Source: Polaribacter sejongensis (GTDB taxonomy: Bacteria; Bacteroidota; Bacteroidia; Flavobacteriales; Flavobacteriaceae). Taken from it: a stretch of 64,000 nt of DNA. The stretch lies in contig CATITK010000002.1 of assembly GCA_949545755.1 (NCBI GenBank), positions 3,516 through 67,515 on the forward strand, given 5' to 3'. This document shows, piece after piece, positions 1 through 64,000 of this stretch (its first letter is position 1; the number at the start of each line of letters is the position of its first letter). Under the pieces are notes generated by a model, which was not told where the DNA came from, made no database searches, and saw nothing but the letters and a program-made list of their open reading frames with translations. A program made the translations under genes and the position numbers.

Positions 1-2
1 CC

Positions 3-830
3 CTTTTATTTTTAGCAACGCTATTTATAAGTACTTCTGGCGTTTTAGGAAAATACATTGCTTTATCTCCAGAAACAATTATTTTTTGCAGAGCCAGTCT
101 TGCCGCAGTTTTCATTTATATTTTTTGTCGCATAAAAAAAATAGATTTAAAAATTAAAACCAAAAAAGATGGGATTGCTTTTGTAATAAGTGGTTTTTTC
201 ATGGCAGCTCATTGGGTAACCTATTTTTATGCTTTAAAGCTTTCTAATGTAGCAGTCGGGATGTTATCCATGTATACTTTCCCCGTGATAACTGCTTTAT
301 TAGAGCCTTTTTTCTCCAAACAGCAACGAAGTCTAATGCATGTCTTTCTTGCTTTTTTAGTTTTAATTGGGGTCTATTTCCTAGTACCCAATTTTTCTCT
401 GCAAAGCAATCTTTTAAAAGGAATTTTATTTGGCATTTTGTCTGCTTTCTGTTTTGCGTTGAGAAATCTTACGTTGAAAAAACATGTTCAGAAATACAAT
501 GGAAGTATGTTAATGCTGCACCAAATGATTATTGTAACGGTCCTATTAATGCCTGTTCTATTTTTCAGTGATTTTTCTAACTTGGAAAGTCAATTGCCTT
601 TATTAATTCTAGTCGCTTTGCTAACCACTGCAATAGGACACACCATGTTAGTGAGTTCTCTAAAACATTTTTCGGTGGCTACAGCGAGTATTATTAGTAG
701 TGTGCAGCCCATTTTTGGAATTGCAATCGCCTACTTCTTTGTCAATGAAATACCAAATTTTAGTACTTTTATTGGGGGAAGCTTAATTTTAGTAACCGTA
801 GTAATTGAAAGTATCCGAAGTGGAAAATAA
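3..830 (+). CDS. EamA/DMT family transporter (5' end outside window)
   Basis: Frame is open from base 3 (LLFLATLFISTSGVLGKYI...). Many hydrophobic helices, with DMT-like motifs (YTFPVITALLEP; SSVQPIFGIAIAYFF.NE). Confidence 0.85.
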   Translation, partial: LLFLATLFISTSGVLGKYIALSPETIIFCRASLAAVFIYIFCRIKKIDLKIKTKKDGIAFVISGFFMAAHWVTYFYALKLSNVAVGMLSMYTFPVITALLEPFFSKQQRSLMHVFLAFLVLIGVYFLVPNFSLQSNLLKGILFGILSAFCFALRNLTLKKHVQKYNGSMLMLHQMIIVTVLLMPVLFFSDFSNLESQLPLLILVALLTTAIGHTMLVSSLKHFSVATASIISSVQPIFGIAIAYFFVNEIPNFSTFIGGSLILVTVVIESIRSGK

Positions 831-900
831 TTTAAAAAAGGAAAATGAGGTAGTATAAAATTCGGAAACAAGTTCAGTACAGATAAAAACAAAACGATCT

Positions 901-1968
901 TTAAAACAAGTCTTTATTACTAATATTTAAATAATTTCGCTTTACAAAATCTAAGATTGTTTCTAGAATTTCACCCATATTTTGGCATTCTTTAAACTTA
1001 ACATCTCCTACAAATTTTATCAAATGTTTTCTTAGTAACGCTACATTTTCTGGAAAAGAAATGGTATCTGATTTCATGCACTTTATTAACCGCTTCGTCC
1101 TTCTTGGAGCTGTTATCATTCTTTTTGCCATGAAGGAACGCTCTTCTATTTTGTACTGCAAAATAGAATCGTTTTGCAATTTTTTACTGACCATCTCTAT
1201 CATGTTAAAATTCTCTTTTAGAAACTGCAAGTTGTACACTTTTAAGTTTCCTTCAAAAGATTGTTGATCAAAATCGATGGCTCTAATTTTATAAATAATA
1301 TGATCAAAATCGTGCGTGGGTGTAATTACATAATTGTAAGACCGCATGTCTCCAAGCAAACGAATAAGGCAGCGTTCTTTAAATTTTACAAATTCTTTGG
1401 CAATTTGTGATTTTTCTAATTCGGTGCATTTGGGTAGCATATCTCTAATAAAATCGTCTCCTGGAATACCTGCAATGTGCTCTTCTATTAAAGTATCTTT
1501 ATGTACCAAAAAATTCATGTTATGAGGCGACAAAATATGTTCTAATTCTAAACCATAAATGCGAGAAGCATCTGCTTTTTTTACATAAAAATAGGTGAAA
1601 TTATCATTTAAAATATTTCTAATTTTAATTCTAAAAGGCTTCGAATTTCCAAAGGTACAATAGTCAATAGCATCTACATTTAAAAATGGAATGCTATCAT
1701 CATTACCATCTGAATGCAACATGGTATATACTTTCTTTAAGCTTCTGTCAATATCTTCTCTTTCAAATTGAGAATAATAAGCTCTTACCCAAAGCGTGTC
1801 TTCATCGTTTTTATCGTAGACAACAACAGAACCTTGAAAACGCAATAGATCATCATAAAAAATAGGGATTTTTATGATCCTATTGTAGTTTTTCAAATAC
1901 GCGTTTAGCATTTCATTTACAGGAAATGTTGGCTTTTTCTTGGACATTAGTTTTCTTTCTACAGCCAT
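901..1968 (-). CDS. Conserved hypothetical protein with atypical (PI3K/PI4K/HipA-like) kinase motifs
   Basis: 355-aa ORF with, in order, NSKPFRI, FYVKK, LIEEHIAG, LLGDMRSYN (DxxxxN) and RAIDFD. The CDS is solid; the kinase function is inferred. Confidence 0.6.
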   Translation of the reverse strand: MAVERKLMSKKKPTFPVNEMLNAYLKNYNRIIKIPIFYDDLLRFQGSVVVYDKNDEDTLWVRAYYSQFEREDIDRSLKKVYTMLHSDGNDDSIPFLNVDAIDYCTFGNSKPFRIKIRNILNDNFTYFYVKKADASRIYGLELEHILSPHNMNFLVHKDTLIEEHIAGIPGDDFIRDMLPKCTELEKSQIAKEFVKFKERCLIRLLGDMRSYNYVITPTHDFDHIIYKIRAIDFDQQSFEGNLKVYNLQFLKENFNMIEMVSKKLQNDSILQYKIEERSFMAKRMITAPRRTKRLIKCMKSDTISFPENVALLRKHLIKFVGDVKFKECQNMGEILETILDFVKRNYLNISNKDLF

Positions 1969-2002
1969 CGTCTATGTTGAATTTCTTCAAAAATAAGGAT
2001 TA

Positions 2003-3103
2003 TTAAGCAAGTTCAAACATCTTTCCTGGCAAAGGTTTTAAGATTCCTCTTAATTCCATTTGTAGCAAAAGTGCGGATAATTGATAAATAGGGATAGTAC
2101 ATTCTAAAGAAATAACATCTAACAATTGCGCTCCTTTTTTATGCAATAAATCGTAAATTTTTTGTTCTACTTCGTTTAATTCTATAAACAATTCTCTTTG
2201 GATTGGTTTGGGCTTTTCTTGCACATCCCAATTTAACATTTTTACAACATCTGATGCTGAACTCAGTAAATGTGCTTTGTTGTTTTTTATTAAACTCGTA
2301 CAACCTCTGCTATAAATATCTGTCGTTCTTCCTGGAACGGCAAAGACATCTCTGTCGTAAGAATTGGCAATATCTGCGGTTACCAAAGAACCTCCTTTGG
2401 AGGCCGATTCTATAATAATTGTTGCCTTAGAAATACCTGCAACGATTCTATTTCGTCTTAAAAAATTTTCTCTTAACGGCGCGTCTTCATGCCAAAATTC
2501 CGTTAAAAACCCACCATTTTCATTTACTTGATGAATATATTTTTTATGTACCTTTGGATAAATTTCCTCTAAACCATGAGCTAAGACCGCAATCGTTTGT
2601 AGGTTGTTTTCTATCGCAGCCTTGTGCGCACAGATATCTACACCGTAAGCAAAACCACTTACAATGATCGGGTTGTATGCTGAAATTTCTTTTACAAATT
2701 GATTGCAAAAATCCCGCCCATATGAACTCATATTTCTAGTACCCACAATAGAAATAATTTTAGGATTCGAAAAATCTAGGTTTCCATCTTTAAATAACAA
2801 AATAGGACTATCAATACAATGTTGAAGATTTGTTGGATATTCATCCTCTAAAAAATAAGAATAAGAAATCTTATTTTTCTGAATATAGGCAAATTCTTTT
2901 GCGGCTAAGGCGATGTTTTTAGGATCAAAAAGATGCTTTAAAACATGACTTCCTATGCCGTTTATTTTTGATAATAAAGCCGCCTTTTCTTTAAAAACTT
3001 GAGCAACATCCCCCACGTTTACAATGAGTTTTTTGGCTAAAATATCGCCAATAGCTTTGCATTTTTGTAAACGCAAAACTGCCAATAATTTTTCTTCTTC
3101 CAA
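2003..3103 (-). CDS. dprA: DNA-processing protein DprA
   Basis: IVGTR, VSGFAYGVD, FLRRNRIVAG, GGSLVTA and VFAVPG motifs plus a C-terminal winged helix (LLQMELRG...LPG). Probable TTG start at 3103; the track start at 3160 looks over-extended. Confidence 0.95.
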   Translation of the reverse strand: MEEEKLLAVLRLQKCKAIGDILAKKLIVNVGDVAQVFKEKAALLSKINGIGSHVLKHLFDPKNIALAAKEFAYIQKNKISYSYFLEDEYPTNLQHCIDSPILLFKDGNLDFSNPKIISIVGTRNMSSYGRDFCNQFVKEISAYNPIIVSGFAYGVDICAHKAAIENNLQTIAVLAHGLEEIYPKVHKKYIHQVNENGGFLTEFWHEDAPLRENFLRRNRIVAGISKATIIIESASKGGSLVTADIANSYDRDVFAVPGRTTDIYSRGCTSLIKNNKAHLLSSASDVVKMLNWDVQEKPKPIQRELFIELNEVEQKIYDLLHKKGAQLLDVISLECTIPIYQLSALLLQMELRGILKPLPGKMFELA

Positions 3104-3186
3104 TTTCCTAACAATTTGAATACCAATATATAAAATAATTGTTAATAAAAAACAGGACAAAGTGTTTCACAAAACAGCAAAATTTT

Positions 3187-3194
3187 TATATTTG
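3187..3194 (+). promoter_or_regulatory. Bacteroidota sigma-A -7 box TATATTTG
   Basis: Matches TAnnTTTG, 5 nt upstream of the ATG at 3200. Confidence 0.6.
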
Positions 3195-3199
3195 TTAGG

Positions 3200-4105
3200 A
3201 TGACATTAGCTATTTACATTAACGATTTATTATACAGATATGATTGTGTAATTGTTCCAGATTTTGGAGGATTTGTAACCAATAGAATAGGTGCAAAAAT
3301 GAAAAATCATATTTTCACTCCACCAACAAAACAGATTACGTTTAACAGCCTGTTAAAGCATAATGATGGTTTATTAGCGAATTATATCGCTTCTTCAGAG
3401 AACATTTCTTTTGAGAAAGCAAATACCGTTATTTCTCTCGCTGTAATTAAGTGGCAAAATGAATTGCAAACCAAAGCTGTTATTATAGAAAACGTAGGAA
3501 ATTTATCTTTAAGCGAAGGGAAGAAAATAATTTTTGAACCAATCGTTACTGTTAATTATCTAACAGAATCTTTCGGACTGGCAACTATAGAAACTTCTGC
3601 TATTCTTAGACTTAAAGAACAAGCAAAGCCTTTGGCACCTGTTCTTATCCAAAGCGAGAAAAAAGGAGTTGCTACCTTTATTAAATACGCTGCTACTGTG
3701 GCCATTTTATTAACATTAGGATATACAGGTTATAATGGACATCAAAATGAGCAGCAAAACAAGGTGGTTGCAAATCAACAAATAGCGATTCAAAAAAAGA
3801 TACAAGCAGCAACTTTTGTCATTTCAAATCCATTACCTACAATTAATTTAAATGTTGTTAGAGAGTTTTCCAAACCTTTTCATGTGGTTGCAGGTGCTTT
3901 TCAGTTTGTCGAAAATGCAGAAAGAAAAGTAAAACTCCTAAGAGCAAAAGGATTTGATGCTAAAATAATTGGCGTAAACGAATGGGGACTTACCCAAGTT
4001 ACCTTCAATAGTTTTGCAAGCCGTAATGAAGCAACAAATCATCTTTACAAAATTCAAAAAACAATTTCAAGTGACGCTTGGTTGTTGATTAGAACTTTAA
4101 AATAA
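3200..4105 (+). CDS. HU/CCDC81-like domain plus SPOR domain protein
   Basis: N-terminal LLYRYDCVIVPDFGGF...FN..LKHNDGLLA, one TM helix, and a C-terminal SPOR-like FHVVAGAF...NAER...AWLL. Confidence 0.8.
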   Translation: MTLAIYINDLLYRYDCVIVPDFGGFVTNRIGAKMKNHIFTPPTKQITFNSLLKHNDGLLANYIASSENISFEKANTVISLAVIKWQNELQTKAVIIENVGNLSLSEGKKIIFEPIVTVNYLTESFGLATIETSAILRLKEQAKPLAPVLIQSEKKGVATFIKYAATVAILLTLGYTGYNGHQNEQQNKVVANQQIAIQKKIQAATFVISNPLPTINLNVVREFSKPFHVVAGAFQFVENAERKVKLLRAKGFDAKIIGVNEWGLTQVTFNSFASRNEATNHLYKIQKTISSDAWLLIRTLK

Positions 4106-4156
4106 TTCGAAATCTTCTTCTTTATTTTTAAAACTAACTTTTAAATAAGTGATTGC

Positions 4157-4164
4157 TATCTTTG
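4157..4164 (+). promoter_or_regulatory. Bacteroidota -7 box TATCTTTG
   Basis: TAnnTTTG 10 nt upstream of the ATG at 4175. Confidence 0.6.
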
Positions 4165-4174
4165 TAAAAAAAGT

Positions 4175-4684
4175 ATGGAAGCAAAAACACCAAAAGAATC
4201 TTTAACAGTACTTACCGATTTGGTATTACCGGGTGATACCAATTATTTAGACAACCTTTTTGGCGGTGAGTTGTTAGCAAGAATGGATCGAGCTTGCAGT
4301 ATTGCCGCTAGAAGACATTCTAGAGGCATCGTTGTTACTGCCTCTGTAAACCATGTTGCTTTCAACAAAGCAGTACCTATGGGAAGTGTGGTAACGATAG
4401 AAGCCAAAGTTTCTAGGGCTTTTAAATCTTCTATGGAAATCTATGTAGATGTTTGGATCGAAGACAGACAGTCTCGATCAAGAACAAAAGTAAATGAAGG
4501 CATTTACACTTTTGTTGCAGTAGATGAAATAGGAAGACCGGTTATAGTTCCCCAAATTACACCAGAAACAGACTTAGAAAAAGAACGTTTTGAAGGGGCT
4601 CTTAGACGCAAACAATTGAGTTTGGTACTTGCAGGGAAATTAAAACCAACTGAAGCTACTGCCCTAAAAGCATTGTTCAATTAA
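4175..4684 (+). CDS. Acyl-CoA thioesterase (hotdog fold, YciA-like)
   Basis: VLPGDTNYLDNLFGGELLARMD, VVTASV and YTFVAVD motifs. Confidence 0.9.
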   Translation: MEAKTPKESLTVLTDLVLPGDTNYLDNLFGGELLARMDRACSIAARRHSRGIVVTASVNHVAFNKAVPMGSVVTIEAKVSRAFKSSMEIYVDVWIEDRQSRSRTKVNEGIYTFVAVDEIGRPVIVPQITPETDLEKERFEGALRRKQLSLVLAGKLKPTEATALKALFN

Positions 4685-4795
4685 ATTGTTTTAGTTGATG
4701 ATCACATCAATAGTTACCATCTGTAAAATTACTTTTTTGAATTCGGCCTAAATAATCTGATTGCTCTTAAATTACGACCTAAAATAATTTTTTCT

Positions 4796-6031
4796 CTATC
4801 TTTTTAAAATCCAAGAAGACGGATTTAAACGTGTCGTGTTTTTAAACAGCACAAAAATTAACTTGGTTTTTTTAGAAACTTTGTCTGTAAAAATCTGACC
4901 AATTCTTTGTCCTGTTTTAATTTTATCTCCTTTTTTAACATAGGTTTTTTCTAAGTTATTATAAGAAGAAATATAATTCCCGTGTTGAATTAACACATTT
5001 TTTCTACCTTCAGAACTCACTAAAACATTTAGCACTTCCCCATTAAAAATAGCTTCCGCATAATTTCCTTGTCGTGTAACAATATGCAAACCTGTTCCAT
5101 TTATTGTAATTCCTGGAAATGATGGGTGTGGCTGGTTTCCAAACTTTCTAACAACAATACCCTGATCTACAGGCCAAGGCAAAAACCCTTTATTAAGCTC
5201 AAATTTTGCAGCTAGAGCTTTCGCCTCGGGACTTAAAATAAAGACGTTCTTCTCAACTAGTTTTGAGTTGTTTTTTTGTTTTGATTTTGCAATTCTATTT
5301 GCTCTTGCAATTTCTTCACGAATCTTTCGATCAATTTTAGCTACGATCCTTTTCTCTTCTCTAATTTTATTTTGAAGTTCCTTTTTATACGTACTCTCTT
5401 TTTCCTTAATCGCTGTTATTAACTTTTCTTGCTCCTGTTTATCAACCTCTATTTGATCTTTTTGTCTTTTTTGAAAAACAATTAGGGTATCTTTTAAGGT
5501 CTTTTGAAAAACTAAAGAATCATTCAACAGCTGAACTTGATTCGTTTGAACCACAATATCTTCTCCTTGATTTTTTCTAAAAGAAGTATATTGTTTCATG
5601 TACTCCATCCTTTTGTATGCTTGGTAGAAGTTTTTTGATGAAAGTAAAAACAGGGTTCTACTTTGTTGCGATTTACTTTTGTAAGATTTAAAAATCATCG
5701 CCGCGTAATCCTCTTTTAGGTCAGCTAACTTTTTATTTAAGTTTTCAAGTTCCACTTGACTAACCTGTATTTCTTTAGATAAAATAGCGGCTTCAGAATT
5801 TATAGTCGCAATTAATAGCGTTCTCACTTCTATTTTTTTTTGAATATCTTTTAAATCTTCTAAGGCATTTTTTCCTTTCTTTTTTTCATTAAAAAGCAGA
5901 TTGTTTACCTGTTTAATTTCTTTATTCAGCTTTTTGCGTTGTACTTCTAATTGTTTTCTAGTTTGTCCAAATACAGAAAAAACACTTAAGCAAAAAATTA
6001 AAATTAGGGTATATCTTTTTTTGTTTTTCAC
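4796..6031 (-). CDS. Murein hydrolase activator EnvC family (coiled coil plus degenerate M23 domain)
   Basis: Signal peptide, long coiled coil and LPWPV. The M23 Zn-ligand positions are degenerate (GTGLHI, YNNL), as in EnvC. Confidence 0.85.
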   Translation of the reverse strand: MKNKKRYTLILIFCLSVFSVFGQTRKQLEVQRKKLNKEIKQVNNLLFNEKKKGKNALEDLKDIQKKIEVRTLLIATINSEAAILSKEIQVSQVELENLNKKLADLKEDYAAMIFKSYKSKSQQSRTLFLLSSKNFYQAYKRMEYMKQYTSFRKNQGEDIVVQTNQVQLLNDSLVFQKTLKDTLIVFQKRQKDQIEVDKQEQEKLITAIKEKESTYKKELQNKIREEKRIVAKIDRKIREEIARANRIAKSKQKNNSKLVEKNVFILSPEAKALAAKFELNKGFLPWPVDQGIVVRKFGNQPHPSFPGITINGTGLHIVTRQGNYAEAIFNGEVLNVLVSSEGRKNVLIQHGNYISSYNNLEKTYVKKGDKIKTGQRIGQIFTDKVSKKTKLIFVLFKNTTRLNPSSWILKR

Positions 6032-6801
6032 TATAATTTAATTTGTTTGTAGCCTTTAGGAATTGAAAAAGAAACATCAACATCAGTATTAAACTGAACA
6101 GATTTTATTATAAAATCTATATTAGTAAACGCATCAGGTTGTTTTGCTTTTATTTGAATTTCCGTTGGAAAAACGGCATCGTTAACCAAAGTATATGAAG
6201 GATACGAAATATCTAATCGTTGGTTTTTTGAAGTGTGAACAATAGCTTGTTTGTCTAACTTAAAATGAGAAGGATTTACGGAAAAGAAAACATCATACAG
6301 AATTGCCTGACTTTTTGGAGATAGAACATACGCGTTATCAGTAATTACAACATGCTGTTTTTGCTTCTTAACATTCATCAGAGATTGCCCCAATAATAAA
6401 TTTTGGAGTTGTTGAAAGTTAATATCAGCGCCTAGTAGTTTCTTTAACATTGAAAAATCACCTTCAAAATAATTTTTAGCATAAGGGGAATAATAACGAA
6501 TAGAGGTCGGTGTAATTTTTGCTTTAAATACGGTGATAAATTTAGTTCCTTTCAACCAAATAACTTCATCTTTTATTATTTTTAAACTAACAGAAAAACT
6601 TTGATTTAATTTTCCATTATTAAAATTGGCTTTCAACTTAGCCAGTACTGATTTTTCAGCAAAATTGGAAGCAACATGCTTTCTTGCTACTTTTTTGGCC
6701 GAGATTTTTTCGGCAACAATCGTTGTACTAATTAAATTACTTTTTGTTTTACAAGAAGTAAACACAAATACAAAAACTAGCAAACATTTTACAAAATTCA
6801 T
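6031..6801 (-). CDS. DUF4292 family lipoprotein
   Basis: Lipobox FTSC, YFEGDFS.L...LG...FQQLQNLLLG, C-terminal FSIPKGYKQI, and the usual position beside envC. Confidence 0.8.
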   Translation of the reverse strand: MNFVKCLLVFVFVFTSCKTKSNLISTTIVAEKISAKKVARKHVASNFAEKSVLAKLKANFNNGKLNQSFSVSLKIIKDEVIWLKGTKFITVFKAKITPTSIRYYSPYAKNYFEGDFSMLKKLLGADINFQQLQNLLLGQSLMNVKKQKQHVVITDNAYVLSPKSQAILYDVFFSVNPSHFKLDKQAIVHTSKNQRLDISYPSYTLVNDAVFPTEIQIKAKQPDAFTNIDFIIKSVQFNTDVDVSFSIPKGYKQIKL

Positions 6802-7784
6802 TCTTTATTTTTTATTTTCTCTAATTTTTCAAGATACGTTTTTGCCTCTTTTAAACGTCCTAAACCTTTATATGCTGTTGCCATTTCATTGTAAAAATTT
6901 GCTTCCATTTGATCATCTATCACAAAATCAACACCATTCTGTAAGGTCAATAACGCTTTTTCATGTTTTTTCTGAGCATTCAATGTCTTCCCTTTCATTA
7001 AGTATATAAAAGGTTGTGCAGGGAAAAGCGCAATTCCTTCATCAGCATATTGTAAAAGTACTTCCCAATTACTTTCAGAAAGTATTAAAATTTGTTTTAA
7101 AACAGCATAAGACTTTTCATTTTTAAACTGCTCTTTTAAAGAAACAGGTTCTTTTTTTATGACCTCAATGCCAGGCGCCTCTTTTCTTTTTTCTAAATGC
7201 GCTTTTAACTTTTTAAGCTGTGCTGACAGGGTATTATGCTGCTCAATAACCTGTATTAAAGAAATTGCTTTTTTATAATTTTTATTTTGAAAATACAAAT
7301 TTACAAGATTTTCTCTTTCTTTTAGATTGAATGCAACAACTTTCTGCTGAATAGAAATTGCTTCAGAAAAACGACGTTCCTGGATATGAATTTCAACCAA
7401 ATGTTTTAACATCCAAATATTAGCTGGCTCTTGTAATAAAGCCCTATCAATGTATTCTTTTGCAAGTTGCGTTTTTTGAAGTAATAAATAATTTTTTGAA
7501 AACTCGAAGAAAACAGCAACATTGTTCGTTAAAATTTGATGGCAACTTTCTAAATTTTCAATTGCTTTTTGAAAATTACCTATTGATTTCTCAGACAACG
7601 CTTTAAAGAAAAATTGTTGAAAATTTAACTCTTTTTCTTCTGTTGAATCTTTTGCGATTGGGATGCTATCTTGAGAAAATGCCTGTAAAGAAAAAAACGC
7701 AAAGCAAAAAGAAAAGAGGACCAATTTATAAGTATAAAATCTTCTCTTCCTTCTAAATTCTGCTGTATTAATACTCTTTATCAT
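6798..7784 (-). CDS. Tetratricopeptide repeat protein
   Basis: Helical TPR-like repeats after a hydrophobic N-terminal segment; overlaps the DUF4292 gene. Confidence 0.75.
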   Translation of the reverse strand: MIKSINTAEFRRKRRFYTYKLVLFSFCFAFFSLQAFSQDSIPIAKDSTEEKELNFQQFFFKALSEKSIGNFQKAIENLESCHQILTNNVAVFFEFSKNYLLLQKTQLAKEYIDRALLQEPANIWMLKHLVEIHIQERRFSEAISIQQKVVAFNLKERENLVNLYFQNKNYKKAISLIQVIEQHNTLSAQLKKLKAHLEKRKEAPGIEVIKKEPVSLKEQFKNEKSYAVLKQILILSESNWEVLLQYADEGIALFPAQPFIYLMKGKTLNAQKKHEKALLTLQNGVDFVIDDQMEANFYNEMATAYKGLGRLKEAKTYLEKLEKIKNKE

Positions 7785-8801
7785 TTATATTAATTCGCTA
7801 TAATCTCCGATACTTACAGAAGTATATTTACCGTCGTATTTTGCATGATTTCCAATCATAGCATTCTCTAGGTTCGCATTTGAAATTACGACATTCGATT
7901 GAATTAACGAGTTCACAATCGTTGTGTTTTCTAGAATACTATTTGCCCCAATAGAAACAAAAGGTCCAATTTTTGAGTTTTTTAGCACGACATTTTCGCC
8001 GATAAAACAAGGTTGAATAATTTCTGAATTTTCTAAAACCACCGCTTTAGAAACGAGATCATTTCCTGCTTCGTATTCGAAACCTAAGACTAGTTTGTTG
8101 GTAGCAACCGTTGGGTCTTTCTTACCACAATCCATCCAAGAGCTAACAGTTCCAGGAATAAATTTTGCGCCTTGTTGTTTTAAGGATTCTAACACATTGG
8201 TTAATTGATACTCATTGTTTTCCCTTAAATCATTGTCAATTAAATATTGGATTTCTGCTAATAACTTAGCGCCACTTTTAAAGTAATAGATTCCAATAAT
8301 AGCTAAATCAGAAACAAATTCTTTTGGTTTCTCTATGAAATCAGTGATAAAACCACCCTGTAGTTTTACAACACCAAAAGCACTTGGGTTTTCAACTTGA
8401 CTTACCCAAATTGCACCATCTGCATTTACGTCTAATGTAAAATCTGCCTTAAATAAAGTATCTGCATAAGCGACGACACATGGCCCACTTAAAGATTCTT
8501 TTGCACAATAAATGGCATGAGCCGTTCCTAAGGCTTCTTCTTGCACATACACAGCTCCTTTTGCACCTAAATCTTTCGCAATTTTTAATAATTGTTCTGT
8601 AGTGTCTACTGGAAATCCTTTTGCTATCGTACCAATCACAAAGGCTATTTCTTCAATTTCCTCATCAATCACAGCAGCAATGTCTTCTACCAAGCGTTGC
8701 ACAATAGGCTTTCCTGCAATAACGGTTAGCGGTTTTGGAACGGTTAATGTATGCGGTCTTAAACGAGACCCAATTCCTGCCATTGGCACTATTATTTTCA
8801 T
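7785..8801 (-). CDS. Sugar-phosphate nucleotidyltransferase
   Basis: MAGIGSRLRPHTLTVPKPL, Q.EALGTAHA and EKP motifs, with a C-terminal hexapeptide repeat region. Confidence 0.9.
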   Translation of the reverse strand: MKIIVPMAGIGSRLRPHTLTVPKPLTVIAGKPIVQRLVEDIAAVIDEEIEEIAFVIGTIAKGFPVDTTEQLLKIAKDLGAKGAVYVQEEALGTAHAIYCAKESLSGPCVVAYADTLFKADFTLDVNADGAIWVSQVENPSAFGVVKLQGGFITDFIEKPKEFVSDLAIIGIYYFKSGAKLLAEIQYLIDNDLRENNEYQLTNVLESLKQQGAKFIPGTVSSWMDCGKKDPTVATNKLVLGFEYEAGNDLVSKAVVLENSEIIQPCFIGENVVLKNSKIGPFVSIGANSILENTTIVNSLIQSNVVISNANLENAMIGNHAKYDGKYTSVSIGDYSELI

Positions 8802-8972
8802 ATATTTATTTTATAATGATAGGTCCGCAATATACTACTAATTAAAAGATTTTAAAAATTAGCGCGATGGATATCTCACTATTTTTAAGAAGCGAGGAGT
8901 GCTTTAATTTCCTTTATTATAACAAGATTCAATCTAGACTTTTATAAGAAATACTACTAAAAAATTAAATGC

Positions 8973-9008
8973 AACAAAAAACCCAAGTTAACGCTTGGGT
9001 TTTTTGTT
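8973..9008. terminator. Strong intrinsic-terminator-like hairpin
   Basis: AACAAAAAACCCAAG-ttaacg-CTTGGGTTTTTTGTT, a 15-bp inverted repeat with A and T tracts. Confidence 0.6.
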
Positions 9009-9034
9009 TCTTTGCAAAAATTAAATTTATTTCT

Positions 9035-10891
9035 GTGAATTATTTATCAGTAGAAAATATTTCTAAATCTTATGGAGAACGTATCTTATTTGATGACATC
9101 TCTTTTGGAATTAACAAAGATCAAAAAGTTGCTTTTGTGGCTAAAAATGGAAGTGGAAAAACTTCTATTTTAAATATTATTGCGAATTTAGATGTACCAG
9201 ACTCTGGACAAGTCGTCAGTAGAAAAGGAATTTCTATTGCTTATTTGGCTCAAAAAGATGACATTGACCCAACTTTAACGATAGAAGAAACGATTTTTGC
9301 GACCGATAATAAAATTCTTTCTATTGTAAATCAATATGAAAAAGCGCTACAAAATCTTGATGATACAGCCTCCTATCAAACTGCATTTGAACAAATGGAG
9401 CAATACAATGCTTGGGATTTTGAAACTCAATACAGACAAATTTTATCAAAATTAAAATTAGACGATTTAAGTTTAAAAGTGAGTGCACTCTCTGGAGGAC
9501 AAAGAAAAAGACTTTCTTTAGCAATTGTTTTGATCAATAAACCCGATTTACTAATTCTTGATGAACCAACAAATCATTTAGATTTAGAAATGATCGAATG
9601 GTTAGAAGCTTTCTTTGCAAAGGAAAAGATTACGTTGTTTATGGTGACCCATGATCGCTACTTTTTAGAGCGGGTATGTAATGAAATTTTAGAATTAGAC
9701 GAAGGAAAAATATATAAATACAAAGGAAATTACTCCTACTACCTACAAAACAAAGAAGAACGTTTGGCTTTGGAAGCAACCAATTTAGGGAAAGCCAAAA
9801 GTTTATTTAAAAAAGAATTGGAATGGATGCGAAAGCAGCCAAAAGCAAGAACTACCAAGTCTAAATCTAGAACAGACGATTTCTATCAAATTAAAGAAAA
9901 AGCACATCAACGCAGACAAGACCATCTGGTTCAATTAGAAATCAACATGGAGCGCTTAGGAAGTAAAATTTTGGAGCTTCATAAAGTGTCGAAATCTTTT
10001 GGAGACAAAAAGATTTTAGATGGTTTTGATTATGTTTTTAAACGTGGAGAACGTGTCGGAATTATTGGTAAAAATGGAACTGGAAAATCCTCTTTTTTAA
10101 ATATTATCACAGGCAAATCTGAATTAGACGGTGGAAAGGTTGTTTTGGGTGAAACTGTTAAATATGGCTATTATACACAAGCTGGAATAACGATAAAAGA
10201 AGGGCAGAAAGTAATTGATGTTGTGAAAGAATTTGGCGAATTTATCCCTTTAACCAAAGGAAGAAAAATTTCTGCTTCCCAATTGTTAGAACGTTTTTTA
10301 TTCGACAAAAAGAAGCAATATGATTTTGTAGAAAGACTGTCCGGAGGAGAACAAAAACGCTTGTATTTATGTGCCGTTTTGATTCAAAATCCTAACTTCT
10401 TAATTTTAGATGAACCTACAAATGACTTAGACGTTGTGACCCTTAATGTCTTAGAAAATTTCTTATTAGATTACCCAGGAAACCTTTTAGTAGTTTCGCA
10501 TGATCGTTATTTTATGGATAAAATTGTAGATGCACTATTTGTGTTTAGAGGAGAAGGAATTGTTGAAAATTTTCCAGGAAATTATTCAGATTTTAGAGCG
10601 TATGATAGTTCTTCTCCAAAGGAAATAAAGAAAGAAAAAACGATTGAAAAGAGTGAGAAAAAAAATACGAAGAACCCTCTAAATTTTGATGAAAGACGAG
10701 AGTTTGGTGCTTTGGAAGCAGATATCGAAAGGCTTCAAAAAAGGAAAACTACCATTGAAACTCAGTTCTTAAATGTCGAAATTGAACCCGATGACATTGC
10801 AGAAAAATCTCAAGATCTGAAAGATACGATTGAAAAGTTGGAACAAAAGGAAGAGCGCTGGTTAGAGCTTACTATGAAATTAGAAGGGTAA
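9035..10891 (+). CDS. ABC-F family ATPase (Uup-like)
   Basis: Two ABC domains (NGSGKT / LSGGQ / LDEPTNHLD and NGTGKS / LSGGE / LDEPTNDLD), no TM segments, C-terminal coiled coil. Probable GTG start at 9035. Confidence 0.92.
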   Translation: MNYLSVENISKSYGERILFDDISFGINKDQKVAFVAKNGSGKTSILNIIANLDVPDSGQVVSRKGISIAYLAQKDDIDPTLTIEETIFATDNKILSIVNQYEKALQNLDDTASYQTAFEQMEQYNAWDFETQYRQILSKLKLDDLSLKVSALSGGQRKRLSLAIVLINKPDLLILDEPTNHLDLEMIEWLEAFFAKEKITLFMVTHDRYFLERVCNEILELDEGKIYKYKGNYSYYLQNKEERLALEATNLGKAKSLFKKELEWMRKQPKARTTKSKSRTDDFYQIKEKAHQRRQDHLVQLEINMERLGSKILELHKVSKSFGDKKILDGFDYVFKRGERVGIIGKNGTGKSSFLNIITGKSELDGGKVVLGETVKYGYYTQAGITIKEGQKVIDVVKEFGEFIPLTKGRKISASQLLERFLFDKKKQYDFVERLSGGEQKRLYLCAVLIQNPNFLILDEPTNDLDVVTLNVLENFLLDYPGNLLVVSHDRYFMDKIVDALFVFRGEGIVENFPGNYSDFRAYDSSSPKEIKKEKTIEKSEKKNTKNPLNFDERREFGALEADIERLQKRKTTIETQFLNVEIEPDDIAEKSQDLKDTIEKLEQKEERWLELTMKLEG

Positions 10892-10940
10892 AGTTGTTAA
10901 ACTAAATTTCTCCTAAGGTTTTTAAACCTTTTATGGAAAA

Positions 10941-11657
10941 TTAAATACTTACAATATCTTCCAAATTTAACAAGGGTTGATTGTTAAAACGCAACAAAAT
11001 TTGTGCGACAGCAATCGTGTCTTTTTCACAATAATTTACAATTCTTTGTAGGTTTTTTTCTTTGTAATAAACCGCAGCAACTTCACTACCATCAATATCG
11101 TCTTTTGGAGATGGGATGCCTAAAATAGCCGTTAGTAACTTCAGTGAGGTATAATGTTTATAGTCTCCAAACTTCCACATCTCTAGGGTGTCTAAATGGG
11201 GAACTTCCCATGGTTTTTTTCCAAATAAATTCAACTTTCTAGGCAATTCAATTTGATGCACTATCATTCTTCTCGCAATGAAAGGAAAATCAAATTCTTT
11301 ACCATTATGGGCACATAAAACATGACTATTTTTAACGAAATGCTTGTTTAATAAAACTTTAAAATCAATTAAAATTTGCTGCTCATCATCACCGAAAAAG
11401 GAAGTCAAACGCAATTGTTTTTTATTTGCTACATCTACAAAATAACCGACAGAAATACATATTATTTTTCCGAATTCTGCCCAGATTCCTGCACGTTGAT
11501 AAAACTCCTCAACAGTAGCCTCTTCTTTGCGCTGATAACGCGTTTTCTTTTCATAAAGTTCTTGTCTCTCTTTAGATAGAGCGCTCCAATTTTCTTCTTC
11601 TGGCACGGTTTCAATATCCAAAAAAAGGAGGTCATTTAATTTTACAGATAGATTCAT
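10941..11657 (-). CDS. PolB-like 3'-5' exonuclease
   Basis: DEDD motifs LDIET, HNGKEFDFP and YCEKD. Confidence 0.88.
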   Translation of the reverse strand: MNLSVKLNDLLFLDIETVPEEENWSALSKERQELYEKKTRYQRKEEATVEEFYQRAGIWAEFGKIICISVGYFVDVANKKQLRLTSFFGDDEQQILIDFKVLLNKHFVKNSHVLCAHNGKEFDFPFIARRMIVHQIELPRKLNLFGKKPWEVPHLDTLEMWKFGDYKHYTSLKLLTAILGIPSPKDDIDGSEVAAVYYKEKNLQRIVNYCEKDTIAVAQILLRFNNQPLLNLEDIVSI

Positions 11658-11848
11658 AGCAATGCAAATTTCTTTTTCTTGAGGTAAGATAGTGAAAAAT
11701 AAAAAAACAATATCACAACAAATGAATTGATTCCCTTCAAGTTATCTTAATGTTAACTAAAAAAGATTAAGATTAAATGATTGTTAAGTACTTCTGATGC
11801 TATTATAATTATCCCTATTTTTGATATTCATAGTATTTTAATCAATTT

Positions 11849-12547
11849 ATGAATAAAAGTGATATTAAAATCTTATTGGTTGATGATGAACCAGATATTT
11901 TAGAAATTGTAGGATATAATTTAAAGAACGAAGGGTATCAGATTTTTACAGCAAATAATGGCCTCGATGCTATTAAATCTGCTAAAAAAAACAATCCTCA
12001 ACTTATTTTATTAGACATCATGATGCCAGAAATGGACGGCATTGAGGCTTGTGAAAAAATCAGGAAAATAAGTGCTTTAGAAAATGTAATTATCGCTTTC
12101 TTAACAGCAAGGGGGGAAGATTATTCTCAAGTTGCAGGTTTTGAAGCTGGCGCAGACGATTACATCACAAAACCTATAAAACCAAAAGTTTTAATAAGTA
12201 AAATAAAATCTCTTTTACGAAGATTAAAAACTAAAAAAGAGAGTGAACAGACTTTTAAAATTGGCGATATCGTCATTGATAGAGATGAATATGTGGTGTA
12301 TAAAGCTGGAAAAAAAATAGCGCTCCCAAGAAAAGAATTTGAATTATTTTCTTTGCTAACATCCAAACCAAGTAAGGTATTTAAAAGAGATGTTATTTTG
12401 GATACCGTTTGGGGAAATGAAGTTGTTGTTGGAGGTAGAACGATTGATGTTCACATTCGAAAATTAAGAGAAAAAATTGGAGACCATCACTTTAAAACGG
12501 TTAAAGGAGTTGGTTATAAGTTTGTCTTAGAAGACGAAGATCATTAA
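11849..12547 (+). CDS. OmpR/PhoB-family response regulator
   Basis: LVDDE, LLDIMMP, GADDYITKP, and the wHTH motif RTIDVHIRKLREK...TVKGVGY. Confidence 0.93.
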   Translation: MNKSDIKILLVDDEPDILEIVGYNLKNEGYQIFTANNGLDAIKSAKKNNPQLILLDIMMPEMDGIEACEKIRKISALENVIIAFLTARGEDYSQVAGFEAGADDYITKPIKPKVLISKIKSLLRRLKTKKESEQTFKIGDIVIDRDEYVVYKAGKKIALPRKEFELFSLLTSKPSKVFKRDVILDTVWGNEVVVGGRTIDVHIRKLREKIGDHHFKTVKGVGYKFVLEDEDH

Positions 12548-12557
12548 AATAATCTCC

Positions 12558-13598
12558 ATGAAATTCAAAAAAACGTACTCTTATGCACTTTGGTCCGCAT
12601 TTTATTTAACGCTTCTTTCAGTTACTATTGGCGCAATTTCCTACTTCTTTATTGTTCAATTATTTGGTATTAGCACAGTTCTTATTTCTACTGTCATACT
12701 CTTCTTTATTTCATTTTTCATCATTCAATATAGAGCAGAACATTTTATATATAGGCGTTTAAAAAAAATATATGAAGACGTTTCTGTACTAGATATAAAG
12801 GATTTACAAAAGGATTCTATAACACCTGATATTGAAAAACTTTCTAAAAAAATGCAAAAATTTGTAGAAGGTAAAAGGCTTGAAATAAAAAACTTGACCG
12901 AGCGAGATTCTTTTAGACGCGATTTTTTAGGGAATGTAGCGCATGAACTTAAAACCCCTTTATTTACAGTACAAGGCTATATTTTAACCCTAATTGAAGG
13001 CGCTGTAAACGATAAAGAAATTAGAACAAAATACCTTGAAAGAGCCAACAAAGGTGTAGAAAGACTGGTTGCTGTTATTAAAGATTTGGATATGATTTCC
13101 AAATTAGAAAATGATGGTTTAAAAATAAATATGACCGTTTTTAACATTTTAGAACTCATACAAAATGTCTTTGACATGTTTGAAATGAAGGCAAAGAAAA
13201 AAAACATTACTTTAAAATTTGATCGCGTTTATGAGTTTCCTGTTTTTGTGAGTGGTGATATAGAAAAAATTGAACAAGTTTTAATAAACCTCATTGTAAA
13301 CTCCATTAAGTATGGAAAACCAAATGGCACAACAATTCTTGCCGTTGACTCTTATAACGAAGCGCATTTTATCGTGAAAGTCAATGACAATGGAGAAGGA
13401 ATCAAACAACAACATCTTCCGCGTCTTTTCGAACGATTTTATAGAGTAGACCAAAGTAGGTCTAGAGATCAGGGGGGCTCAGGTTTGGGCTTATCAATTG
13501 TCAAACATATTATTGAAGCGCATCATGAAACTATTTTACTAAAAAGCACCTATGGAGAAGGTTCTGAATTTTCATTTACGCTTAAAAAAGCCAAGTAA
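12558..13598 (+). CDS. PhoR-like sensor histidine kinase
   Basis: Two TM helices, H-box NVAHELKTPL, N-box NLIVNSIKY, DNGEGI, FERFYRVD and GGSGLGLSIVKH. Confidence 0.92.
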   Translation: MKFKKTYSYALWSAFYLTLLSVTIGAISYFFIVQLFGISTVLISTVILFFISFFIIQYRAEHFIYRRLKKIYEDVSVLDIKDLQKDSITPDIEKLSKKMQKFVEGKRLEIKNLTERDSFRRDFLGNVAHELKTPLFTVQGYILTLIEGAVNDKEIRTKYLERANKGVERLVAVIKDLDMISKLENDGLKINMTVFNILELIQNVFDMFEMKAKKKNITLKFDRVYEFPVFVSGDIEKIEQVLINLIVNSIKYGKPNGTTILAVDSYNEAHFIVKVNDNGEGIKQQHLPRLFERFYRVDQSRSRDQGGSGLGLSIVKHIIEAHHETILLKSTYGEGSEFSFTLKKAK

Positions 13599-13609
13599 TA
13601 GTATGCTGT

Positions 13610-14884
13610 TTACAGCAAATCAAAACCAATGTCTTTTCTATAATTCATGTTCTCAAATTGAATTTTATCGATGCTTCTATAACTTTTAGCTAAAGCTTCT
13701 TCCATGGAATCTCCAAAAGAAGTGATTGCCATAACTCTACCTCCACTAGTAAACACTTTTTTATCTACAATTGAAGTTCCTGCATGAAAAACAATCGATT
13801 CCTCGACCGTTTCAACACCTGTAATTTCTTTATTCTTTTGATAAGCCTCAGGATATCCGCCAGAGACTAGCATTACCGTTGTTGCTGTTTTAGAAGTGAC
13901 AGAAAAAGATTTTTCATGTAAATTTTGATTGGCAACCCCTTCAAACAAATCAAATAAATCAGAATCGATTCTTGGCAATACAACTTCCGTTTCTGGATCT
14001 CCCATTCTTACGTTGTATTCTACAACCGAAGGATTTCCATTGTCATTCATCAATCCAATAAAAATAAAACCTCTGTAATCAATTCCGTCTTTTTGCAAAC
14101 CGGCAATGGTTGGTTTTACAACTAATTCCTCTACTTTATTTAAAAAAGCAGCATCTGCAAAAGGCACAGGAGAGATTGCACCCATTCCACCCGTATTTAA
14201 ACCTGCGTCGCCCTCACCAATTCTTTTGTAATCTTTTGCTGATGGTAAAATTTTATAGTTTTTTCCGTCGGTTAACACAAAAACAGACAATTCTATTCCT
14301 TTTAAAAATTCTTCGACAACAACCGTAGAAGAGGCTGCTCCAAATTTTTGATTGGAAACCATTTCTTCTAATTCCAGCTTCGCTTCTTCTAAAGAGTTTA
14401 AAATTAAAACGCCTTTTCCTCCTGCTAGACCATCTGCCTTTAGGACAAAAGGGGGTGCTAATGTTTCTAAAAAGGCAAAACCTGCTGTTAGATTTTCTTT
14501 TGTGAATGACTGATAACGAGCTGTTGGAACGCCATGTTTTAGCATGAATTTCTTAGAAAAGTCTTTCGATCCTTCTAATAAAGCTCCGTCTTTTTTGGGT
14601 CCAATTACCGGAATATTTTTCAACGCATTGTCAGCTAAAAAGAAATCGTGAACACCTTCCACTAAGGGCGCTTCTGGTCCTACAAGCACCATTTTAATGT
14701 CATTTTCTAAAACAGTCTTTTTTACTGCTTCAAAATCTGTAGGATTGATATTGATATTTGTGGCTATTTTATGTGTTCCTGCATTTCCAGGAGCTACAAA
14801 AAGTTGCTTCACTTTTTTACTTTCTAATAATTTTAATGAAAAAGCATGTTCTCTACCTCCAGCGCCTAAAATAAGTACATTCAT
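13610..14884 (-). CDS. purD: Phosphoribosylamine-glycine ligase
   Basis: LILGAGGREHA, VGPEAPL, KADGLAGGKGV, NTGGMGA and EYNVRMGDPE motifs. The start at 14884 is supported by a -7 box at 14908-14915 (minus strand). Confidence 0.97.
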   Translation of the reverse strand: MNVLILGAGGREHAFSLKLLESKKVKQLFVAPGNAGTHKIATNININPTDFEAVKKTVLENDIKMVLVGPEAPLVEGVHDFFLADNALKNIPVIGPKKDGALLEGSKDFSKKFMLKHGVPTARYQSFTKENLTAGFAFLETLAPPFVLKADGLAGGKGVLILNSLEEAKLELEEMVSNQKFGAASSTVVVEEFLKGIELSVFVLTDGKNYKILPSAKDYKRIGEGDAGLNTGGMGAISPVPFADAAFLNKVEELVVKPTIAGLQKDGIDYRGFIFIGLMNDNGNPSVVEYNVRMGDPETEVVLPRIDSDLFDLFEGVANQNLHEKSFSVTSKTATTVMLVSGGYPEAYQKNKEITGVETVEESIVFHAGTSIVDKKVFTSGGRVMAITSFGDSMEEALAKSYRSIDKIQFENMNYRKDIGFDLL

Positions 14885-15098
14885 TGTTTGTTCTATTATT
14901 GTGATTGCAAATATACAATTAACACAAAAAAGAGCCGCTTTCACGCTTCTCTTTTTTTCTTTTTGCTAACAATGTCTATCCAAAGAGTTTCCCTAGTTCT
15001 ACTATCTCCGTTTCTAATTGAAATTTTAATGTAAAATGCGGAACGATGTTATCAGAAAAGTCTACTTAATATTTAAAAGCACAAAGCGATCTTCTCGA

Positions 15099-15869
15099 CT
15101 AAATGCCCCATTTTAAAAAGTATTTGATTGCAGAGAAAGTATGTCTAAAAAATAGATTTGGACTTTTAGAGGAGCCTTGTTTTAAGACGTGTATAATTTC
15201 TTCTTGAGGAAAATATAATTTTTTCATTCCGAGGTTGTCTATCTTTTTACAAATATCAACATCCTCCATATATAAAAAATAACGTTCATCAAAACCTTTT
15301 AATTTGACAAAATCATTGGTTTTATATAAATGAAAACATCCTGTAATATATTCAGCATAAAAAGGTTCTTTTAAATTTTTATCTCGGTAAGTACCTTTAA
15401 AGATGGTTGATTTAAAAATTGTTTTTAGCAAAGGAAATCTTCTTGCAAAAAGTTCTAAAATATGAGGATACCTTCTACAGGAATATTGATGTGCACCATT
15501 TGGAAACAATACCTTTGGAGCAATCATTGCTATTTCACTATTCTTTTCTAGTTCTAAAATTAGGTTTTGAATGACCTTTTTTTGAAAAACAACATCTGGA
15601 TTTAAAACTAAATGATATTTAGAGGTATTTTCTATTGCTGTTAAAATTCTATTATGTCCAGCGCCAAAGCCAATATTTTTACCCACAGGAATGTATACTA
15701 TTTCTGGATAATTAAATGTATCTTCAAAAAGTTTTTTAGGTGTATTATCTATTAAGTACAATTTCTTTTGTAGCGGCAATTCTAAAAAACATTGTATTGT
15801 TTTCGTAAGCTCTTTTAAATTTTCATTATAGAGAACAATAGAAACTGATATTGACAACTTTTCATTCAT
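15099..15869 (-). CDS. Glycosyltransferase family 2
   Basis: SIVLYN, NIGFGAGHN, LNPDV and GFDERYFLYMEDVD motifs. Confidence 0.9.
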   Translation of the reverse strand: MNEKLSISVSIVLYNENLKELTKTIQCFLELPLQKKLYLIDNTPKKLFEDTFNYPEIVYIPVGKNIGFGAGHNRILTAIENTSKYHLVLNPDVVFQKKVIQNLILELEKNSEIAMIAPKVLFPNGAHQYSCRRYPHILELFARRFPLLKTIFKSTIFKGTYRDKNLKEPFYAEYITGCFHLYKTNDFVKLKGFDERYFLYMEDVDICKKIDNLGMKKLYFPQEEIIHVLKQGSSKSPNLFFRHTFSAIKYFLKWGI

Positions 15870-15886
15870 GGGGGTGACTAGGGGGA

Positions 15887-17239
15887 TTAATAAGCTTTTT
15901 CTTCTCCTTTAAAAACACTAATTAGTGTTTGAAAAATTATTTTTATATCTAAAAAAAACGACCAGTTTTCAATATAAAAAACATCTAAACGCACTCTATT
16001 TTCAATGTCAGATTTTTTTTGTACTTCACCTCTATAACCAGATACTTGTGCTAAACCTGTTATGCCGGGTTTTACAGAGTTTCTAACAATATAATGATCT
16101 ATTTCTTTTAAATACTTTTCTGTTTGAATATTCATATGTGGTCTTGGGCCAATAACACTCATATCTCCTTTTAAAACATTAAAGAATTGAGGTAATTCAT
16201 CTAAACTTGTTTTTCTTAAAAAAGCGCCAATTTTGGTTATTCGTTTGTCATTTTTTGTTGCAGAAATTTTATGTGATAAAGAATTTGTTTTCATAGAACG
16301 TATTTTGTAACAACAAAATTGTTTACCATCTACACCATCTCTAATTTGCTTAAAAAAGAAAGCTCCTTTAGAATCTATTTTAACGATTACCCATAAAATT
16401 GGAAGTAACCAAGATAGTAGAAAAACGCATATTATAATAGAAAAAAGAATATCAAAAATTCTTTTTATTATATGGGTTTCAATCATTTCAAAAGGCAATT
16501 TTCTTCTTTTTAAAATTGGCAAGGTTCCATAATACTCTAATTCAAATTTCTTGCTGTAAATGGCTTTATTTTCTGGAATTAAATTAAAATCAATTTTATG
16601 TGTATTGCAAAATTGCCTGAGTTCTTTATGTTGTTGCCGACTAATTGAATTTACTTCACAATAAATTTCATCAATACTATCTTTTTCTAAATATAATAAG
16701 CCATCTGTAATAGTTCCTAAATATTTTGTTTCTTTGCTTTCTTTGTCTGAAAAAAAGCCTGTGAAGCGATACCCTAAATCTTGCCTCTTAATAAATAAAT
16801 TAGCTACATTTTTAGCCGATTTGTTACTTCCAAAAACAATAACATTTCTGAAATTATTACCAAACCTTCTATATGTTTTAAGGAAATATAAGGAAATAAA
16901 TTTTGCAATAAATAAACTACCTAAAATAAGTGATAGAGAAACAAACTGTTTATTAATAATATACCCTTCTCTAAACAAGCTGAAAAAAGTAAAAAAAGAC
17001 AGTATAAAAATAGAAAATTGACCAAATATTAAATTTAGTATTTTCAGTCCTCCTGTTGTTCTATAAACTTTATAGTAATTAGTATAATAAGATGTTAACA
17101 ACCAAACTAGATTTACGTACAATAAGAAACTCAAATTAATATAATTTCTATCTTTAATAAAATAGACAATTATATTAATAATGAGAATGTCAATAATAAT
17201 ATTGATAGGTTTTATTAAAAATGAATATCTTGGTTTCAA
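15887..17239 (-). CDS. Polyprenyl-phosphate sugar phosphotransferase (WcaJ-like initiating transferase)
   Basis: TM N-terminus with KRIFDI, YKIRSM, LRKTSLDELPQFFNVLKGDMSVIGPRP and KPGITGLAQV. Confidence 0.92.
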   Translation of the reverse strand: MKPRYSFLIKPINIIIDILIINIIVYFIKDRNYINLSFLLYVNLVWLLTSYYTNYYKVYRTTGGLKILNLIFGQFSIFILSFFTFFSLFREGYIINKQFVSLSLILGSLFIAKFISLYFLKTYRRFGNNFRNVIVFGSNKSAKNVANLFIKRQDLGYRFTGFFSDKESKETKYLGTITDGLLYLEKDSIDEIYCEVNSISRQQHKELRQFCNTHKIDFNLIPENKAIYSKKFELEYYGTLPILKRRKLPFEMIETHIIKRIFDILFSIIICVFLLSWLLPILWVIVKIDSKGAFFFKQIRDGVDGKQFCCYKIRSMKTNSLSHKISATKNDKRITKIGAFLRKTSLDELPQFFNVLKGDMSVIGPRPHMNIQTEKYLKEIDHYIVRNSVKPGITGLAQVSGYRGEVQKKSDIENRVRLDVFYIENWSFFLDIKIIFQTLISVFKGEEKAY

Positions 17240-17270
17240 TTTCTAGTTTAGTATAAACAGTTAGTATTGG

Positions 17271-18182
17271 TTAATTTTTTAAAATCTTATGGTTGTACAT
17301 TTTCGTTAAGGTATTTTCAATACTATATTTACTATTGGAAAAAGAAATAAAAGAGCTCAATTTTTCTGCGGATCCTTTTAGCATCACGATTTCATTTTTT
17401 CGAATAAACGCTGGGTTTACCTCAACTTCCATAGTATATCCAGACAACTCGTCCATTGTTTTTAAAATTTTCTTTATGTTAATGGCAGCACCACTGCAGA
17501 TATTCACAATTTCTGACTTCACCTCTGAGGTTAGTAATTTTGTATACGTTTCCACAACAAAGCCTATATCATTAAATTCTCTATACACGTCTATATTCCC
17601 AAGGGCTATCTTTTTTAGCCCTTTCGCATAATGCTCAATTATTTTAGGAATTAAAAACTTTTCTTCTTGATGTATACCTGTATAATTAAACGGTCTTGTA
17701 ATGATAATATTTTGTCTGTCAAAAAATGTTTTTACCATATTCTCCATCACAAGTTTGCTGTTTCCGTAGTGGTTTACAGGTTGTGGGCAAAACGTTTCAA
17801 AAAGTTCTCCTTCTATATTTCCATAGACCGTTGCACTACTTATCATTACTATTTTTTGGGGAACATAATCTAGTTTTTCAACGGCATTTAAAAGATTTAA
17901 CGCTCCAAAAACATTTACCTTATATATATTTTCCTTGTTATTTTCTGCAACAAAAGAGATGGCTGCTAGATTTATAATATATGCTGGTCTTACTTTTTCT
18001 AGTACTTCTAGAATTGCATCTTCATTGAGGATATCGCAAGAAAAATGAGTTTCTTTTTTAGGAATGTCAATCACTGTGCCAAAAACAGTAAAGCCTTTAG
18101 AAGTCAAATAGGTTTCTAAATGCTTTCCAGTAAAACCACTTATCCCTGTAACAAGAATGTTTTTATTAGAAGGTGCTTCCAT
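17271..18182 (-). CDS. GDP-4-keto-6-deoxy-D-mannose reductase-like SDR (Rmd/Tld-like)
   Basis: [21 protein letters not shown] and RPFNYTG motifs; overlaps gmd. Confidence 0.7.
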
Positions 18183-19200
18183 TTATATTTCTTTCTATAT
18201 CTTTTTTAATCATCATCTCACACAGCTCTTCAAGGGTAGTTTTTGGTTTCCATCCTAAAATTTCATTCGCTTTAGAAGCATCACCAATCAATAAATCCAC
18301 TTCAGCAGGTCTATAAAATTTTGGGTTTATTTTGATCAGTACCTTTCCTGTTTTGGCGTCTATCCCTTTCTCATTTTCATTTTTACCTTCCCAAGTAATG
18401 TCAGTATCTATAGCTTTGAATGCCAAACTCACAAAATCTCTCACTGTTTGTGTTTGGTTGGTCGCTAATACAAAAGTGTCTGGCTTGTCTGCTTGCAACA
18501 TTCTATACATGCCATCTACGTATTCTTTGGCAAAACCCCAATCTCTTTTGGCATCAATATTTCCAAGCTCCAATAAGTCTTGTTTGCCAAGGTGAATTTT
18601 TGCAACTGTGTCAGTAATTTTTCGTGTCACAAATTCTTTGCCTCTTAATGGAGATTCGTGGTTGAATAGAATACCACTCGATGCAAATAATCCATACGAT
18701 TCTTGATAATTGAGTGTTGTCCAATGAGCAAAAACTTTGGCTACTCCATAAGGACTTCTTGGGTGAAATGGCGTTTGTTCGTTTTGTGGAATTGCTTGTA
18801 CTTTACCAAACATTTCGGAGGTAGAGGCTTGATAAAATTTTATTTTTGGATTGATGGTTCGGATGGCTTCCAATAAATTTAAAACACCAACACCTGTGAT
18901 GTTTGCCGTTGCTATGGGTTGCGTAAATGATACGCCTACAAAACTTTGTGCTGCCAAATTGTATATTTCATCAGGCTCTACTTTAGAAATTATTCTGTAA
19001 GCACTAGATAAATCAATTAAATCGTACTCTAATAGTTGAAGATTTGGGTGATTTTCAATACCTAACTCTTGAATTCTCCAAAAATTTGTTGAACTTGTTC
19101 TTCTATAAGTACCAAAAACGTGATATCCTTTTTCTAATAATAATTCAGCTAAATACGCTGCATCTTGTCCTGTAATACCTGTTATTATTGCTTTTTTCAT
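18166..19200 (-). CDS. gmd: GDP-mannose 4,6-dehydratase
   Basis: [35 protein letters not shown] and [16 protein letters not shown] motifs. Confidence 0.96.
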
Positions 19201-19201
19201 T

Positions 19202-20350
19202 TTAGCTATTTTCTTTCCAATTAATGTATAATGTCTCTATTGTTTCTTTGAATTCTTTTTCAAATCGATTTTTACTGAACCGTTCTGCGTTTTTTCTGAT
19301 TATTTTTCTGTCAAAAGACGCTTCATTTTTTTCGAAACAATTAACCGCTTCTAACAAAGAAGATGACGTTTGTTCTTTAAAAAATATCCCTGTGACACTT
19401 TTATTGTCAAATTTCCCATCAGATGAAACTCCTATGATTGTCTCTAAAGCACCGCCTTTTCCATAAGCAATCACAGGAACTCCGCAGGCTTGGGCTTCAA
19501 TTGGTGCAATCCCAAAATCTTCTTCCGCTGCAAATATAAAAGCTTTTGCGCGTTTAATCATATCTAACATCTCCTCTTTTTCTACATATCCTTTAAGTTC
19601 GATGTTGGAGCTTGCTAGTTTTTTTATTTTTTTAAAGTCTGGACCATCTCCAATGACTATTAATTTTTTATTAGTTTTTGAAAATGCCTCAACAATTAAA
19701 TCAATTTTTTTGTACGGAACCATTCTTGAGCAGGTTATATAATAATCACTTGTCTCTGTTGTTAAGGTAAATGAGTCTGTATCAACAGGTGGATAAATAA
19801 CAATAGCTTCTTTATTGTACACCTTTTTTATGCGTTTGGCAACATAATGAGAAATTGCAATATAGTAGTCGGGTCTATTTGTTGTTGAGAAATCCCATGC
19901 CCTCAGTTTAAATAAAAAATATCTTGCTATAAGTCCTTTGATTCCTGAATCTAATTTTGATTCTTTAAGATACTGATGATACAAGTCCCAGGCATATCTA
20001 GCAGGTGAGTAAACGTAGGCTATATGGAGTTGGCTAGGCTTTGTTAGAACCCCTTTTGCGACTGAAGAAGACGATGACAGTATTAATTCATAATCACTTA
20101 AATCAAACTGTTCAATCGCAAAAGGAAAAAGGGGAAGGTATGTTCTGTACTTTTTTTTCCAAAATGGCAGTTTTTGAATAAAAGAATTCTTCGTTTTTTT
20201 TCCTTTAAGTATGAGGTCTCTATGGGGGGCTGATAAATCATCTATCAAAGAAAAATGATCAAAGTCATCCCAAATATTGGTAAAACTCTCCACACATCTT
20301 TCTGCGCCACCATAGACTGTATACCAATCATGAATTAATGCTTTTTTCAT
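19202..20350 (-). CDS. Glycosyltransferase family 4 (WbaZ-like)
   Basis: ALIHDW...[17 protein letters not shown] and [15 protein letters not shown] motifs. Confidence 0.88.
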
Positions 20351-21573
20351 AAGCGTCTGTCTATAATAAAAAATAAAGTATTAAATAAAGTAAAAAAAAC
20401 AACCCCTAACTGTCTTGCAAATAAATTCTCTGTAAGCAATGCTAAAAAGATTGTTATCAAAAAAACTTTATATAGTGATGATTTTGAGTGATACCAACCA
20501 TAGAAAATTGAACTAAATAAAATTATAAAGCCAAAAACACCATAAGATATTATCAAATCTATATATTGGTTGTGCGTATTATAATTTCTTTTTTTAAAAT
20601 CGTCAAAATTATTATATGAAAAATTATCATAACAAAGTTGCAAACTTTCAGAAACATTATTTTTCCCTATTCCAACAAATATATCATTTTTTATTATGTT
20701 ATACGAACAATAATAAATACCATATCTAAAATTTACCAAATGACTTTTGTCGTTTAATTTACCTGAGGGTAACTCAAGTTTTGTGTTAAAAATTTCAGCA
20801 ATTCTTTTTTTTACAGGAGAATTAATAACCAGAATAATGGCAAAACTTGTGAATAGAAATAAAGTTGATATTTTCCTTAAACTTCCTTTTATTTCTTTGA
20901 AAGTCAAATAAAATATTATCACAAAAAAAGTACCTAATGCCATTCTTGCAGAAAATGTAACTATTGAGGCAAGTAGCACAATAGATGAAAGAAATACAAG
21001 AATCTTAACGTGTTTTTTTGAATTTGTTTTTATTATAAAAAAATAGGCTATAAAAATTGAAAAAACAAAAAACAATCCCAGGTAAGGCAAATGAATACCA
21101 GTAGTTTCTGCAAAGAGTCCTCTAAAAACAGGATGATAATAACTATCTTTTTCTAATAATTTGAAAAACCCCGTTTGGAAAATTTTAAACCAACATATCA
21201 TTGCTAAGATAAGATTAGAGCCAAAAAAAACCAACAAGATATTCTTTAAAGTTTTAGTGGCTATATAATCTTTATTAATAAAAATAAACAATGGAAATAA
21301 CAAGAACAATGCGTCAGTCTCAAGAAACTTTATTAAATTATTATCAAAACCTGAAAAAATATAATTGACCAATAAAAAAATATAATATAAAGATAAAATA
21401 GCAATATTTCTATAAGAAACTTTACTTAAACTGTTATAGGATTTTTTTTTAAAAAGAACAATTACAGACATTATGAACCAGAAAGCCAAAATAAAAGTAC
21501 TAATTCTAATACTAAACAACGGAAAACTGGCAACTAACAGAAAACTATAATTATAAAACTTTGTTAGCTGCAT
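20347..21573 (-). CDS. O-antigen ligase/Wzy_C family membrane protein
   Basis: Multiple TM helices, SARMA, R.GIY, GIG and THNQYI.....YG..G. Confidence 0.75.
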   Translation of the reverse strand: MQLTKFYNYSFLLVASFPLFSIRISTFILAFWFIMSVIVLFKKKSYNSLSKVSYRNIAILSLYYIFLLVNYIFSGFDNNLIKFLETDALFLLFPLFIFINKDYIATKTLKNILLVFFGSNLILAMICWFKIFQTGFFKLLEKDSYYHPVFRGLFAETTGIHLPYLGLFFVFSIFIAYFFIIKTNSKKHVKILVFLSSIVLLASIVTFSARMALGTFFVIIFYLTFKEIKGSLRKISTLFLFTSFAIILVINSPVKKRIAEIFNTKLELPSGKLNDKSHLVNFRYGIYYCSYNIIKNDIFVGIGKNNVSESLQLCYDNFSYNNFDDFKKRNYNTHNQYIDLIISYGVFGFIILFSSIFYGWYHSKSSLYKVFLITIFLALLTENLFARQLGVVFFTLFNTLFFIIDRRL

Positions 21574-22703
21574 TGTAATTCTTCTTTTAGCAATTTTAAG
21601 TAATGATTTTCTTCTAAATATTTCTGTCCATTTCTAACTAAATTATCTTTACTAATTGCATTGCTTAATAAATCACTTATTGCTTTTTTAAAAACTTTTG
21701 GTGAATCAGCCAATAGAAATTCTTTACCATGCTGTAAACCTGTACCCTCAGCACCTACTGATGTAGATACTAAAGGCATACCATTAATAATCGCATTTAT
21801 AGATTTAATTTTTACGCCAGCACCATGAAACATTGGGTTTATAAACACAGATGCATTTTTGTATAATCCAGATAAAGAAGGTATATTAAAATGAAATTCT
21901 AGATTGGTATATTCATTAAATTTTTTGATAAGTTTATCTGTATTTTTACCGTTTGTACTACCTGCTATTACTAGTTTGTAATTTTTTTCTTTTTCGCATA
22001 ATATTTTATGAACATTCTCCAGATACCATGTTAAACCTGCTATATTATTTGACATAAAAAGAGAACCTATAAAAAGTACATTGGATTTTGTTAACTCTTG
22101 TTGTTTAATTTCTGAAATAGAAAAGGGTGAAGGTAACCACATCGTATTTTTTGCGTTACACCTTAGTTGTTCGTCTTTGGAAATAAACCAAATTCTATCT
22201 ACTTTTTTATAAAGTTCTTTTGCATAGTTTTTAAACTTCTTAGACTCTATAAAATAATAGGTTTTTTTAAAAATATTGGTTGTGCTTTTTGCTAAATTTT
22301 TGAAATATAAAGACTCGTCATTTTGACTCCTAAGTATCAATTTATTGTATTTAATTGTTGGATTCTCTATTACTTCAGCAACATAATCTCCTTCTAATAT
22401 TAAAAAATCATATTCTTTATTTATTTTTATTGTCTTTAAACTATCTCTTGATAAAACTTGCAGTGGTTTATTTTTAAGAATATCCTGAAATTTATTTTTC
22501 CTTTTTGCTTCGAATAGATTTTGAACATAGTTATTCACAAAGGACAACTCTTCTTTTGAAACAGTTAAGGTGTCTGTAAATAATAAATCTATTTGAAAAC
22601 CTAAATCAAATAACCCTAAAATTCTGTTCCAAACATCTACCTTACCACCGTGTGTAGCTGGGTATGGGAAATAACCAGATACTAACATTATCTTTTTAAC
22701 CAT
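21564..22703 (-). CDS. Glycosyltransferase family 4
   Basis: FPYPATHGG, FIGSL...NN..GL.W and GAGVKIK....A...GMPLVST..GAEG motifs. Confidence 0.85.
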   Translation of the reverse strand: MVKKIMLVSGYFPYPATHGGKVDVWNRILGLFDLGFQIDLLFTDTLTVSKEELSFVNNYVQNLFEAKRKNKFQDILKNKPLQVLSRDSLKTIKINKEYDFLILEGDYVAEVIENPTIKYNKLILRSQNDESLYFKNLAKSTTNIFKKTYYFIESKKFKNYAKELYKKVDRIWFISKDEQLRCNAKNTMWLPSPFSISEIKQQELTKSNVLFIGSLFMSNNIAGLTWYLENVHKILCEKEKNYKLVIAGSTNGKNTDKLIKKFNEYTNLEFHFNIPSLSGLYKNASVFINPMFHGAGVKIKSINAIINGMPLVSTSVGAEGTGLQHGKEFLLADSPKVFKKAISDLLSNAISKDNLVRNGQKYLEENHYLKLLKEELQCS

Positions 22704-23994
22704 AAATATTTTTATTAAATTTAGTTCTTAAAACATCTATGAAAGCTAAAAAAAACCATATTTCAAATTTAACACTAAAGGTAACATATAATAAACTGCT
22801 CAAGATGATATACAATAAAGGAATTTTGATAAATGATAAGTTTTTATCTTTTATTTTAGACAAAAATAAGTATCTTCTAACAAAGAAAAGATAATAAAAT
22901 AACAGAAATGGAATGCCTCCAAAAATCAAGTTATCAAATAAATAGGTTTTGGTTGATAAGTTTTTTGAAGTAATCAAATACTTTTTCACTTCACCTAATT
23001 CAAACTTACTCATAATTGAAGATTCTAAAACATTTTTTAAATATTCTGGGTAGTAGGTAAGATAAGGACCCCAACCCACTCCTAAAGGGTGAGAAACAAA
23101 GGTATTCAAAGCTCCTAAATAAGAACTAAATCGAGTTCCAAAAGTAACACTTGAGTAAAGTTTAGAAGAAACATTACTATATAATATTGAAAAAACATAA
23201 ACCCCAAACATTATTAAAAAAAAACCAAAAAAGAATAAAAATTTTCTAGTTTTTTTATTATTATAAAAATATTTTATAACTAGAGGTAGAGTGGAAATTA
23301 TAAAAATTAAAAGATACCCTTTTGATTCACTTTGTACACTATAAAACAAGGTAAAAAATGATGCTAAAGAATAAATTAAAAATTTAATTTTAATAGATTT
23401 TTTTAAGTAATTTGACAAATAAATAGTGACAAAAGAGACTATAGTAAGAACACTTCCCACCCAACTTTCTTCCATTGTCAATAATCTAACTCTCCAATAT
23501 TTTTTACTGTCAGAATGTATAAATGCCGCAAATATGTCTTCTTTTTTTAAAAAATAGATTTCAAAAACCAAATATATTGCTAATAGCAACAGCATTCCAA
23601 ACATTGCTCTAAATAATATTTCAAATCTTGTTTCGTCTTTATTTAAAAACATAAAAACAAACTGATAGTATATTAAAATAATTACAGGATATAAAGACAT
23701 TTTTATAGACTTAAGAATAATGTTTTCTCCTAAAAAGTAAACTTCTTGCTTAAAAATAACAATCCACAGAACGTGAACTATGGTAACTAAAATTAAATAT
23801 AAAATATAGAATATAAAATATTTGGTATAAAATGAAATTTCTATTTTTTTATTTTTTAAAATATAAATTAAAAATAGTGGTGTTAAGAAAACTATAGGAG
23901 ACCTAGCTATTTCTCCAAAATAATTTACTAGAGGGAAATCCTGGTAAACAGATACGAGAAGTAAACAAAATAAAAAAATAGTCCTTAAAAGCAT
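22696..23994 (-). CDS. Wzy-like polysaccharide polymerase (putative)
   Basis: Very hydrophobic polytopic protein with R...TMEES, SKG, TR and HPLGVGWG motifs; lies inside the glycan locus. Confidence 0.6.
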   Translation of the reverse strand: MLLRTIFLFCLLLVSVYQDFPLVNYFGEIARSPIVFLTPLFLIYILKNKKIEISFYTKYFIFYILYLILVTIVHVLWIVIFKQEVYFLGENIILKSIKMSLYPVIILIYYQFVFMFLNKDETRFEILFRAMFGMLLLLAIYLVFEIYFLKKEDIFAAFIHSDSKKYWRVRLLTMEESWVGSVLTIVSFVTIYLSNYLKKSIKIKFLIYSLASFFTLFYSVQSESKGYLLIFIISTLPLVIKYFYNNKKTRKFLFFFGFFLIMFGVYVFSILYSNVSSKLYSSVTFGTRFSSYLGALNTFVSHPLGVGWGPYLTYYPEYLKNVLESSIMSKFELGEVKKYLITSKNLSTKTYLFDNLIFGGIPFLLFYYLFFVRRYLFLSKIKDKNLSFIKIPLLYIILSSLLYVTFSVKFEIWFFLAFIDVLRTKFNKNIYG

Positions 23995-23996
23995 CT

Positions 23997-24995
23997 TTAT
24001 TTAGTTATTAAAATTTTCAAAAAACTAAAACCTAACCTAAGCTGAAACCTTCTAAATCTATTAAAAATAATCAATAAACTTGTAAGCCAAAAAAATATCT
24101 TGTTTTTTGAGAATTTTTGAAAGAAAATTTTTCTGCTTTTGAAAACATTCAATTCCGAAAAAGAGGATCTTTTTTGAAAACATGAAGAACTACCTATAGA
24201 AGAACCTTCTTTATGAAAAACTAATGATTTCTCACACCAATCAATACTCCATCCTTTTTTTGCTGCTCTAAATTTCCAATCTATTTCTTCATAGTACAGA
24301 AAATAATCTTCACTTAATACTCCTACATCCTTTAAAAAATCATTAGAAACAAGCATAGATGCTCCTATAACATAATCTATATTTCTAAATTTTTGTTTTC
24401 CTGTATTCACACTCATTCCTTCACCAAGGTGTTTTGTTGTATAAGAAAAAGGATTAAAAGCACCTCCAATTGCTTGAATTTTATTAGCTTCAAAGTAATA
24501 GATTAACTTACTTCCTAAAATTCCAATTTTAGAAAAAGTATTTTTCCGCATATAATCAATCTGATATTGAAGGGCATTTTTATCGACAACTGTATCGTTA
24601 TTTAATATCCAACAATACCCATAATCTTCTCTTCTCATTGCATAATTCATAGCAATATTATTCCCAGCTGAGAAACCTAAGTTTTTATCTGCTTTAATTA
24701 TCAACAAAGTCTCTTCGTAAAACTTATTTTTACTTTCCGATTCAGAAATAATTATATAGTCAAGTGGTTTAGGGTACAAAGGGTCAACAATTTTAGGAAA
24801 TGCTGTTGGGATTTCTCGAAAATCAGGATCTGTAGCCCAACTCTTTATAGAACTTACGGATTCTAATGTTGGTGAATTATCAACTACAATAATTTGAAAA
24901 TTATAATAATTTAATTTCAAAACACTTTCAAGACACTCTATTGAGTCTTTCCAACCTTTGTAGTTAAGTAAAATTATGTAAACTTTTTCTTTCAC
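23997..24995 (-). CDS. Glycosyltransferase family 2
   Basis: IILLNY, VVDN, NLGFSAGNN, WILNND and EDYFLYYEEID motifs. GTG start. Confidence 0.9.
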   Translation of the reverse strand: MKEKVYIILLNYKGWKDSIECLESVLKLNYYNFQIIVVDNSPTLESVSSIKSWATDPDFREIPTAFPKIVDPLYPKPLDYIIISESESKNKFYEETLLIIKADKNLGFSAGNNIAMNYAMRREDYGYCWILNNDTVVDKNALQYQIDYMRKNTFSKIGILGSKLIYYFEANKIQAIGGAFNPFSYTTKHLGEGMSVNTGKQKFRNIDYVIGASMLVSNDFLKDVGVLSEDYFLYYEEIDWKFRAAKKGWSIDWCEKSLVFHKEGSSIGSSSCFQKRSSFSELNVFKSRKIFFQKFSKNKIFFWLTSLLIIFNRFRRFQLRLGFSFLKILITK

Positions 24996-25011
24996 TAATG
25001 ATTATGCTTTT

Positions 25012-25155
25012 TTAGAATTTTTCATATATATACCTTGTAATTTTTAAAGCAATACCCTCTAAATCTTTATGACTAGATTTAAAAACACTCTCAAGACATT
25101 CTATGCTGTCTTGCCAGTTTTTGTAATTTATAATTAGAAAGGTTACTTTAAAAAC
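25012..25155 (-). pseudogene. Internally deleted GT2 gene remnant
   Basis: Manual translation gives VFKVTFLIINYKNWQDSIECLESVFKSSHKDLEGIALKITRYIYEKF*. The first ~26 aa resemble the N-terminus of the adjacent GT2 (KVYIILLNYKGWKDSIECLESVLK). No start codon. Confidence 0.8.
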
Positions 25156-26346
25156 TTAAATTCTTTTTAACATTCCTAAAAAATTTTTTATTAACCGTAG
25201 TGGATTTTCTTTTAATGAAGCCTTGATTAAGAAATTAACGTTATAATTAGGTGTTGATCTACCAACTAATTTTAAAGCAAATAACCTAGCTAATAGATTT
25301 TGTTTTCTTTGTTTTTGATAGGGTTGCATTTGTGCTATTTCTGAGCTAGAAAAATTTTTACCAGACATAGTGATGTACCCAGCATCTATAACGGCGTTCA
25401 TTAATGTCATTCCTTTTTTATTTCTAATAATAATTAAACTTTGTCCTTTTTTTTCATCAAACGAAGGATATCCATTCTCTGAAGTCTCCCAAGCATCGGC
25501 ACAGGTTATATCAGCGAATTCTCCAGTACCATCTGCACATATTTTACAACGAAACTGTAAATGCTTGTTCAGTACAGTTCCCCAGGACTCGTTGTAAGTC
25601 ATTTTGTGAGTATTCCTTTTTTTATCCTCAATTTTAAAATACCCTGGCCACCCTTCTCCTCTGTATCTCAATGAAGCAATATCTTTCTTTTGTAATTTAA
25701 ATTGTTCAATGATTTTTGTTGTGGCTACTTGGCTCGGAACGCCAGCGCACATAAAAGAAAGAAGGTGTTTAATTTTTGTTTTTGCCTCTTCATTTTTTTT
25801 TATAAAATTTCGGACACCAACGATATCACATGGTTTGCCTATGATTGCAATTGAAGTATGAGCTTTTAAAATCTCAACAAGGTTAATCAGAGTAGCCGAA
25901 GGTGCATATCTTGATCCAGCATTGCTAAGAACCTCTTGGCTGGTATAGCTCGTTTTGTAAGTATTGAGATAGGGCTTTGTTTCTGAAGATCCAATATGTA
26001 AAACACACTCAACTCTTTTTTTGTCTAGTAAATAGGATGCAACAGCTGTTAATGCGCCTCCAGACGATCCTGAATACCTAACCTTTTCGTTGTTTGCATG
26101 TCCTGATGAAATAGACAAAAAAGGACCCCATAATGGATCGTGATTTGTAGAATCGTCATGTTTGGCATTAATTCCTGGACAAATTTCTTCGAAAAAATTA
26201 TTCTCTGATTTGGTTAATTCTTGTTTAAAAGTTGGTCTCAAAAAACCTTCATTGTTATAAGAAACAGCAACTTTTTCAGTTCCGAAAACAGATTCACAAA
26301 TACCACAACCAGCACATAGATTGTTTTTTAATACTTTGCTACTCAT
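25156..26346 (-). CDS. FrhB/FdhB-family (F420 hydrogenase beta subunit-like) Fe-S protein
   Basis: CAGCGIC...ICPG, SSGG, GSRY, GKPC, FMCAGVPS, YRGEGWPG and RCKICAD motifs. Confidence 0.85.
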   Translation of the reverse strand: MSSKVLKNNLCAGCGICESVFGTEKVAVSYNNEGFLRPTFKQELTKSENNFFEEICPGINAKHDDSTNHDPLWGPFLSISSGHANNEKVRYSGSSGGALTAVASYLLDKKRVECVLHIGSSETKPYLNTYKTSYTSQEVLSNAGSRYAPSATLINLVEILKAHTSIAIIGKPCDIVGVRNFIKKNEEAKTKIKHLLSFMCAGVPSQVATTKIIEQFKLQKKDIASLRYRGEGWPGYFKIEDKKRNTHKMTYNESWGTVLNKHLQFRCKICADGTGEFADITCADAWETSENGYPSFDEKKGQSLIIIRNKKGMTLMNAVIDAGYITMSGKNFSSSEIAQMQPYQKQRKQNLLARLFALKLVGRSTPNYNVNFLIKASLKENPLRLIKNFLGMLKRI

Positions 26347-27545
26347 TAGTTATCTATGTTTTCTAGACTCAATTGTTCTCTCTTATTTTCGTTAAGTAAC
26401 ACAGATTTAATCTCTTTTTTGATAGAGATAGCAACCAGTATCTTGTTTATCAATCCATCTATTGTATCCTCTTCTAAATGATTAACATCAATCACTAACC
26501 CCTGTTGTTTAAACATTTTGAATGTCCCTTCAAATTTATAACTATAAGAGAGTCCAATTGTTGGGACTGAGGTAGACAATGCTGCGATACAAGAATGCAT
26601 GCGTGATCCCATAAAAAAGACTGTTTTAGAAATAACATATTTCAACTCTTGAGCAGAGTAATCCTGATCAATAAAAGAAATTTTGCTCGCTAAGTCAGGA
26701 TTGTCTTTTACAAATTTTCTGGTTCCTTCCAAGTCATCTTCAACGTTAGGAGAAATAGAATTATAAGTATGTGGGATTAACATAACCTCGTAGCCCTCTT
26801 TAATAATTCTTTCGACCAACTGCTTTAAAAAAACAGGGTAATTATTATATTTACTATCTAGACTTTTGTATCTATTTAAATACATCAATCCACTGACATT
26901 AATACCAACAGTGTTGGGCTTTACCTCAACAGGTATTTCTTTAGGGTTCATGTATACCGCCATGTCTATTGATAATTCTTTTTTAACACCTATTTTATCT
27001 AAAAAATTAAAGGCCTTTATATCTCGCACATATAATTTATGAAGTCTTTTTAAAATATGTGCTCCTAAAAATTTGCCAATAACAGTGTCAAAAGGACCTA
27101 ATGTTTGAGGTAAAAAAACAAGCGGCTTTTTCCAGCTGAGTATTAATTTTGAATCTGTAAAGTGTCTGATTATTCTTCTGGATCCATAAATATCACTAAA
27201 ACTATCGCCTTCATTTATATCAAAAACTATATCGCTAGATTGTATCAGTTCTGAAACTTCAAGCTTTGATTTTACACCAAAAAATTTATATAAATATGCT
27301 TCTTTTAAAGACTTTAAAATTTCATGTTTTGTAAAATAGCATAATTTTACTTTTACAATTTCACTTGATATGGTTAATTCCTTTTCATGTGTCGTTTGCT
27401 GTCCAACACATAGTAAGGATATTTTTGCGTTTTTGTAATTATTTTTTAGAAGTGTAATTGCCCCTACTCCTAAAGCATTTACACCTTTATTATCGCTTTC
27501 AAGAGATGCCCCAAGAAGGAGGATGTTATTTTTGTTTGTTATCAT
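26346..27545 (-). CDS. Polysaccharide pyruvyltransferase (WcaK/AmsJ-like)
   Basis: NKGVNAL, GDSFSDIYG, PQTLGPF, VRD, GSRMHSCIAALS and YSYKF motifs. Confidence 0.88.
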   Translation of the reverse strand: MITNKNNILLLGASLESDNKGVNALGVGAITLLKNNYKNAKISLLCVGQQTTHEKELTISSEIVKVKLCYFTKHEILKSLKEAYLYKFFGVKSKLEVSELIQSSDIVFDINEGDSFSDIYGSRRIIRHFTDSKLILSWKKPLVFLPQTLGPFDTVIGKFLGAHILKRLHKLYVRDIKAFNFLDKIGVKKELSIDMAVYMNPKEIPVEVKPNTVGINVSGLMYLNRYKSLDSKYNNYPVFLKQLVERIIKEGYEVMLIPHTYNSISPNVEDDLEGTRKFVKDNPDLASKISFIDQDYSAQELKYVISKTVFFMGSRMHSCIAALSTSVPTIGLSYSYKFEGTFKMFKQQGLVIDVNHLEEDTIDGLINKILVAISIKKEIKSVLLNENKREQLSLENIDN

Positions 27546-28158
27546 CTAGACTGTTAATTTTATAGAACTGAGACTTACTATACATAAAATGCAAGTTATT
27601 TGTAAGTTCCTTTTTGGTTAAATTGTATATTTTCTTGCGTTCTAATAAATCTATAGTTTGTTGGTCAAATCTGTAACGAATAAGTTTAGCCGGATTCCCT
27701 GCAACTATAGAGTAAGGGGCAACCTCCTTAGTGACAACACTTCCTGCTCCAATAACGGCGCCGTTACCTATCTTTTTAACAGATGGCAAAATTATAGCTT
27801 GAGATCCAATCCATACATCATGCCCTACCTTTAGTTGATGCCTGATAATAGTTTCTTTTTTAACCATTTTCAAAGCTACATTATACAAAAAAGGATGGGT
27901 AGTTGCCCATTCGACACCGTGGTTACCATTGAACACTTTAATTCCTGACGCAAAAGAACAATAATTACCTATCGTTGTTCCTTCTGGAATTTCATCTGTA
28001 AAACATCCATAAGAAAATTTCCCAATATTGATGTTTTTATTTATGCTAAAATATTTTCGTAATAATATCGAATGTATCTGATTCTTCTTTAAGAAATGTA
28101 ATATAACTTTCTCAAATAATGACACCTTACAAACAAACAACATTAATTTAAGCTTCAT
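27526..28158 (-). CDS. CatB/Vat-like hexapeptide O-acetyltransferase
   Basis: IGNYCSFA, VGHDVWIG and IGNGAVIGAGSVVTK.V.PYSIVAGNPAKLIRYRF motifs. Confidence 0.88.
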   Translation of the reverse strand: MKLKLMLFVCKVSLFEKVILHFLKKNQIHSILLRKYFSINKNINIGKFSYGCFTDEIPEGTTIGNYCSFASGIKVFNGNHGVEWATTHPFLYNVALKMVKKETIIRHQLKVGHDVWIGSQAIILPSVKKIGNGAVIGAGSVVTKEVAPYSIVAGNPAKLIRYRFDQQTIDLLERKKIYNLTKKELTNNLHFMYSKSQFYKINSLDDNKQK

Positions 28159-28175
28159 ACCTCAAAATAAAACGT

Positions 28176-29369
28176 TTATATCTTTTTTTTTTGTGTTAAC
28201 GATTTATAAATTTCATTAAATCGAAACATATACCTTATAGTTGAATAAGAATATAAAATAATGTAAGAACTTAATAAACCATAAACCCCGTAAATATACG
28301 TTAATAATAGACCGAAGAACATTGAAACGAGAATAAATTCTAAATGAAATTTCGCCTTTTCTTTTTGCAGCTTCAAGACTACCATTGTAACCGCAAATAT
28401 TGCAGCAAACATAAAAATTATATTCCCAAACAATAAAATTATTAATGGATAGTATGCTTCTAAATAAGCCTCCTGCTTATATACGGTCAACAATATTATT
28501 TTTCCGAATAATATAAATAAAACCAAAATGAATACATTTACTAAAATTATTTTTGACCCCGTTTTTTTTAACACTTTTGTCAGTTCTAAAATATTATGCT
28601 TACAAGATACAAACTTTACATATCCCTCTTGAAGTAAAGAAACTGACACTAACAATAATATGTTTGCTATCGAAAAAGCTATTTGATACTGCGCCAGAAC
28701 TTCTGGTTCTAAAATAAAAGAACCAATCACTGTTGGTGCCATCATGTAAATCGGAACTGTAATCATAGAAATTCCATAATATTTTAAATCTAAAAACCTA
28801 GTTTTGATAAAGGAAACTATTTCTATAATAGATCTAATTTGAAACTTAGCTCTTAATAAATGAATGATCAGTATTACGATGTAAACTAGGTTTATAAATA
28901 TAAAATAGGTATAGATTTCGGAATCAAGTAAATAACATGAAAAAGAAAGTATAATAACCGAAACTCCAGAAATTATATTTGTAATTGACATTATATTTAT
29001 TTTTTTTTCTACTTGATAGTATGCTAAAAGAATATTATAAATACTTGTTTCTAGAAATATTTTTATAAGTATTAATCCTGCAAGTGTAGAGTCTTCTGTG
29101 GGAAGAAAACAAAGCCCTAAAAAGATTATTATAAATAACAGTATAGAAATCTGAAAAAAATTAGAACTGTTTATTTTTAGCAATCTATTATTTTCTGAAT
29201 TGACTAATAAATACTCGCTAAAACCAAAATTAGTAACTAATAACAAAACTCCAATTATATTTATGTACGCAGAATAAGTACCAAAAACAGAAACAGGGAT
29301 GGTTCTCGCCAATAGGACTATAAGAAAATAATTAGCCCCTCTTTTTAAAAGATTAGATAGTGTAAACAT
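28176..29369 (-). CDS. Wzx-type oligosaccharide flippase
   Basis: Polytopic membrane protein with an N-terminal LAR......FG.YS...NFG motif, at the start of the locus. Confidence 0.8.
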   Translation of the reverse strand: MFTLSNLLKRGANYFLIVLLARTIPVSVFGTYSAYINIIGVLLLVTNFGFSEYLLVNSENNRLLKINSSNFFQISILLFIIIFLGLCFLPTEDSTLAGLILIKIFLETSIYNILLAYYQVEKKINIMSITNIISGVSVIILSFSCYLLDSEIYTYFIFINLVYIVILIIHLLRAKFQIRSIIEIVSFIKTRFLDLKYYGISMITVPIYMMAPTVIGSFILEPEVLAQYQIAFSIANILLLVSVSLLQEGYVKFVSCKHNILELTKVLKKTGSKIILVNVFILVLFILFGKIILLTVYKQEAYLEAYYPLIILLFGNIIFMFAAIFAVTMVVLKLQKEKAKFHLEFILVSMFFGLLLTYIYGVYGLLSSYIILYSYSTIRYMFRFNEIYKSLTQKKKI

Positions 29370-29373
29370 TTAT

Positions 29374-29740
29374 TTAATTGTTGCTAGCGATTGCCTTTTT
29401 TAAACGACCCTTCCAATTTAGTATTTCAATTTTTAATTCTCTTTTAATCTTGTCCTTATCAATAACACTATAAACAGGGTGCTTTACTGGTATTTGATAT
29501 GCGTCTGTTTTAATGGAGTTTAACTTTATTTTATATTTGACGCTTCAAAAATAGCTGTCCCAAAATCACACCAACGACCCATCCACGCCTTAATTGCTAT
29601 AGTGATAAAGCCCGAAACTCTTGTTATTAAAATTAATGATGTTTAATATCATTTCTATTAAATTTCCGGCATTATTGAACCCCCTATTTGATTGCTAACA
29701 AGACTTATTTGATAAATTGACTGATGATTTTTAACAAAAG
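29374..29740 (-). pseudogene. rfbD: dTDP-4-dehydrorhamnose reductase C-terminal remnant, frameshifted
   Basis: Minus-strand pieces in shifting frames: FVK...ISLVSNQIG / AGNLIEMILNII...FGLYHYSN*GV / WCDFGTAIFE / NSIKTDAYQIPVKHPVYSVIDKDKIK...IEILNW. These match the RmlD consensus VVSDQIG, GLYHYSNEG, WYDFA and YPTPAKRP.YSVLD..KI. Confidence 0.85.
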
Positions 29741-29868
29741 AATCTTGAAAATGCGTTTCGGTCAGCTTCATTAAATTTAAATAAAATTTTCAGTACAATT
29801 ATACCAACTCACATAAGTCTTTTTACGAACAAAACTTGCTAGTCTTGTAAAAAACTCACCCACTATAC

Positions 29869-30906
29869 CTACTTCACATAGCTATTTAAATACCTATTTA
29901 ATTTTATTAGAAGTAAAAATAGAATCATGCAACCTGCTCCAAATCCTGTTAGTAAAAAAGCATAATTATTTGTTACACCTTTTATCTTTGAGCCGATTGG
30001 TTGAAAATTGGATAGCACATTAATTACTTCATATTGTGTTGCCTTTTCTAGAGAAATCTCTTGTAAATCTTCATTTATCTCTTTATTCACAGCAAACAGT
30101 TCTAACTCTTTTGCAGTACTATTCTGGCCACCTAAATCGATGTTTGTTCCATTAGATTGTTTGTCTGCCTCGGCAATAATGACCCGCATGTATACTTCTC
30201 TTAAGGAATCTATCTCGATTAAATTTTCGCGATATAAGGAGTCCGTTCTGTTTAAATTCTCGTTGGTTAATACTTTTAATCTATTAAAATATGTATTCTC
30301 TTCTACTGAAGAAATAATAACATTGCCTAATTCCTTAAAAATATCATTCTTTTTTGCTGAAACAGTTACTTTATGAAACCGATAATCATACTTTGTAAAT
30401 GATTTTTCAAAAGCTAAATAATCATAACTTTTTATTGTCAAACTGTCTACAGATAAAATTAAGTCATCGTAGGCGTTAATAATATCACTATCAACGATTA
30501 CAGGTTCAATCCGAAATTCATTAAGACTCGCCGCTGATAATTTATCTAAGTTAAAAGCCGTTGCGATAGCCATTGTATCTGCCTGTATAACCAAATTGTT
30601 GTAGTAACTTATATTTTCATACAACTGTCTTGTGCTTTTAAAATTAGGTTCTAATATTAAGTCTGACTCAAAAGCATCTACTTTTTTCGTTTCTATAAAA
30701 AACCCTAAGGCACCTCCCAAGAGAGCCGCAACAGCTATTTTCAATAAGTTGCTTCTTAAGAATAGAAGGACACTAATTATTCCATGAAAAATACCTCTAA
30801 AAATATTCCCAATAAAATTGAAAATCTTTGAAAATCCTTTTCCTATGATTACAAATAAAGAGCCTAAATCTACTTCTTCTTCGTGGTTATTTTGATTTGT
30901 TGACAT
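29869..30906 (-). CDS. Wzz-like chain-length determinant membrane protein
   Basis: EEVDLGSLF N-terminus, N- and C-terminal TM helices around a periplasmic coiled region; heads the glycan locus. Confidence 0.65.
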   Translation of the reverse strand: MSTNQNNHEEEVDLGSLFVIIGKGFSKIFNFIGNIFRGIFHGIISVLLFLRSNLLKIAVAALLGGALGFFIETKKVDAFESDLILEPNFKSTRQLYENISYYNNLVIQADTMAIATAFNLDKLSAASLNEFRIEPVIVDSDIINAYDDLILSVDSLTIKSYDYLAFEKSFTKYDYRFHKVTVSAKKNDIFKELGNVIISSVEENTYFNRLKVLTNENLNRTDSLYRENLIEIDSLREVYMRVIIAEADKQSNGTNIDLGGQNSTAKELELFAVNKEINEDLQEISLEKATQYEVINVLSNFQPIGSKIKGVTNNYAFLLTGFGAGCMILFLLLIKLNRYLNSYVK

Positions 30907-31049
30907 GGTTTTAATTTAGTTATAAAATCAATATTTATGTTGTTAAAAAAATGTGTTTTTTACTTACGCTACTCTAAACGACGAAATCTTAACGTTTATT
31001 TTATTCGTGCTATATTTATATTAAGTATTGCTTAAAAAAGACAAATGTA

Positions 31050-32684
31050 CTATTTTTCAATAGATAATAACGCATTATAATGATCTTGATTATTGAGTAA
31101 ATTAAGGGCTTCAAGAACCGCTAAATCATTTTTTAATTCATACTTATAAACGCCTTCTTGATAGTAGTACCTTTTTAATATTTCTTCTTTTAAAGCGTTT
31201 TTTAAAATATCTTTATTTTTGGAGATTTCAGCAATCTTATCCTCAAATAATTTTTGTTGAATGACCTCATATTCTTTCGAAATATTTTTTGATAACGATG
31301 CTTTATAGGCCGTTTCAAATAGTGATTCCTGTTTTGTAACAAAAGTAGTATCTGACTTTAAGTAAGTTACAAATTGTTTAAATACTAAATCTTCAAAATC
31401 AGCAGCAATTTCAGTTGCTATGGACGCATTGTTGTAATAATAGTTGGTCGAAAAATTAAAGAGAGCTCTCGATTTCAACAACTTTTTAGTTGCTTCCGTT
31501 TTTTTGGTAGTTTTAATGAGTATGTCTGGCAAAATACCACCGCCGTCATAAACAACCCTTCCATTAGTTGTTTTAAATTCATGAATTCCATTGTCAGAAA
31601 ATTTAGGAACTTTCCCATCTTCTCTCCTATTGGCATAATCTAATTCTTGAATACATCTTCCACTTGGCGTATAATATTTGGAAATCGTCACTTTTAATTG
31701 GGTTCCATATGTCAGTTTTCTATAGCGCTGTACCAATCCTTTTCCAAAAGAACGCTGCCCCATAATGACGGCTCTATCATAGTCTTGCAAAGAACCACTT
31801 ACAATTTCTGAGGCGGATGCAGAATGTCCGTTTACCAAAACTACTATTGGAATTTCTAAGTCTAAGGGCTCATTTTTAGTACTGTAGGTATTGCTCCACT
31901 TTTTTACTTTTGCTTTTGTGGTAACAATTTTTTTTCCTTTTGGTAAAAAAAAGTTAGCAATAGAAATCGCTTCTATTAGAGAACCTCCTGGGTTTGAACG
32001 CAGGTCGAAAATCAATTTTTTAACCCCTTCTTTTTGCAACTTTTTAAAGGCTTTTTTCACCTCGGCAGCGGCTTTGTTATTAAAACGCGTTAAGACGATA
32101 TAACCCGTTTCTTCATCTATCATTTGAGAAAAAGGAACAGGGTTTATCTCTATTTTATCTCTAATTATTTCTTTTTGAATGCGTTTTCCTTGTCTTTCAA
32201 TTTCAATTGAAAGTTTACTGTTTGGAGTTCCTTTTAAAAAAGTAGCAAGGAGTTCTTTTTCCATATTTGCTAGCAATTGACCTTCTACAGAAATGATAAC
32301 ATCACCTGCTTTCAAACCTACTTTATCGGCAGAAAAACCTTTATATACTTCATTGATCTCAATGCCTTTTTTGGAATAATATACAGAAACACCAATTCCT
32401 CCATAAGCACCTTCTCTACTAATTTTTGCATCTTCTACCTCTTGCTCATTATAGAAATTCGTGTAGGGATCTAGATCTTTGAGGGTGTTTTTAATGGCTT
32501 TATTTGTTAATTCAGCAGGATTAATTTCATCTATATAATATAGATTTAACTCCTTAAATAAAGTAGTATAAATTTCTATCTGTTTTGCAATTTCAAAAAA
32601 ATTAGATTTAAATGAAAACGACAAAAAGAGGGTTCCTACCAAAAGAATTAGTAGCGTTTTTTTAAACCGTTTAAATTGTATCAT
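31050..32684 (-). CDS. S41 family C-terminal processing peptidase
   Basis: LDPYT, PDZ domain, DLRSNPGG, SASASEIVSGSLQD, SFGKGLVQ and KYYTPSGR motifs. Confidence 0.93.
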   Translation of the reverse strand: MIQFKRFKKTLLILLVGTLFLSFSFKSNFFEIAKQIEIYTTLFKELNLYYIDEINPAELTNKAIKNTLKDLDPYTNFYNEQEVEDAKISREGAYGGIGVSVYYSKKGIEINEVYKGFSADKVGLKAGDVIISVEGQLLANMEKELLATFLKGTPNSKLSIEIERQGKRIQKEIIRDKIEINPVPFSQMIDEETGYIVLTRFNNKAAAEVKKAFKKLQKEGVKKLIFDLRSNPGGSLIEAISIANFFLPKGKKIVTTKAKVKKWSNTYSTKNEPLDLEIPIVVLVNGHSASASEIVSGSLQDYDRAVIMGQRSFGKGLVQRYRKLTYGTQLKVTISKYYTPSGRCIQELDYANRREDGKVPKFSDNGIHEFKTTNGRVVYDGGGILPDILIKTTKKTEATKKLLKSRALFNFSTNYYYNNASIATEIAADFEDLVFKQFVTYLKSDTTFVTKQESLFETAYKASLSKNISKEYEVIQQKLFEDKIAEISKNKDILKNALKEEILKRYYYQEGVYKYELKNDLAVLEALNLLNNQDHYNALLSIEK

Positions 32685-33063
32685 TTTTTAATTTTTTTGT
32701 TTGGTTAACAAACAACGTTAACAGTTTTTCCATCTTTAAAAACAAGGCCTCATAGGTGCACTCTTCTTTTCCAATATACGAAATCATGAAGACATAGGGT
32801 TCTTCTAAATTATCATACACAATTTGCTTCTGCAGACGATAGGTTTCTCGCATCAATCTCTTGATGCGGTTTCTATCAACGGCCAACTTGAAATTTCTTT
32901 TTGGAACAGAAACACCCACTTGAGCTGGAAAATTTGATGTATGATCGGTTTGTAAAAAGATCATTCTTAGAGGAAACGTTTTTACATAGTTTTTTTCGCA
33001 ATAAAGCCGCTCTATTAACTTTTTACTTTTTAAACGTTCTTCTTTTCCTAATGTATTTTTCAT
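32671..33063 (-). CDS. rnpA: Ribonuclease P protein component
   Basis: ERLKSKK and VSVPKR.FKLAVDRNRIKRLMRETYRL (RNR motif). Confidence 0.95.
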   Translation of the reverse strand: MKNTLGKEERLKSKKLIERLYCEKNYVKTFPLRMIFLQTDHTSNFPAQVGVSVPKRNFKLAVDRNRIKRLMRETYRLQKQIVYDNLEEPYVFMISYIGKEECTYEALFLKMEKLLTLFVNQTKKLKNDTI

Positions 33064-33213
33064 TCTTACAAACTTAATAGAAAAGAACTAATTTTCTTCC
33101 TTTTACCTTCCCGAAATTTATATTTCTTTATTTAAACTTTTTGAGAAACGAAAAAAAATGTATCGAGAACTTTTATTAACTTTACACAATAGAGATAATT
33201 AACACCACACTAA

Positions 33214-33345
33214 ATGGAATTCAGAAGGAAATTCGGAAGAAGAAAGGAGTCAAAACCTAAAAAAGGTCTTTTTTATATAGCGCTTTTAGCAATTGCCCTA
33301 CTTCTTTGGTTTAAGGCAGAAGACATTATGAAGTCGTTATTTTAA
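33214..33345 (+). CDS. Small single-pass membrane protein (43 aa), not in ORF track
   Basis: MEFRRKFGRRKESKPKKGLFYIALLAIALLLWFKAEDIMKSLF*: basic N-terminus followed by a hydrophobic helix. A-rich sequence precedes the ATG. Confidence 0.65.
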   Translation: MEFRRKFGRRKESKPKKGLFYIALLAIALLLWFKAEDIMKSLF

Positions 33346-33474
33346 AATTGCGACACACAATAACATAGAAAGTTTTATAAGAATTACTTAGTTTTGCTGG
33401 TATGCAAATGGGAAAATTATCTATAAAAATACATTCCCTAGTGTGAGGACAATTACAAAAATCAGTTTACGATT

Positions 33475-34029
33475 GTGAAAACAGAAAAAATTATTTTAGG
33501 TATTGACCCGGGAACAACAATTATGGGTTTTGGATTGATAAAAGTGATTGGTAAAAAGATGGAATTTATTCAAATGAATGAATTAATGCTTAAAAAATAC
33601 GATGACCATTATCTTAAATTAAAACTTATTTTTGAACGCACAATAGAATTAATTGACACGTATAATCCTGATGAAATTGCTATTGAAGCGCCATTTTTTG
33701 GAAAGAATGTTCAGTCGATGTTAAAGCTAGGAAGAGCTCAGGGAGTCGCAATGGCTGCTGGTTTGTCTAGAGAAATTCCAATTACAGAATACTTACCAAA
33801 GAAAATAAAAATGGCAGTAACCGGAAATGGGAATGCAAGTAAAGAACAAGTTGCTGCAATGTTAAAATCCCTATTAGATTTAAAAACCTTGCCAAAGAAT
33901 TTAGATGCTACAGACGGTTTGGCAGCAGCAGTGTGTCATTTTTACAACTCAGGAAAAGTGGTGGGCGGAAAAAATTATACCGGCTGGGCAAGTTTTGTAA
34001 AACAAAATGAAAAAAGAGTAAAAAAATAA
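33475..34029 (+). CDS. ruvC: Holliday junction resolvase
   Basis: [29 protein letters not shown] and DATDGLAAA motifs. Confidence 0.96.
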
Positions 34030-34108
34030 GACTCGAGTTTTACATTTTTTTTTGAGAACCAAAGTAACTGAAAACAGCAAACTAATCTTGCAAACTGAAA
34101 ACTAATTT

Positions 34109-35236
34109 ATGTCAGGAATCTATATTCACATCCCTTTCTGCAAACAAGCCTGTTTTTATTGCGACTTCCATTTTTCTACCTCTTTAAAGAAAAAAGAAGA
34201 CATGATATTGTCTTTAATTAAAGAAATTGAACTCAGAAAAAACGAAGTCCAAAATACCATTTTGGAAACCATTTATTTTGGAGGAGGAACCCCATCCGTC
34301 TTATCTGTTGATGAAATTCAATTATTAATTGACACCATTTATAAAAACCACACTGTGGTCGAAAATCCTGAAATTACCCTAGAAGCAAATCCTGATGATT
34401 TGTCCCAAGAAAAAATAATTGAACTTTCTAAATCACCTATTAATAGACTAAGTATTGGAGTGCAATCTTTTTTTGAAAAAGATTTAAAATTAATGAATCG
34501 CGCCCATAATTCAAAAGAAGCTAAAGAATGTTTAGCTTTAGCAAAGCAATATTTTGATAATATTTCTGTAGATTTAATCTACGGAATTCCAGATTGTTCT
34601 AATCAGGAATGGGAAGAAAATATACATACGGCACTAAGTTTTGGAATACCTCATATCTCTAGTTATGCATTAACGGTAGAACCAAAAACAGCCTTAGCCA
34701 GTTTCATCAAAAAAGGAATCATTAAAAACGTTGATGATGAAAAAGCCCAAGAGCAATTTCATATTTTAATTTCAATATTAGAAAAAGAAAACTTTGTGCA
34801 TTATGAAACATCTAATTTTGGTAAGAAAGGTTTTTTAAGCAAGAATAACACTGCGTATTGGTTAGGAAAACCCTATTTAGGTATTGGTCCTTCAGCACAT
34901 TCTTTTAATGGAAAACAACGAAGTTGGAATGTAAGGAGCAATACAAAATACATAAAATCTATTCAAGACAATGTACTACCGATAGAAAGAGAAACCTTAA
35001 CAAAAACTGATGGTTATAACGAATATATTATGACTGGTTTAAGAACCGTTTGGGGAGTTTCCTTTGCTAAAATAAGCACTAATTTTGGAGAAAAATATCT
35101 AAATTATTTAAAAAAACAGTCTGAAAAATATATCCAACAAGAATTATTGTATCTTGAAAACGGAATTTTAAAAACAACTCCAAAAGGAAAATTTTTATCA
35201 GACGGAATTGCCTCTGATCTATTTATTCTAAATTAG
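34109..35236 (+). CDS. hemW: Radical SAM heme chaperone HemW
   Basis: YIHIPFCKQACFYCDF, YFGGGTPS, EANP and YETSNF motifs. Confidence 0.9.
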   Translation: MSGIYIHIPFCKQACFYCDFHFSTSLKKKEDMILSLIKEIELRKNEVQNTILETIYFGGGTPSVLSVDEIQLLIDTIYKNHTVVENPEITLEANPDDLSQEKIIELSKSPINRLSIGVQSFFEKDLKLMNRAHNSKEAKECLALAKQYFDNISVDLIYGIPDCSNQEWEENIHTALSFGIPHISSYALTVEPKTALASFIKKGIIKNVDDEKAQEQFHILISILEKENFVHYETSNFGKKGFLSKNNTAYWLGKPYLGIGPSAHSFNGKQRSWNVRSNTKYIKSIQDNVLPIERETLTKTDGYNEYIMTGLRTVWGVSFAKISTNFGEKYLNYLKKQSEKYIQQELLYLENGILKTTPKGKFLSDGIASDLFILN

Positions 35237-35284
35237 TTTTGGGAGCTATTGAACTTGGTTTAACACTAAAAAGCTGCAGCAAAA

Positions 35285-36034
35285 ATGAAAGCAACAATTG
35301 AATACAACTCTAGAAAAATAACCATTAATGTTTCTGAACCCATAGACATCTCAATTCCAATTGATATGGAAAAAGAAAATATTAATGCATGGGGTATTGA
35401 TGACCCTAAGATTTCAGTTGAAAAATTTGATGGCTATGAGGTAAGTGTTGCTAATGGTGCTGTTGTAAATTTTAATCGCATTCAATTCAATCCTCATTCT
35501 CATATTACACACACAGAATGTGTGGGACACATTACGAAGAAAGTACATTCTGTAAATCAAAATCTAAAGCACTACTTCTTTGTCTCAGAAGTGGTTACAG
35601 TTGCTCCAGAAAAAAAAGGAGACGACTTTATCATTTCAAAAAAGCAGTTAAAAACAGCCTTAAAAAACAAAAAAAGAGATGCAATTGTAATCAGAACTTT
35701 ACCAAATCTATCTGATAAAAAAACGACAAGATACTTTAATACGAACCCTCCTTATTTATCAGAAGATGCCGCTTTGTACTTGGTTGAAAAAGGAATCAAA
35801 CACTTATTAGTTGATCTCCCATCAGTTGATAAAGAAAAGGATGGAGGCAAATTGATTGTACATCATACTTTTTGGAATACGAAAGGAACTCTTCGAATGG
35901 ATGCGACAATTACTGAATTTATATTTGTTCCAAATACGGTTGAAGATGGAGAATATTTATTAAATTTAATGATTGCGCCTTTCGAAAATGATGCAACTCC
36001 TAGTAAACCTATTTTGTACAAAATAATAAAATGA
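35285..36034 (+). CDS. Cyclase family (kynurenine formamidase-like) protein
   Basis: NPHSHITHTECVGH, DLPSVD, ITE and DATPSKP motifs. Confidence 0.82.
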   Translation: MKATIEYNSRKITINVSEPIDISIPIDMEKENINAWGIDDPKISVEKFDGYEVSVANGAVVNFNRIQFNPHSHITHTECVGHITKKVHSVNQNLKHYFFVSEVVTVAPEKKGDDFIISKKQLKTALKNKKRDAIVIRTLPNLSDKKTTRYFNTNPPYLSEDAALYLVEKGIKHLLVDLPSVDKEKDGGKLIVHHTFWNTKGTLRMDATITEFIFVPNTVEDGEYLLNLMIAPFENDATPSKPILYKIIK

Positions 36035-36045
36035 AATAGAAAACC

Positions 36046-36414
36046 ATGCACATAGAAGAATTTAGAGATTTTTGTATTGCAAAAAAAGGAGTGACAGCAC
36101 ATTTCCCTTTTGATGAAATAACGCTTGTTTTTAAAGTGATGAATAAAATATTTACGCTCACAGGCTTAACCAATTGGGAAAAAGGTGAGGCGAAAATTAA
36201 CTTAAAATGTGCTCCCGAAAAAGCAGCAACATTGCGTGATGAATATGAAGGTATCGCTCCTGGTTGGCACATGAATAAAAGACTTTGGAATACCATTACA
36301 CTAAATTCTAGTGATGTTTCTGATGACTTGGCAAGAGAACTTATCAATCATTCGTATAAGCTGGTTGTAAATGGATTGACAAAAAAACTTCAGGCTGAAT
36401 TAGAGAATTTGTAA
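36046..36414 (+). CDS. MmcQ/YjbR family protein
   Basis: FPFD...LVFKV..KIF, NLKC.PE, PGWHMNK..WNT and SY.LV motifs. Confidence 0.9.
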   Translation: MHIEEFRDFCIAKKGVTAHFPFDEITLVFKVMNKIFTLTGLTNWEKGEAKINLKCAPEKAATLRDEYEGIAPGWHMNKRLWNTITLNSSDVSDDLARELINHSYKLVVNGLTKKLQAELENL

Positions 36415-36415
36415 T

Positions 36416-36964
36416 ATGAAAAAAGAAGCTATCAGAAAAATATACAAACAAAAGCGCAGAGAACTATCTGAAAATCAGCGAAGAAATTTTCAAGAAAACA
36501 TCTACCAACAAATTTATAGTTTAGATATTTCTAAGGTTAAAAACGTGCATTTATTCCTATCATTAACCAAGTTTAATGAAATAGATACGAAACCTATTAT
36601 TGCTTTTTTCAGAAATAAAAAAAAGAAAATAGTAGTCAGTAAATGCAACTTTGAAAACAACTCCCTTTCTCATTTTTATTTAGAAGGAAATACGCTTTTA
36701 GAATTGAATAAATTCGGCGTTCCTGAACCTGTAAATGCAGAACAAGTTTCTGAAAATGAACTCGATATTATTTTTGTACCAATGTATGTTTCTGATAAAA
36801 AAAATTACAGAGTTGGTTACGGAAAAGGTTTTTATGATCGTTTTTTATCCAACTGTAAAAAAGAAGCAAAATTTATAGGTTTAAACTTTTTCAAACCCAT
36901 CGATCAGATTGAAGATGTCAATGAATTTGATATCGCATTACACCAAGTAATCTATCCCAAATAA
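36416..36964 (+). CDS. 5-formyltetrahydrofolate cyclo-ligase
   Basis: EIDT, FGVPEP, IFVP and RVGYGKGFYDRFL motifs. Confidence 0.92.
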   Translation: MKKEAIRKIYKQKRRELSENQRRNFQENIYQQIYSLDISKVKNVHLFLSLTKFNEIDTKPIIAFFRNKKKKIVVSKCNFENNSLSHFYLEGNTLLELNKFGVPEPVNAEQVSENELDIIFVPMYVSDKKNYRVGYGKGFYDRFLSNCKKEAKFIGLNFFKPIDQIEDVNEFDIALHQVIYPK

Positions 36965-37061
36965 ACTTTAAAGCACTTTTTATCCTTTAAAAGTTTGCAT
37001 GCGAGTAATTGGCATTATGATTAGATTTAAAACCTTAATATCAAGAAAATATTAATAAAAA

Positions 37062-38684
37062 ATGATTGTACAAGGAAATATTGTTGACATACAAAATAAG
37101 CAAATTTTTAAAGGAGAAGTCTTAGTTGAAAACGGCAAGATTATAGAAATCAGAGCAGGAAGTCATGATCAAGAAAATTATATTTTACCAGGTTTTATAG
37201 ATGCTCATATTCACATAGAAAGTGCGATGTTAGTTCCCTCTGAGTTTGCAAAAATAGCAGTAATTCATGGCACCGTGGCGACCGTCTCTGATCCACACGA
37301 AATTGCAAATGTTTTGGGTGTAAAAGGAGTCGATTTTATGATTGAAAACGGAAAGAAAGTGCCTTTGAAATTTAATTTTGGTGCACCGAGTTGTGTCCCT
37401 GCAACTTCTTTTGAAAGTGCAGGAGCAAATATTGATGCTGAGGATATAAAAAAAATGATGAAAAATCCTGATATCAAATATTTAGCCGAAATGATGAATT
37501 ATCCTGGTGTTTTATTTGACGACCCCGAAGTACTCCAAAAGATTCAACACGCAAAAAAGAACAAGAAACCTATTGATGGGCATGCACCAGGTTTAAGAGG
37601 AGAAGAGCTCTCTAAATATATTTCCGCAGGAATTTCTACAGATCATGAATGTTTTTCTTATGAGGAAGCTTTGGAAAAATTACAGAAAGGAATGAAAGTA
37701 ATTATTCGTGAAGGAAGTGCCGCAAAAAACTTTGAAGCTTTAATTGATTTGTTACCAGAACATTTTAACAACATGATGTTTTGTTCTGATGATAAACATC
37801 CAGACGATTTATTATTAGGTCATATAAATCAATTGTGTGAACGTGCAGTTGCAAAAGGAATTGATGTTTTTAAAGTCTTACAAGCGGCTTGTATTAATCC
37901 GGTAAAACATTATGATTTAGACGTTGGACTATTACAAAAAGAGGATGCTGCAGATTTTATTTTAGTTGATAATTTAAAGGATTTTAATGTTTTAGAAACC
38001 TATATAAATGGGGAATTAGTTGCTAAAAACGGGCATTCTTTTATAAAATCTGTTCCTTTTGAAGTTTTGAATAATTTCAATACTGACCCCAAGGAAGTAG
38101 GTGATTTTGAGTTTCAATCTGCATCAGAAAAAATTAAAGTAATCGAAGTTTTAGATAGTGAATTAGTAACCAATCAAATTGAAGTCGATTCTTTAATTAT
38201 TGATGGAAATTTAGTTTCTAATCTAGCAACTGACGTTTTAAAAATGACGGTAATAAATCGTTATAAAAACTCAAAACCTGCGATTGCATTTATCAAAAAT
38301 TTTGGATTAAAAGAAGGTGCAATTGCAAGTTCCGTCGGTCATGATTCTCATAATATTATTGCTGTAGGTGTTTCTGACGAAGCTATCTGCAAGGCCGCAA
38401 ATCTAATTATTGAAAATCGTGGAGGAATTTGTGCCGTAAGTTCATCCGAAGAAAAGATCGTTTCATTGCCTGTTGCAGGAATTATGTCTGATAAATCTGC
38501 TGAGGAAATTGGAAAGTCCTATGCTGAATTAGATAGAATGGCAAAAAAAATGGGAAGTAAATTACGGGCTCCTTATATGAGTTTATCGTTTATGGCATTG
38601 TTAGTCATTCCCTCTTTGAAGCTATCTGACAAAGGATTATTTGATGGAAATTTATTTAAATTTACCTCGTTAGAGGTTACATAA
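37062..38684 (+). CDS. ade: Adenine deaminase
   Basis: [42 protein letters not shown] and HDSHN motifs. Confidence 0.95.
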
Positions 38685-38718
38685 AACGCTGCTTACCCTG
38701 ATAAATACGGACAGTAAA

Positions 38719-40404
38719 TTACTGAATATCTTTTAGTAATAGTTGCACCGATTTATGTCCGTTCCATTCGTTTTCATCTAGCGCATAAACAATATTAAAA
38801 TCATTTTTAACGAGCTCCATTTTATCCCCTAAATTAAAACCAATCGCATTGTAAGTTTTTTGATTATCCCCTTGAAAAACATTCAATTTTAAATGTGTTT
38901 TATCTGCACCTACCTGTTTCCCATATCCATTATCTCTCACGCAGGTAGAGGTGAAAGTAGGTTTCATATTTAGAGGGCCAAAGGGTGCCATTTGTTGAAT
39001 AATTCTAAAAAACTTAGGAGTAATTTCAGAAAGCTCAATTGCTGCATCTATAGAAATTTCTGGAGTTAATAATTTTTTATCAATTGTTTTTTCTACAATT
39101 TCTTCAAATTTATTTTTAAAATTGAGATAATTTTCTGGCAATAATGTCAAACCTGCAGCATATTTATGTCCGCCAAATTGTTCAATAAATTCTTCACATT
39201 CTTGCAACGCATTATAGACATCAAATCCTTTGACAGATCGAGCAGATGCGGCTAATTTATCACCACTTTTTGTAAAAACTAATGTGGGTCTGTAATATTT
39301 TTCTATCAACCTAGAAGCAACAATACCAATGACTCCTTTGTGCCAATCTTCTTGATAAACGACCGTTGAAAAACCTTGCTCCTCCTCGTTATCTATAATT
39401 TGAATTAAAGCCTGGTCTGTAATTTTTTTATCTAATTCTTTTCTATCTGCATTAAATATTTCTATAGAAGCTGCAAATTCAACTGCAGCATCAAAATCCA
39501 TTTCTGTTAGCAATTCAACTGCATAATTTCCATGTTTTATTCTCCCAGCGGCATTTATTCTTGGCGCAATAATAAAAACAACATCGGTAATGGTGAGTAT
39601 TGATTTTTTTGTTTGATGAAGGATCCCTTTAATTCCGTTTCTTGGATTTTGATTTATGACTTGTAGTCCATAATAAGCCAATATCCTGTTTTCTCCATTC
39701 ATGGGTACAATATCTGCAGCAATTGCTGTGGCAACTAAATCTAGATAGGGGACAAAATCGTGAATGGTTTGGTTTCTAGAAACACCCAGAGCTTGTATCA
39801 GTTTAAACCCAACTCCACAGCCACATAATTCATCAAACGGATAAGTGCAATCCGCTCTTTTTGCGTTTAAAACGGCAACTGCTTTTGGTAATTTTGAGCC
39901 TGGTTTATGATGGTCACAAATAATAAAATCGATGTTTTTTTGTGTAGCATATGCCACTTTATCAATTGCTTTTATACCACAATCTAGAGCTATAATTAAG
40001 GAAAAATCATTGTCATTGGCAAAATCGATTCCCAAATAAGAAATTCCATAACCTTCTGCATATCTGTCTGGAATATACGTCGCAATATTAGGGTAAATGG
40101 TTTTTAAATAAGAAAAAACTAAAGAAACAGCCGTTGTCCCATCCACATCATAATCTCCATAGATTAAAATATTTTCGTTCGCAGCAATTGCCGTTTCAAT
40201 TCTTGCAACAGCCACCTCCATATCTTTCATTAAAAAAGGATCATGAATCTGATCTAATTTTGGACGAAAATAGTTTTTAGCATCAGCAAATGTTTCAATA
40301 TTTCTTTGACAAAGAATCGATGCTATTGTAGTATCAACCTGAAGTTCTTTGGCTAATTTTTCTATTTTTTCTTTTTCGGATTGTGACTTTAACGTCCATC
40401 TCAT
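38719..40404 (-). CDS. recJ: ssDNA exonuclease RecJ
   Basis: YGDYDVDG, ICDHH, PRINAAGR, GVIGIVASRL and FGGH..AAG motifs. Confidence 0.96.
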   Translation of the reverse strand: MRWTLKSQSEKEKIEKLAKELQVDTTIASILCQRNIETFADAKNYFRPKLDQIHDPFLMKDMEVAVARIETAIAANENILIYGDYDVDGTTAVSLVFSYLKTIYPNIATYIPDRYAEGYGISYLGIDFANDNDFSLIIALDCGIKAIDKVAYATQKNIDFIICDHHKPGSKLPKAVAVLNAKRADCTYPFDELCGCGVGFKLIQALGVSRNQTIHDFVPYLDLVATAIAADIVPMNGENRILAYYGLQVINQNPRNGIKGILHQTKKSILTITDVVFIIAPRINAAGRIKHGNYAVELLTEMDFDAAVEFAASIEIFNADRKELDKKITDQALIQIIDNEEEQGFSTVVYQEDWHKGVIGIVASRLIEKYYRPTLVFTKSGDKLAASARSVKGFDVYNALQECEEFIEQFGGHKYAAGLTLLPENYLNFKNKFEEIVEKTIDKKLLTPEISIDAAIELSEITPKFFRIIQQMAPFGPLNMKPTFTSTCVRDNGYGKQVGADKTHLKLNVFQGDNQKTYNAIGFNLGDKMELVKNDFNIVYALDENEWNGHKSVQLLLKDIQ

Positions 40405-40417
40405 AGCGGTTTATTTT

Positions 40418-40843
40418 TTATTTCTCGTGTAGAAATATCGCTGTTTCTATCGCTGCGAATTGACGAAACATTTCCATCACTCCACAGTATTTTGTAACGG
40501 ATAAATTCACTGCTTTTTGGATTTTATCTTCTTTTAAATTAGGTCCTGTAAAATGATAATCAACCTTCACTTTGTGATAAAATTTTGGATGTTCTTCGGT
40601 TAACTCACCCGTTGCCTCAATTTTAAAATCCGTTATTTGTACACGCATTTTTTCTAATAAAGAAATCACATCTAACCCTGAACAACCCGCCAAAGAAGAT
40701 AACATTAACGCTTTAGGTCTATAGCCTTTTCCTGCCCCTCCGTTTTCTTCCCCTGCATCCATATCAAGAGAAAGTCCACTTGGATTGTCAGATTCAAATT
40801 GCATGTTTTCTCTCCAAACGGTAGTTACTAAGTTTTTTGTCAT
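40418..40843 (-). CDS. OsmC/YhfA family protein
   Basis: RPKALMLSSLAGCSG.D and KYCGV motifs. Confidence 0.88.
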   Translation of the reverse strand: MTKNLVTTVWRENMQFESDNPSGLSLDMDAGEENGGAGKGYRPKALMLSSLAGCSGLDVISLLEKMRVQITDFKIEATGELTEEHPKFYHKVKVDYHFTGPNLKEDKIQKAVNLSVTKYCGVMEMFRQFAAIETAIFLHEK

Positions 40844-40860
40844 ATTTGATTGTTTGTTTT

Positions 40861-40888
40861 GTTTTATTTTGTTTTATTTTGTTTTATT
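40861..40888 (+). repeat. Short tandem repeat (GTTTTATTTT) x2.8
   Basis: gttttattttgttttattttgttttatt read directly. Confidence 0.6.
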
Positions 40889-40971
40889 AAATTGAAATAG
40901 TAAATTGTGCGTTCTTATTCTACAAAAATAAGGAGAAGACATTTAAAGTGACCCCTAAAAATAAATAAATC

Positions 40972-43900
40972 TTGTCAATAAAAAATAAAATTTCAGTACT
41001 CTTTTTATTAGTATTGTGTTTAGAGTTATTTTCTCAAACTGGAGGCCCTCCTGTTTTAAACGCAACTGATGATCAAGTATTTTGTCCGGGAAGTGCAATT
41101 AAAATTGCGCCTAGTTTTACTATTACACCAAGCCCAGCTGATCCTGGAATTGTCTCTTTTTCGATTCAGATTTCGTCTGGATATCAACTAAATTTTGACC
41201 TGTTAGATATAGATACGACACCCTATCCAAGCATAGATACAGCTGACTGGAGTCCTTCAGAAGGTAAATTAACCTTAACAACACCTGTTGGTGTACCATT
41301 TCTTTCATATCCAGAACTACAAAGTGCGGTAAGAGAGGTCATTTTCTCGACAACAGCAACAACAATTACGAATGAAAAAAAATTCTCATTGACCTTTGGG
41401 GATGCTAATTATTTACCTAAAACGGATCATTTTTATCAATATATTAAATCTACAGGGATTACTTGGGATGCTGCAAGAACTGAAGCAGCAACCCGAACGT
41501 ATTATGGTAGAACGGGTTATTTAGCGACGCTATTATCTCAAGAAGAAGCAGATTTTGCAGGAAAGCAAGCGGCTGGAGCGGGTTGGATTGGAGGTTCTGA
41601 TGCAGGCACACCCGATGTTTGGAAATGGGTGACCGGACCAGAAGCTGGAACCATTTTTTGGCGAGGAAGAGCAGATGGTTTTTCTCCTGATAATGGTTTT
41701 GCGTTTTGGAATAATAAAAACGGTTCTAACGAACCTAATAATTATAACAATAGTGATGAAGATTATGTACACATTACAGCTCCTAACGTTGGAACTGAAG
41801 GTTCTTGGAATGATTTAACAATCACAGGTGATGCTGCTGGAGATTATCAACCAAAAGGATATATCGTAGAATTTGGAACTCCTGGTGATCCTACCTTAGA
41901 TATTGTTGCAGCCACTCGTATTTATTTAACGCCAAATCCTACAATAGCAACTTTAATCAATCCCATTTGTTCAGGGGAAAATGCGGTTTTTACTATAAGA
42001 GGTATGGCTAACTCCACTGTCAGCTATACAACTGACAATGGACTAACAACCCAAACGGAAACTTTAGATGGTTCAGGTCAAGGAACAGCAACTGTCTTAG
42101 GTGCTATGGCAAATACAACGATTAGACTAACGAGTATCGATAACGGTAGTTGTACATCTCCATTAACAAATTCCGCTACGGTAACCATAAATCCAACTCC
42201 AGCAATTACCTCATTAACTTCTAACGGCGCTGTCTGCATCGGTACAGATGCAATTTTCACAATAAGAGGTACGGCTAACGCCACTGTCAGCTATACTACT
42301 GATGGAGGACTAACAAACCCAACCGTAATCTTAGATGCTGCAGGAAGAAATATCATAACTATTTCAGGGATCTTAGGGAATACTTCTATCAAACTAAATA
42401 ACATTAATGGAAGTAGTTGCTCATCAATATTAACAAATTCAACCACGGTAACAATATCCCCAAGTCCAGCAATTACATCATTAACTTCTAACGATCCCGT
42501 TTGTTCAGGAACGGATGCAATTTTTACAATTACCGGAACGGCTAATAACACTGTCAGTTATACGACTGACAATGGACTAACAAACCAAACAATAATCTTA
42601 GATGGTTCAGGTCAAGGAACAGCAACTGTATCAGGAATCATGGTAGATACTACAATTAAACTAACGAGTATCAATAACAATGGTTGCATCTCTTCATTAA
42701 CAAATTCAGCCACGGTAAACATAAATCCAAATCCAGCAATTACATCATTAACCTCTAACGGCCCTGTATGTGTCGGTGCAGATGCAATTTTTACAATAAA
42801 CGGTTCGGCGAATGCCACTGTAAACTATACCACTGATGGTGGTATAACAAATCCAACACTAATCTTAAATGCTACAGGAGAAAATACTGTAACCATTTCA
42901 GGGGTTACAATGGGTAATACTACGATCAAACTAAATAGCATCAATAATAGCAATTGCTCATCTATATTAACAAATACAGAAATAATAAGGATCACTCCAG
43001 ATCCAGCAATTACCTCATTAACTTCTAACAATCCAATTTGTTCAGGAACGGATGCAGTTTTCACAATTAACGGTACTGCTAACGCGACTGTCAGCTATAC
43101 AACTGATGGTGGAACAACAAGTCAAACGGTAATTTTAGATGGTTCAGGTGAGGGAACAGTAACTGTCGCAACTCCCATCAACGATACAACTATCCAACTA
43201 GGGAGTATTAATGTGGGGAGTTGTTCAACAGTAGTATCAAATACCACTATGGTTACCTTTACCACTACTCCTGATTTTGATCTTGCTCAGAACACTTATA
43301 TTTTGTGTAAAGATGTGGGCACGATTACGCTAAAGACTTTAAATCCTCTCGAGAATAATTATACCTATGAATGGAAGAAAGACGGAACAACTCTTTCGAG
43401 TGTTTTAGATTCTATTGTCACAAATAGTTCAGGAAACTATACAGTAAAAGCATTTTCTATAACAGGGTCCGGGTGTGAGTCCTCAGAAAAAAGTATTGAA
43501 GTTATAGGCTCAGAAGAAGCAACCATTACAAATAATAATGTAATTATTGTTGATGATTCTAATAATAACTCCCTACAAATCCTCACTTCAAATATAGGAA
43601 TTGGCGATTATGAATTTATTTTAGATGATGTATCTGGTAGCTATACTGATAGTTCCTTTTTTGAAAATATAGCAACAGGAATGCATACTTTATATGCTAG
43701 AGATAAAAATGGATGCGGAGGAATTGCTACTTATGAATTTTTTGTTTTGGCCTATCCAAAGTTTTTTACACCAAACGGTGATGGAAAAAATGATATTTGG
43801 AAAATTGAAGGGGCTGATGACGGCTCTTTTACCGTTGCAGATATTTCAATTTACAATCGATTCGGTGTGTTATTATTTCAATCTGATTCTTCTAATTTAG

Positions 43901-44025
43901 GATGGGATGGACTATCTCAAGGGAAAATATTGCCTTCAAATACGTATTGGTTTAAAGTGATTCTAAACGGTATTAATGGTCGAAAAATTGAGAAAACAGG
44001 CCGTGTTAGTCTCATGAGAAAATAA
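40972..44025 (+). CDS. T9SS type-B cargo adhesin with C-type-lectin-like domain and five Ig-like repeats
   Basis: Signal peptide; lectin motifs (TW.AA, GYLAT, WIG, EPN, WND); five ~89-aa repeats; C-terminal PKFFTPNGDGKND...IYNRFG...WDG...YWF (CHU_C/type-B CTD). Confidence 0.88.
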   Translation: MSIKNKISVLFLLVLCLELFSQTGGPPVLNATDDQVFCPGSAIKIAPSFTITPSPADPGIVSFSIQISSGYQLNFDLLDIDTTPYPSIDTADWSPSEGKLTLTTPVGVPFLSYPELQSAVREVIFSTTATTITNEKKFSLTFGDANYLPKTDHFYQYIKSTGITWDAARTEAATRTYYGRTGYLATLLSQEEADFAGKQAAGAGWIGGSDAGTPDVWKWVTGPEAGTIFWRGRADGFSPDNGFAFWNNKNGSNEPNNYNNSDEDYVHITAPNVGTEGSWNDLTITGDAAGDYQPKGYIVEFGTPGDPTLDIVAATRIYLTPNPTIATLINPICSGENAVFTIRGMANSTVSYTTDNGLTTQTETLDGSGQGTATVLGAMANTTIRLTSIDNGSCTSPLTNSATVTINPTPAITSLTSNGAVCIGTDAIFTIRGTANATVSYTTDGGLTNPTVILDAAGRNIITISGILGNTSIKLNNINGSSCSSILTNSTTVTISPSPAITSLTSNDPVCSGTDAIFTITGTANNTVSYTTDNGLTNQTIILDGSGQGTATVSGIMVDTTIKLTSINNNGCISSLTNSATVNINPNPAITSLTSNGPVCVGADAIFTINGSANATVNYTTDGGITNPTLILNATGENTVTISGVTMGNTTIKLNSINNSNCSSILTNTEIIRITPDPAITSLTSNNPICSGTDAVFTINGTANATVSYTTDGGTTSQTVILDGSGEGTVTVATPINDTTIQLGSINVGSCSTVVSNTTMVTFTTTPDFDLAQNTYILCKDVGTITLKTLNPLENNYTYEWKKDGTTLSSVLDSIVTNSSGNYTVKAFSITGSGCESSEKSIEVIGSEEATITNNNVIIVDDSNNNSLQILTSNIGIGDYEFILDDVSGSYTDSSFFENIATGMHTLYARDKNGCGGIATYEFFVLAYPKFFTPNGDGKNDIWKIEGADDGSFTVADISIYNRFGVLLFQSDSSNLGWDGLSQGKILPSNTYWFKVILNGINGRKIEKTGRVSLMRK
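41929..43260 (+). repeat. Five intragenic tandem repeats of ~267 bp
   Basis: Units start at about 41929, 42190, 42457, 42724 and 42994; CCAGCAATTAC(C/A)TCATTAAC(T/C)TCTAAC recurs in units 2-5. Confidence 0.9.
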
Positions 44026-44090
44026 CTCTTGGCTTTTTTTTGATACGCTACTATCTTAGGAAAGACGAGTTAGAAATAAGTGCCCTTCAA

Positions 44091-44663
44091 TTATTTCAAA
44101 ATGATGTGAACCCTTTTTTGTAATTCTAGAATTACATTTCTCTCAAACCACGGGTTTTTAGTTAACCAAAAACGATTTCTTGGAGAGGGATGAGGCATCA
44201 CAAAATACTTGGGTAAATATTCCGGGTAATTATCTACAGTTTCAGTGAGTGTTCTTTTTGCTTTATCTTTTAAATAATAGTTCTGTGCATACATTCCTAT
44301 TAAAATAATCAATTCTAAATTTGGCATTAACTCAAATAATTGTTGATGCCATTGTGGAGCGCATTCTTTTCTTGGAGGTTTATCCCCACTTTTTCCTTTT
44401 CCAGGATAACAAAATCCCATGGGAACAATTGCGAATTTTTCTACATTGTAAAAATCTTCATCAGAAACATTAAGCCATTTTCTTAATTGTTTCCCACTTG
44501 CATCATCCCAAGGAATTCCAGATTTATGCACCTTTGTTCCAGGAGCTTGACCAATAATTACAATTTTAGAATCTTTATGACCTGCAACAACAGGATTTGG
44601 CCCCAAATCTAAATGAGCTGAGCAAATGGTACATTGTTTTATTTCTGATAAAAGATTTTGCAT
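44091..44663 (-). CDS. Uracil-DNA glycosylase-like family protein
   Basis: IIGQAPG, PWDDASG, GFCYPG and PHPSPRN motifs. Confidence 0.88.
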   Translation of the reverse strand: MQNLLSEIKQCTICSAHLDLGPNPVVAGHKDSKIVIIGQAPGTKVHKSGIPWDDASGKQLRKWLNVSDEDFYNVEKFAIVPMGFCYPGKGKSGDKPPRKECAPQWHQQLFELMPNLELIILIGMYAQNYYLKDKAKRTLTETVDNYPEYLPKYFVMPHPSPRNRFWLTKNPWFERNVILELQKRVHIILK

Positions 44664-44776
44664 TCTTTAAAAGTAATCATTCTTCTTATTCCAATCAAGA
44701 AACGAGGAGGAATCTCATTTTACATCCATAAATGTGAGGTTTTTAAATTGCTAAAAAGCTCATTTAAAATGACATT

Positions 44777-45121
44777 CTAACTTTTTAAGACCAAGGCATC
44801 TCCTTCAAAAGACAAAGTTTCAAAACCCGTTTTCATAAAATTACGAATATTTTGATGAGAAGAACCCTTTTCATCTTCTAAAACATTTTTATAATGTTCG
44901 CCAAAACAAAATAATGTTTCTTGTTTTGTTAGTTTTTGTTTTTTTGCAAATGCAAATAACTTACAAGAACCAGCGTTTTCGCCTGCATTGTTTTTTATAT
45001 CTCCATTTGTAAAAGTGGTTGGAGTAAAATTGAAATTATCATCGATTACTTGCATTGTTTCTGCAAAAGTAATTTCTGTTGGGTTTACTTTTAGTTTTGT
45101 TTTGAATTGTTGGATGATCAT
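44777..45121 (-). CDS. HopJ-like family protein
   Basis: FTPT.F.NG...N.AGEN.GSCKLF, FGEHY..VL and HQNIRNF motifs. Confidence 0.85.
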   Translation of the reverse strand: MIIQQFKTKLKVNPTEITFAETMQVIDDNFNFTPTTFTNGDIKNNAGENAGSCKLFAFAKKQKLTKQETLFCFGEHYKNVLEDEKGSSHQNIRNFMKTGFETLSFEGDALVLKS

Positions 45122-45157
45122 AATTTGAGGTAACAGGTTTAATTTTTTTATGTACTA

Positions 45158-45835
45158 TTATTTTGAGGTCTTCCCTTCCACAATCACAACAATTTCTCCT
45201 TTTGGAGGTTTGTTTGTATAATGTGCTAACACTTCAGTAGTAGTTCCTCTAATGGTTTCTTCAAACATTTTAGTCAATTCTCTTGAGACAGAAACCTGCC
45301 TTTCTGCTCCAAAATATGCTATAAAATGCCCTAAAGTTTTTACTAATTTATGAGGTGATTCATAAAAAATCATTGTTCTTGTTTCTGCTGCTAATAATAA
45401 AAAACGTGTTTGCCTTCCTTTTTTTACAGGTAAAAAACCTTCAAAGATAAACTTATCGTTTGGCAAACCAGAATTTACCAAAGCTGGCACAAAAGCCGTT
45501 GCGCCTGGCAAACAATCTACTTCAATGTTATTTTCTACACAAGCTCTTGTGAGTAAAAAACCAGGATCTGAAATTGCAGGCGTTCCAGCATCTGAAATTA
45601 AGGCGCAGGTTTCTCCGTTTTGTATTCTTTGTACAATCCCTTTTATAGATTTATGTTCATTATGCATATGGTGAGAGTGCATTTGTGTTGCTATCTCAAA
45701 ATGCTTTAAAAGTTTACCACTTGTACGCGTGTCTTCTGCAAGAATAAAATCGACTTCTTTTAAAACACGAATGGCTCTAAAAGTGATGTCTTCTAGATTA
45801 CCAATGGGTGTTGGTACTAAATACAGTTTACTCAT
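45158..45835 (-). CDS. rsmI: 16S rRNA C1402 2'-O-methyltransferase
   Basis: LYLVPTPIGNLED, AEDTR, SDAGTPAISDPG, YESPH and RELTK motifs. Confidence 0.96.
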   Translation of the reverse strand: MSKLYLVPTPIGNLEDITFRAIRVLKEVDFILAEDTRTSGKLLKHFEIATQMHSHHMHNEHKSIKGIVQRIQNGETCALISDAGTPAISDPGFLLTRACVENNIEVDCLPGATAFVPALVNSGLPNDKFIFEGFLPVKKGRQTRFLLLAAETRTMIFYESPHKLVKTLGHFIAYFGAERQVSVSRELTKMFEETIRGTTTEVLAHYTNKPPKGEIVVIVEGKTSK

Positions 45836-45902
45836 CTAATGAATTTTTCTTGAACATGAATTACATCCATGAATACAAATTTACAAAGAATTGTACGGAT
45901 TC

Positions 45903-45996
45903 TGCGTTACCGATTGAAGCATTTGTTTGCGCTCTTTTTTGTTTTAAAAAAAGCGAGTGCGAAAAGCGGGACATTTCTATTTAGAAATGAACGCCC
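45903..45996. repeat. Structured ~95-nt intergenic element (REP/MITE-like or ncRNA candidate)
   Basis: Outer GCGTT/AACGC pairing encloses CGCTCTTTTTT..AAAAAAAGCG and CATTTCTA-tt-TAGAAATG hairpins. Confidence 0.45.
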
Positions 45997-46024
45997 AAAA
46001 AGTTATAATTCAAACGAAATTGTT

Positions 46025-46032
46025 TAATTTTG
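46025..46032 (+). promoter_or_regulatory. -7 box TAATTTTG for aspS
   Basis: TAnnTTTG about 75 nt upstream of the aspS ATG. Confidence 0.55.
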
Positions 46033-46107
46033 CGGATTAGATCCTGAAATAAATTCAGGATAACAGTTTTAGGAATTCCGCTTTGCGGAAGCAAATTTTC
46101 AAGAGAA

Positions 46108-47856
46108 ATGTACAGAAGTCATTCTTGTGGCGAGTTAAGAACATCGCATGCAAATACAGAAGTAACCTTGTCGGGTTGGGTTCAAAAATCGCGTAATAAA
46201 GGTTTTATGGTTTGGGTAGATTTACGTGATCGATACGGAATTACGCAATTAATTTTTGATGAAGAACGCACGCCAAAAGCAATGATAGAAAAAGCAAAAT
46301 CTTTGGGAAGAGAATTTGTGATACAAATTACAGGAACTGTAATTGACCGTGAATCTAAGAATTCTAAAATGCCTACTGGAGCTATAGAAGTATTGGTTTC
46401 TAAACTAGAAATTTTAAATGCATCCATTACTCCTCCTTTTACAATTGAAGATAAAACAGATGGTGGCGAAGACATTCGAATGAAATACAGGTATTTAGAT
46501 ATTCGAAGAAACCCTGTAAAAGACAGTTTAATTTTCCGTCATAAAGTTTCGATGGAAGTTCGTAAATACTTGTCTGACCAAGAATTTATAGAAGTTGAAA
46601 CTCCGTATTTAATAAAATCTACACCAGAAGGAGCAAGAGACTTTGTGGTGCCTTCTCGAATGAATGAAGGGCAGTTTTATGCGTTACCACAATCGCCTCA
46701 AACATTCAAACAACTGTTGATGGTTGGTGGAATGGATAAATATTTTCAGATTGTTAAATGTTTTAGAGACGAAGACTTACGAGCAGACAGACAACCAGAA
46801 TTTACACAAATTGATTGTGAAATGGCATTTGTAGAGCAAGAAGATATTTTAACTATTTTTGAGGGATTGACGCGTCACTTATTAAAAGAGATTAATAATG
46901 TCGAGGTAGATAAATTTCCAAGAATGTTATATGACGATGCCATGCGTTTGTATGGAAATGACAAACCAGATATTCGTTTTGGAATGGAATTTGGCGATTT
47001 AAATGCAGTTACACAGCATAAGGATTTTGGTGTTTTTAATAGCGCTGAATTGGTCGTTGGTATAGCCGTTCCTGGAGGGAATAAGCACACAAGAAAAGAG
47101 ATTGATACTCTTATAAAATGGGTGAAGCGTCCACAAATTGGTGCTTTGGGAATGATTTATTGTCGTGTTAACGAAGATGGAACATTTAAATCTTCTGTAG
47201 ATAAATTTTATGACCAGGAAGATTTCGCAAAATGGGCAGCAGAAACTGGCGCAAAAAAAGGTGATTTAATCTGTGTTTTATCTGGTGACACCAATAAAGT
47301 AAGAGCACAATTGTCTGCTTTAAGAATGGAATTTGCGGAACGTTTAGGATTGCGTGATCCAAAAGTATTTGCACCTCTTTGGGTAATCGATTTTCCTTTA
47401 TTAGAGCTGGATGAAGAAACGGGTCATTATCACGCAATGCATCATCCTTTTACTTCTCCGAAACCAGGACAAATGGAATTGTTAGATATAGATCCAGGAG
47501 CTGTAAAAGCAAATGCATACGATTTAGTTTTAAACGGAAATGAAATTGGTGGAGGTTCTATACGTATTCACGACAAACAAATGCAAGCAACCATGTTGCG
47601 TCATTTAGGTTTTTCTGAAGCTGATGCCAAAGCACAATTTGGTTTCTTAATGGATGCGTTTGAATATGGTGCGCCACCGCATGGTGGTTTGGCTTTTGGT
47701 TTGGATAGATTGGTTGCAATTTTAGGCGGACAAGAAACCATTAGAGATTTTATTGCGTTCCCAAAAAATAATTCCGGAAGAGATGTGATGATTGATGCGC
47801 CTGCTTTTATAGCTGACGAACAACTGAAAGAATTGGGCTTAAAACTAGATGCTTAA
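46108..47856 (+). CDS. aspS: Aspartate-tRNA ligase
   Basis: [44 protein letters not shown] and GAPPHGG.AFGLDR motifs. Confidence 0.98.
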
Positions 47857-47876
47857 GCATCTCAAATTAATAATTG

Positions 47877-47908
47877 AATCTTGTTCTAAATTTAGAACAA
47901 GATTTTTT
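47877..47908 (+). terminator. Intrinsic terminator after aspS
   Basis: AATCTTGTTCTAA-a-TTAGAACAAGATT followed by TTTT. Confidence 0.75.
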
Positions 47909-47960
47909 AATTACTTTTAAGACTTAAAGATAAGTGTAAAAAAAGGTTTTGAAAATCAGT

Positions 47961-49736
47961 ATGCACTCAACAAAACATATCTATAGAAAAATATTAATTT
48001 GGAGATATAAACATATTTCTGAAAGACAATTTGTATACATTTTAAGCGTTTTAGTAGGGTTTTTAGCTGGTTTGGGTACCTATATCTTAAAAGAACTTAC
48101 CTATTTAATTAAAGAAGGTTTAGCAGGGAATTTAATAAAGGAGTATCAGTATACCCTCTATTTTATTTTCCCCATCATAGGATTTTTTTTAGTCTATTAC
48201 ATTAAGAAATTAGTGATTAAAAAAGAAATTGGTCATGGAATTTCTACAACGCTACATGCAATTTCCAGAAGAAACGGAATCATCAAACGATATAAAATTT
48301 TCGCCTCTTTACTAACAGCGCCGATTACCGTTGGTTTTGGAGGCTCTGCCGGATTACAAGGACCTGCAGTGAGTACTGGAGCTGCTTTGGGTTCTAATAT
48401 TGCGCAGTTGTTTCATATGAATTCTAAAACCAGAATGTTGCTGATTGGTTGTGCAACTGCTGGAGCAATGTCTTCTATGTTTCAAGCGCCAATTGCTGCC
48501 ATTATTTTTGCCGTAGAAATTTTTAGTTTAGACTTAGCTTTTGCTTCTTTAATTCCCTTACTACTCGCGTCCGTTTCTGCCGTAATTTCTTCTTACTTTT
48601 TTACAGGAACCGATGTTTTATTTGGGTTTAAATTGGTCGACGTTTTTGAAGTAAAAGACATCCCTTTTTATATTGCATTGGCTCTTTTAACTGGAGTTGC
48701 TTCTGTCTATTTTTCTAAAATGTATTTTGGAATTACTCGTTTTTTTGAACGTTTTCAAAGTCCTCTTAAAAGATTGATTATTGGAGGAATTGCCATCGGA
48801 ATTATGCTCTATTTAATTCCGCCTTTGTATGGTGAAGGTTATGGATTAATCAATAATTTATTACAAGGAAATACAGCAGAAGCATTAAAAGACATTCCTT
48901 ATAACATCGAATTACAAAATGTATATGTAGTGGTTTTAATGTTGTTATTAATTGGCATTTTTAAAGCAATTGCAATGACAACAACTTTTGCCGCAGGTGG
49001 TGTTGGGGGTATCTTTATTCCAACTCTTTTTATGGGAAGTGCTCTTGGAAACTCCATCGCTAAAGTAATCAATCACTTGGGGTTTTCTGTCTCTGAATCT
49101 AATTTTACCTTGATCGGTATGACCGGCTTAATGGCAGGCGTATTACACGCTCCCTTAACAGCTATTTTCTTAATTGCAGAAATTACAGGTGGCTATGAAT
49201 TATTTGTTCCACTAATGTTAGTGTCTGCAATTTCATATGCCTTTACAAAGTATTTTATTTCAAACTCAATTTATACTGTTGAACTGGCAAAAAAAGGACA
49301 ATTAATTACGCACAATAAAGACAAAAACGTATTAATGTTAATGCGTATTGACAAATTAATTGAGACTAATTTTAAACCTGTAAAACCAGAAATGACATTA
49401 GGGGAAATGTTAAAACAATCGGTATCAAAATCAAAAAGGAATATTTTTCCTGTTTTAAATGATGAGAAAAGGTTTTTAGGAAATGTTTTATTAGATGATA
49501 TCAGACACATGATGTTTGACCAAAAGTATTATGAATCTACCAAAGTTGCTGATGTAATGAAATCTGCAGCAGAAATAATTTTTCATGAGGATTCTGTAGA
49601 GGAAGTGATGCAAAAGTTTAAGCAGAGTGGTGCTTGGAATTTACCCGTAGTAAAAGAAGGCGTTTATTTAGGTTTTATTTCTAAATCTAAATTATTGACA
49701 GTTTATAGAAACAAATTAGTAGAGGTTACCTCTTAA
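47961..49736 (+). CDS. ClC-family chloride channel/transporter with CBS domains
   Basis: GHGIS, GGSAGLQGP (Gln where E is usual) and GGVGGIFIP motifs, followed by two CBS domains. Confidence 0.92.
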   Translation: MHSTKHIYRKILIWRYKHISERQFVYILSVLVGFLAGLGTYILKELTYLIKEGLAGNLIKEYQYTLYFIFPIIGFFLVYYIKKLVIKKEIGHGISTTLHAISRRNGIIKRYKIFASLLTAPITVGFGGSAGLQGPAVSTGAALGSNIAQLFHMNSKTRMLLIGCATAGAMSSMFQAPIAAIIFAVEIFSLDLAFASLIPLLLASVSAVISSYFFTGTDVLFGFKLVDVFEVKDIPFYIALALLTGVASVYFSKMYFGITRFFERFQSPLKRLIIGGIAIGIMLYLIPPLYGEGYGLINNLLQGNTAEALKDIPYNIELQNVYVVVLMLLLIGIFKAIAMTTTFAAGGVGGIFIPTLFMGSALGNSIAKVINHLGFSVSESNFTLIGMTGLMAGVLHAPLTAIFLIAEITGGYELFVPLMLVSAISYAFTKYFISNSIYTVELAKKGQLITHNKDKNVLMLMRIDKLIETNFKPVKPEMTLGEMLKQSVSKSKRNIFPVLNDEKRFLGNVLLDDIRHMMFDQKYYESTKVADVMKSAAEIIFHEDSVEEVMQKFKQSGAWNLPVVKEGVYLGFISKSKLLTVYRNKLVEVTS

Positions 49737-49746
49737 AAAAGAAAAA

Positions 49747-50337
49747 ATGAGAACAAATAGTTTTACTCTAAAAATGAGTAAGAATTCTGACCGTGATTTA
49801 GAAACCATTCTTGAAGAAAAAAACAAATACACAAAAGAAGCGATACAAGCCGTAATTTGGGAGCTAGAAAACAGAAATTTAAGAGAAAAAACAGTAATTC
49901 TTGAGGAAGAGGTTTCTGAAGAAATCACAAAAAACAATGAAAAACCCATTGAAGAAATACCATTCCCTAATTTGTATTCAAAAAAAACAATCCAAGGTTT
50001 TGCAATTTTCTTTTCAACAATTTTTGGTGCTTTTTTATTAATGCAAAATTTAAAAGAAATGAAGAAACCAAAAGCAAGAATTGAAGTTCTTTCTTTTGGA
50101 ATTTTATTCACAATAGTATCGGTGATACTTTTAAATTACCTTCCAAAAACCTTGTTTACTACGTTACTTTTCAATCTAACAGGTTACCTTATACTCATAC
50201 ATTTTTTTTGGGACAGAGATATAGGCAAAAACCTAAAATATACAAAAAAGAATATTTGGAATCCTTTAATATATGCCATACTAATTATAATGTTATTGGT
50301 CTTTTTGCAATTTTTACCCCAAATTTTGGGTGCATAA
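49747..50337 (+). CDS. Hypothetical membrane protein
   Basis: 196-aa ORF with about four TM helices and LYS...I..F..FFS.IFG..LL.QN. Confidence 0.7.
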   Translation: MRTNSFTLKMSKNSDRDLETILEEKNKYTKEAIQAVIWELENRNLREKTVILEEEVSEEITKNNEKPIEEIPFPNLYSKKTIQGFAIFFSTIFGAFLLMQNLKEMKKPKARIEVLSFGILFTIVSVILLNYLPKTLFTTLLFNLTGYLILIHFFWDRDIGKNLKYTKKNIWNPLIYAILIIMLLVFLQFLPQILGA

Positions 50338-50438
50338 AAACGTTAAATTAAAAGCAAAATAGCAGCTCTAATTATTGAAATTAATTTCATTTTGATGAAA
50401 ACCAACTTTTAAAGACAGAACTTTTGTAATTTTACAGG

Positions 50439-50678
50439 ATGAAATTAACATTAAAAATACTATTTATTCTCTTTTTCATTTGGATGACTATTGGATTGTT
50501 ACTCATAAATACAGGACACGAAAAAGCACATATTGTAATGGGATTAGGAGTATTTTACTTTTCGTTTTTATGTATGCCTTTATTTATTTATTATCGATAT
50601 AGAGATGGAAAATATAAGAAATACATCTTAAATGATCAAAAACTAAGAGACGCTTTTAAACATCAAGCTAAAGATTAA
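50439..50678 (+). CDS. Small hypothetical membrane protein
   Basis: 79 aa with two TM helices. Confidence 0.7.
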   Translation: MKLTLKILFILFFIWMTIGLLLINTGHEKAHIVMGLGVFYFSFLCMPLFIYYRYRDGKYKKYILNDQKLRDAFKHQAKD

Positions 50679-50877
50679 TATTGTTTCATAAGTTTCTAAC
50701 ATTCACCAAACCTTACTCCGGTATTTTGGTTTCTTATCAGTTAAAAAACAAGAATACGAACCTATTATCTTTCTAAAAAAAAATCACTAATCAATATAAT
50801 AACCGATAAAATTCCATCGATTTTATTGAAGATTTTTTTAGGCATTTCCAATTCAAATCTTTGTATTTTTGCAATCT

Positions 50878-52089
50878 ATGATCGACGAACGCGAAGTTAC
50901 ATCTGAAAAAGCCGTATTAATTGGTATTATCTCTCAGCAACAAGATGAAACTCAATCTACAGAATATTTAGATGAATTAGAGTTTTTAACTTTGACTGCT
51001 GGTGGAGTTGCCGTAAAACGTTTTGTTCAAAAGATGGAAAGACCAAACCCTAAAACTTTTTTAGGTACAGGAAAATTAGAAGAAGTGAGAGATTATATAG
51101 CATCTAATGCTATTGGAACAGCTATTTTTGATGATGAACTATCACCAGCACAACTGCGTAATATTGAGAAAATTTTAGATTGTAAAATTTTAGATAGAAC
51201 CAACCTTATCTTAGATATTTTTGCCCAAAGAGCGCAAACAAGTTCAGCAAAAACGCAAGTAGAATTAGCACAGTGTCAATATTTATTGCCTCGTTTAACA
51301 CGACTTTGGACACACCTAGACAAACAGAAGGGTGGAATAGGAATGCGTGGACCTGGGGAAACTGAAATAGAAACAGATCGACGGATCATTAATGATCGAA
51401 TTGTACTTTTAAAGAAGAAGTTAAAAACCATTGATAAGCAAATGGCAGTGCAACGAAAAAACCGTGGAAAAATGGTAAGAGTTGCTTTGGTTGGATACAC
51501 CAATGTTGGTAAATCTACGTTAATGAATGTCATCAGTAAGAGTGCTGTTTTTGCAGAAAACAAACTTTTTGCAACTTTAGACACCACCGTTAGAAAAGTC
51601 GTTATTAAGAACATTCCGTTTTTATTGACAGACACCGTTGGTTTTATTAGAAAATTACCCACACAATTGGTAGAGTCTTTCAAATCTACCTTAGATGAAG
51701 TTCGTGAAGCTGATTTATTATTACATATTGTAGACATCTCTCATCCGAATTTTGAGGATCATATTGCATCTGTAAATTCGATTCTAGCAGATATAAAATG
51801 TGCAGACAAACCGTCTTTAATGGTTTTTAATAAGATTGATGCTTATTCTCATGAAACTATCGATGAAGATGACATCATCACAGAAAGAGGAAAAAAACAT
51901 TATACTTTACAAGATTGGGAAAAAACTTGGATGAATGATTATGAGGTACCATCTATCTTTATTTCTGCTTTAAACAAAGATAATTTGGAAAATTTCAAAG
52001 ACAAATCTTATGAAGAAGTAAAGAAAATTCACATTCAACGTTTTCCTTATAATGACTTTTTATATTACGAATATAAAGAAGATGCGTAA
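50878..52089 (+). CDS. hflX: GTPase HflX
   Basis: GPGETEIETDRR, GYTNVGKST, LFATLD, DTVGF and NKID motifs. A -7 box TATTTTTG at 50864-50871 supports the ATG at 50878. Confidence 0.97.
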   Translation: MIDEREVTSEKAVLIGIISQQQDETQSTEYLDELEFLTLTAGGVAVKRFVQKMERPNPKTFLGTGKLEEVRDYIASNAIGTAIFDDELSPAQLRNIEKILDCKILDRTNLILDIFAQRAQTSSAKTQVELAQCQYLLPRLTRLWTHLDKQKGGIGMRGPGETEIETDRRIINDRIVLLKKKLKTIDKQMAVQRKNRGKMVRVALVGYTNVGKSTLMNVISKSAVFAENKLFATLDTTVRKVVIKNIPFLLTDTVGFIRKLPTQLVESFKSTLDEVREADLLLHIVDISHPNFEDHIASVNSILADIKCADKPSLMVFNKIDAYSHETIDEDDIITERGKKHYTLQDWEKTWMNDYEVPSIFISALNKDNLENFKDKSYEEVKKIHIQRFPYNDFLYYEYKEDA

Positions 52090-52152
52090 TAGAAAATTTG
52101 CACCTAAAAAAGGCATTAAAAGAGCTCTGCAAAAAAGGGCTAATCATTAAAT

Positions 52153-53418
52153 TTATACTAAAAATTGAAACAAATCTGGCTTATCATTCAGGTAATCACC
52201 AAAGAAATTTCGGTCTTTCATTCTTTTGATTAAAGGAGCTAAATCTTTAGAAGATTTTAATTCCAAACCAACAACCGCAGCACCGTTTGCTCTGTTATTT
52301 TTTTTGGTATATTCAAAATGTGTAATATCATCATTTGTCCCTAAAATTTCAGCTACAAATTCTTTTAAAGCTCCTGCTCTTTGAGGAAATTTTACAATGA
52401 AATAATGTTTCAAATTCGCATAGATTAAAGCACGTTCTTTAATTTCTGCAGTTCGCGTAATATCGTTATTACTTCCACTTACAATGCAAACAACATTTTT
52501 TCCTTTTATTTTATCCGAAAAAAAAGCTAATGCGGCAATACTTAAGGCACCTGCAGGTTCAACAACGATTGCATCTTTGTTATATAAATCTAAAATCGTC
52601 TGACAGATTTTTCCTTCAGGAACTGTTATCATTTCTGTTAAATTTTGCAAACAAATAGCAAAGTTTAGAGTCCCTACTTTTTTTACTGCAGCACCATCAA
52701 CAAATGAATCAATTTTTTTTAACGCTGTAACCCTTTTATTTCTGATAGATGTTTGCATAGAAGGTGCTCCTTCTGGCTCTACTCCTATGATTTTTGTTTC
52801 TGGAGAGAGGTCTTTAAAAATTGCTGACAAACCTGCTGACAATCCTCCACCTCCAACAGGGACAAAAACATAATCTATTTTCTCTTTCGTTTGTTTTAAA
52901 ATCTCTAACCCAACTGTTGCTTGTCCTTCAATTACTTTTTCATCATTAAAAGGATGAATAAACGTTTTATTTTTTGAATCACATGCTTGTTTTGCGGCAT
53001 TAAAAGCATCATCAAAAGTATCGCCTTCAAGAACTACTTCAATAAAATTTTCCCCAAACATTTTTACTTGGTTAATTTTCTGGTTTGGTGTTGGAGATGG
53101 CATAAAAATAGTGCCTTTTGTCTGTAGTAATTTACATGACAATGCAACCCCTTGCGCATGATTTCCTGCGCTTGCACATACAATTCCTCGCTTTTTTTCA
53201 TCATCCGTTAGTGAAGACATTTTATTATATGCTCCTCTAATTTTATAAGAACGAACCACTTGCAAATCTTCTCTTTTAAACAGAATCGTTGCTTCATACT
53301 CTTTTGACAAATTGAAGTTTTTACTTAATGGCGTTTCAATAGCAACCCCTGTTAAATTTTTAGAAGCCACTTTTACGTTTTCTACACTCGGAAAATAGTT
53401 TTGTTTTGCTTGCATCAT
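52153..53418 (-). CDS. ilvA: Threonine ammonia-lyase (short form, single regulatory domain)
   Basis: KREDLQ.VRSYKIRGA, SAGNHAQG, VGGGGL and FPQRAGAL motifs. Confidence 0.95.
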   Translation of the reverse strand: MMQAKQNYFPSVENVKVASKNLTGVAIETPLSKNFNLSKEYEATILFKREDLQVVRSYKIRGAYNKMSSLTDDEKKRGIVCASAGNHAQGVALSCKLLQTKGTIFMPSPTPNQKINQVKMFGENFIEVVLEGDTFDDAFNAAKQACDSKNKTFIHPFNDEKVIEGQATVGLEILKQTKEKIDYVFVPVGGGGLSAGLSAIFKDLSPETKIIGVEPEGAPSMQTSIRNKRVTALKKIDSFVDGAAVKKVGTLNFAICLQNLTEMITVPEGKICQTILDLYNKDAIVVEPAGALSIAALAFFSDKIKGKNVVCIVSGSNNDITRTAEIKERALIYANLKHYFIVKFPQRAGALKEFVAEILGTNDDITHFEYTKKNNRANGAAVVGLELKSSKDLAPLIKRMKDRNFFGDYLNDKPDLFQFLV

Positions 53419-53430
53419 TCTCTAATATAC

Positions 53431-53465
53431 AAAAGACCCTTCAGTTTATATAAACTGAAGGGTCT
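53431..53465 (-). terminator. Hairpin/terminator between ilvC and ilvA
   Basis: Perfect 32-bp palindrome AGACCCTTCAGTTTATATAAACTGAAGGGTCT, followed by a short U-tract on the minus strand. Confidence 0.7.
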
Positions 53466-53488
53466 AAAAAATTTAATTTATTTTTTAT

Positions 53489-54964
53489 TTATGCAGTTTT
53501 TACTACTTTCATTGCACCCATAGAAGCTCTTAATCTTTCTCCTACTTTTTCAACTGGATGATTTCTAATAATCGCATTAATACGAATTAACTCTTGGTTA
53601 TCAACTCCATTTTCTGAGTTAAATGGTTTTCCAATAAGATCCGTTTTTACATTTTTCATGAAATCTGTCAATAAAGGCTTACACGCATGATCAAATAAAT
53701 AACAACCATATTCTGCAGTATCAGAAATTACACGGTTCATCTCAGCCAACTTCATTCTTGCAATTGTATTTGCAATTAATGGCGTTTCGTGTAAAGACTC
53801 ATAATAAGCAGAGGCATCAATAATCCCAGAATCTGTCATTGCTTCAAAAGCTAATTCTACACCAGCTCTTACAAAAGCAACCAATAAAGTTCCATGATCA
53901 AAATATTCTTGTTCAGAAATTTCTTGATCAGTAACTTGTTGCTTTTCAAAAGCAGTTTCTCCAGTTGCAGCTCTCCAAGTTAATAAATTTTTATCATCAT
54001 TTGCCCAGTCTTCCATCATGGTTTTAGAAAAATGACCTGTCATAATATCATCCATATGTTTTTGAAACAAAGGACGCATAATGTCTTTCAATTCTTCAGA
54101 AATTTCAAATGCTTTTACTTTTGCAGGATTAGACAATCTGTCCATCATGTTCGTGATTCCTCCATGCTTTAAAGCTTCCGTTACAGTTTCCCAACCGTAT
54201 TGTATCAATTTGGCAGCATACCCTGGGGCAATTCCTTCTGCCACCATTTTATCAAAAGATAAAATTGCTCCTGTTTGTAACAAACCACATAAAATAGTTT
54301 GCTCTCCCATTAAATCTGACTTTACCTCAGCAACAAACGAAGACTCCAATACGCCTGCTCTATGACCACCTGTTGCAACTGCATATGCTTTTGCTTGCGC
54401 CCAACCTTTTCCTTGTGGATCATTTTCTGGGTGAACCGCTGTTAATGTTGGTACTCCAAACCCTCTTTTATATTCTTCTCTAACTTCTGAGCCTGGACAC
54501 TTTGGTGCCACCATAATTACAGTTAGATCTTCGCGAATTTGCATTCCTTCTTCAACAATATTAAAACCATGAGAATACGATAACGTTGCGCCTTTTTTCA
54601 TTAGAGGCATTACCGTTTTTACAACATTTGTGTGTTGCTTATCTGGCGTTAAATTAATTACTAAATCTGCAGTAGGTAATAATTCTTCATAAGTTCCAAC
54701 AACAAACCCGTTAGAAGTTGCATTCATAAAAGATGCTCTCTTTTGATCAATTGCACTCTGTCTTAATGTATAAGAAATGTCCAATCCAGAATCTCTCATA
54801 TTTAATCCTTGATTCAATCCTTGAGCTCCACAACCTACAATAACAATTTTCTTACCTTTCAAAGCGTCTACTCCGTCTTCAAATTCTGAAGCGTCCATAA
54901 AACGACATTTTGCTAATTGTTCTAATTTTTCTCTTAATGTTAATGTGTTAAAATAATTTGACAT
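53489..54964 (-). CDS. ilvC: Ketol-acid reductoisomerase (long, class II)
   Basis: [26 protein letters not shown] and [12 protein letters not shown] motifs. 491 aa from the ATG at 54964. Confidence 0.97.
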
Positions 54965-55074
54965 TTTATTTGTTTTTGTTTGATGATTAGAACTTAGATT
55001 TAAGAAAAAAGATGAGAGACGGCCTGTTTTCACTTTTGCCTTCTATAAGCTATTTTCTTAGGTCTTTGTTCTTT

Positions 55075-55605
55075 TTAATTATGGTATGTTTCTAACAATG
55101 TTGATATTTTCATTTCCTCTTTAGTAACAGCAATACGACCAGAACGGGTATATTGCATTATACCAAAAGCACTTAACTTTTGATGTAATTCTACTAATTC
55201 TGCTTTTTTTCCTGATTTTTCCAGCACAAAAAAGTCTTTATTTACAGTAACAATTCTGGCGTTACTCTCTTTGATGATATTTTGAATCTGACGTTCTTCA
55301 AATAACAGTTCAGATTTAATTTTAAACAAACCTGATATCTGATAAATTGTAGCTTCATCATCATGATAATAAGCCTTAATTACCTCTACTTGCTTTTCTA
55401 TCTGACCAATAATTTTCTTTACATTGTCTTCGCTCATATTTACAACAATTGTAAATTTAGCCACCCCATCAATTTCTGAAGGAGAAATGTTTAGACTTTC
55501 AATATTGATATGTCTTCTTTGGAAAATTGCTGATATTCTATTCAATAATCCAATATTGTTTTCAGTATAAACTGATATGGTATATAGGTTTCTTTCTGTA
55601 CTCAT
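55075..55605 (-). CDS. ilvN: Acetolactate synthase small subunit
   Basis: ACT domain EN.IGLLNRI...F.RR.INIESL, and RSGRIA. Confidence 0.94.
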   Translation of the reverse strand: MSTERNLYTISVYTENNIGLLNRISAIFQRRHINIESLNISPSEIDGVAKFTIVVNMSEDNVKKIIGQIEKQVEVIKAYYHDDEATIYQISGLFKIKSELLFEERQIQNIIKESNARIVTVNKDFFVLEKSGKKAELVELHQKLSAFGIMQYTRSGRIAVTKEEMKISTLLETYHN

Positions 55606-55606
55606 A

Positions 55607-57340
55607 TTATTCTAATCTTATCTCTGAAACACTCGCTCCTGAAGGAACCATTGGAAATACATTTCCTTCTTTTTCTACACAAACCTCTAGGAAATAGGCT
55701 TCTTTACTCGCCATCATTTCTGCTACAGCATCCGCCAATTCTTCCCGTTTTGTAACTTTTTTTGCTTTTATATAATACCCTTCTGCGATTGCAACAAAAT
55801 TTGGATTTACCATTTCTGTAGATGCATACCGTTTCTCAAAAAACAATTGTTGCCATTGACGCACCATTCCTAGGAAGTCGTTATTTAAAACTACTACTTT
55901 CACAGCTGCCTTTTGTTGAAAAATAGTCCCTAATTCTTGAATCGTCATTTGGTATCCTCCATCACCAGAAATAGAAACAACTTCACGCTCTGGTGCGGCC
56001 ATTTTTGCACCAATTGCTGCTGGCAAACCAAAGCCCATAGTACCTAACCCTCCTGAAGTAATATTACTTTTTGTTTTGTTGAATTCAGCATATCTACAAG
56101 CAATCATTTGATGTTGACCTACATCGGTAACAATAGCTGCCTCGCCTTTACTCTGAATATTAATTTCTTTAATTACTTCACCCATTGTCAATCCTTCTTT
56201 GGTTGGGTGGATGTCGTTTTTAATTACTTTCTCATATTCAATTTCGTATAGATCTTTAAATTTCTGATGCCAATCTTCATGAGAATTTTCATTAATCATT
56301 GGTAAAATAGCACCTAACGTTCCTTTTGCATCTCCTAAAACAGCAACATCTGTTTTTATATTCTTATCTATTTCTGCAGGGTCAATTTCAAAGTGAATTA
56401 CCTTCGCTTGCGTAGCATATTCATCTAATTTTCCAGTAACTCGGTCATCAAAGCGCATTCCAATTGCGATTAAAACATCACATTCGTTGGTTAATTTATT
56501 TGGTGCATAATTACCATGCATTCCTAACATTCCAACATTTAATGGATGAGAAGTTGGCAATGCTGAAGCGCCTAAAATTGTCCAACCAGCAGGAATTCCT
56601 GATTTTTCTACTAGTGCTTTAAATTGCGTTTCTGCTTCACTTAAAATAACGCCTTGTCCCCATATAATAAATGGCTTTTTAGCTTCATTTATTAATTTTG
56701 CAGCTGCTTCTAAAGAACCTTCTGCTGTTTTTGGAACAGGAATGTAACTCCTCACTTTTGTACATTTTTCATAAGAAAAATCGAACTCTTCAAACTGGGC
56801 ATCTTTCGTTATGTCTACTAAAACAGGACCTGGTCTTCCACTTCTTGCAATGTAAAATGCTTTTGCCAAAGCTGCTGGAATGTCAGCTGCTTTTGTAACT
56901 TGACAATTCCATTTGGTTACGGGCGTAGAAATACCAACAATATCGGTTTCTTGAAACGCGTCACTTCCTAATAAATGTGAAGGAACCTGCCCCGTAATAC
57001 ACACCATTGGTGTCGAGTCTATCTGTGCATCTGCAATACCAGTAATTAAATTGGTTGCTCCTGGGCCAGAAGTAGCAATTGCTACACCTACTTTTCCAGA
57101 AATTCTTGCAAACCCTTGTGCAGAATGCGTTGCGCCTTGTTCATGACGCGTTAAAACATGGTGGATTTTATCTTGATATTTATACAATTCATCATATACT
57201 GGCATGATTGCTCCACCAGGATATCCGTAAATTATTTTTATATCTTCTTCAATTAAACACCTAACAATTGCTTCACTACCAGAAATTCTTTCGGTAACTT
57301 TTGTTGCATTTTGATTGTTTTTTATGGTCTGTGTTTCCAT
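55607..57340 (-). CDS. ilvB: Acetolactate synthase large subunit
   Basis: GYPGGA, RHEQGA, TSGPGATN, GMHG, GDGG.QM and LGMVRQWQ motifs. Confidence 0.96.
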   Translation of the reverse strand: METQTIKNNQNATKVTERISGSEAIVRCLIEEDIKIIYGYPGGAIMPVYDELYKYQDKIHHVLTRHEQGATHSAQGFARISGKVGVAIATSGPGATNLITGIADAQIDSTPMVCITGQVPSHLLGSDAFQETDIVGISTPVTKWNCQVTKAADIPAALAKAFYIARSGRPGPVLVDITKDAQFEEFDFSYEKCTKVRSYIPVPKTAEGSLEAAAKLINEAKKPFIIWGQGVILSEAETQFKALVEKSGIPAGWTILGASALPTSHPLNVGMLGMHGNYAPNKLTNECDVLIAIGMRFDDRVTGKLDEYATQAKVIHFEIDPAEIDKNIKTDVAVLGDAKGTLGAILPMINENSHEDWHQKFKDLYEIEYEKVIKNDIHPTKEGLTMGEVIKEINIQSKGEAAIVTDVGQHQMIACRYAEFNKTKSNITSGGLGTMGFGLPAAIGAKMAAPEREVVSISGDGGYQMTIQELGTIFQQKAAVKVVVLNNDFLGMVRQWQQLFFEKRYASTEMVNPNFVAIAEGYYIKAKKVTKREELADAVAEMMASKEAYFLEVCVEKEGNVFPMVPSGASVSEIRLE

Positions 57341-57475
57341 ATTTTCAATTAGATTATAGCGGTTAAAAAATAGATTTTAGACGATTCTCTTTTGCGCTCA
57401 ATTTTATTTTTATTTAAAGAATAGTAAAAGAATTAAATTATAGCTTTCTTCTATACGCTATCAACTTGTTTCTTA

Positions 57476-59152
57476 TTATAAATCCGTAACACATCCTTTA
57501 GATGCTGATGCTACTGTTTTTGCATATTTATACAAAATTCCTTTTGTATGTTTCAGTGCTGGGGCAACCCATTGTGCTTTTCTTACTGCGATTTCTTCAT
57601 CTGAAAGTAACACATTAATTGAATTGTCTTCTGCACTAATTCTAATTTTATCACCTGTTTTTAGAATTCCAATTGCGCCTCCAGATTGTGCTTCTGGTGT
57701 AATATGACCCACTACAAAACCATGGGTTCCTCCAGAAAAACGTCCATCCGTAATTAATGCTACTGATTTTCCTAAACCTGCCCCCATAATTAAGGAAGTT
57801 GGTTTTAACATTTCTGGCATTCCTGGTCCTCCTTTTGGTCCCACATATCGAATGACGACAACATCTCCTCTTTCTACTTCTCCGTTTACAATCCCTGAAT
57901 TTGCAGCTTGTTCTCCATCATATACGACCGCTTTTCCTTCAAAAAGTAATCCTTCATTTCCAGAAATTTTTGCAACAGCTCCTTCTGTAGCTAAGTTTCC
58001 GTATATGATTTGAATATTTCCTGATGATTTTAAAGCTTTGTCTTTTGGATAAATTACATCTTGCTCGTCAAATTCCATTGGGGCAACACTTGCTAAATTT
58101 TCTGCTAATGTTTTCCCAGTGACTGTCATACAATCTCCATGTAAATATCCATTGTCTAATAAATATTTCATGATTGCAGGAGTTCCTCCAACGCTATGAA
58201 CATCTTCCATTAAGTATTTTCCTGAGGGTTTTAAATCTGCAATTAGCGGCGTTCGATCACTTACTTTTTGAAAATCTTCTAAAGTAAATTCGATATCTGC
58301 AGCATGTGCTATTGCTAAAAAGTGTAGCACAGCATTTGTAGAACCTCCCAATGCATTTACAATGGCAATTGCATTTTCTAAAGACTTTTTAGAAATAATA
58401 TCTAACGGTTTTAAATCTAATTCTAATAAGTTTTTTATTGCCAAAGCAGTTCTTTCTGCTTCCGATAATTTATTCGGATTTTCTGCTGGGATTGAAGAGT
58501 TATAAGGCAATGCAAAACCCATACATTCAATAGCAGAAGCCATTGTATTTGCAGTATACATTCCTCCACAAGCTCCTGCTCCTGGAATGGCTCTTTTTAT
58601 AATTTCTCTATATTCTTCTTCTTCTATTTCTCCTGCCATTTTCTGACCCAAAGCTTCAAAAGCAGAAACAATATTTAATTTTCTTCCTTTATAATTTCCT
58701 GATGCAATGGTTCCTCCATACATCATTATTGATGGACGATTTAAACGCAACATTGCAATCACGGCTCCTGGCATATTTTTATCACAACCAACCACAGAAA
58801 CGAGCGCATCATAACTTTGCGCATTCATCACTGTTTCTATTGAATCTGCAATAATATCTCTTGACGCTAAAGAGTAATTCATACCCGAAGTTCCCATAGA
58901 AATTCCGTCTGAAACTCCAATTGTATTAAACCCTAGACCTACTAAACCTGCAATTTTACTTTCAACTTTAACCTCTGCTGCTAAATTGTTTAAATGCATA
59001 TTACATGGATTACCATCATAACCAGTACTTGCGATACCAACTTGCGCTTTTTGCATGTCTTCATCGTTTAATCCTACTGCATACAACATTGCTTGAGATG
59101 CTGGTTGGGATTCATCTTGTGTTAATCTTTTGCTGTGTTTATTTAATTCCAT
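57476..59152 (-). CDS. ilvD: Dihydroxy-acid dehydratase
   Basis: [34 protein letters not shown] and TDGRFSGG motifs. Confidence 0.97.
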
Positions 59153-59321
59153 TTACTGATTTCTTCAATTCGTTGTCTAAATTACTATGTTTTTCTATTT
59201 TCTTTGCATAAAACTAAATCATATTCTTTAAATTCAGGTGTTAAAAAAATACATTAAATAACTGTATTTCAGTTATTTAATACTTTTTAATTATGACACT
59301 CAATGCTTGAAATAATTTCAT

Positions 59322-59349
59322 AAAAAAACCTTCTTTTTTTATGAAGGTT
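59322..59349 (-). terminator. Intrinsic terminator after leuB
   Basis: Minus strand AACCTTC-ataaaaaaa-GAAGGTT followed by TTTTT. Confidence 0.55.
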
Positions 59350-59375
59350 AAATTCGAAATTAATTGAACGCAAAT

Positions 59376-60497
59376 TTAAATAATCGTACTTTGTCCCATG
59401 TGAATATTTGTAAAATTTAAATTACTATCTTCTTGGTTTGCAATATAGTCTGCAATAAAATCACCCACTTTAGCTGTAGAGGCTGCATACTGGTTTTTAC
59501 CTTTTAAGTCTTGCGTAGTAATTCCTAAATCTAAGGATTTTTCAACGGCTCTTTGTATTGCATCTGCTTCATCATGCAACCCTAAGTATTCTAATAGCAT
59601 TGCTGCTGATAAAATAGATGCCAAAGGATTGGCAATATCTTTTCCTTTTGCTTTGGGAAAAGAACCATGAATTGGCTCAAACAATGCGTTTTTTTCACCA
59701 ATTGAACTGGAAGCAAGAATCCCAATAGATCCTCCGATTACGCAGGCTACATCTGAAATAATATCACCAAAAAGATTTTCAGATAGAATAACGTCAAACT
59801 GTTTTGGGTGTAAAACAATTTGCATTGCTGCATTGTCTACCAGCATAAAATCTAAGGCAACATCTTTATATTGTTTTCCAATTTTGGCTACGGTTTTTCT
59901 CCACAAACGAGAAGTTTCTAAAACATTCGCTTTATCAACCAACGTTACTTTTTTCTTTCTTTCCTGAGCTGCTTTAAAAGCTAAATGTGTTACTCTAGAA
60001 ATTTCTTCAACCGTATAAGAACAAACATCAAAAGCAGATTTTTTATCTTTACTTACTTCTTTTTTTCCAAAATAAATTCCTGCACTTAGTTCTCTATAAA
60101 TAGCGATATCTGTTTCAGCAATGATTTCTTTTTTAAGAGGAGCGTTTTTTATTAATTTAGGATAGATTTTTATTGGAGTGATATTACAGAATAGTTCCAA
60201 CTCATTTCTTAAACGTAAAAGCCCTTGTTCGGGTCTTACTTTTAAGCTTGGATCATTGTCGTATTTTAATTCTCCAATTGCTCCGAATAAAATTGCATCC
60301 GCCTTTTTACAGATTTCAATAGTTTCTACTGGCAAAGGATCACCAGTTTTTTCAATTGCACAAGCGCCCATTTGAGCTTCTTTGTATAAAAAAATATGAT
60401 CATATGTCTCAGCAATAGCATCTAACGCTTTTTTTGCTTGCGTAGTTACTTCTGGCCCAATACCATCTCCAGGAATTACTGCAATTGTATATTTCAT
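59376..60497 (-). CDS. leuB: 3-isopropylmalate dehydrogenase
   Basis: GDGIGPE, RPEQGLL, VDKANVL, NLFGDIISD, EPIHGS and ANP motifs. Confidence 0.93.
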   Translation of the reverse strand: MKYTIAVIPGDGIGPEVTTQAKKALDAIAETYDHIFLYKEAQMGACAIEKTGDPLPVETIEICKKADAILFGAIGELKYDNDPSLKVRPEQGLLRLRNELELFCNITPIKIYPKLIKNAPLKKEIIAETDIAIYRELSAGIYFGKKEVSKDKKSAFDVCSYTVEEISRVTHLAFKAAQERKKKVTLVDKANVLETSRLWRKTVAKIGKQYKDVALDFMLVDNAAMQIVLHPKQFDVILSENLFGDIISDVACVIGGSIGILASSSIGEKNALFEPIHGSFPKAKGKDIANPLASILSAAMLLEYLGLHDEADAIQRAVEKSLDLGITTQDLKGKNQYAASTAKVGDFIADYIANQEDSNLNFTNIHMGQSTII

Positions 60498-60605
60498 GCT
60501 CTTTGTGTAATCGCTATGTTCTTATCTTATCGAAAGTAGTTATTTTTTTAATTATTTTGATCAAAACTTACACAAAATTCTAAAGAAAAAATCCTTTTCG
60601 TTTTT

Positions 60606-61781
60606 TTAAGCCGTTGCTATTTTAGAGATCTTACTCACTTTTTTCATAATCGCGTGTATGCCCTCATCTTTTACTTCTTTTTGTTGATCTGCTATAATTA
60701 GGAAAGCATCATAGGCAAGGTCCAATTGCACTTTCGTTAATTCATAACCAATCTTTTTGGCTCTATACGCCAAAGCAGCTCTACCGCTTCTTGCTGTTAA
60801 TACAATAGCACTTTCTGTAACCCCAACATCTTCAGGGTCCATAATTTCGTAAGTTTCTCTGTTTTTTATAACGCCATCTTGATGAATTCCAGAACTGTGC
60901 GCAAATGCATTTGCACCAACAATTGCCTTGTTTGGTTGCACAGGCATTCCCATACTTTCACGAACCATAATACTTGTATCATACAATAATTTGGTATTAA
61001 CACTTGTTTCCAGATTCAAATAGGGATGCTGCTTTAAGACCATTACAACTTCTTCTAAGGCAGTATTACCCGCTCTTTCTCCGATTCCATTAATGGTACA
61101 TTCTATTTGACGCGCCCCGTTGATGACCCCCGCAATAGAATTTGCAGTAGCGAGTCCTAAGTCGTTATGACAATGACAAGAAAGAATTACATGATCGATT
61201 CCTTTGACGTTTTCACGTAAGTATTTTATTTTTGCTCCATACTCTTCTGGCAAACAATATCCGGTTGTATCAGGGATATTTAAAACCGTTGCGCCCGCCT
61301 TAATAACAGCTTCACAAACTCTTGCCAAATAGGCGTTGTCAGTTCTACCAGCATCTTCTGCATAAAACTCTACATCCTCTACAAAAGATTTTGCATAAGA
61401 AACTGCCTTAACAGCGCGTTCTATTACTTTTTCTCTTGTAGAATTGAATTTAAATTGAATATGAGAATCACTAGTTCCGATACCTGTGTGGATTCTTGGA
61501 ATTTTAGCATATTTAAGAGCTTCTGCAGCGACTTTAATATCGTTTTCTACAGCTCTTGTTAAACCACACACTGTGGCATTTTTTACAATTTTTGAAATCT
61601 CTGTAACCGAAATAAAGTCTCCGGGACTAGAAACAGGAAAACCTGCTTCAATAATGTTAACACCTAACAAATCTAACCTTTCAGCAATGACTAACTTTTG
61701 CTTTGTATCTAGCTTACAGCCTGGAACTTGCTCTCCATCTCTAAGGGTTGTATCGAAAATTTGTACTTGGTTGTCTTGCAT
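60606..61781 (-). CDS. leuA: 2-isopropylmalate synthase (short form lacking the C-terminal regulatory domain)
   Basis: [25 protein letters not shown] and [10 protein letters not shown] motifs; 391 aa. A -7 box lies at 61813-61820 (minus strand). Confidence 0.93.
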
Positions 61782-61913
61782 AATTTATGTAAAGATTGTC
61801 TTTATTATAAATCAAATATATATCTTGCCTTCCTAATTCAGTTATTAACATCTAAATATTCACGATTTCTAAAGCAAATTACAAACCTCTAAAATGTTGT
61901 ATAACAGTATAGT

Positions 61914-63473
61914 ATGAATAAAAGTGTTACATCAGCCAATCATCAAAATGATGCTCTTTTTGTTTTAATTAAATCTTTAACTAAATCAGAAAAGAGACAA
62001 TTTAATTTATATGTAGGTCGATTAGGTGGAAATATCGATGCTAAATTTTTCTCATTGTTTAAATTTTTAGAGAAACTAAAAATATATGATGAAAAGGTGA
62101 TTATTGGTAGTGGAATTGTTTCCAAACAACAGCTTTCTAATTTAAAAGCACATTTGTACAAACAAATTTTAATTAGCTTACGCTTGAATCCTGCACATAA
62201 AAATGTACGAATTCAAATTAGAGAACAATTAGATTTTGCTACGGTTTTATATCAAAAGGGATTGTACAAACAAAGTTTAAAATTATTAGAAAAAGCAAAG
62301 AATATGGCTTTGGATAATGAGGAAAAAAACATTGCTTATGAAATTGTAGAACTCGAAAAGGTAATTGAAACACAATATATTACAAGGAGTTTAAGTAACA
62401 GGGCAAACCAACTTTCCATTCAAGCAAAAGAGCTCAGTCAGCAAAATGTAATTGCCAGTAAACTTTCTAATTTATCGCTTCAATTGTATAGTCATTTAAT
62501 ACAAAATGGGTATGTAAAAAATATAGAAGAACTTCAATTTGTTGATTCCTATTTTAATGATAGAATGCCAAAATATGAATATCAAGAATTAGGTTTTAGG
62601 GAAAAATTATGGTTGTTTAAAGCACATCTTTGGCATAGTTTTTTAATACAAGATTTTTTGTTAAGCTATAAATATGCCCGTAAATGTGTCGATTTATTTG
62701 ACAGCTCTAAGTTGATCAACTTACACCCTGTTTTCTATTTAAAATCTAAAAACTATTTATTAGAAGCCTCTTTTTTAGTAAAAAAAGCAGCTACTTTTAA
62801 AAAAGAATTGACCTTTTTTGAAGCGGAAATAGATCAGAAAGAAATACCAATGAATACCAATACAGAATTATTAATTTTCTTGTATCTATATTCAAACAAA
62901 TTACACCTTCACTTTTTAGAGGGCTCTTTTGAAAAAGGGGAATATTTGGTCGATGTGATTAATAATAAAATTGAAAAATACAAAAACAGACTCGACAATC
63001 ACTATGTAGTATTATTGTATTACAAGATTGCTTGTTTGTATTTTGGAATGGGTAAAAACAAGTTATGTATTGCTTATTTACAAAAAATAATTCGCTCTAA
63101 AAACATCAGTGCAGCAGAAGATTTACAGTGTTTTGCACGTATTTTAAATTTAATTGCGCATTATGAATGTGGTTTAGATTACGACTTAGAAAGACAGTTT
63201 GTTGATACCTACAAATTTTTGTTGAAAATGGAAAATTTGCAAGAAGTTCAGAAAGTTTTTCTAGCTTCCATTAGAGATTTGAGTGATGTTTTTCCGCATG
63301 AAATTAAAAACGAATTTAAAAAAATTCATACGAAATTGAAAAAGTTTGAAAATCATCCGTATGAAAAAAGAGCCTTCTTGTATTTAGATATTTTATCTTG
63401 GTTAGAAAGTAAAATCCAAAACAAACCGATTGCTTTGATTATTAAAGAAAAAACAAATCAATTCGGTAAATAA
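61914..63473 (+). CDS. Conserved hypothetical all-helical/TPR-like protein
   Basis: 519 aa, N-terminal LF.LIKSL.KSEKR.F, helical repeat character, no TM segments. Confidence 0.7.
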   Translation: MNKSVTSANHQNDALFVLIKSLTKSEKRQFNLYVGRLGGNIDAKFFSLFKFLEKLKIYDEKVIIGSGIVSKQQLSNLKAHLYKQILISLRLNPAHKNVRIQIREQLDFATVLYQKGLYKQSLKLLEKAKNMALDNEEKNIAYEIVELEKVIETQYITRSLSNRANQLSIQAKELSQQNVIASKLSNLSLQLYSHLIQNGYVKNIEELQFVDSYFNDRMPKYEYQELGFREKLWLFKAHLWHSFLIQDFLLSYKYARKCVDLFDSSKLINLHPVFYLKSKNYLLEASFLVKKAATFKKELTFFEAEIDQKEIPMNTNTELLIFLYLYSNKLHLHFLEGSFEKGEYLVDVINNKIEKYKNRLDNHYVVLLYYKIACLYFGMGKNKLCIAYLQKIIRSKNISAAEDLQCFARILNLIAHYECGLDYDLERQFVDTYKFLLKMENLQEVQKVFLASIRDLSDVFPHEIKNEFKKIHTKLKKFENHPYEKRAFLYLDILSWLESKIQNKPIALIIKEKTNQFGK

Positions 63474-63570
63474 TTATCCTTTTTTATTTACTCAAACTAT
63501 TAATATCGCATTAATTAAATTAAAAAGAAAAATAATCCACATTAATTAAGCACAAATTAAATATTAATAA

Positions 63571-63578
63571 TACTTTTG
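63571..63578 (+). promoter_or_regulatory. -7 box TACTTTTG for the thr leader/thrA transcript
   Basis: TAnnTTTG immediately before the leader ORF. Confidence 0.65.
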
Positions 63579-63582
63579 CTCC

Positions 63583-63684
63583 GTGAGTATTTCAAAACTA
63601 AACATAAAAACCTCTAAAACTATTTCTATAGTTGGTATTTCTATGGGGAATATTACGCGTACTTCTACAACCATTACCCTTTAG
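63583..63684 (+). promoter_or_regulatory. Thr/Ile-rich leader peptide (thrL-like uORF)
   Basis: GTG-start MSISKLNIKTSKTISIVGISMGNITRTSTTITL* has 7 Thr and 7 Ile in 33 aa. The alternative ATG at 63643 gives MGNITRTSTTITL*. Confidence 0.75.
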
Positions 63685-63783
63685 GGGTTCCGCTATATTC
63701 ATATCATCCAAGGTTATCTATTGTTTCGAATAAAGACGAAATAAACACACTAAAAATTAAATTACACAAACTATTCATTAAAA

Positions 63784-64000
63784 ATGAAAGTATTAAAATT
63801 TGGCGGTTCATCTGTCTCGAGTTCAGTAAAAATACAGAAAGTCCTAGCAATTGTTGAGGCAGCATCTAAAAACGAGAAAATTGTAGTCGTTGTTTCTGCT
63901 TTTGGAAAAACTACAGACAAACTTTTAGCGACTGCAAATGAAGCTTTAATAGATATCAATGCAGCAAAAGAGATTTTAAAAGCAATCAAAGAAACTCATT
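63784..64000 (+). CDS. thrA: Aspartokinase, probably bifunctional with homoserine dehydrogenase (3' end outside window)
   Basis: MKVLKFGGSSV...VVVVSAFGKTTD.L. Only the N-terminus is visible; thrA rather than lysC is inferred from the Thr/Ile leader. Confidence 0.8.
   Translation, partial: MKVLKFGGSSVSSSVKIQKVLAIVEAASKNEKIVVVVSAFGKTTDKLLATANEALIDINAAKEILKAIKETH

Follow-up and report, generated by a model that had tools for sequence, protein, structure and literature searches.

The stretch of Polaribacter sejongensis DNA analysed here (64,000 nt in all, hereafter the window) carries, immediately behind the DNA-processing gene dprA, an ORF whose translation contains motifs of an atypical protein kinase. 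What kind of enzyme does it encode, and does its position behind dprA reflect a shared function? The original prediction was of an uncharacterised, atypical kinase resembling PI3K and HipA, possibly co-expressed with dprA. The ORF occupies window positions 901–1968 on the minus strand, begins with ATG and specifies 355 amino acids. The dprA gene (2003–3160) is on the same strand, and the coordinates agree with the predicted 34 bp spacer between them. The dprA product matches Pfam DNA_processg_A (1.3e-73) and scores 215.6 bits against TIGR00732 (cut-off 191.15), and its gene is the sole DprA-family gene in this Polaribacter genome (G000). The other flanking gene encodes an EamA transporter. As predicted, no antitoxin-like ORF lies beside the kinase gene: neither an HTH/antitoxin-like nor a HipB-like ORF was found adjoining it among the window ORFs and their Pfam matches. 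Close homologues of the protein are labelled "aspartate carbamoyltransferase regulatory subunit" in JGI and "T4 RNA ligase 1-like N-terminal domain" in UniRef; neither label is backed by any search made here, and both are regarded as mis-annotations.

The five predicted motifs were found at their expected coordinates and in the expected N- to C-terminal order, and were placed on an AF2 model of the protein. The predicted phosphate-binding loop, GNSKPFRI (1627–1650, minus strand, as are all the motifs), is flanked by strands 96–104 and 112–118, the first two of the N-lobe sheet, and contributes N108, S109, P111, F112 and R113. FYVKK (1576–1590) is part of strand beta-3 (residues 123–131), with the predicted ATP-binding lysine K130, and is followed by a helix (134–146); D133 and R136 are on this helix-C equivalent. 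The hinge-like LIEEH (1477–1491) is at the end of the N-lobe, on strand 159–163. The catalytic loop LLGDMRSYN (1333–1359) follows a long helix (183–203) and has the D-x4-N pattern, with D207 as the proposed catalytic base and N212 as a predicted Mg-binding residue. The DFG-equivalent IDFD (1267–1278) comes after a beta hairpin (213–230); D232 is predicted to bind Mg, and D234 is the proposed partner of R136. The analogous elements in PI3K would be an S-x-P phosphate loop, a lysine with an Asp three residues and an Arg six residues further on (FKxGDDLRQD), and G-D-x4-N followed by I-D-F for the catalytic and DFG part.

Conservation of these motifs was assessed across 150 representatives of the 50%-identity clusters of relatives, an alignment in which the commonest residue per column averages 56%. 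Each of N108, P111, F112, R113, K130, D133, R136, E162, H164, L204, L205, G206, D207, M208, N212, D232, F233, D234, Q235 and Q236 is at least 91% conserved. By motif, the values are 93–99% for N108, P111, F112 and R113 of the phosphate loop, 95%, 96% and 92% for K130, D133 and R136, 93% for E162 and H164, 93–97% for L204–M208 and N212, and 93–94% for D232, F233 and D234. The Lys/Asp/Asn/Asp set (K130, D207, N212 and D232; 93–96%) lies on the expected secondary-structure elements of the model, and together with the phosphate loop it is kept at 93–99% in relatives down to about 30% identity. The motif set thus exceeds chance, and the residues of the DxxxxN and DF motifs (D207, N212, D232 and F233; 93–97%) do not vary among homologues in the way that would have told against a kinase. 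One detail of the predicted motifs did not hold: the lysine of "S-K-P" (K110) is not conserved, and the conserved loop is G-N-S-x-P-F-R.

The AF2 model was of high quality (pLDDT 91.9, pTM 0.89) and has a protein-kinase-like (PKL) fold. In a VIA-align search the best 50 matches shown were without exception proteins with a kinase fold; VPS34 (Z 13.5) came first, with ATM (13.1), PI4KIIIbeta (13.1) and PI4KIIalpha (11.1) also prominent. Foldseek gave 233 matches at E ≤ 0.001, of which all those listed were kinase-fold proteins; the best were PI3K, VPS34 and mTOR, with a probability of 1.00. The proposed PI3K-like type is therefore borne out by the fold and the active-site set, while HipA is a more distant neighbour, its structures scoring Z 7.8–8.2, below the 11–13.5 of the PI3K/PI4K/PIKK group. 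By sequence, the relationship is invisible. The protein had no match in Pfam (E ≤ 1) or NCBIfam, 48 relatives gave scattered non-kinase Pfam matches and none to a kinase family, and PDB sequence searches with protein and profile queries returned chance matches only. Taken together, the model and the searches suggest that the protein belongs to a divergent bacterial branch of the PKL superfamily, with the PI3K/PI4K/PIKK enzymes as its nearest solved relatives.

The protein is not without a family. A September 2026 preprint (bioRxiv 10.64898/2026.09.18.752743) named the SEAE1 family after its founder in Segetibacter aerophilus (WP_147203046.1), assigned roles to residues K140, R146, D216, N221, D241 and D243 from an AF3-ATP model, and reported an HHpred E-value of 250 against PF00454. 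Among the relatives collected here, P0129 (43% identity, E 2.3e-79) has all six residues at the founder's numbers, and the Polaribacter equivalents are K130, R136, D207, N212, D232 and D234. The Polaribacter kinase thus appears to be a member of SEAE1, judging from residue numbering, by which the founder would belong to the cluster of P0129. "Uncharacterised" accordingly has to be qualified, as the family had already been named (bioRxiv 10.64898/2026.09.18.752743). No Pfam or NCBIfam model covers it.

Homologues were detected in 158 of 201 Flavobacteriaceae genomes, at 59–74% identity and nearly always as a single match per genome, and in 32 of 151 genomes sampled across Bacteroidota. Identity declines with taxonomic distance, and the gene would seem to be inherited vertically in single copy. 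Relatives outside Bacteroidota were also seen (P0124, P0126, P0128 and P0137), and the SEAE1 preprint lists members from Verrucomicrobiota. Long or fused forms are limited to two singletons, of 767 and 748 aa, and a single fusion with a Zn ribbon, none of them informative.

Is the position behind dprA meaningful? Among 80 Flavobacteriaceae loci, dprA lies within 5 kb of the kinase gene in 18, all from the Polaribacter/Tenacibaculum clade, and in three of these another gene sits between the two; in the remaining 62 loci they are apart. In other Flavobacteriaceae genera the kinase gene is alone on its strand. Elsewhere in the class Bacteroidia no kinase neighbour is shared and all contexts differ, the neighbours seen including a periplasmic binding protein, MFS, DUF2130, flavodoxin/Rnf-like, SIMPL, GntR, BNR-repeat and Rce1-like proteins.

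The dprA–kinase spacer contains a promoter-like -7 element, TATTTTTG (1988–1995, minus strand), 20–27 nt before the ATG. It fits the pattern TAnnTTTG, which we take to be the -7 consensus of Bacteroidota sigma-A promoters. This pattern lies no more than 70 nt ahead of the kinase ORF in 45 of the 80 Flavobacteriaceae loci, where about 3.6 would be expected, and 30 of the 45 occurrences are at -22 to -27. A scan of the region with the sigma-70 consensus, which does not model Bacteroidota promoters, gave nothing above shuffled sequences. In four metatranscriptome runs, contigs cover dprA and the kinase gene in part, but none spans their junction with 31 nt to either side; as DNA carry-over is possible in these data, the contigs are evidence of neither expression nor co-transcription. 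Transcription of the kinase gene probably starts at a promoter of its own within the 34 bp spacer, and read-through from dprA may also occur. Coupling to dprA is unlikely, because the adjacency is limited to 18 of 80 loci in one clade and the gene has a promoter-like motif of its own, conserved at a fixed distance in relatives. The suggestion of co-expression as a functional link is accordingly not sustained, and the place of the gene behind dprA is better seen as a lineage-specific rearrangement, an accident of local gene order.

We consider it likely that the protein is a catalytically competent atypical kinase, a reading that takes in jointly its fold, its family, its active site and the rejection of a link to dprA. 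In the proposed mechanism, ATP would be bound by the GNSxPFR loop together with Lys130 of strand beta-3, Arg136 of the helix-C equivalent would pair with Asp234, Asp207 would act as the catalytic base, and Asn212 and Asp232 would bind two Mg2+ ions. Since the fold searches report aligned ranges only, the residue-level equivalence with PI3K is drawn from topology and from the preprint's model. A pseudokinase or scaffold, with the kinase fold but no phosphotransfer activity, is very improbable; the replacement of the "RH" in the PI3K DRHxxN loop by "MR" could be read that way, but 93–99% conservation of the Lys/Asp/Asn/Asp set and the phosphate loop is the pattern typical of an active enzyme.

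If the protein is a kinase, its substrate has to be sought among several candidates. The SEAE1 preprint proposed a lipid kinase acting on inositol phospholipids, arguing from the likeness to PI3K and PI4K and from a PAP2 phosphatase neighbour in Segetibacter (bioRxiv 10.64898/2026.09.18.752743). The closest solved structures do include PI3K, PI4K and the Legionella lipid kinase MavQ. Against this, myo-inositol-1-phosphate synthase (PF01658) is found in one of 201 Flavobacteriaceae genomes, compared with 158 for the kinase, and in none of the 169 of high quality; a control search recovered it in B. thetaiotaomicron. In the Polaribacter genome itself (89% complete) neither PF01658 nor PF07994 was found. 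The protein is soluble by prediction, with no membrane segment (its highest 19-residue hydropathy window is 0.87), and the loop after DFD appears from its sequence (DFDQQ) to be polar rather than basic. The neighbours in Segetibacter are PAP2, SmpB and AccD, and the PAP2 neighbourhood is, according to the preprint, specific to that genus (bioRxiv 10.64898/2026.09.18.752743). An inositol-lipid substrate therefore fits Flavobacteriaceae poorly and is distinctly unlikely; these observations do not speak against a lipid that lacks inositol.

A protein Ser/Thr kinase in the manner of the PIKKs, CotH, CtkA or HipA is unlikely as well. The structural matches include such kinases (ATM, SMG1 at Z 11.7, CotH 10.6, CtkA 9.4, actin-fragmin kinase 8.9), and operon partners sometimes serve as substrates; the target might be BshA in Rhodothermales-type lineages (see below) or a DNA-processing protein here. 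Yet no partner protein is conserved across lineages, the adjacency to dprA is not maintained, and the kinase has no regulatory or docking domains, fusions being rare singletons. A HipA-like toxin, with the DprA-like neighbour as its antitoxin in a toxin–antitoxin or defence module of the ShosTA/PsyrTA style, is scarcely credible. It is brought to mind by the PADLOC ShosA and PsyrA models, both of which match the dprA product, by an ESM Atlas HipA_2 cluster (cosine 0.90, rank 28, 132 of 256 features shared) and by the HipA structures among the fold matches. The kinase itself, however, has no PADLOC match and no Pfam match to HipA_C (PF07804) or HipA_2 (PF20613) even at E ≤ 1; no HipB- or HipS-like ORF adjoins it; and the dprA beside it is the genome's only DprA-family gene, above the TIGR00732 equivalog cut-off, and separate from the kinase gene in most loci. 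A gene present about once per genome in 158 of 201 members of the family, with identity tracking taxonomy, behaves like a vertically inherited chromosomal gene, and the kinase is not a HipA toxin.

A different lead comes from gene order in another class of the phylum. In the class that includes Rhodothermales (that of genome G202), 19 of the 29 genomes with the kinase gene have bshA (TIGR03999, 552–581 bits) directly upstream of it in the same orientation, a count that comes from one class and is inflated by shared ancestry. The pairs are spread over eight families, with spacers of -4 to 86 nt (20 nt or less in 12 of the 19). Within the class Bacteroidia this adjacency is absent, save for one genome with the kinase gene 544 nt upstream of bshA, and in the Polaribacter genome bshA and the kinase gene are on different contigs (C95 and C2, respectively). 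Co-occurrence of the kinase with bshA or bshC is uninformative, because both of these genes are near-universal: bshA is present in 142 of 151 genomes of the Bacteroidota sample and in 190 of 201 from Flavobacteriaceae, and bshC in 81 of 81, whether or not the kinase is there. The presence of bshA in each of the 32 phylum-sample genomes with a kinase gene consequently has no discriminating power. It also follows that the kinase is not needed for bacillithiol synthesis. The idea that it replaces BshC was rejected, given the presence of bshC in every genome searched. Polaribacter MED152 makes N-methyl-bacillithiol, and Hiras et al. (2018; PMC6282198) argue that, among bacterial low-molecular-weight thiols, those of the bacillithiol type may be the most widespread.

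The bshA–kinase gene order points to a link with bacillithiol. Because an orthologue occurs in this tight two-gene arrangement across eight families of a distant class, our preferred guess, a tentative one, is that the kinase acts on a hydroxyl of a soluble glycoside linked to the metabolism of bacillithiol or N-methyl-bacillithiol. More doubtfully, SEAE1-type kinases might carry out an undescribed ATP-dependent step in that metabolism, acting on the thiol, on GlcNAc- or GlcN-malate, or in the control of BshA. Such a step would account for the tight bshA–kinase operon seen in lineages of the Rhodothermales type, and for the persistence of the gene in those aerobic Bacteroidota in which these thiols are used.

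The family is not new; what is new here are the limits of the dprA adjacency, the poor fit of an inositol lipid and the bshA gene order. With the dprA neighbourhood incidental and an inositol-lipid substrate unlikely, two tempting readings are removed, and the bshA operon of another class provides the first concrete candidate substrates for the kinase. With a complete kinase active site and 59–74% identity across some 160 genera, the protein ranks among the best-conserved of the unnamed proteins in marine Flavobacteriaceae. Should the bacillithiol link hold, an ATP-dependent step or control point would be added to the metabolism of these thiols; should it fail, the family would still be without a function and without a Pfam or NCBIfam model.

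Among known systems, SEAE1 is the closest: the six residues have identical spacing (K, +6 R, D-x4-N, +20 D-x-D), and in each case the proteins stand alone, measure about 350 aa, come mostly from Bacteroidota and lack a Pfam match. Gene context differs, with PAP2/SmpB/AccD in Segetibacter, dprA in Polaribacter and bshA in the Rhodothermales-type lineages. HipA and HipT (PF07804, PF20613; 4pu3, 5k98, 7ab3) have the PKL fold and the D-x4-N loop in common with the Polaribacter kinase, but their structural scores are below those of the PI3K group, and the kinase is a conserved chromosomal gene rather than part of a patchy mobile module. The best structural likeness is to the PI3K/PI4K/PIKK enzymes (PF00454; VPS34 2x6f, PI4KIIIbeta 8q6f, ATM 8oxm), over residues 18–354, with Z 11–13.5, 258–284 aligned residues, an rmsd of 4.3–5.3 Å and 8–12% identity. 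Despite this similarity the kinase does not match the PF00454 sequence profile, and it lacks the helical, C2, FAT and other accessory domains of those enzymes. Compared with what we take to be GDRHxxN and IDFG in PI3K, its GDMRSYN and IDFD keep the spacing, both aspartates and the asparagine, while Arg-His is changed to Met-Arg and Gly to Asp. Four small bacterial kinases share this fold, CotH (5jda), CtkA (3akj), MavQ (7m7a) and WaaP (6dfl), and score Z 8.5–10.6; they are of similar size and stand alone or nearly so, without detectable sequence similarity to the Polaribacter kinase. Their substrates (spore-coat proteins, host proteins, phosphatidylinositol and LPS heptose, respectively) have no demonstrated counterpart for the Polaribacter kinase. 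WaaP has the lowest rmsd to the model (3.8 Å), and it exemplifies a PKL fold that phosphorylates a sugar hydroxyl.

The predicted kinase ORF (window 901–1968, minus strand; 355 aa) lies directly downstream of dprA (2003–3160, minus strand; Pfam DNA_processg_A, 1.3e-73, and DprA_WH; TIGR00732, 215.6 bits against a cut-off of 191.15 bits). The 34 bp spacer and shared strand are as originally predicted, and the five kinase-like motifs proposed from the sequence were reproduced at the same positions and in N-to-C order. These are GNSKPFRI (residues 107–114, window 1627–1650), FYVKK (127–131, 1576–1590), LIEEH (160–164, 1477–1491), LLGDMRSYN (204–212, 1333–1359) and IDFD (231–234, 1267–1278), all on the minus strand. 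No antitoxin-like ORF was found beside the kinase ORF, again as proposed. On its 3′ side is a convergent gene for an EamA-family transporter (3–830, plus strand), truncated by the window start; this neighbour is retained in 13 of 18 dprA-linked loci. Divergent from dprA is a gene (3200–4105, plus strand) whose 301 aa product combines two CCDC81-like HU domains with a SPOR domain at the C terminus. The block of dprA, this HU-SPOR gene, a 4HBT thioesterase (4175–4684) and an M23 peptidase (4796–6031) is syntenic in Polaribacter and Tenacibaculum loci.

Pfam and NCBIfam models gave no matches to the kinase protein, Pfam scans of 48 relatives returned no kinase families, and PDB sequence searches with either the protein or a profile gave only chance matches. 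The AlphaFold2 model, for which 48 sequences were aligned, is of high confidence (mean pLDDT 91.9, pTM 0.89) and retrieved 233 PDB matches at E ≤ 0.001 with Foldseek, the best being VPS34, p110 isoforms, PI4KA, mTOR and Tra1 (probability 1.00). An independent search of the model, all-against-representatives, with VIA-align 2 matched VPS34 (Z 13.5), ATM (13.1), PI4KIIIbeta (13.1), Tel1 (12.7), SMG1 (11.7), PI4KIIalpha (11.1), CotH (10.6), CtkA (9.4), MavQ (9.3), actin-fragmin kinase (8.9), WaaP (8.5) and HipA (8.2); the best 50 matches were all of kinase fold, and the aligned span covered residues 18–354. In the model, GNSxPFR sits between strands 96–104 and 112–118, K130 ends strand 123–131, and D133 and R136 are at the start of helix 134–146. 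Strand 159–163 is followed by the hinge, the long helix 183–203 leads directly into the catalytic loop, and hairpin 213–230 precedes IDFD, so that the predicted secondary structure places every motif at the position required of a kinase. The protein lacks a hydrophobic segment (maximum 19-residue hydropathy window, 0.87). Fold matches led by VPS34, PI3K, PI4K and PIKK, together with the conserved motifs, support the atypical kinase originally predicted. Membership of HipA was rejected on profile, partner gene and distribution. Some close homologues (among P0035, P0045, P0046 and P0077) are named 'aspartate carbamoyltransferase regulatory subunit' in JGI or 'T4 RNA ligase 1-like N-terminal domain-containing protein' in UniRef, names that none of the analyses made here supported.

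One search for relatives scored at least 8000 proteins, every one at E ≤ 0.001, and a second gave 648 cluster representatives (clustering at 50% identity). When 20 sequences were aligned, the most distant at about 30% identity, the columns without any variation besides the start Met were N108, P111, F112, L204, L205, G206, D207 and N212, and the near-invariant ones included K130, D133, S135, R136, E162, H164, D232, F233, D234, Q235 and Q236. Across 150 cluster representatives in a profile alignment, motif residues were 91–99% conserved, compared with a mean of 56% for the commonest residue per column. The DxxxxN and DF residues, whose variability would have spoken against a kinase, thus do not vary. 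The proposed S-K-P loop is conserved as GNSxPFR, while its Lys is variable. In a two-member cluster, the metagenome protein P0124 (491 aa) carries a TFIIB-type zinc ribbon (1.5e-10) fused N-terminally to the kinase domain.

With one genome sampled per genus, 158 of 201 Flavobacteriaceae genomes carry the kinase (134 of 169 high-quality genomes), nearly always as one match, at 59–74% identity. It occurs in 32/151 genomes of a Bacteroidota sample, where two large families lack it (0/31 and 0/22), and in 29/81 of the distant class that includes Rhodothermales (represented by G202, a Rhodothermales genome per source names). Identity is 66–90% in loci of the Polaribacter/Tenacibaculum clade (86% for the orthologue of Polaribacter MED152), 65–70% in other Flavobacteriaceae genera, 45–50% in other families of the class and 40–45% in other classes. 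Because identity drops steadily with taxonomic distance, the distribution fits vertical descent with losses, and a mobile toxin or defence gene is a misfit.

Co-expression with dprA, as originally suggested, was unsupported as a functional link. The two genes lie within 5 kb of each other in only 18 of 80 Flavobacteriaceae kinase loci, all from Polaribacter, Tenacibaculum or close relatives; in three of these, another gene separates the pair. In the other 62, the kinase is the sole gene on its strand, and its flanking genes are a pair for an ABC transporter, divergent, and a convergent, unrelated run (NA37 nucleoid protein, PRiA4_ORF3, CtaA, CCA-adding enzyme and Sua5). The dprA-kinase spacer contains TATTTTTG (plus-strand coordinates 1988–1995), which fits TAnnTTTG, the Bacteroidota −7 promoter consensus. 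Of the 80 loci, 45 carry this motif in the 70 nt that precede the kinase ORF (about 3.6 expected from background frequency), and 30 of the 45 occurrences are 22–27 nt before the start codon. Given this enrichment at a preferred distance, the kinase gene probably has its own promoter, a new result. Metatranscriptome contigs cover parts of dprA and of the kinase gene, and none bridges the junction; they speak neither for nor against read-through from dprA. Two PADLOC defence models, ShosA (1.3e-56) and PsyrA (1.3e-24), also match the dprA product. Since this genome has no other DprA-family gene and the product exceeds the TIGR00732 equivalog cut-off, the matches look like family homology and the gene like an ordinary dprA; a ShosA/PsyrA defence module is improbable.

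By gene context, one recurrent partner of the kinase is the bacillithiol gene bshA. It lies directly upstream on the same strand in 19 of the 29 kinase-bearing genomes of the Rhodothermales-containing class, across eight families, with 552–581 bits on TIGR03999 (cut-off 273.7) and spacers from a 4 nt overlap to 86 nt (≤20 nt in 12/19). A convergent MBL-fold hydrolase gene follows the kinase in 20 of the 29 (among loci L093, L098 and L108–L136); in seven of the 20, bshA is not adjacent. The hydrolase scores best in NCBIfam, under the model cut-off, with hydroxyacylglutathione hydrolase (glyoxalase II-like), and it could be a thiol-dependent enzyme of that kind. Polaribacter MED152 makes N-methyl-bacillithiol (PMC6282198). 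A link between kinase and bacillithiol is a new but weak lead and rather doubtful, as the evidence comes from a single class, with a count inflated by shared ancestry, and the adjacency is absent from class Bacteroidia with one exception. In that genome (G114, Flavobacteriaceae; G114:C1:3594985-3597690) the two genes share a strand but the order is reversed, the kinase coming first and bshA following after 544 nt. The lead is weakened further because bshA (142/151 and 190/201 genomes) and bshC (81/81) occur almost everywhere, in genomes with and without the kinase. Any role of the kinase in the pathway would thus be no more than accessory, and replacement of BshC was rejected. The kinase context is redox in another Bacteroidia genome (L097:6543-9479, G307), in a same-strand run with a flavodoxin gene on one side of the kinase and, on the other, RseC/MucC-like and 4Fe-4S (Rnf-like) genes.

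A protein substrate is improbable, somewhat more so than the bacillithiol link, and a lipid slightly more so again. The preprint on the SEAE1 kinase-fold family favours an inositol lipid (10.64898/2026.09.18.752743). Inositol-1-phosphate synthase (PF01658) was found in 1/201 Flavobacteriaceae genomes and 0/169 high-quality ones by a search that detected it in B. thetaiotaomicron, the positive control; neither PF01658 nor PF07994 was found in this genome (89% complete). Its near absence from the family makes such a substrate unlikely for the flavobacterial members, a negative result that is new. The remaining probability falls to other, unnamed substrates.

The family itself is already known from that recent preprint (September 2026), which describes SEAE1 as a new kinase-fold family with a founder from Segetibacter aerophilus, about 7,900 homologues, chiefly in Bacteroidota, and PI3Ks as the nearest structures, the relation to PF00454 being undetectable by HHpred (E = 250). 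Its AF3-ATP model gives K140, R146, D216, N221, D241 and D243 as ATP, catalytic and Mg residues (10.64898/2026.09.18.752743). P0129, a relative that shares 43% identity with the window kinase (E 2.3e-79), has exactly these residues and numbering, and they align with K130, R136, D207, N212, D232 and D234. Matched through P0129, the window kinase is best labelled a member of SEAE1, a family described, not characterised. It falls outside PF00454 by that family's sequence definition; its modelled likeness to PI3K/PI4K kinases is in fold and motif logic.

Follow-up and report, generated by a model that had tools for sequence, protein, structure and literature searches.

A candidate lactyl-ether module formed by a pyruvyl transferase and an FrhB-like protein in a Wzx/Wzy glycan locus of Polaribacter sejongensis

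Genes at the locus

The stretch of DNA analysed here, referred to below as the window, comprises 64,000 nucleotides of Polaribacter sejongensis contig CATITK010000002.1. It contains a Wzx/Wzy glycan locus spanning 15099-29369, which is bounded by purD on one side and by an S41 peptidase gene on the other (Table 1). Within this locus lie the three genes of interest, encoding a hexapeptide acetyltransferase (P0003), a member of the polysaccharide pyruvyl transferase family (PvT; P0002) and an FrhB-like protein (P0001). An earlier, sequence-only reading of the same DNA had described them as overlapping or abutting in that order, and open reading frame calling reproduces the arrangement to the base (28158-25156, reverse strand). 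The acetyltransferase gene runs 20 nt into the PvT gene, and the PvT stop codon and the FrhB-like start codon share a single nucleotide within TAATG, an arrangement typical of translational coupling. A scan for promoters and terminators gave counts that were not clearly above the shuffled background.

Table 1. Features of the glycan locus and its boundaries (positions in the window)
Feature	Coordinates	Strand	Protein	Evidence or remark
purD	13610-14944			One boundary of the locus
GT2	15099-15869	-		Pfam scan
Bac_transf initiating transferase	15887-17239	-		Pfam scan
Epimerase/reductase	17271-18182	-		Pfam scan
GDP-mannose 4,6-dehydratase	18166-19200	-		Pfam scan
GT4	19202-20350	-		Pfam scan
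Wzy_C	20347-21573	-		Pfam scan
GT4	21564-22703	-		Pfam scan
Wzy-like	22696-23994	-		Pfam scan
GT2	23997-24995	-		Pfam scan
FrhB-like gene	25156-26346	-	P0001, 396 aa	PF04422 and PF04432
TAATG stop/start overlap, PvT to FrhB-like	26344-26348	-		Read from sequence
PvT gene	26346-27545	-	P0002, 399 aa	PF04230
Hexapeptide acetyltransferase gene (XAT/Vat/CatB-like)	27526-28158	-	P0003, 210 aa	Hexapep PF00132
Wzx-type flippase	28176-29369	-		PF01943, E 3e-11; first gene of the co-directional block
S41 peptidase	31050-32684			Other boundary of the locus

The FrhB-like protein

P0001 matches both FrhB_FdhB_N (PF04422; E 1.6e-16, 60.6 bits against a cut-off of 22) and FrhB_FdhB_C (PF04432; E 3.2e-33, 115.2 bits against a cut-off of 23.3). 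Its N-terminal cysteines are spaced as C11-x2-C14-x2-C17 and are joined by C56-P57, and further motifs are found at 94-97 (SSGG), 170-173 (GKPC), 199-202 (MCAG) and 266-270 (RCKIC). Every motif named in the sequence-only reading, from CxxCxxC and the distal CP to GKPC/MCAG/RCKIC and SSGG, is thus present. An alignment with 23 homologues (41-77% identity) has 68 invariant columns; these include all eight cysteines (C11, C14, C17, C56, C173, C200, C267 and C270), which argues that P0001 is under selection. The residues S94-S95-G96-G97, corresponding to the flavin-site GSSGG motif, are likewise invariant.

The cysteine and glycine motifs align with GLPC, LCTE, GCKVC and NGG of 8riu_B, a solved F420-reducing module. 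Since all eight cysteines are invariant and their motifs align in this way, they make up two complete four-cysteine sets, and the earlier suggestion that the other ferredoxin cysteines had been lost does not stand. Judged from the sequence, this complement would be enough for two [4Fe-4S] clusters. The AF2 model of P0001 (pLDDT 90.8, pTM 0.91) has the FrhB fold: its best Foldseek match is 8riu_B (E 8.5e-25, TM 0.68/0.73), followed by FrhB 9r51_B (5e-20), Fsr (6e-19) and HCAR (1e-15). Database entries for the reductase read 'coenzyme F420 hydrogenase beta subunit' even in hosts without F420.

The pyruvyl transferase

P0002 covers the whole of the PS_pyruv_trans profile (PF04230; E 8.7e-34, profile positions 1-280 of 280) and scores below the NCBIfam equivalog cut-offs for CsaB (72 versus 213.1) and WcaK (59 versus 399 and 52.4 versus 727). 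Searching PDB sequences with P0002 gave no useful match, and BLASTP detected no similarity between P0002 and Escherichia coli WfeP. In a quick PvT tree with long branches and a midpoint root, P0002 and WfeP fall on opposite sides of a split with a support of 97, P0002 being on the side of the ketal-forming WcaK. By these comparisons P0002 is not an orthologue of WfeP, and because its clade lies on the WcaK side, the outcome of the reaction, ether or ketal, is not readable from the PvT sequence. The gene for the annotated ketal enzyme of E. coli, wcaK, has no adjoining reductase gene in the three loci that show it in full.

Linkage of the two genes across genomes

Gene neighbourhoods were surveyed by open reading frame calling and HMM searches on genomes and related loci. 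The related-locus set consists of 79 species-representative loci from at least five phyla, with relatives 37-73% identical to P0001. In 61 of these, a PvT gene of the same orientation directly adjoins the FrhB-like gene, whether before or after it, and 10 more have a PvT gene within 1-4.2 kb; six loci whose flanks are complete lack a PvT gene within 6 kb, and all six are still glycan loci. Among the relatives of the 396-aa type is that of Algibacter pacificus, a cultured species, which is 67% identical and has an adjacent PvT gene. Fusions to PvT occur within the P0001 subfamily itself (P0124, P0125 and P0136), and FrhB-like relatives are also fused to Wzx flippase, GT2 and ABC permease domains. 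Additionally, the PvT partners of the P0001 clade group in a clade of their own (support 96), whose branching follows that of the FrhB tree. Adjacency and fusion, in both orders and across phyla, exceed by a wide margin what would be expected if the genes simply shared glycan loci. At E<=1e-30, the FrhB-like proteins linked to PvT amount to 629 cluster representatives, and there are at least 579 species-representative loci.

Across 401 Bacteroidota genomes, every FrhB_C match of the PvT-linked type lies no more than 2.5 kb from a PF04230 match, and one such pair is a single frame of 798 aa. As a general rule for Bacteroidota, co-occurrence of FrhB_C with PvT does not hold: most FrhB_C matches there belong to a separate PvT-free subfamily with an E-value of about 1e-4 to P0001, a very long branch and housekeeping contexts. 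For this reason we limit the claim of linkage to the PvT-linked lineages. The co-occurrence of FrhB_FdhB_C with PS_pyruv_trans that the sequence-only reading had proposed to look for is found there, through adjacency and fusion, but does not extend to Bacteroidota FrhB_C proteins overall.

In 13 of the 79 related loci, a gene resembling that for P0003 is no more than 1.3 kb from the pair; its link to the pair is recurrent, not obligatory. P0003 itself matches Hexapep (PF00132) at 27.8 bits and NCBIfam Vat/CatB-like models at 1e-31, under the equivalog cut-offs. Its predicted role is probably O-acetylation of the repeat unit that the PvT/FrhB-like pair decorates, which would be a separate decoration beside the lactyl-ether module proposed below.

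Loci with solved glycan structures

The O antigen of E. coli O124 carries glucolactilic acid (lactyl-glucose), for which the PvT gene wfeP is held responsible in O124 and Shigella dysenteriae 3; O164 has glucose in its place through a frameshift in wfeP (PMC7685785). The same review assigns wfeP to nucleotide-sugar synthesis, writing the product as 'UDP-D-GlcpLA'. In the O124/O164 cluster we find wzx, wzy, glf, four glycosyltransferase genes and, besides these, only an FrhB-like gene overlapping the PvT gene. In three of six genomes the PvT gene, shorter by 1 bp, falls into two parts, which matches the published O164 frameshift. In a distant blastn search, neither the O124 FrhB-like gene nor wfeP turned up in any further E. 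coli serogroup.

P0001 and the O124 FrhB-like protein are 28% identical (E 5e-24), and in a quick tree the P0001 clade is sister to the O124 FrhB-like clade (SH-aLRT 90), apart from the PvT-free Bacteroidota subfamily. These comparisons give moderate support for placing the two proteins in the same lineage. Two E. coli plasmids have a PvT gene in common (99% DNA identity), and the reductase gene that precedes it differs: FrhB-like on one, a PF00881 nitroreductase on the other, p30COLEC-2.

A comparable pattern appears in the published tables of Klebsiella capsule loci. As tabulated for 79 K loci (PMC4616057), a single 'F420 hydrogenase' gene occurs, in K66 (HG203), beside the PvT WcqF, and the only two nitroreductase genes, in K22 and K37 (HG127), are listed beside the PvT WclZ; in these tables K66, K22 and K37 have PvT genes and capsules that are not pyruvylated. 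The K66 capsule is given as containing O-lactyl-Glc (PMC6856556 Table 1, a review table decoded by column counting) and that of K22/K37 as containing O-lactyl-GlcA (the same table, and the title of Parolis et al., 1988, as quoted in a citing paper). Since the K22 and K37 loci are near-identical, the independent correlations between structure and genes number about three. A comparison with strains of solved glycan structure had been suggested from the sequence, and the traceable antigens, O124 and K66, carry the pair and lactyl ethers, with no pyruvate ketal.

Proposed function and its alternatives

We think it probable that P0002 and P0001 constitute a two-enzyme module for lactyl-ether (O-1-carboxyethyl) formation within the Wzx/Wzy locus, working by enolpyruvyl transfer and then flavin reduction. 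P0002 would move the enolpyruvyl group of PEP onto one hydroxyl of a repeat-unit sugar, giving an enol ether and not a closed cyclic ketal. P0001 would then be supplied with electrons by a donor of low potential (probably ferredoxin or flavodoxin, rather than F420) and pass them from the N-terminal [4Fe-4S] cluster through the FrhB-type [4Fe-4S] cluster to the flavin, where the C=C bond of the enol ether would be reduced to yield the lactyl ether. This would be the job of MurA followed by MurB, done with unrelated folds. The analogy had already been drawn in the sequence-only reading, and it gains support from comparative genetics, the pair being linked or fused across phyla. That reading also knew of no established function for the pairing; genetically this is out of date, as wfeP has already been assigned (PMC7685785). 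Searches of the literature found no biochemical demonstration or study of any member of the FrhB-like/PvT pairing. The pair in the window most likely represents a remote copy of this genetically assigned lactyl-ether system.

The same product might be reached by another route, in which the PvT makes a cyclic ketal that the FrhB-like enzyme opens reductively, or in which reduction by the FrhB-like enzyme takes place at the stage of a nucleotide-sugar intermediate, ahead of glycosyl transfer. The sequences do not tell these routes from the proposed one. Flavin reduction of an enol ether is the MurB reaction, whereas we know of no enzymatic precedent for reductive ketal opening, and we regard the other route as unlikely despite the PvT tree, where P0002 groups closer to the ketal-forming WcaK than it does to WfeP, and despite the assignment of wfeP to nucleotide-sugar synthesis (PMC7685785). 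A further reading would have the PvT make a normal ketal and the FrhB-like protein carry out an unrelated redox step on a keto-sugar or another substituent, the two being linked only as decoration genes. The fusions of FrhB-like relatives to flippase, GT2 and permease domains and the six full-flank loci without PvT are in keeping with this. Against it, the O124 and K66 repeat units carry no ketal and nothing else that calls for a further reduction, one and the same PvT gene is paired with two unrelated flavin reductases on different plasmids, and adjacency in 61 of 79 loci is accompanied by fusions, in both orders and across phyla; we give this reading little credence.

We consider it very improbable that P0001 is a genuine FrhB subunit, dependent on F420 or linked to a hydrogenase, or else a functionless, decayed relic. 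Its similarity to FrhB and FpoF in Pfam and NCBIfam, and the F420-reducing module 8riu_B as its closest solved structure, would suit the former, but its NCBIfam scores are far under the equivalog cut-offs for frhB (59.5 versus 331.5) and FpoF (55.2 versus 475), and also below that of PRK09325 (73.9 versus 269). Searches of the 89% complete genome found neither a PF01996 (CofE) match nor CofH above the cut-off, and a CofD-related protein was likewise missing; in an incomplete genome such results point to absence without proving it. The large subunit of [NiFe]-hydrogenase (PF00374) was also not found there, in line with the earlier remark that the window has no hydrogenase alpha or gamma subunit. 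Close relatives are hosted by Pseudomonas, Methylophilus and Sphingomonas. A relic, in turn, is hard to reconcile with the selection indicated by the invariant columns and their eight cysteines.

Significance

Lactyl (1-carboxyethyl) ethers on non-muramic sugars of bacterial polysaccharides have been known for decades. We lean, with some reserve, towards the view that the PvT-linked FrhB-like proteins form a large class of enol-ether reductases that are driven by ferredoxin, do without F420 and amount to an Fe-S counterpart of MurB. If so, lactyl-ether surface glycans would be far commoner in environmental bacteria than the few solved structures imply, and the FrhB-like class would be interchangeable with nitroreductase-family partners. 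A correct reading would add a new activity to those of the FrhB family and would make lactyl ethers predictable from genomes and distinguishable from ordinary pyruvate ketals, which bears on serotype and phage receptor prediction and on vaccine epitopes. The pair in the window is itself a small gain, being one more distant instance of a module already assigned genetically.

Comparison with known systems

With MurA and MurB, the pair would share the proposed chemistry, namely transfer of enolpyruvyl from PEP to a sugar hydroxyl and flavin reduction to a D-lactyl ether, but no homology: Pfam gives only PF04230 and PF04422/PF04432 for the window proteins. MurA and MurB have folds distinct from those of PF04230 and FrhB, and MurB uses NADPH directly, without Fe-S clusters.

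The fold, the cysteine motifs and GSSGG are common to P0001 and the FrhB fold family, including 8riu_B, FrhB (3zfs/4omf), Fsr (7np8) and plant HCAR (5dqr). Unlike the F420-reducing modules, P0001 occurs in a host without a detectable F420 pathway or partner hydrogenase or dehydrogenase. HCAR depends on ferredoxin, works without F420 and has an organic compound as the substrate that it reduces, and by analogy P0001 probably accommodates a non-F420 substrate at the site beside the flavin. With respect to the ketal-forming PvTs (WcaK, CsaB and Pvg1p), P0002 fully covers the shared PF04230 profile and has CsaB and WcaK as its nearest NCBIfam models, but its scores lie far below their cut-offs and it is of a type with an obligate, co-diversifying reductase partner.

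Klebsiella K66 and K22/K37 resemble the window in having PvT and flavin-reductase genes, and their capsules, as tabulated, have a lactyl ether and no pyruvate ketal; these pairs are known here from the tables of the cited papers, and the K22/K37 reductase family is unrelated to FrhB. The O124/O164 pair, that of Shigella dysenteriae type 3 and also of S. boydii type 17, has the same Pfam architectures as P0001 and P0002. In both Wzx/Wzy loci the two genes are co-directional and overlapping and follow closely after wzx, and both FrhB-like proteins have an N-terminal CxxCxxC...CP together with GxxC, xCxG and CxxC. The two differ in phylum, in the length of the FrhB-like protein (460 aa in O124, 396 aa in the window, at the 28% identity given above) and in gene order, the reductase coming first in O124/O164 and the PvT first in the window.

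Genes of the glycan locus

ORF calls confirm the three genes that the sequence-only reading had claimed at 25156-28158. The order it described, of overlapping or abutting genes for an acetyltransferase, a pyruvyl transferase (PvT) and an FrhB-like protein, also stands: the acetyltransferase gene overlaps the PvT start by 20 nt, and the PvT stop and FrhB-like start share one base (TAATG). About 40 residues of the acetyltransferase ORF precede the region matching Vat/CatB/phn acetyltransferase models, and translation may in fact begin further downstream, with no effect on the 20-nt overlap.

The Wzx/Wzy locus contains a flippase, two Wzy-like proteins, four glycosyltransferases, GDP-mannose dehydratase and epimerase/reductase, and a Bac_transf initiating enzyme, and is flanked by purD and an S41 peptidase gene. 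One of the polytopic Wzy-like proteins matches Wzy_C with an E-value of 1.7e-11, the other more weakly (1.5e-4, below cut-off); one may be the polymerase and the other ligase-like or a second polymerase. An ORF of 345 aa separates the flippase gene from that of the S41 peptidase; no Pfam or NCBIfam family matches it, apart from 'Lips' below threshold. In the 160 nt between the FrhB-like gene and the next GT2 gene there is a weak terminator-like hairpin; such sites in the region do not exceed the shuffled background (8 versus 5.1 +/- 2.8). In this assembly (2.1 Mb, 170 contigs, 89% complete, ~31% GC) the FrhB-like and PvT families are each present in single copy, side by side.

Features of the glycan locus and its surroundings
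Feature	Position	Strand	Evidence
Wzx/Wzy locus, all co-directional	15099-29369	-	Pfam scans
Wzy-like polytopic protein	20347-21573	-	
Wzy-like polytopic protein	22696-23994	-	
Terminator-like hairpin	25092-25113		
FrhB-like protein	25156-26346	-	FrhB_FdhB_N 1.6e-16, FrhB_FdhB_C 3.2e-33
Pyruvyl transferase	26346-27545	-	Full PS_pyruv_trans profile PF04230, E 8.7e-34
Hexapeptide-repeat acetyltransferase, Vat/CatB type	27526-28158	-	Pfam and NCBIfam profile matches
345-aa ORF	29869-30906	-	

Identity of the FrhB-like protein

Every motif quoted earlier for the FrhB-like protein (P0001) is present in its sequence. Across 23 aligned homologues (41-77% identity), 68 columns are invariant, including C11, C14, C17, C56-P57, C173, C200, C267, C270 and S94-S95-G96-G97. 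The closest solved relative by sequence is 8riu_B (E 2e-18), the F420-reducing module of a CO dehydrogenase (PMC11493965), and the conserved cysteine and glycine-rich motifs align with its matching motifs. Because the invariant cysteine motifs align in this way, P0001 has two complete four-cysteine sets, one N-terminal and ferredoxin-like and the other FrhB-type, together with a flavin-site motif. The earlier impression that the other ferredoxin cysteine positions were lost is not upheld, and a decayed ferredoxin is ruled out by the two full, invariant sets. The AF2 model is confident (pLDDT 90.8) and matches FrhB-fold proteins only, namely 8riu_B (TM 0.68/0.73), FrhB, Fsr, FdhB and plant HCAR.

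We also rejected the database name, F420 hydrogenase/dehydrogenase beta subunit, as P0001 scores five to eight times lower than the NCBIfam cut-offs for frhB and FpoF. In the genome, whose 89% completeness does not prove absence, searches for CofE, CofD-related proteins and the large subunit of [NiFe]-hydrogenase found nothing, and no CofH scored over cut-off. Close relatives of P0001 occur in Pseudomonas, Stutzerimonas, Methylophilus, Sphingomonas, Dechloromonas and others.

Linkage to pyruvyl transferases

Co-occurrence of FrhB_FdhB_C with PS_pyruv_trans, suggested as a check by the sequence-only reading, is found for one part of the FrhB_C matches. Among 401 Bacteroidota genomes searched, FrhB_C is present in 81 and PF04230 in 86, and the FrhB_C matches split into two kinds. 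The first is a large group, mostly from one family, with E-values of about 1e-4 to P0001, a very long branch and unrelated housekeeping contexts without a PvT. Each of the other 16 matches, that of the window among them, has a PF04230 match no more than 2.5 kb away, and one is a single 798-aa protein combining Fer4, FrhB_N, FrhB_C and PS_pyruv_trans.

An FrhB-like subfamily distinct from the PvT-linked one, of about 410-440 aa and with both Pfam domains, turned up in 62 of the 87 genomes sampled from one Bacteroidota family. At loci L015-L022 (genomes G016, G098, G206, G126, G166, G198, G130 and G230) it stands alone beside unrelated genes, for biotin carboxylase, AcrB, AFG1 ATPase, porin and SDR, and never near a PvT.

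A search of the whole library gave 9256 cluster representatives at E<=1e-3, 3685 at 1e-10 and 629 at 1e-30. Scanning one genome per species gave at least 579 loci with relatives of the 396-aa type, and we analysed 79 of the best 80, leaving out one on a cut contig. Identities range from 37 to 73%, and the hosts are Proteobacteria, Bacteroidota, Planctomycetota, Chloroflexota and Verrucomicrobiota. ORFs were called by us and a PvT HMM was iterated; in 61 of the 79 loci a PvT is the immediate neighbour on the same strand, upstream in some and downstream in others, and in 10 it is 1-4.2 kb away. The eight with no PvT comprise two on cut contigs and six among glycan genes. Three members of the subfamily of P0001 are fused to a PvT (P0124, 843 aa; P0125; P0136). 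The PvTs paired with the window's FrhB clade group in a clade of their own (support 96), whose internal grouping matches that of the FrhB tree; the two genes have therefore travelled as a module.

Other relatives of P0001 (P0126 and P0127-P0135, 33-38% identical) are fused to different partners: a Wzx flippase domain in P0126 (905 aa), GT2 in P0131 and the ABC-transporter permease domain PF00528 in eight (694-715 aa).

Loci of known glycan

Comparison with solved glycans points to lactyl ethers; the pairing is carried by the loci for Escherichia coli O124, a glycan containing D-GlcLA (review PMC7685785), and Klebsiella K66. Among 79 Klebsiella capsule loci, a 'coenzyme F420 hydrogenase' gene occurs only in K66, beside the PvT WcqF, and nitroreductase genes occur only in K22 and K37, beside the PvT WclZ; despite their PvT genes, the capsules of K8, K22, K37 and K66 are not pyruvylated (Pan et al., PMC4616057). 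K22 and K37 contain 4-O-[(S)-1-carboxyethyl]-GlcA, according to the title, as cited, of Parolis et al. (1988). K66 stands in the 'beta-D-Glcp-Olac' column of Table 1 in PMC6856556, an assignment by column count that puts K37 correctly. The capsular polysaccharide section of that paper expands 'Olac' as 'O-lactose'; going by the K37 entry, the label denotes an O-lactyl (1-carboxyethyl) substituent.

The E. coli O124/O164 cluster, located via its glf gene, carries between galF and gnd wzx, the FrhB-like and PF04230 genes, four glycosyltransferase genes, wzy and glf. The FrhB-like product has 460 aa, and its gene overlaps the PF04230 gene by 4 bp. The review puts the glucose found in O164 instead of D-GlcLA down to a frameshift in wfeP. 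In three of six E. coli genomes with the cluster the PvT gene is shorter by 1 bp and broken into two CDS, and wfeP is therefore this PvT; the FrhB-like gene is intact in those three. The PF04230 enzyme of O124 thus named yields a lactyl ether, not a ketal. Since the five-sugar unit starts from GalNAc, presumably by WecA, four glycosyltransferases are needed; with these accounted for, the FrhB-like gene is the only one in the cluster left without an assigned role.

Exchange of the reductase partner on plasmids

Two E. coli plasmids, pBDSF8-3_3 (L113:4641-8812) and p30COLEC-2 (L115:2582-6857), have in common a PvT and downstream GT2 (99.1-99.7% DNA identity) and the 5' part of an upstream flippase gene (92.5%). 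Between flippase part and PvT the two show no similarity: there pBDSF8-3_3 encodes an FrhB-like protein and p30COLEC-2 a PF00881 nitroreductase of 341 aa. A further copy of the nitroreductase-PvT version, truncated by an IS, is present on pBDSF8-3_3, whose FrhB-linked PvT copy has a 1-nt indel close to its start. The two plasmids show a natural swap of reductase partner, paralleling Klebsiella K66 versus K22/K37; that a single PvT occurs with either of two unrelated flavin reductases agrees with the prediction of a transfer-then-reduce model.

Proposed reaction and relation to known systems

We consider it probable, though well short of certain, that the window's pair carries out enolpyruvyl transfer followed by flavin reduction to a lactyl ether. 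The PvT would place the enolpyruvyl group of PEP on one sugar hydroxyl; the FrhB-like enzyme would pass electrons from ferredoxin or flavodoxin via two [4Fe-4S] clusters to flavin, and would then convert the enol ether by reduction into the lactyl form. An independent O-acetyl group would come from the acetyltransferase, whose gene is found no further than 1.3 kb from the pair in 13 of the 79 related loci.

The alternative product is an ordinary cyclic pyruvate ketal. P0001 is 28% identical to the O124 FrhB-like protein (E 5e-24), and in a quick, midpoint-rooted tree the clade to which it belongs (support 99) has as its sister group (support 90) the clade of the O124 protein, which includes the plasmid protein and four PvT-linked proteins from Bacteroidota. 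The window's PvT (P0002) has no BLASTP similarity to WfeP, and in the PvT tree its clade falls, on long branches, on the side of the ketal enzyme WcaK. On this tree, either reductase coupling would have at least two origins in PF04230, or the ketal enzymes would have arisen from within; in both cases ether or ketal is not readable from P0002, which is the main reason why our confidence in the lactyl ether stays moderate.

The sequence-only reading held that the pairing had no established function. This is correct for biochemistry, of which we found none in the literature searched, and incorrect for genetics, as a published assignment exists in enterobacteria. To that assignment the window adds a distant flavobacterial member and the caveat that its PvT is not an orthologue of WfeP; the plasmid partner swap is a side result.
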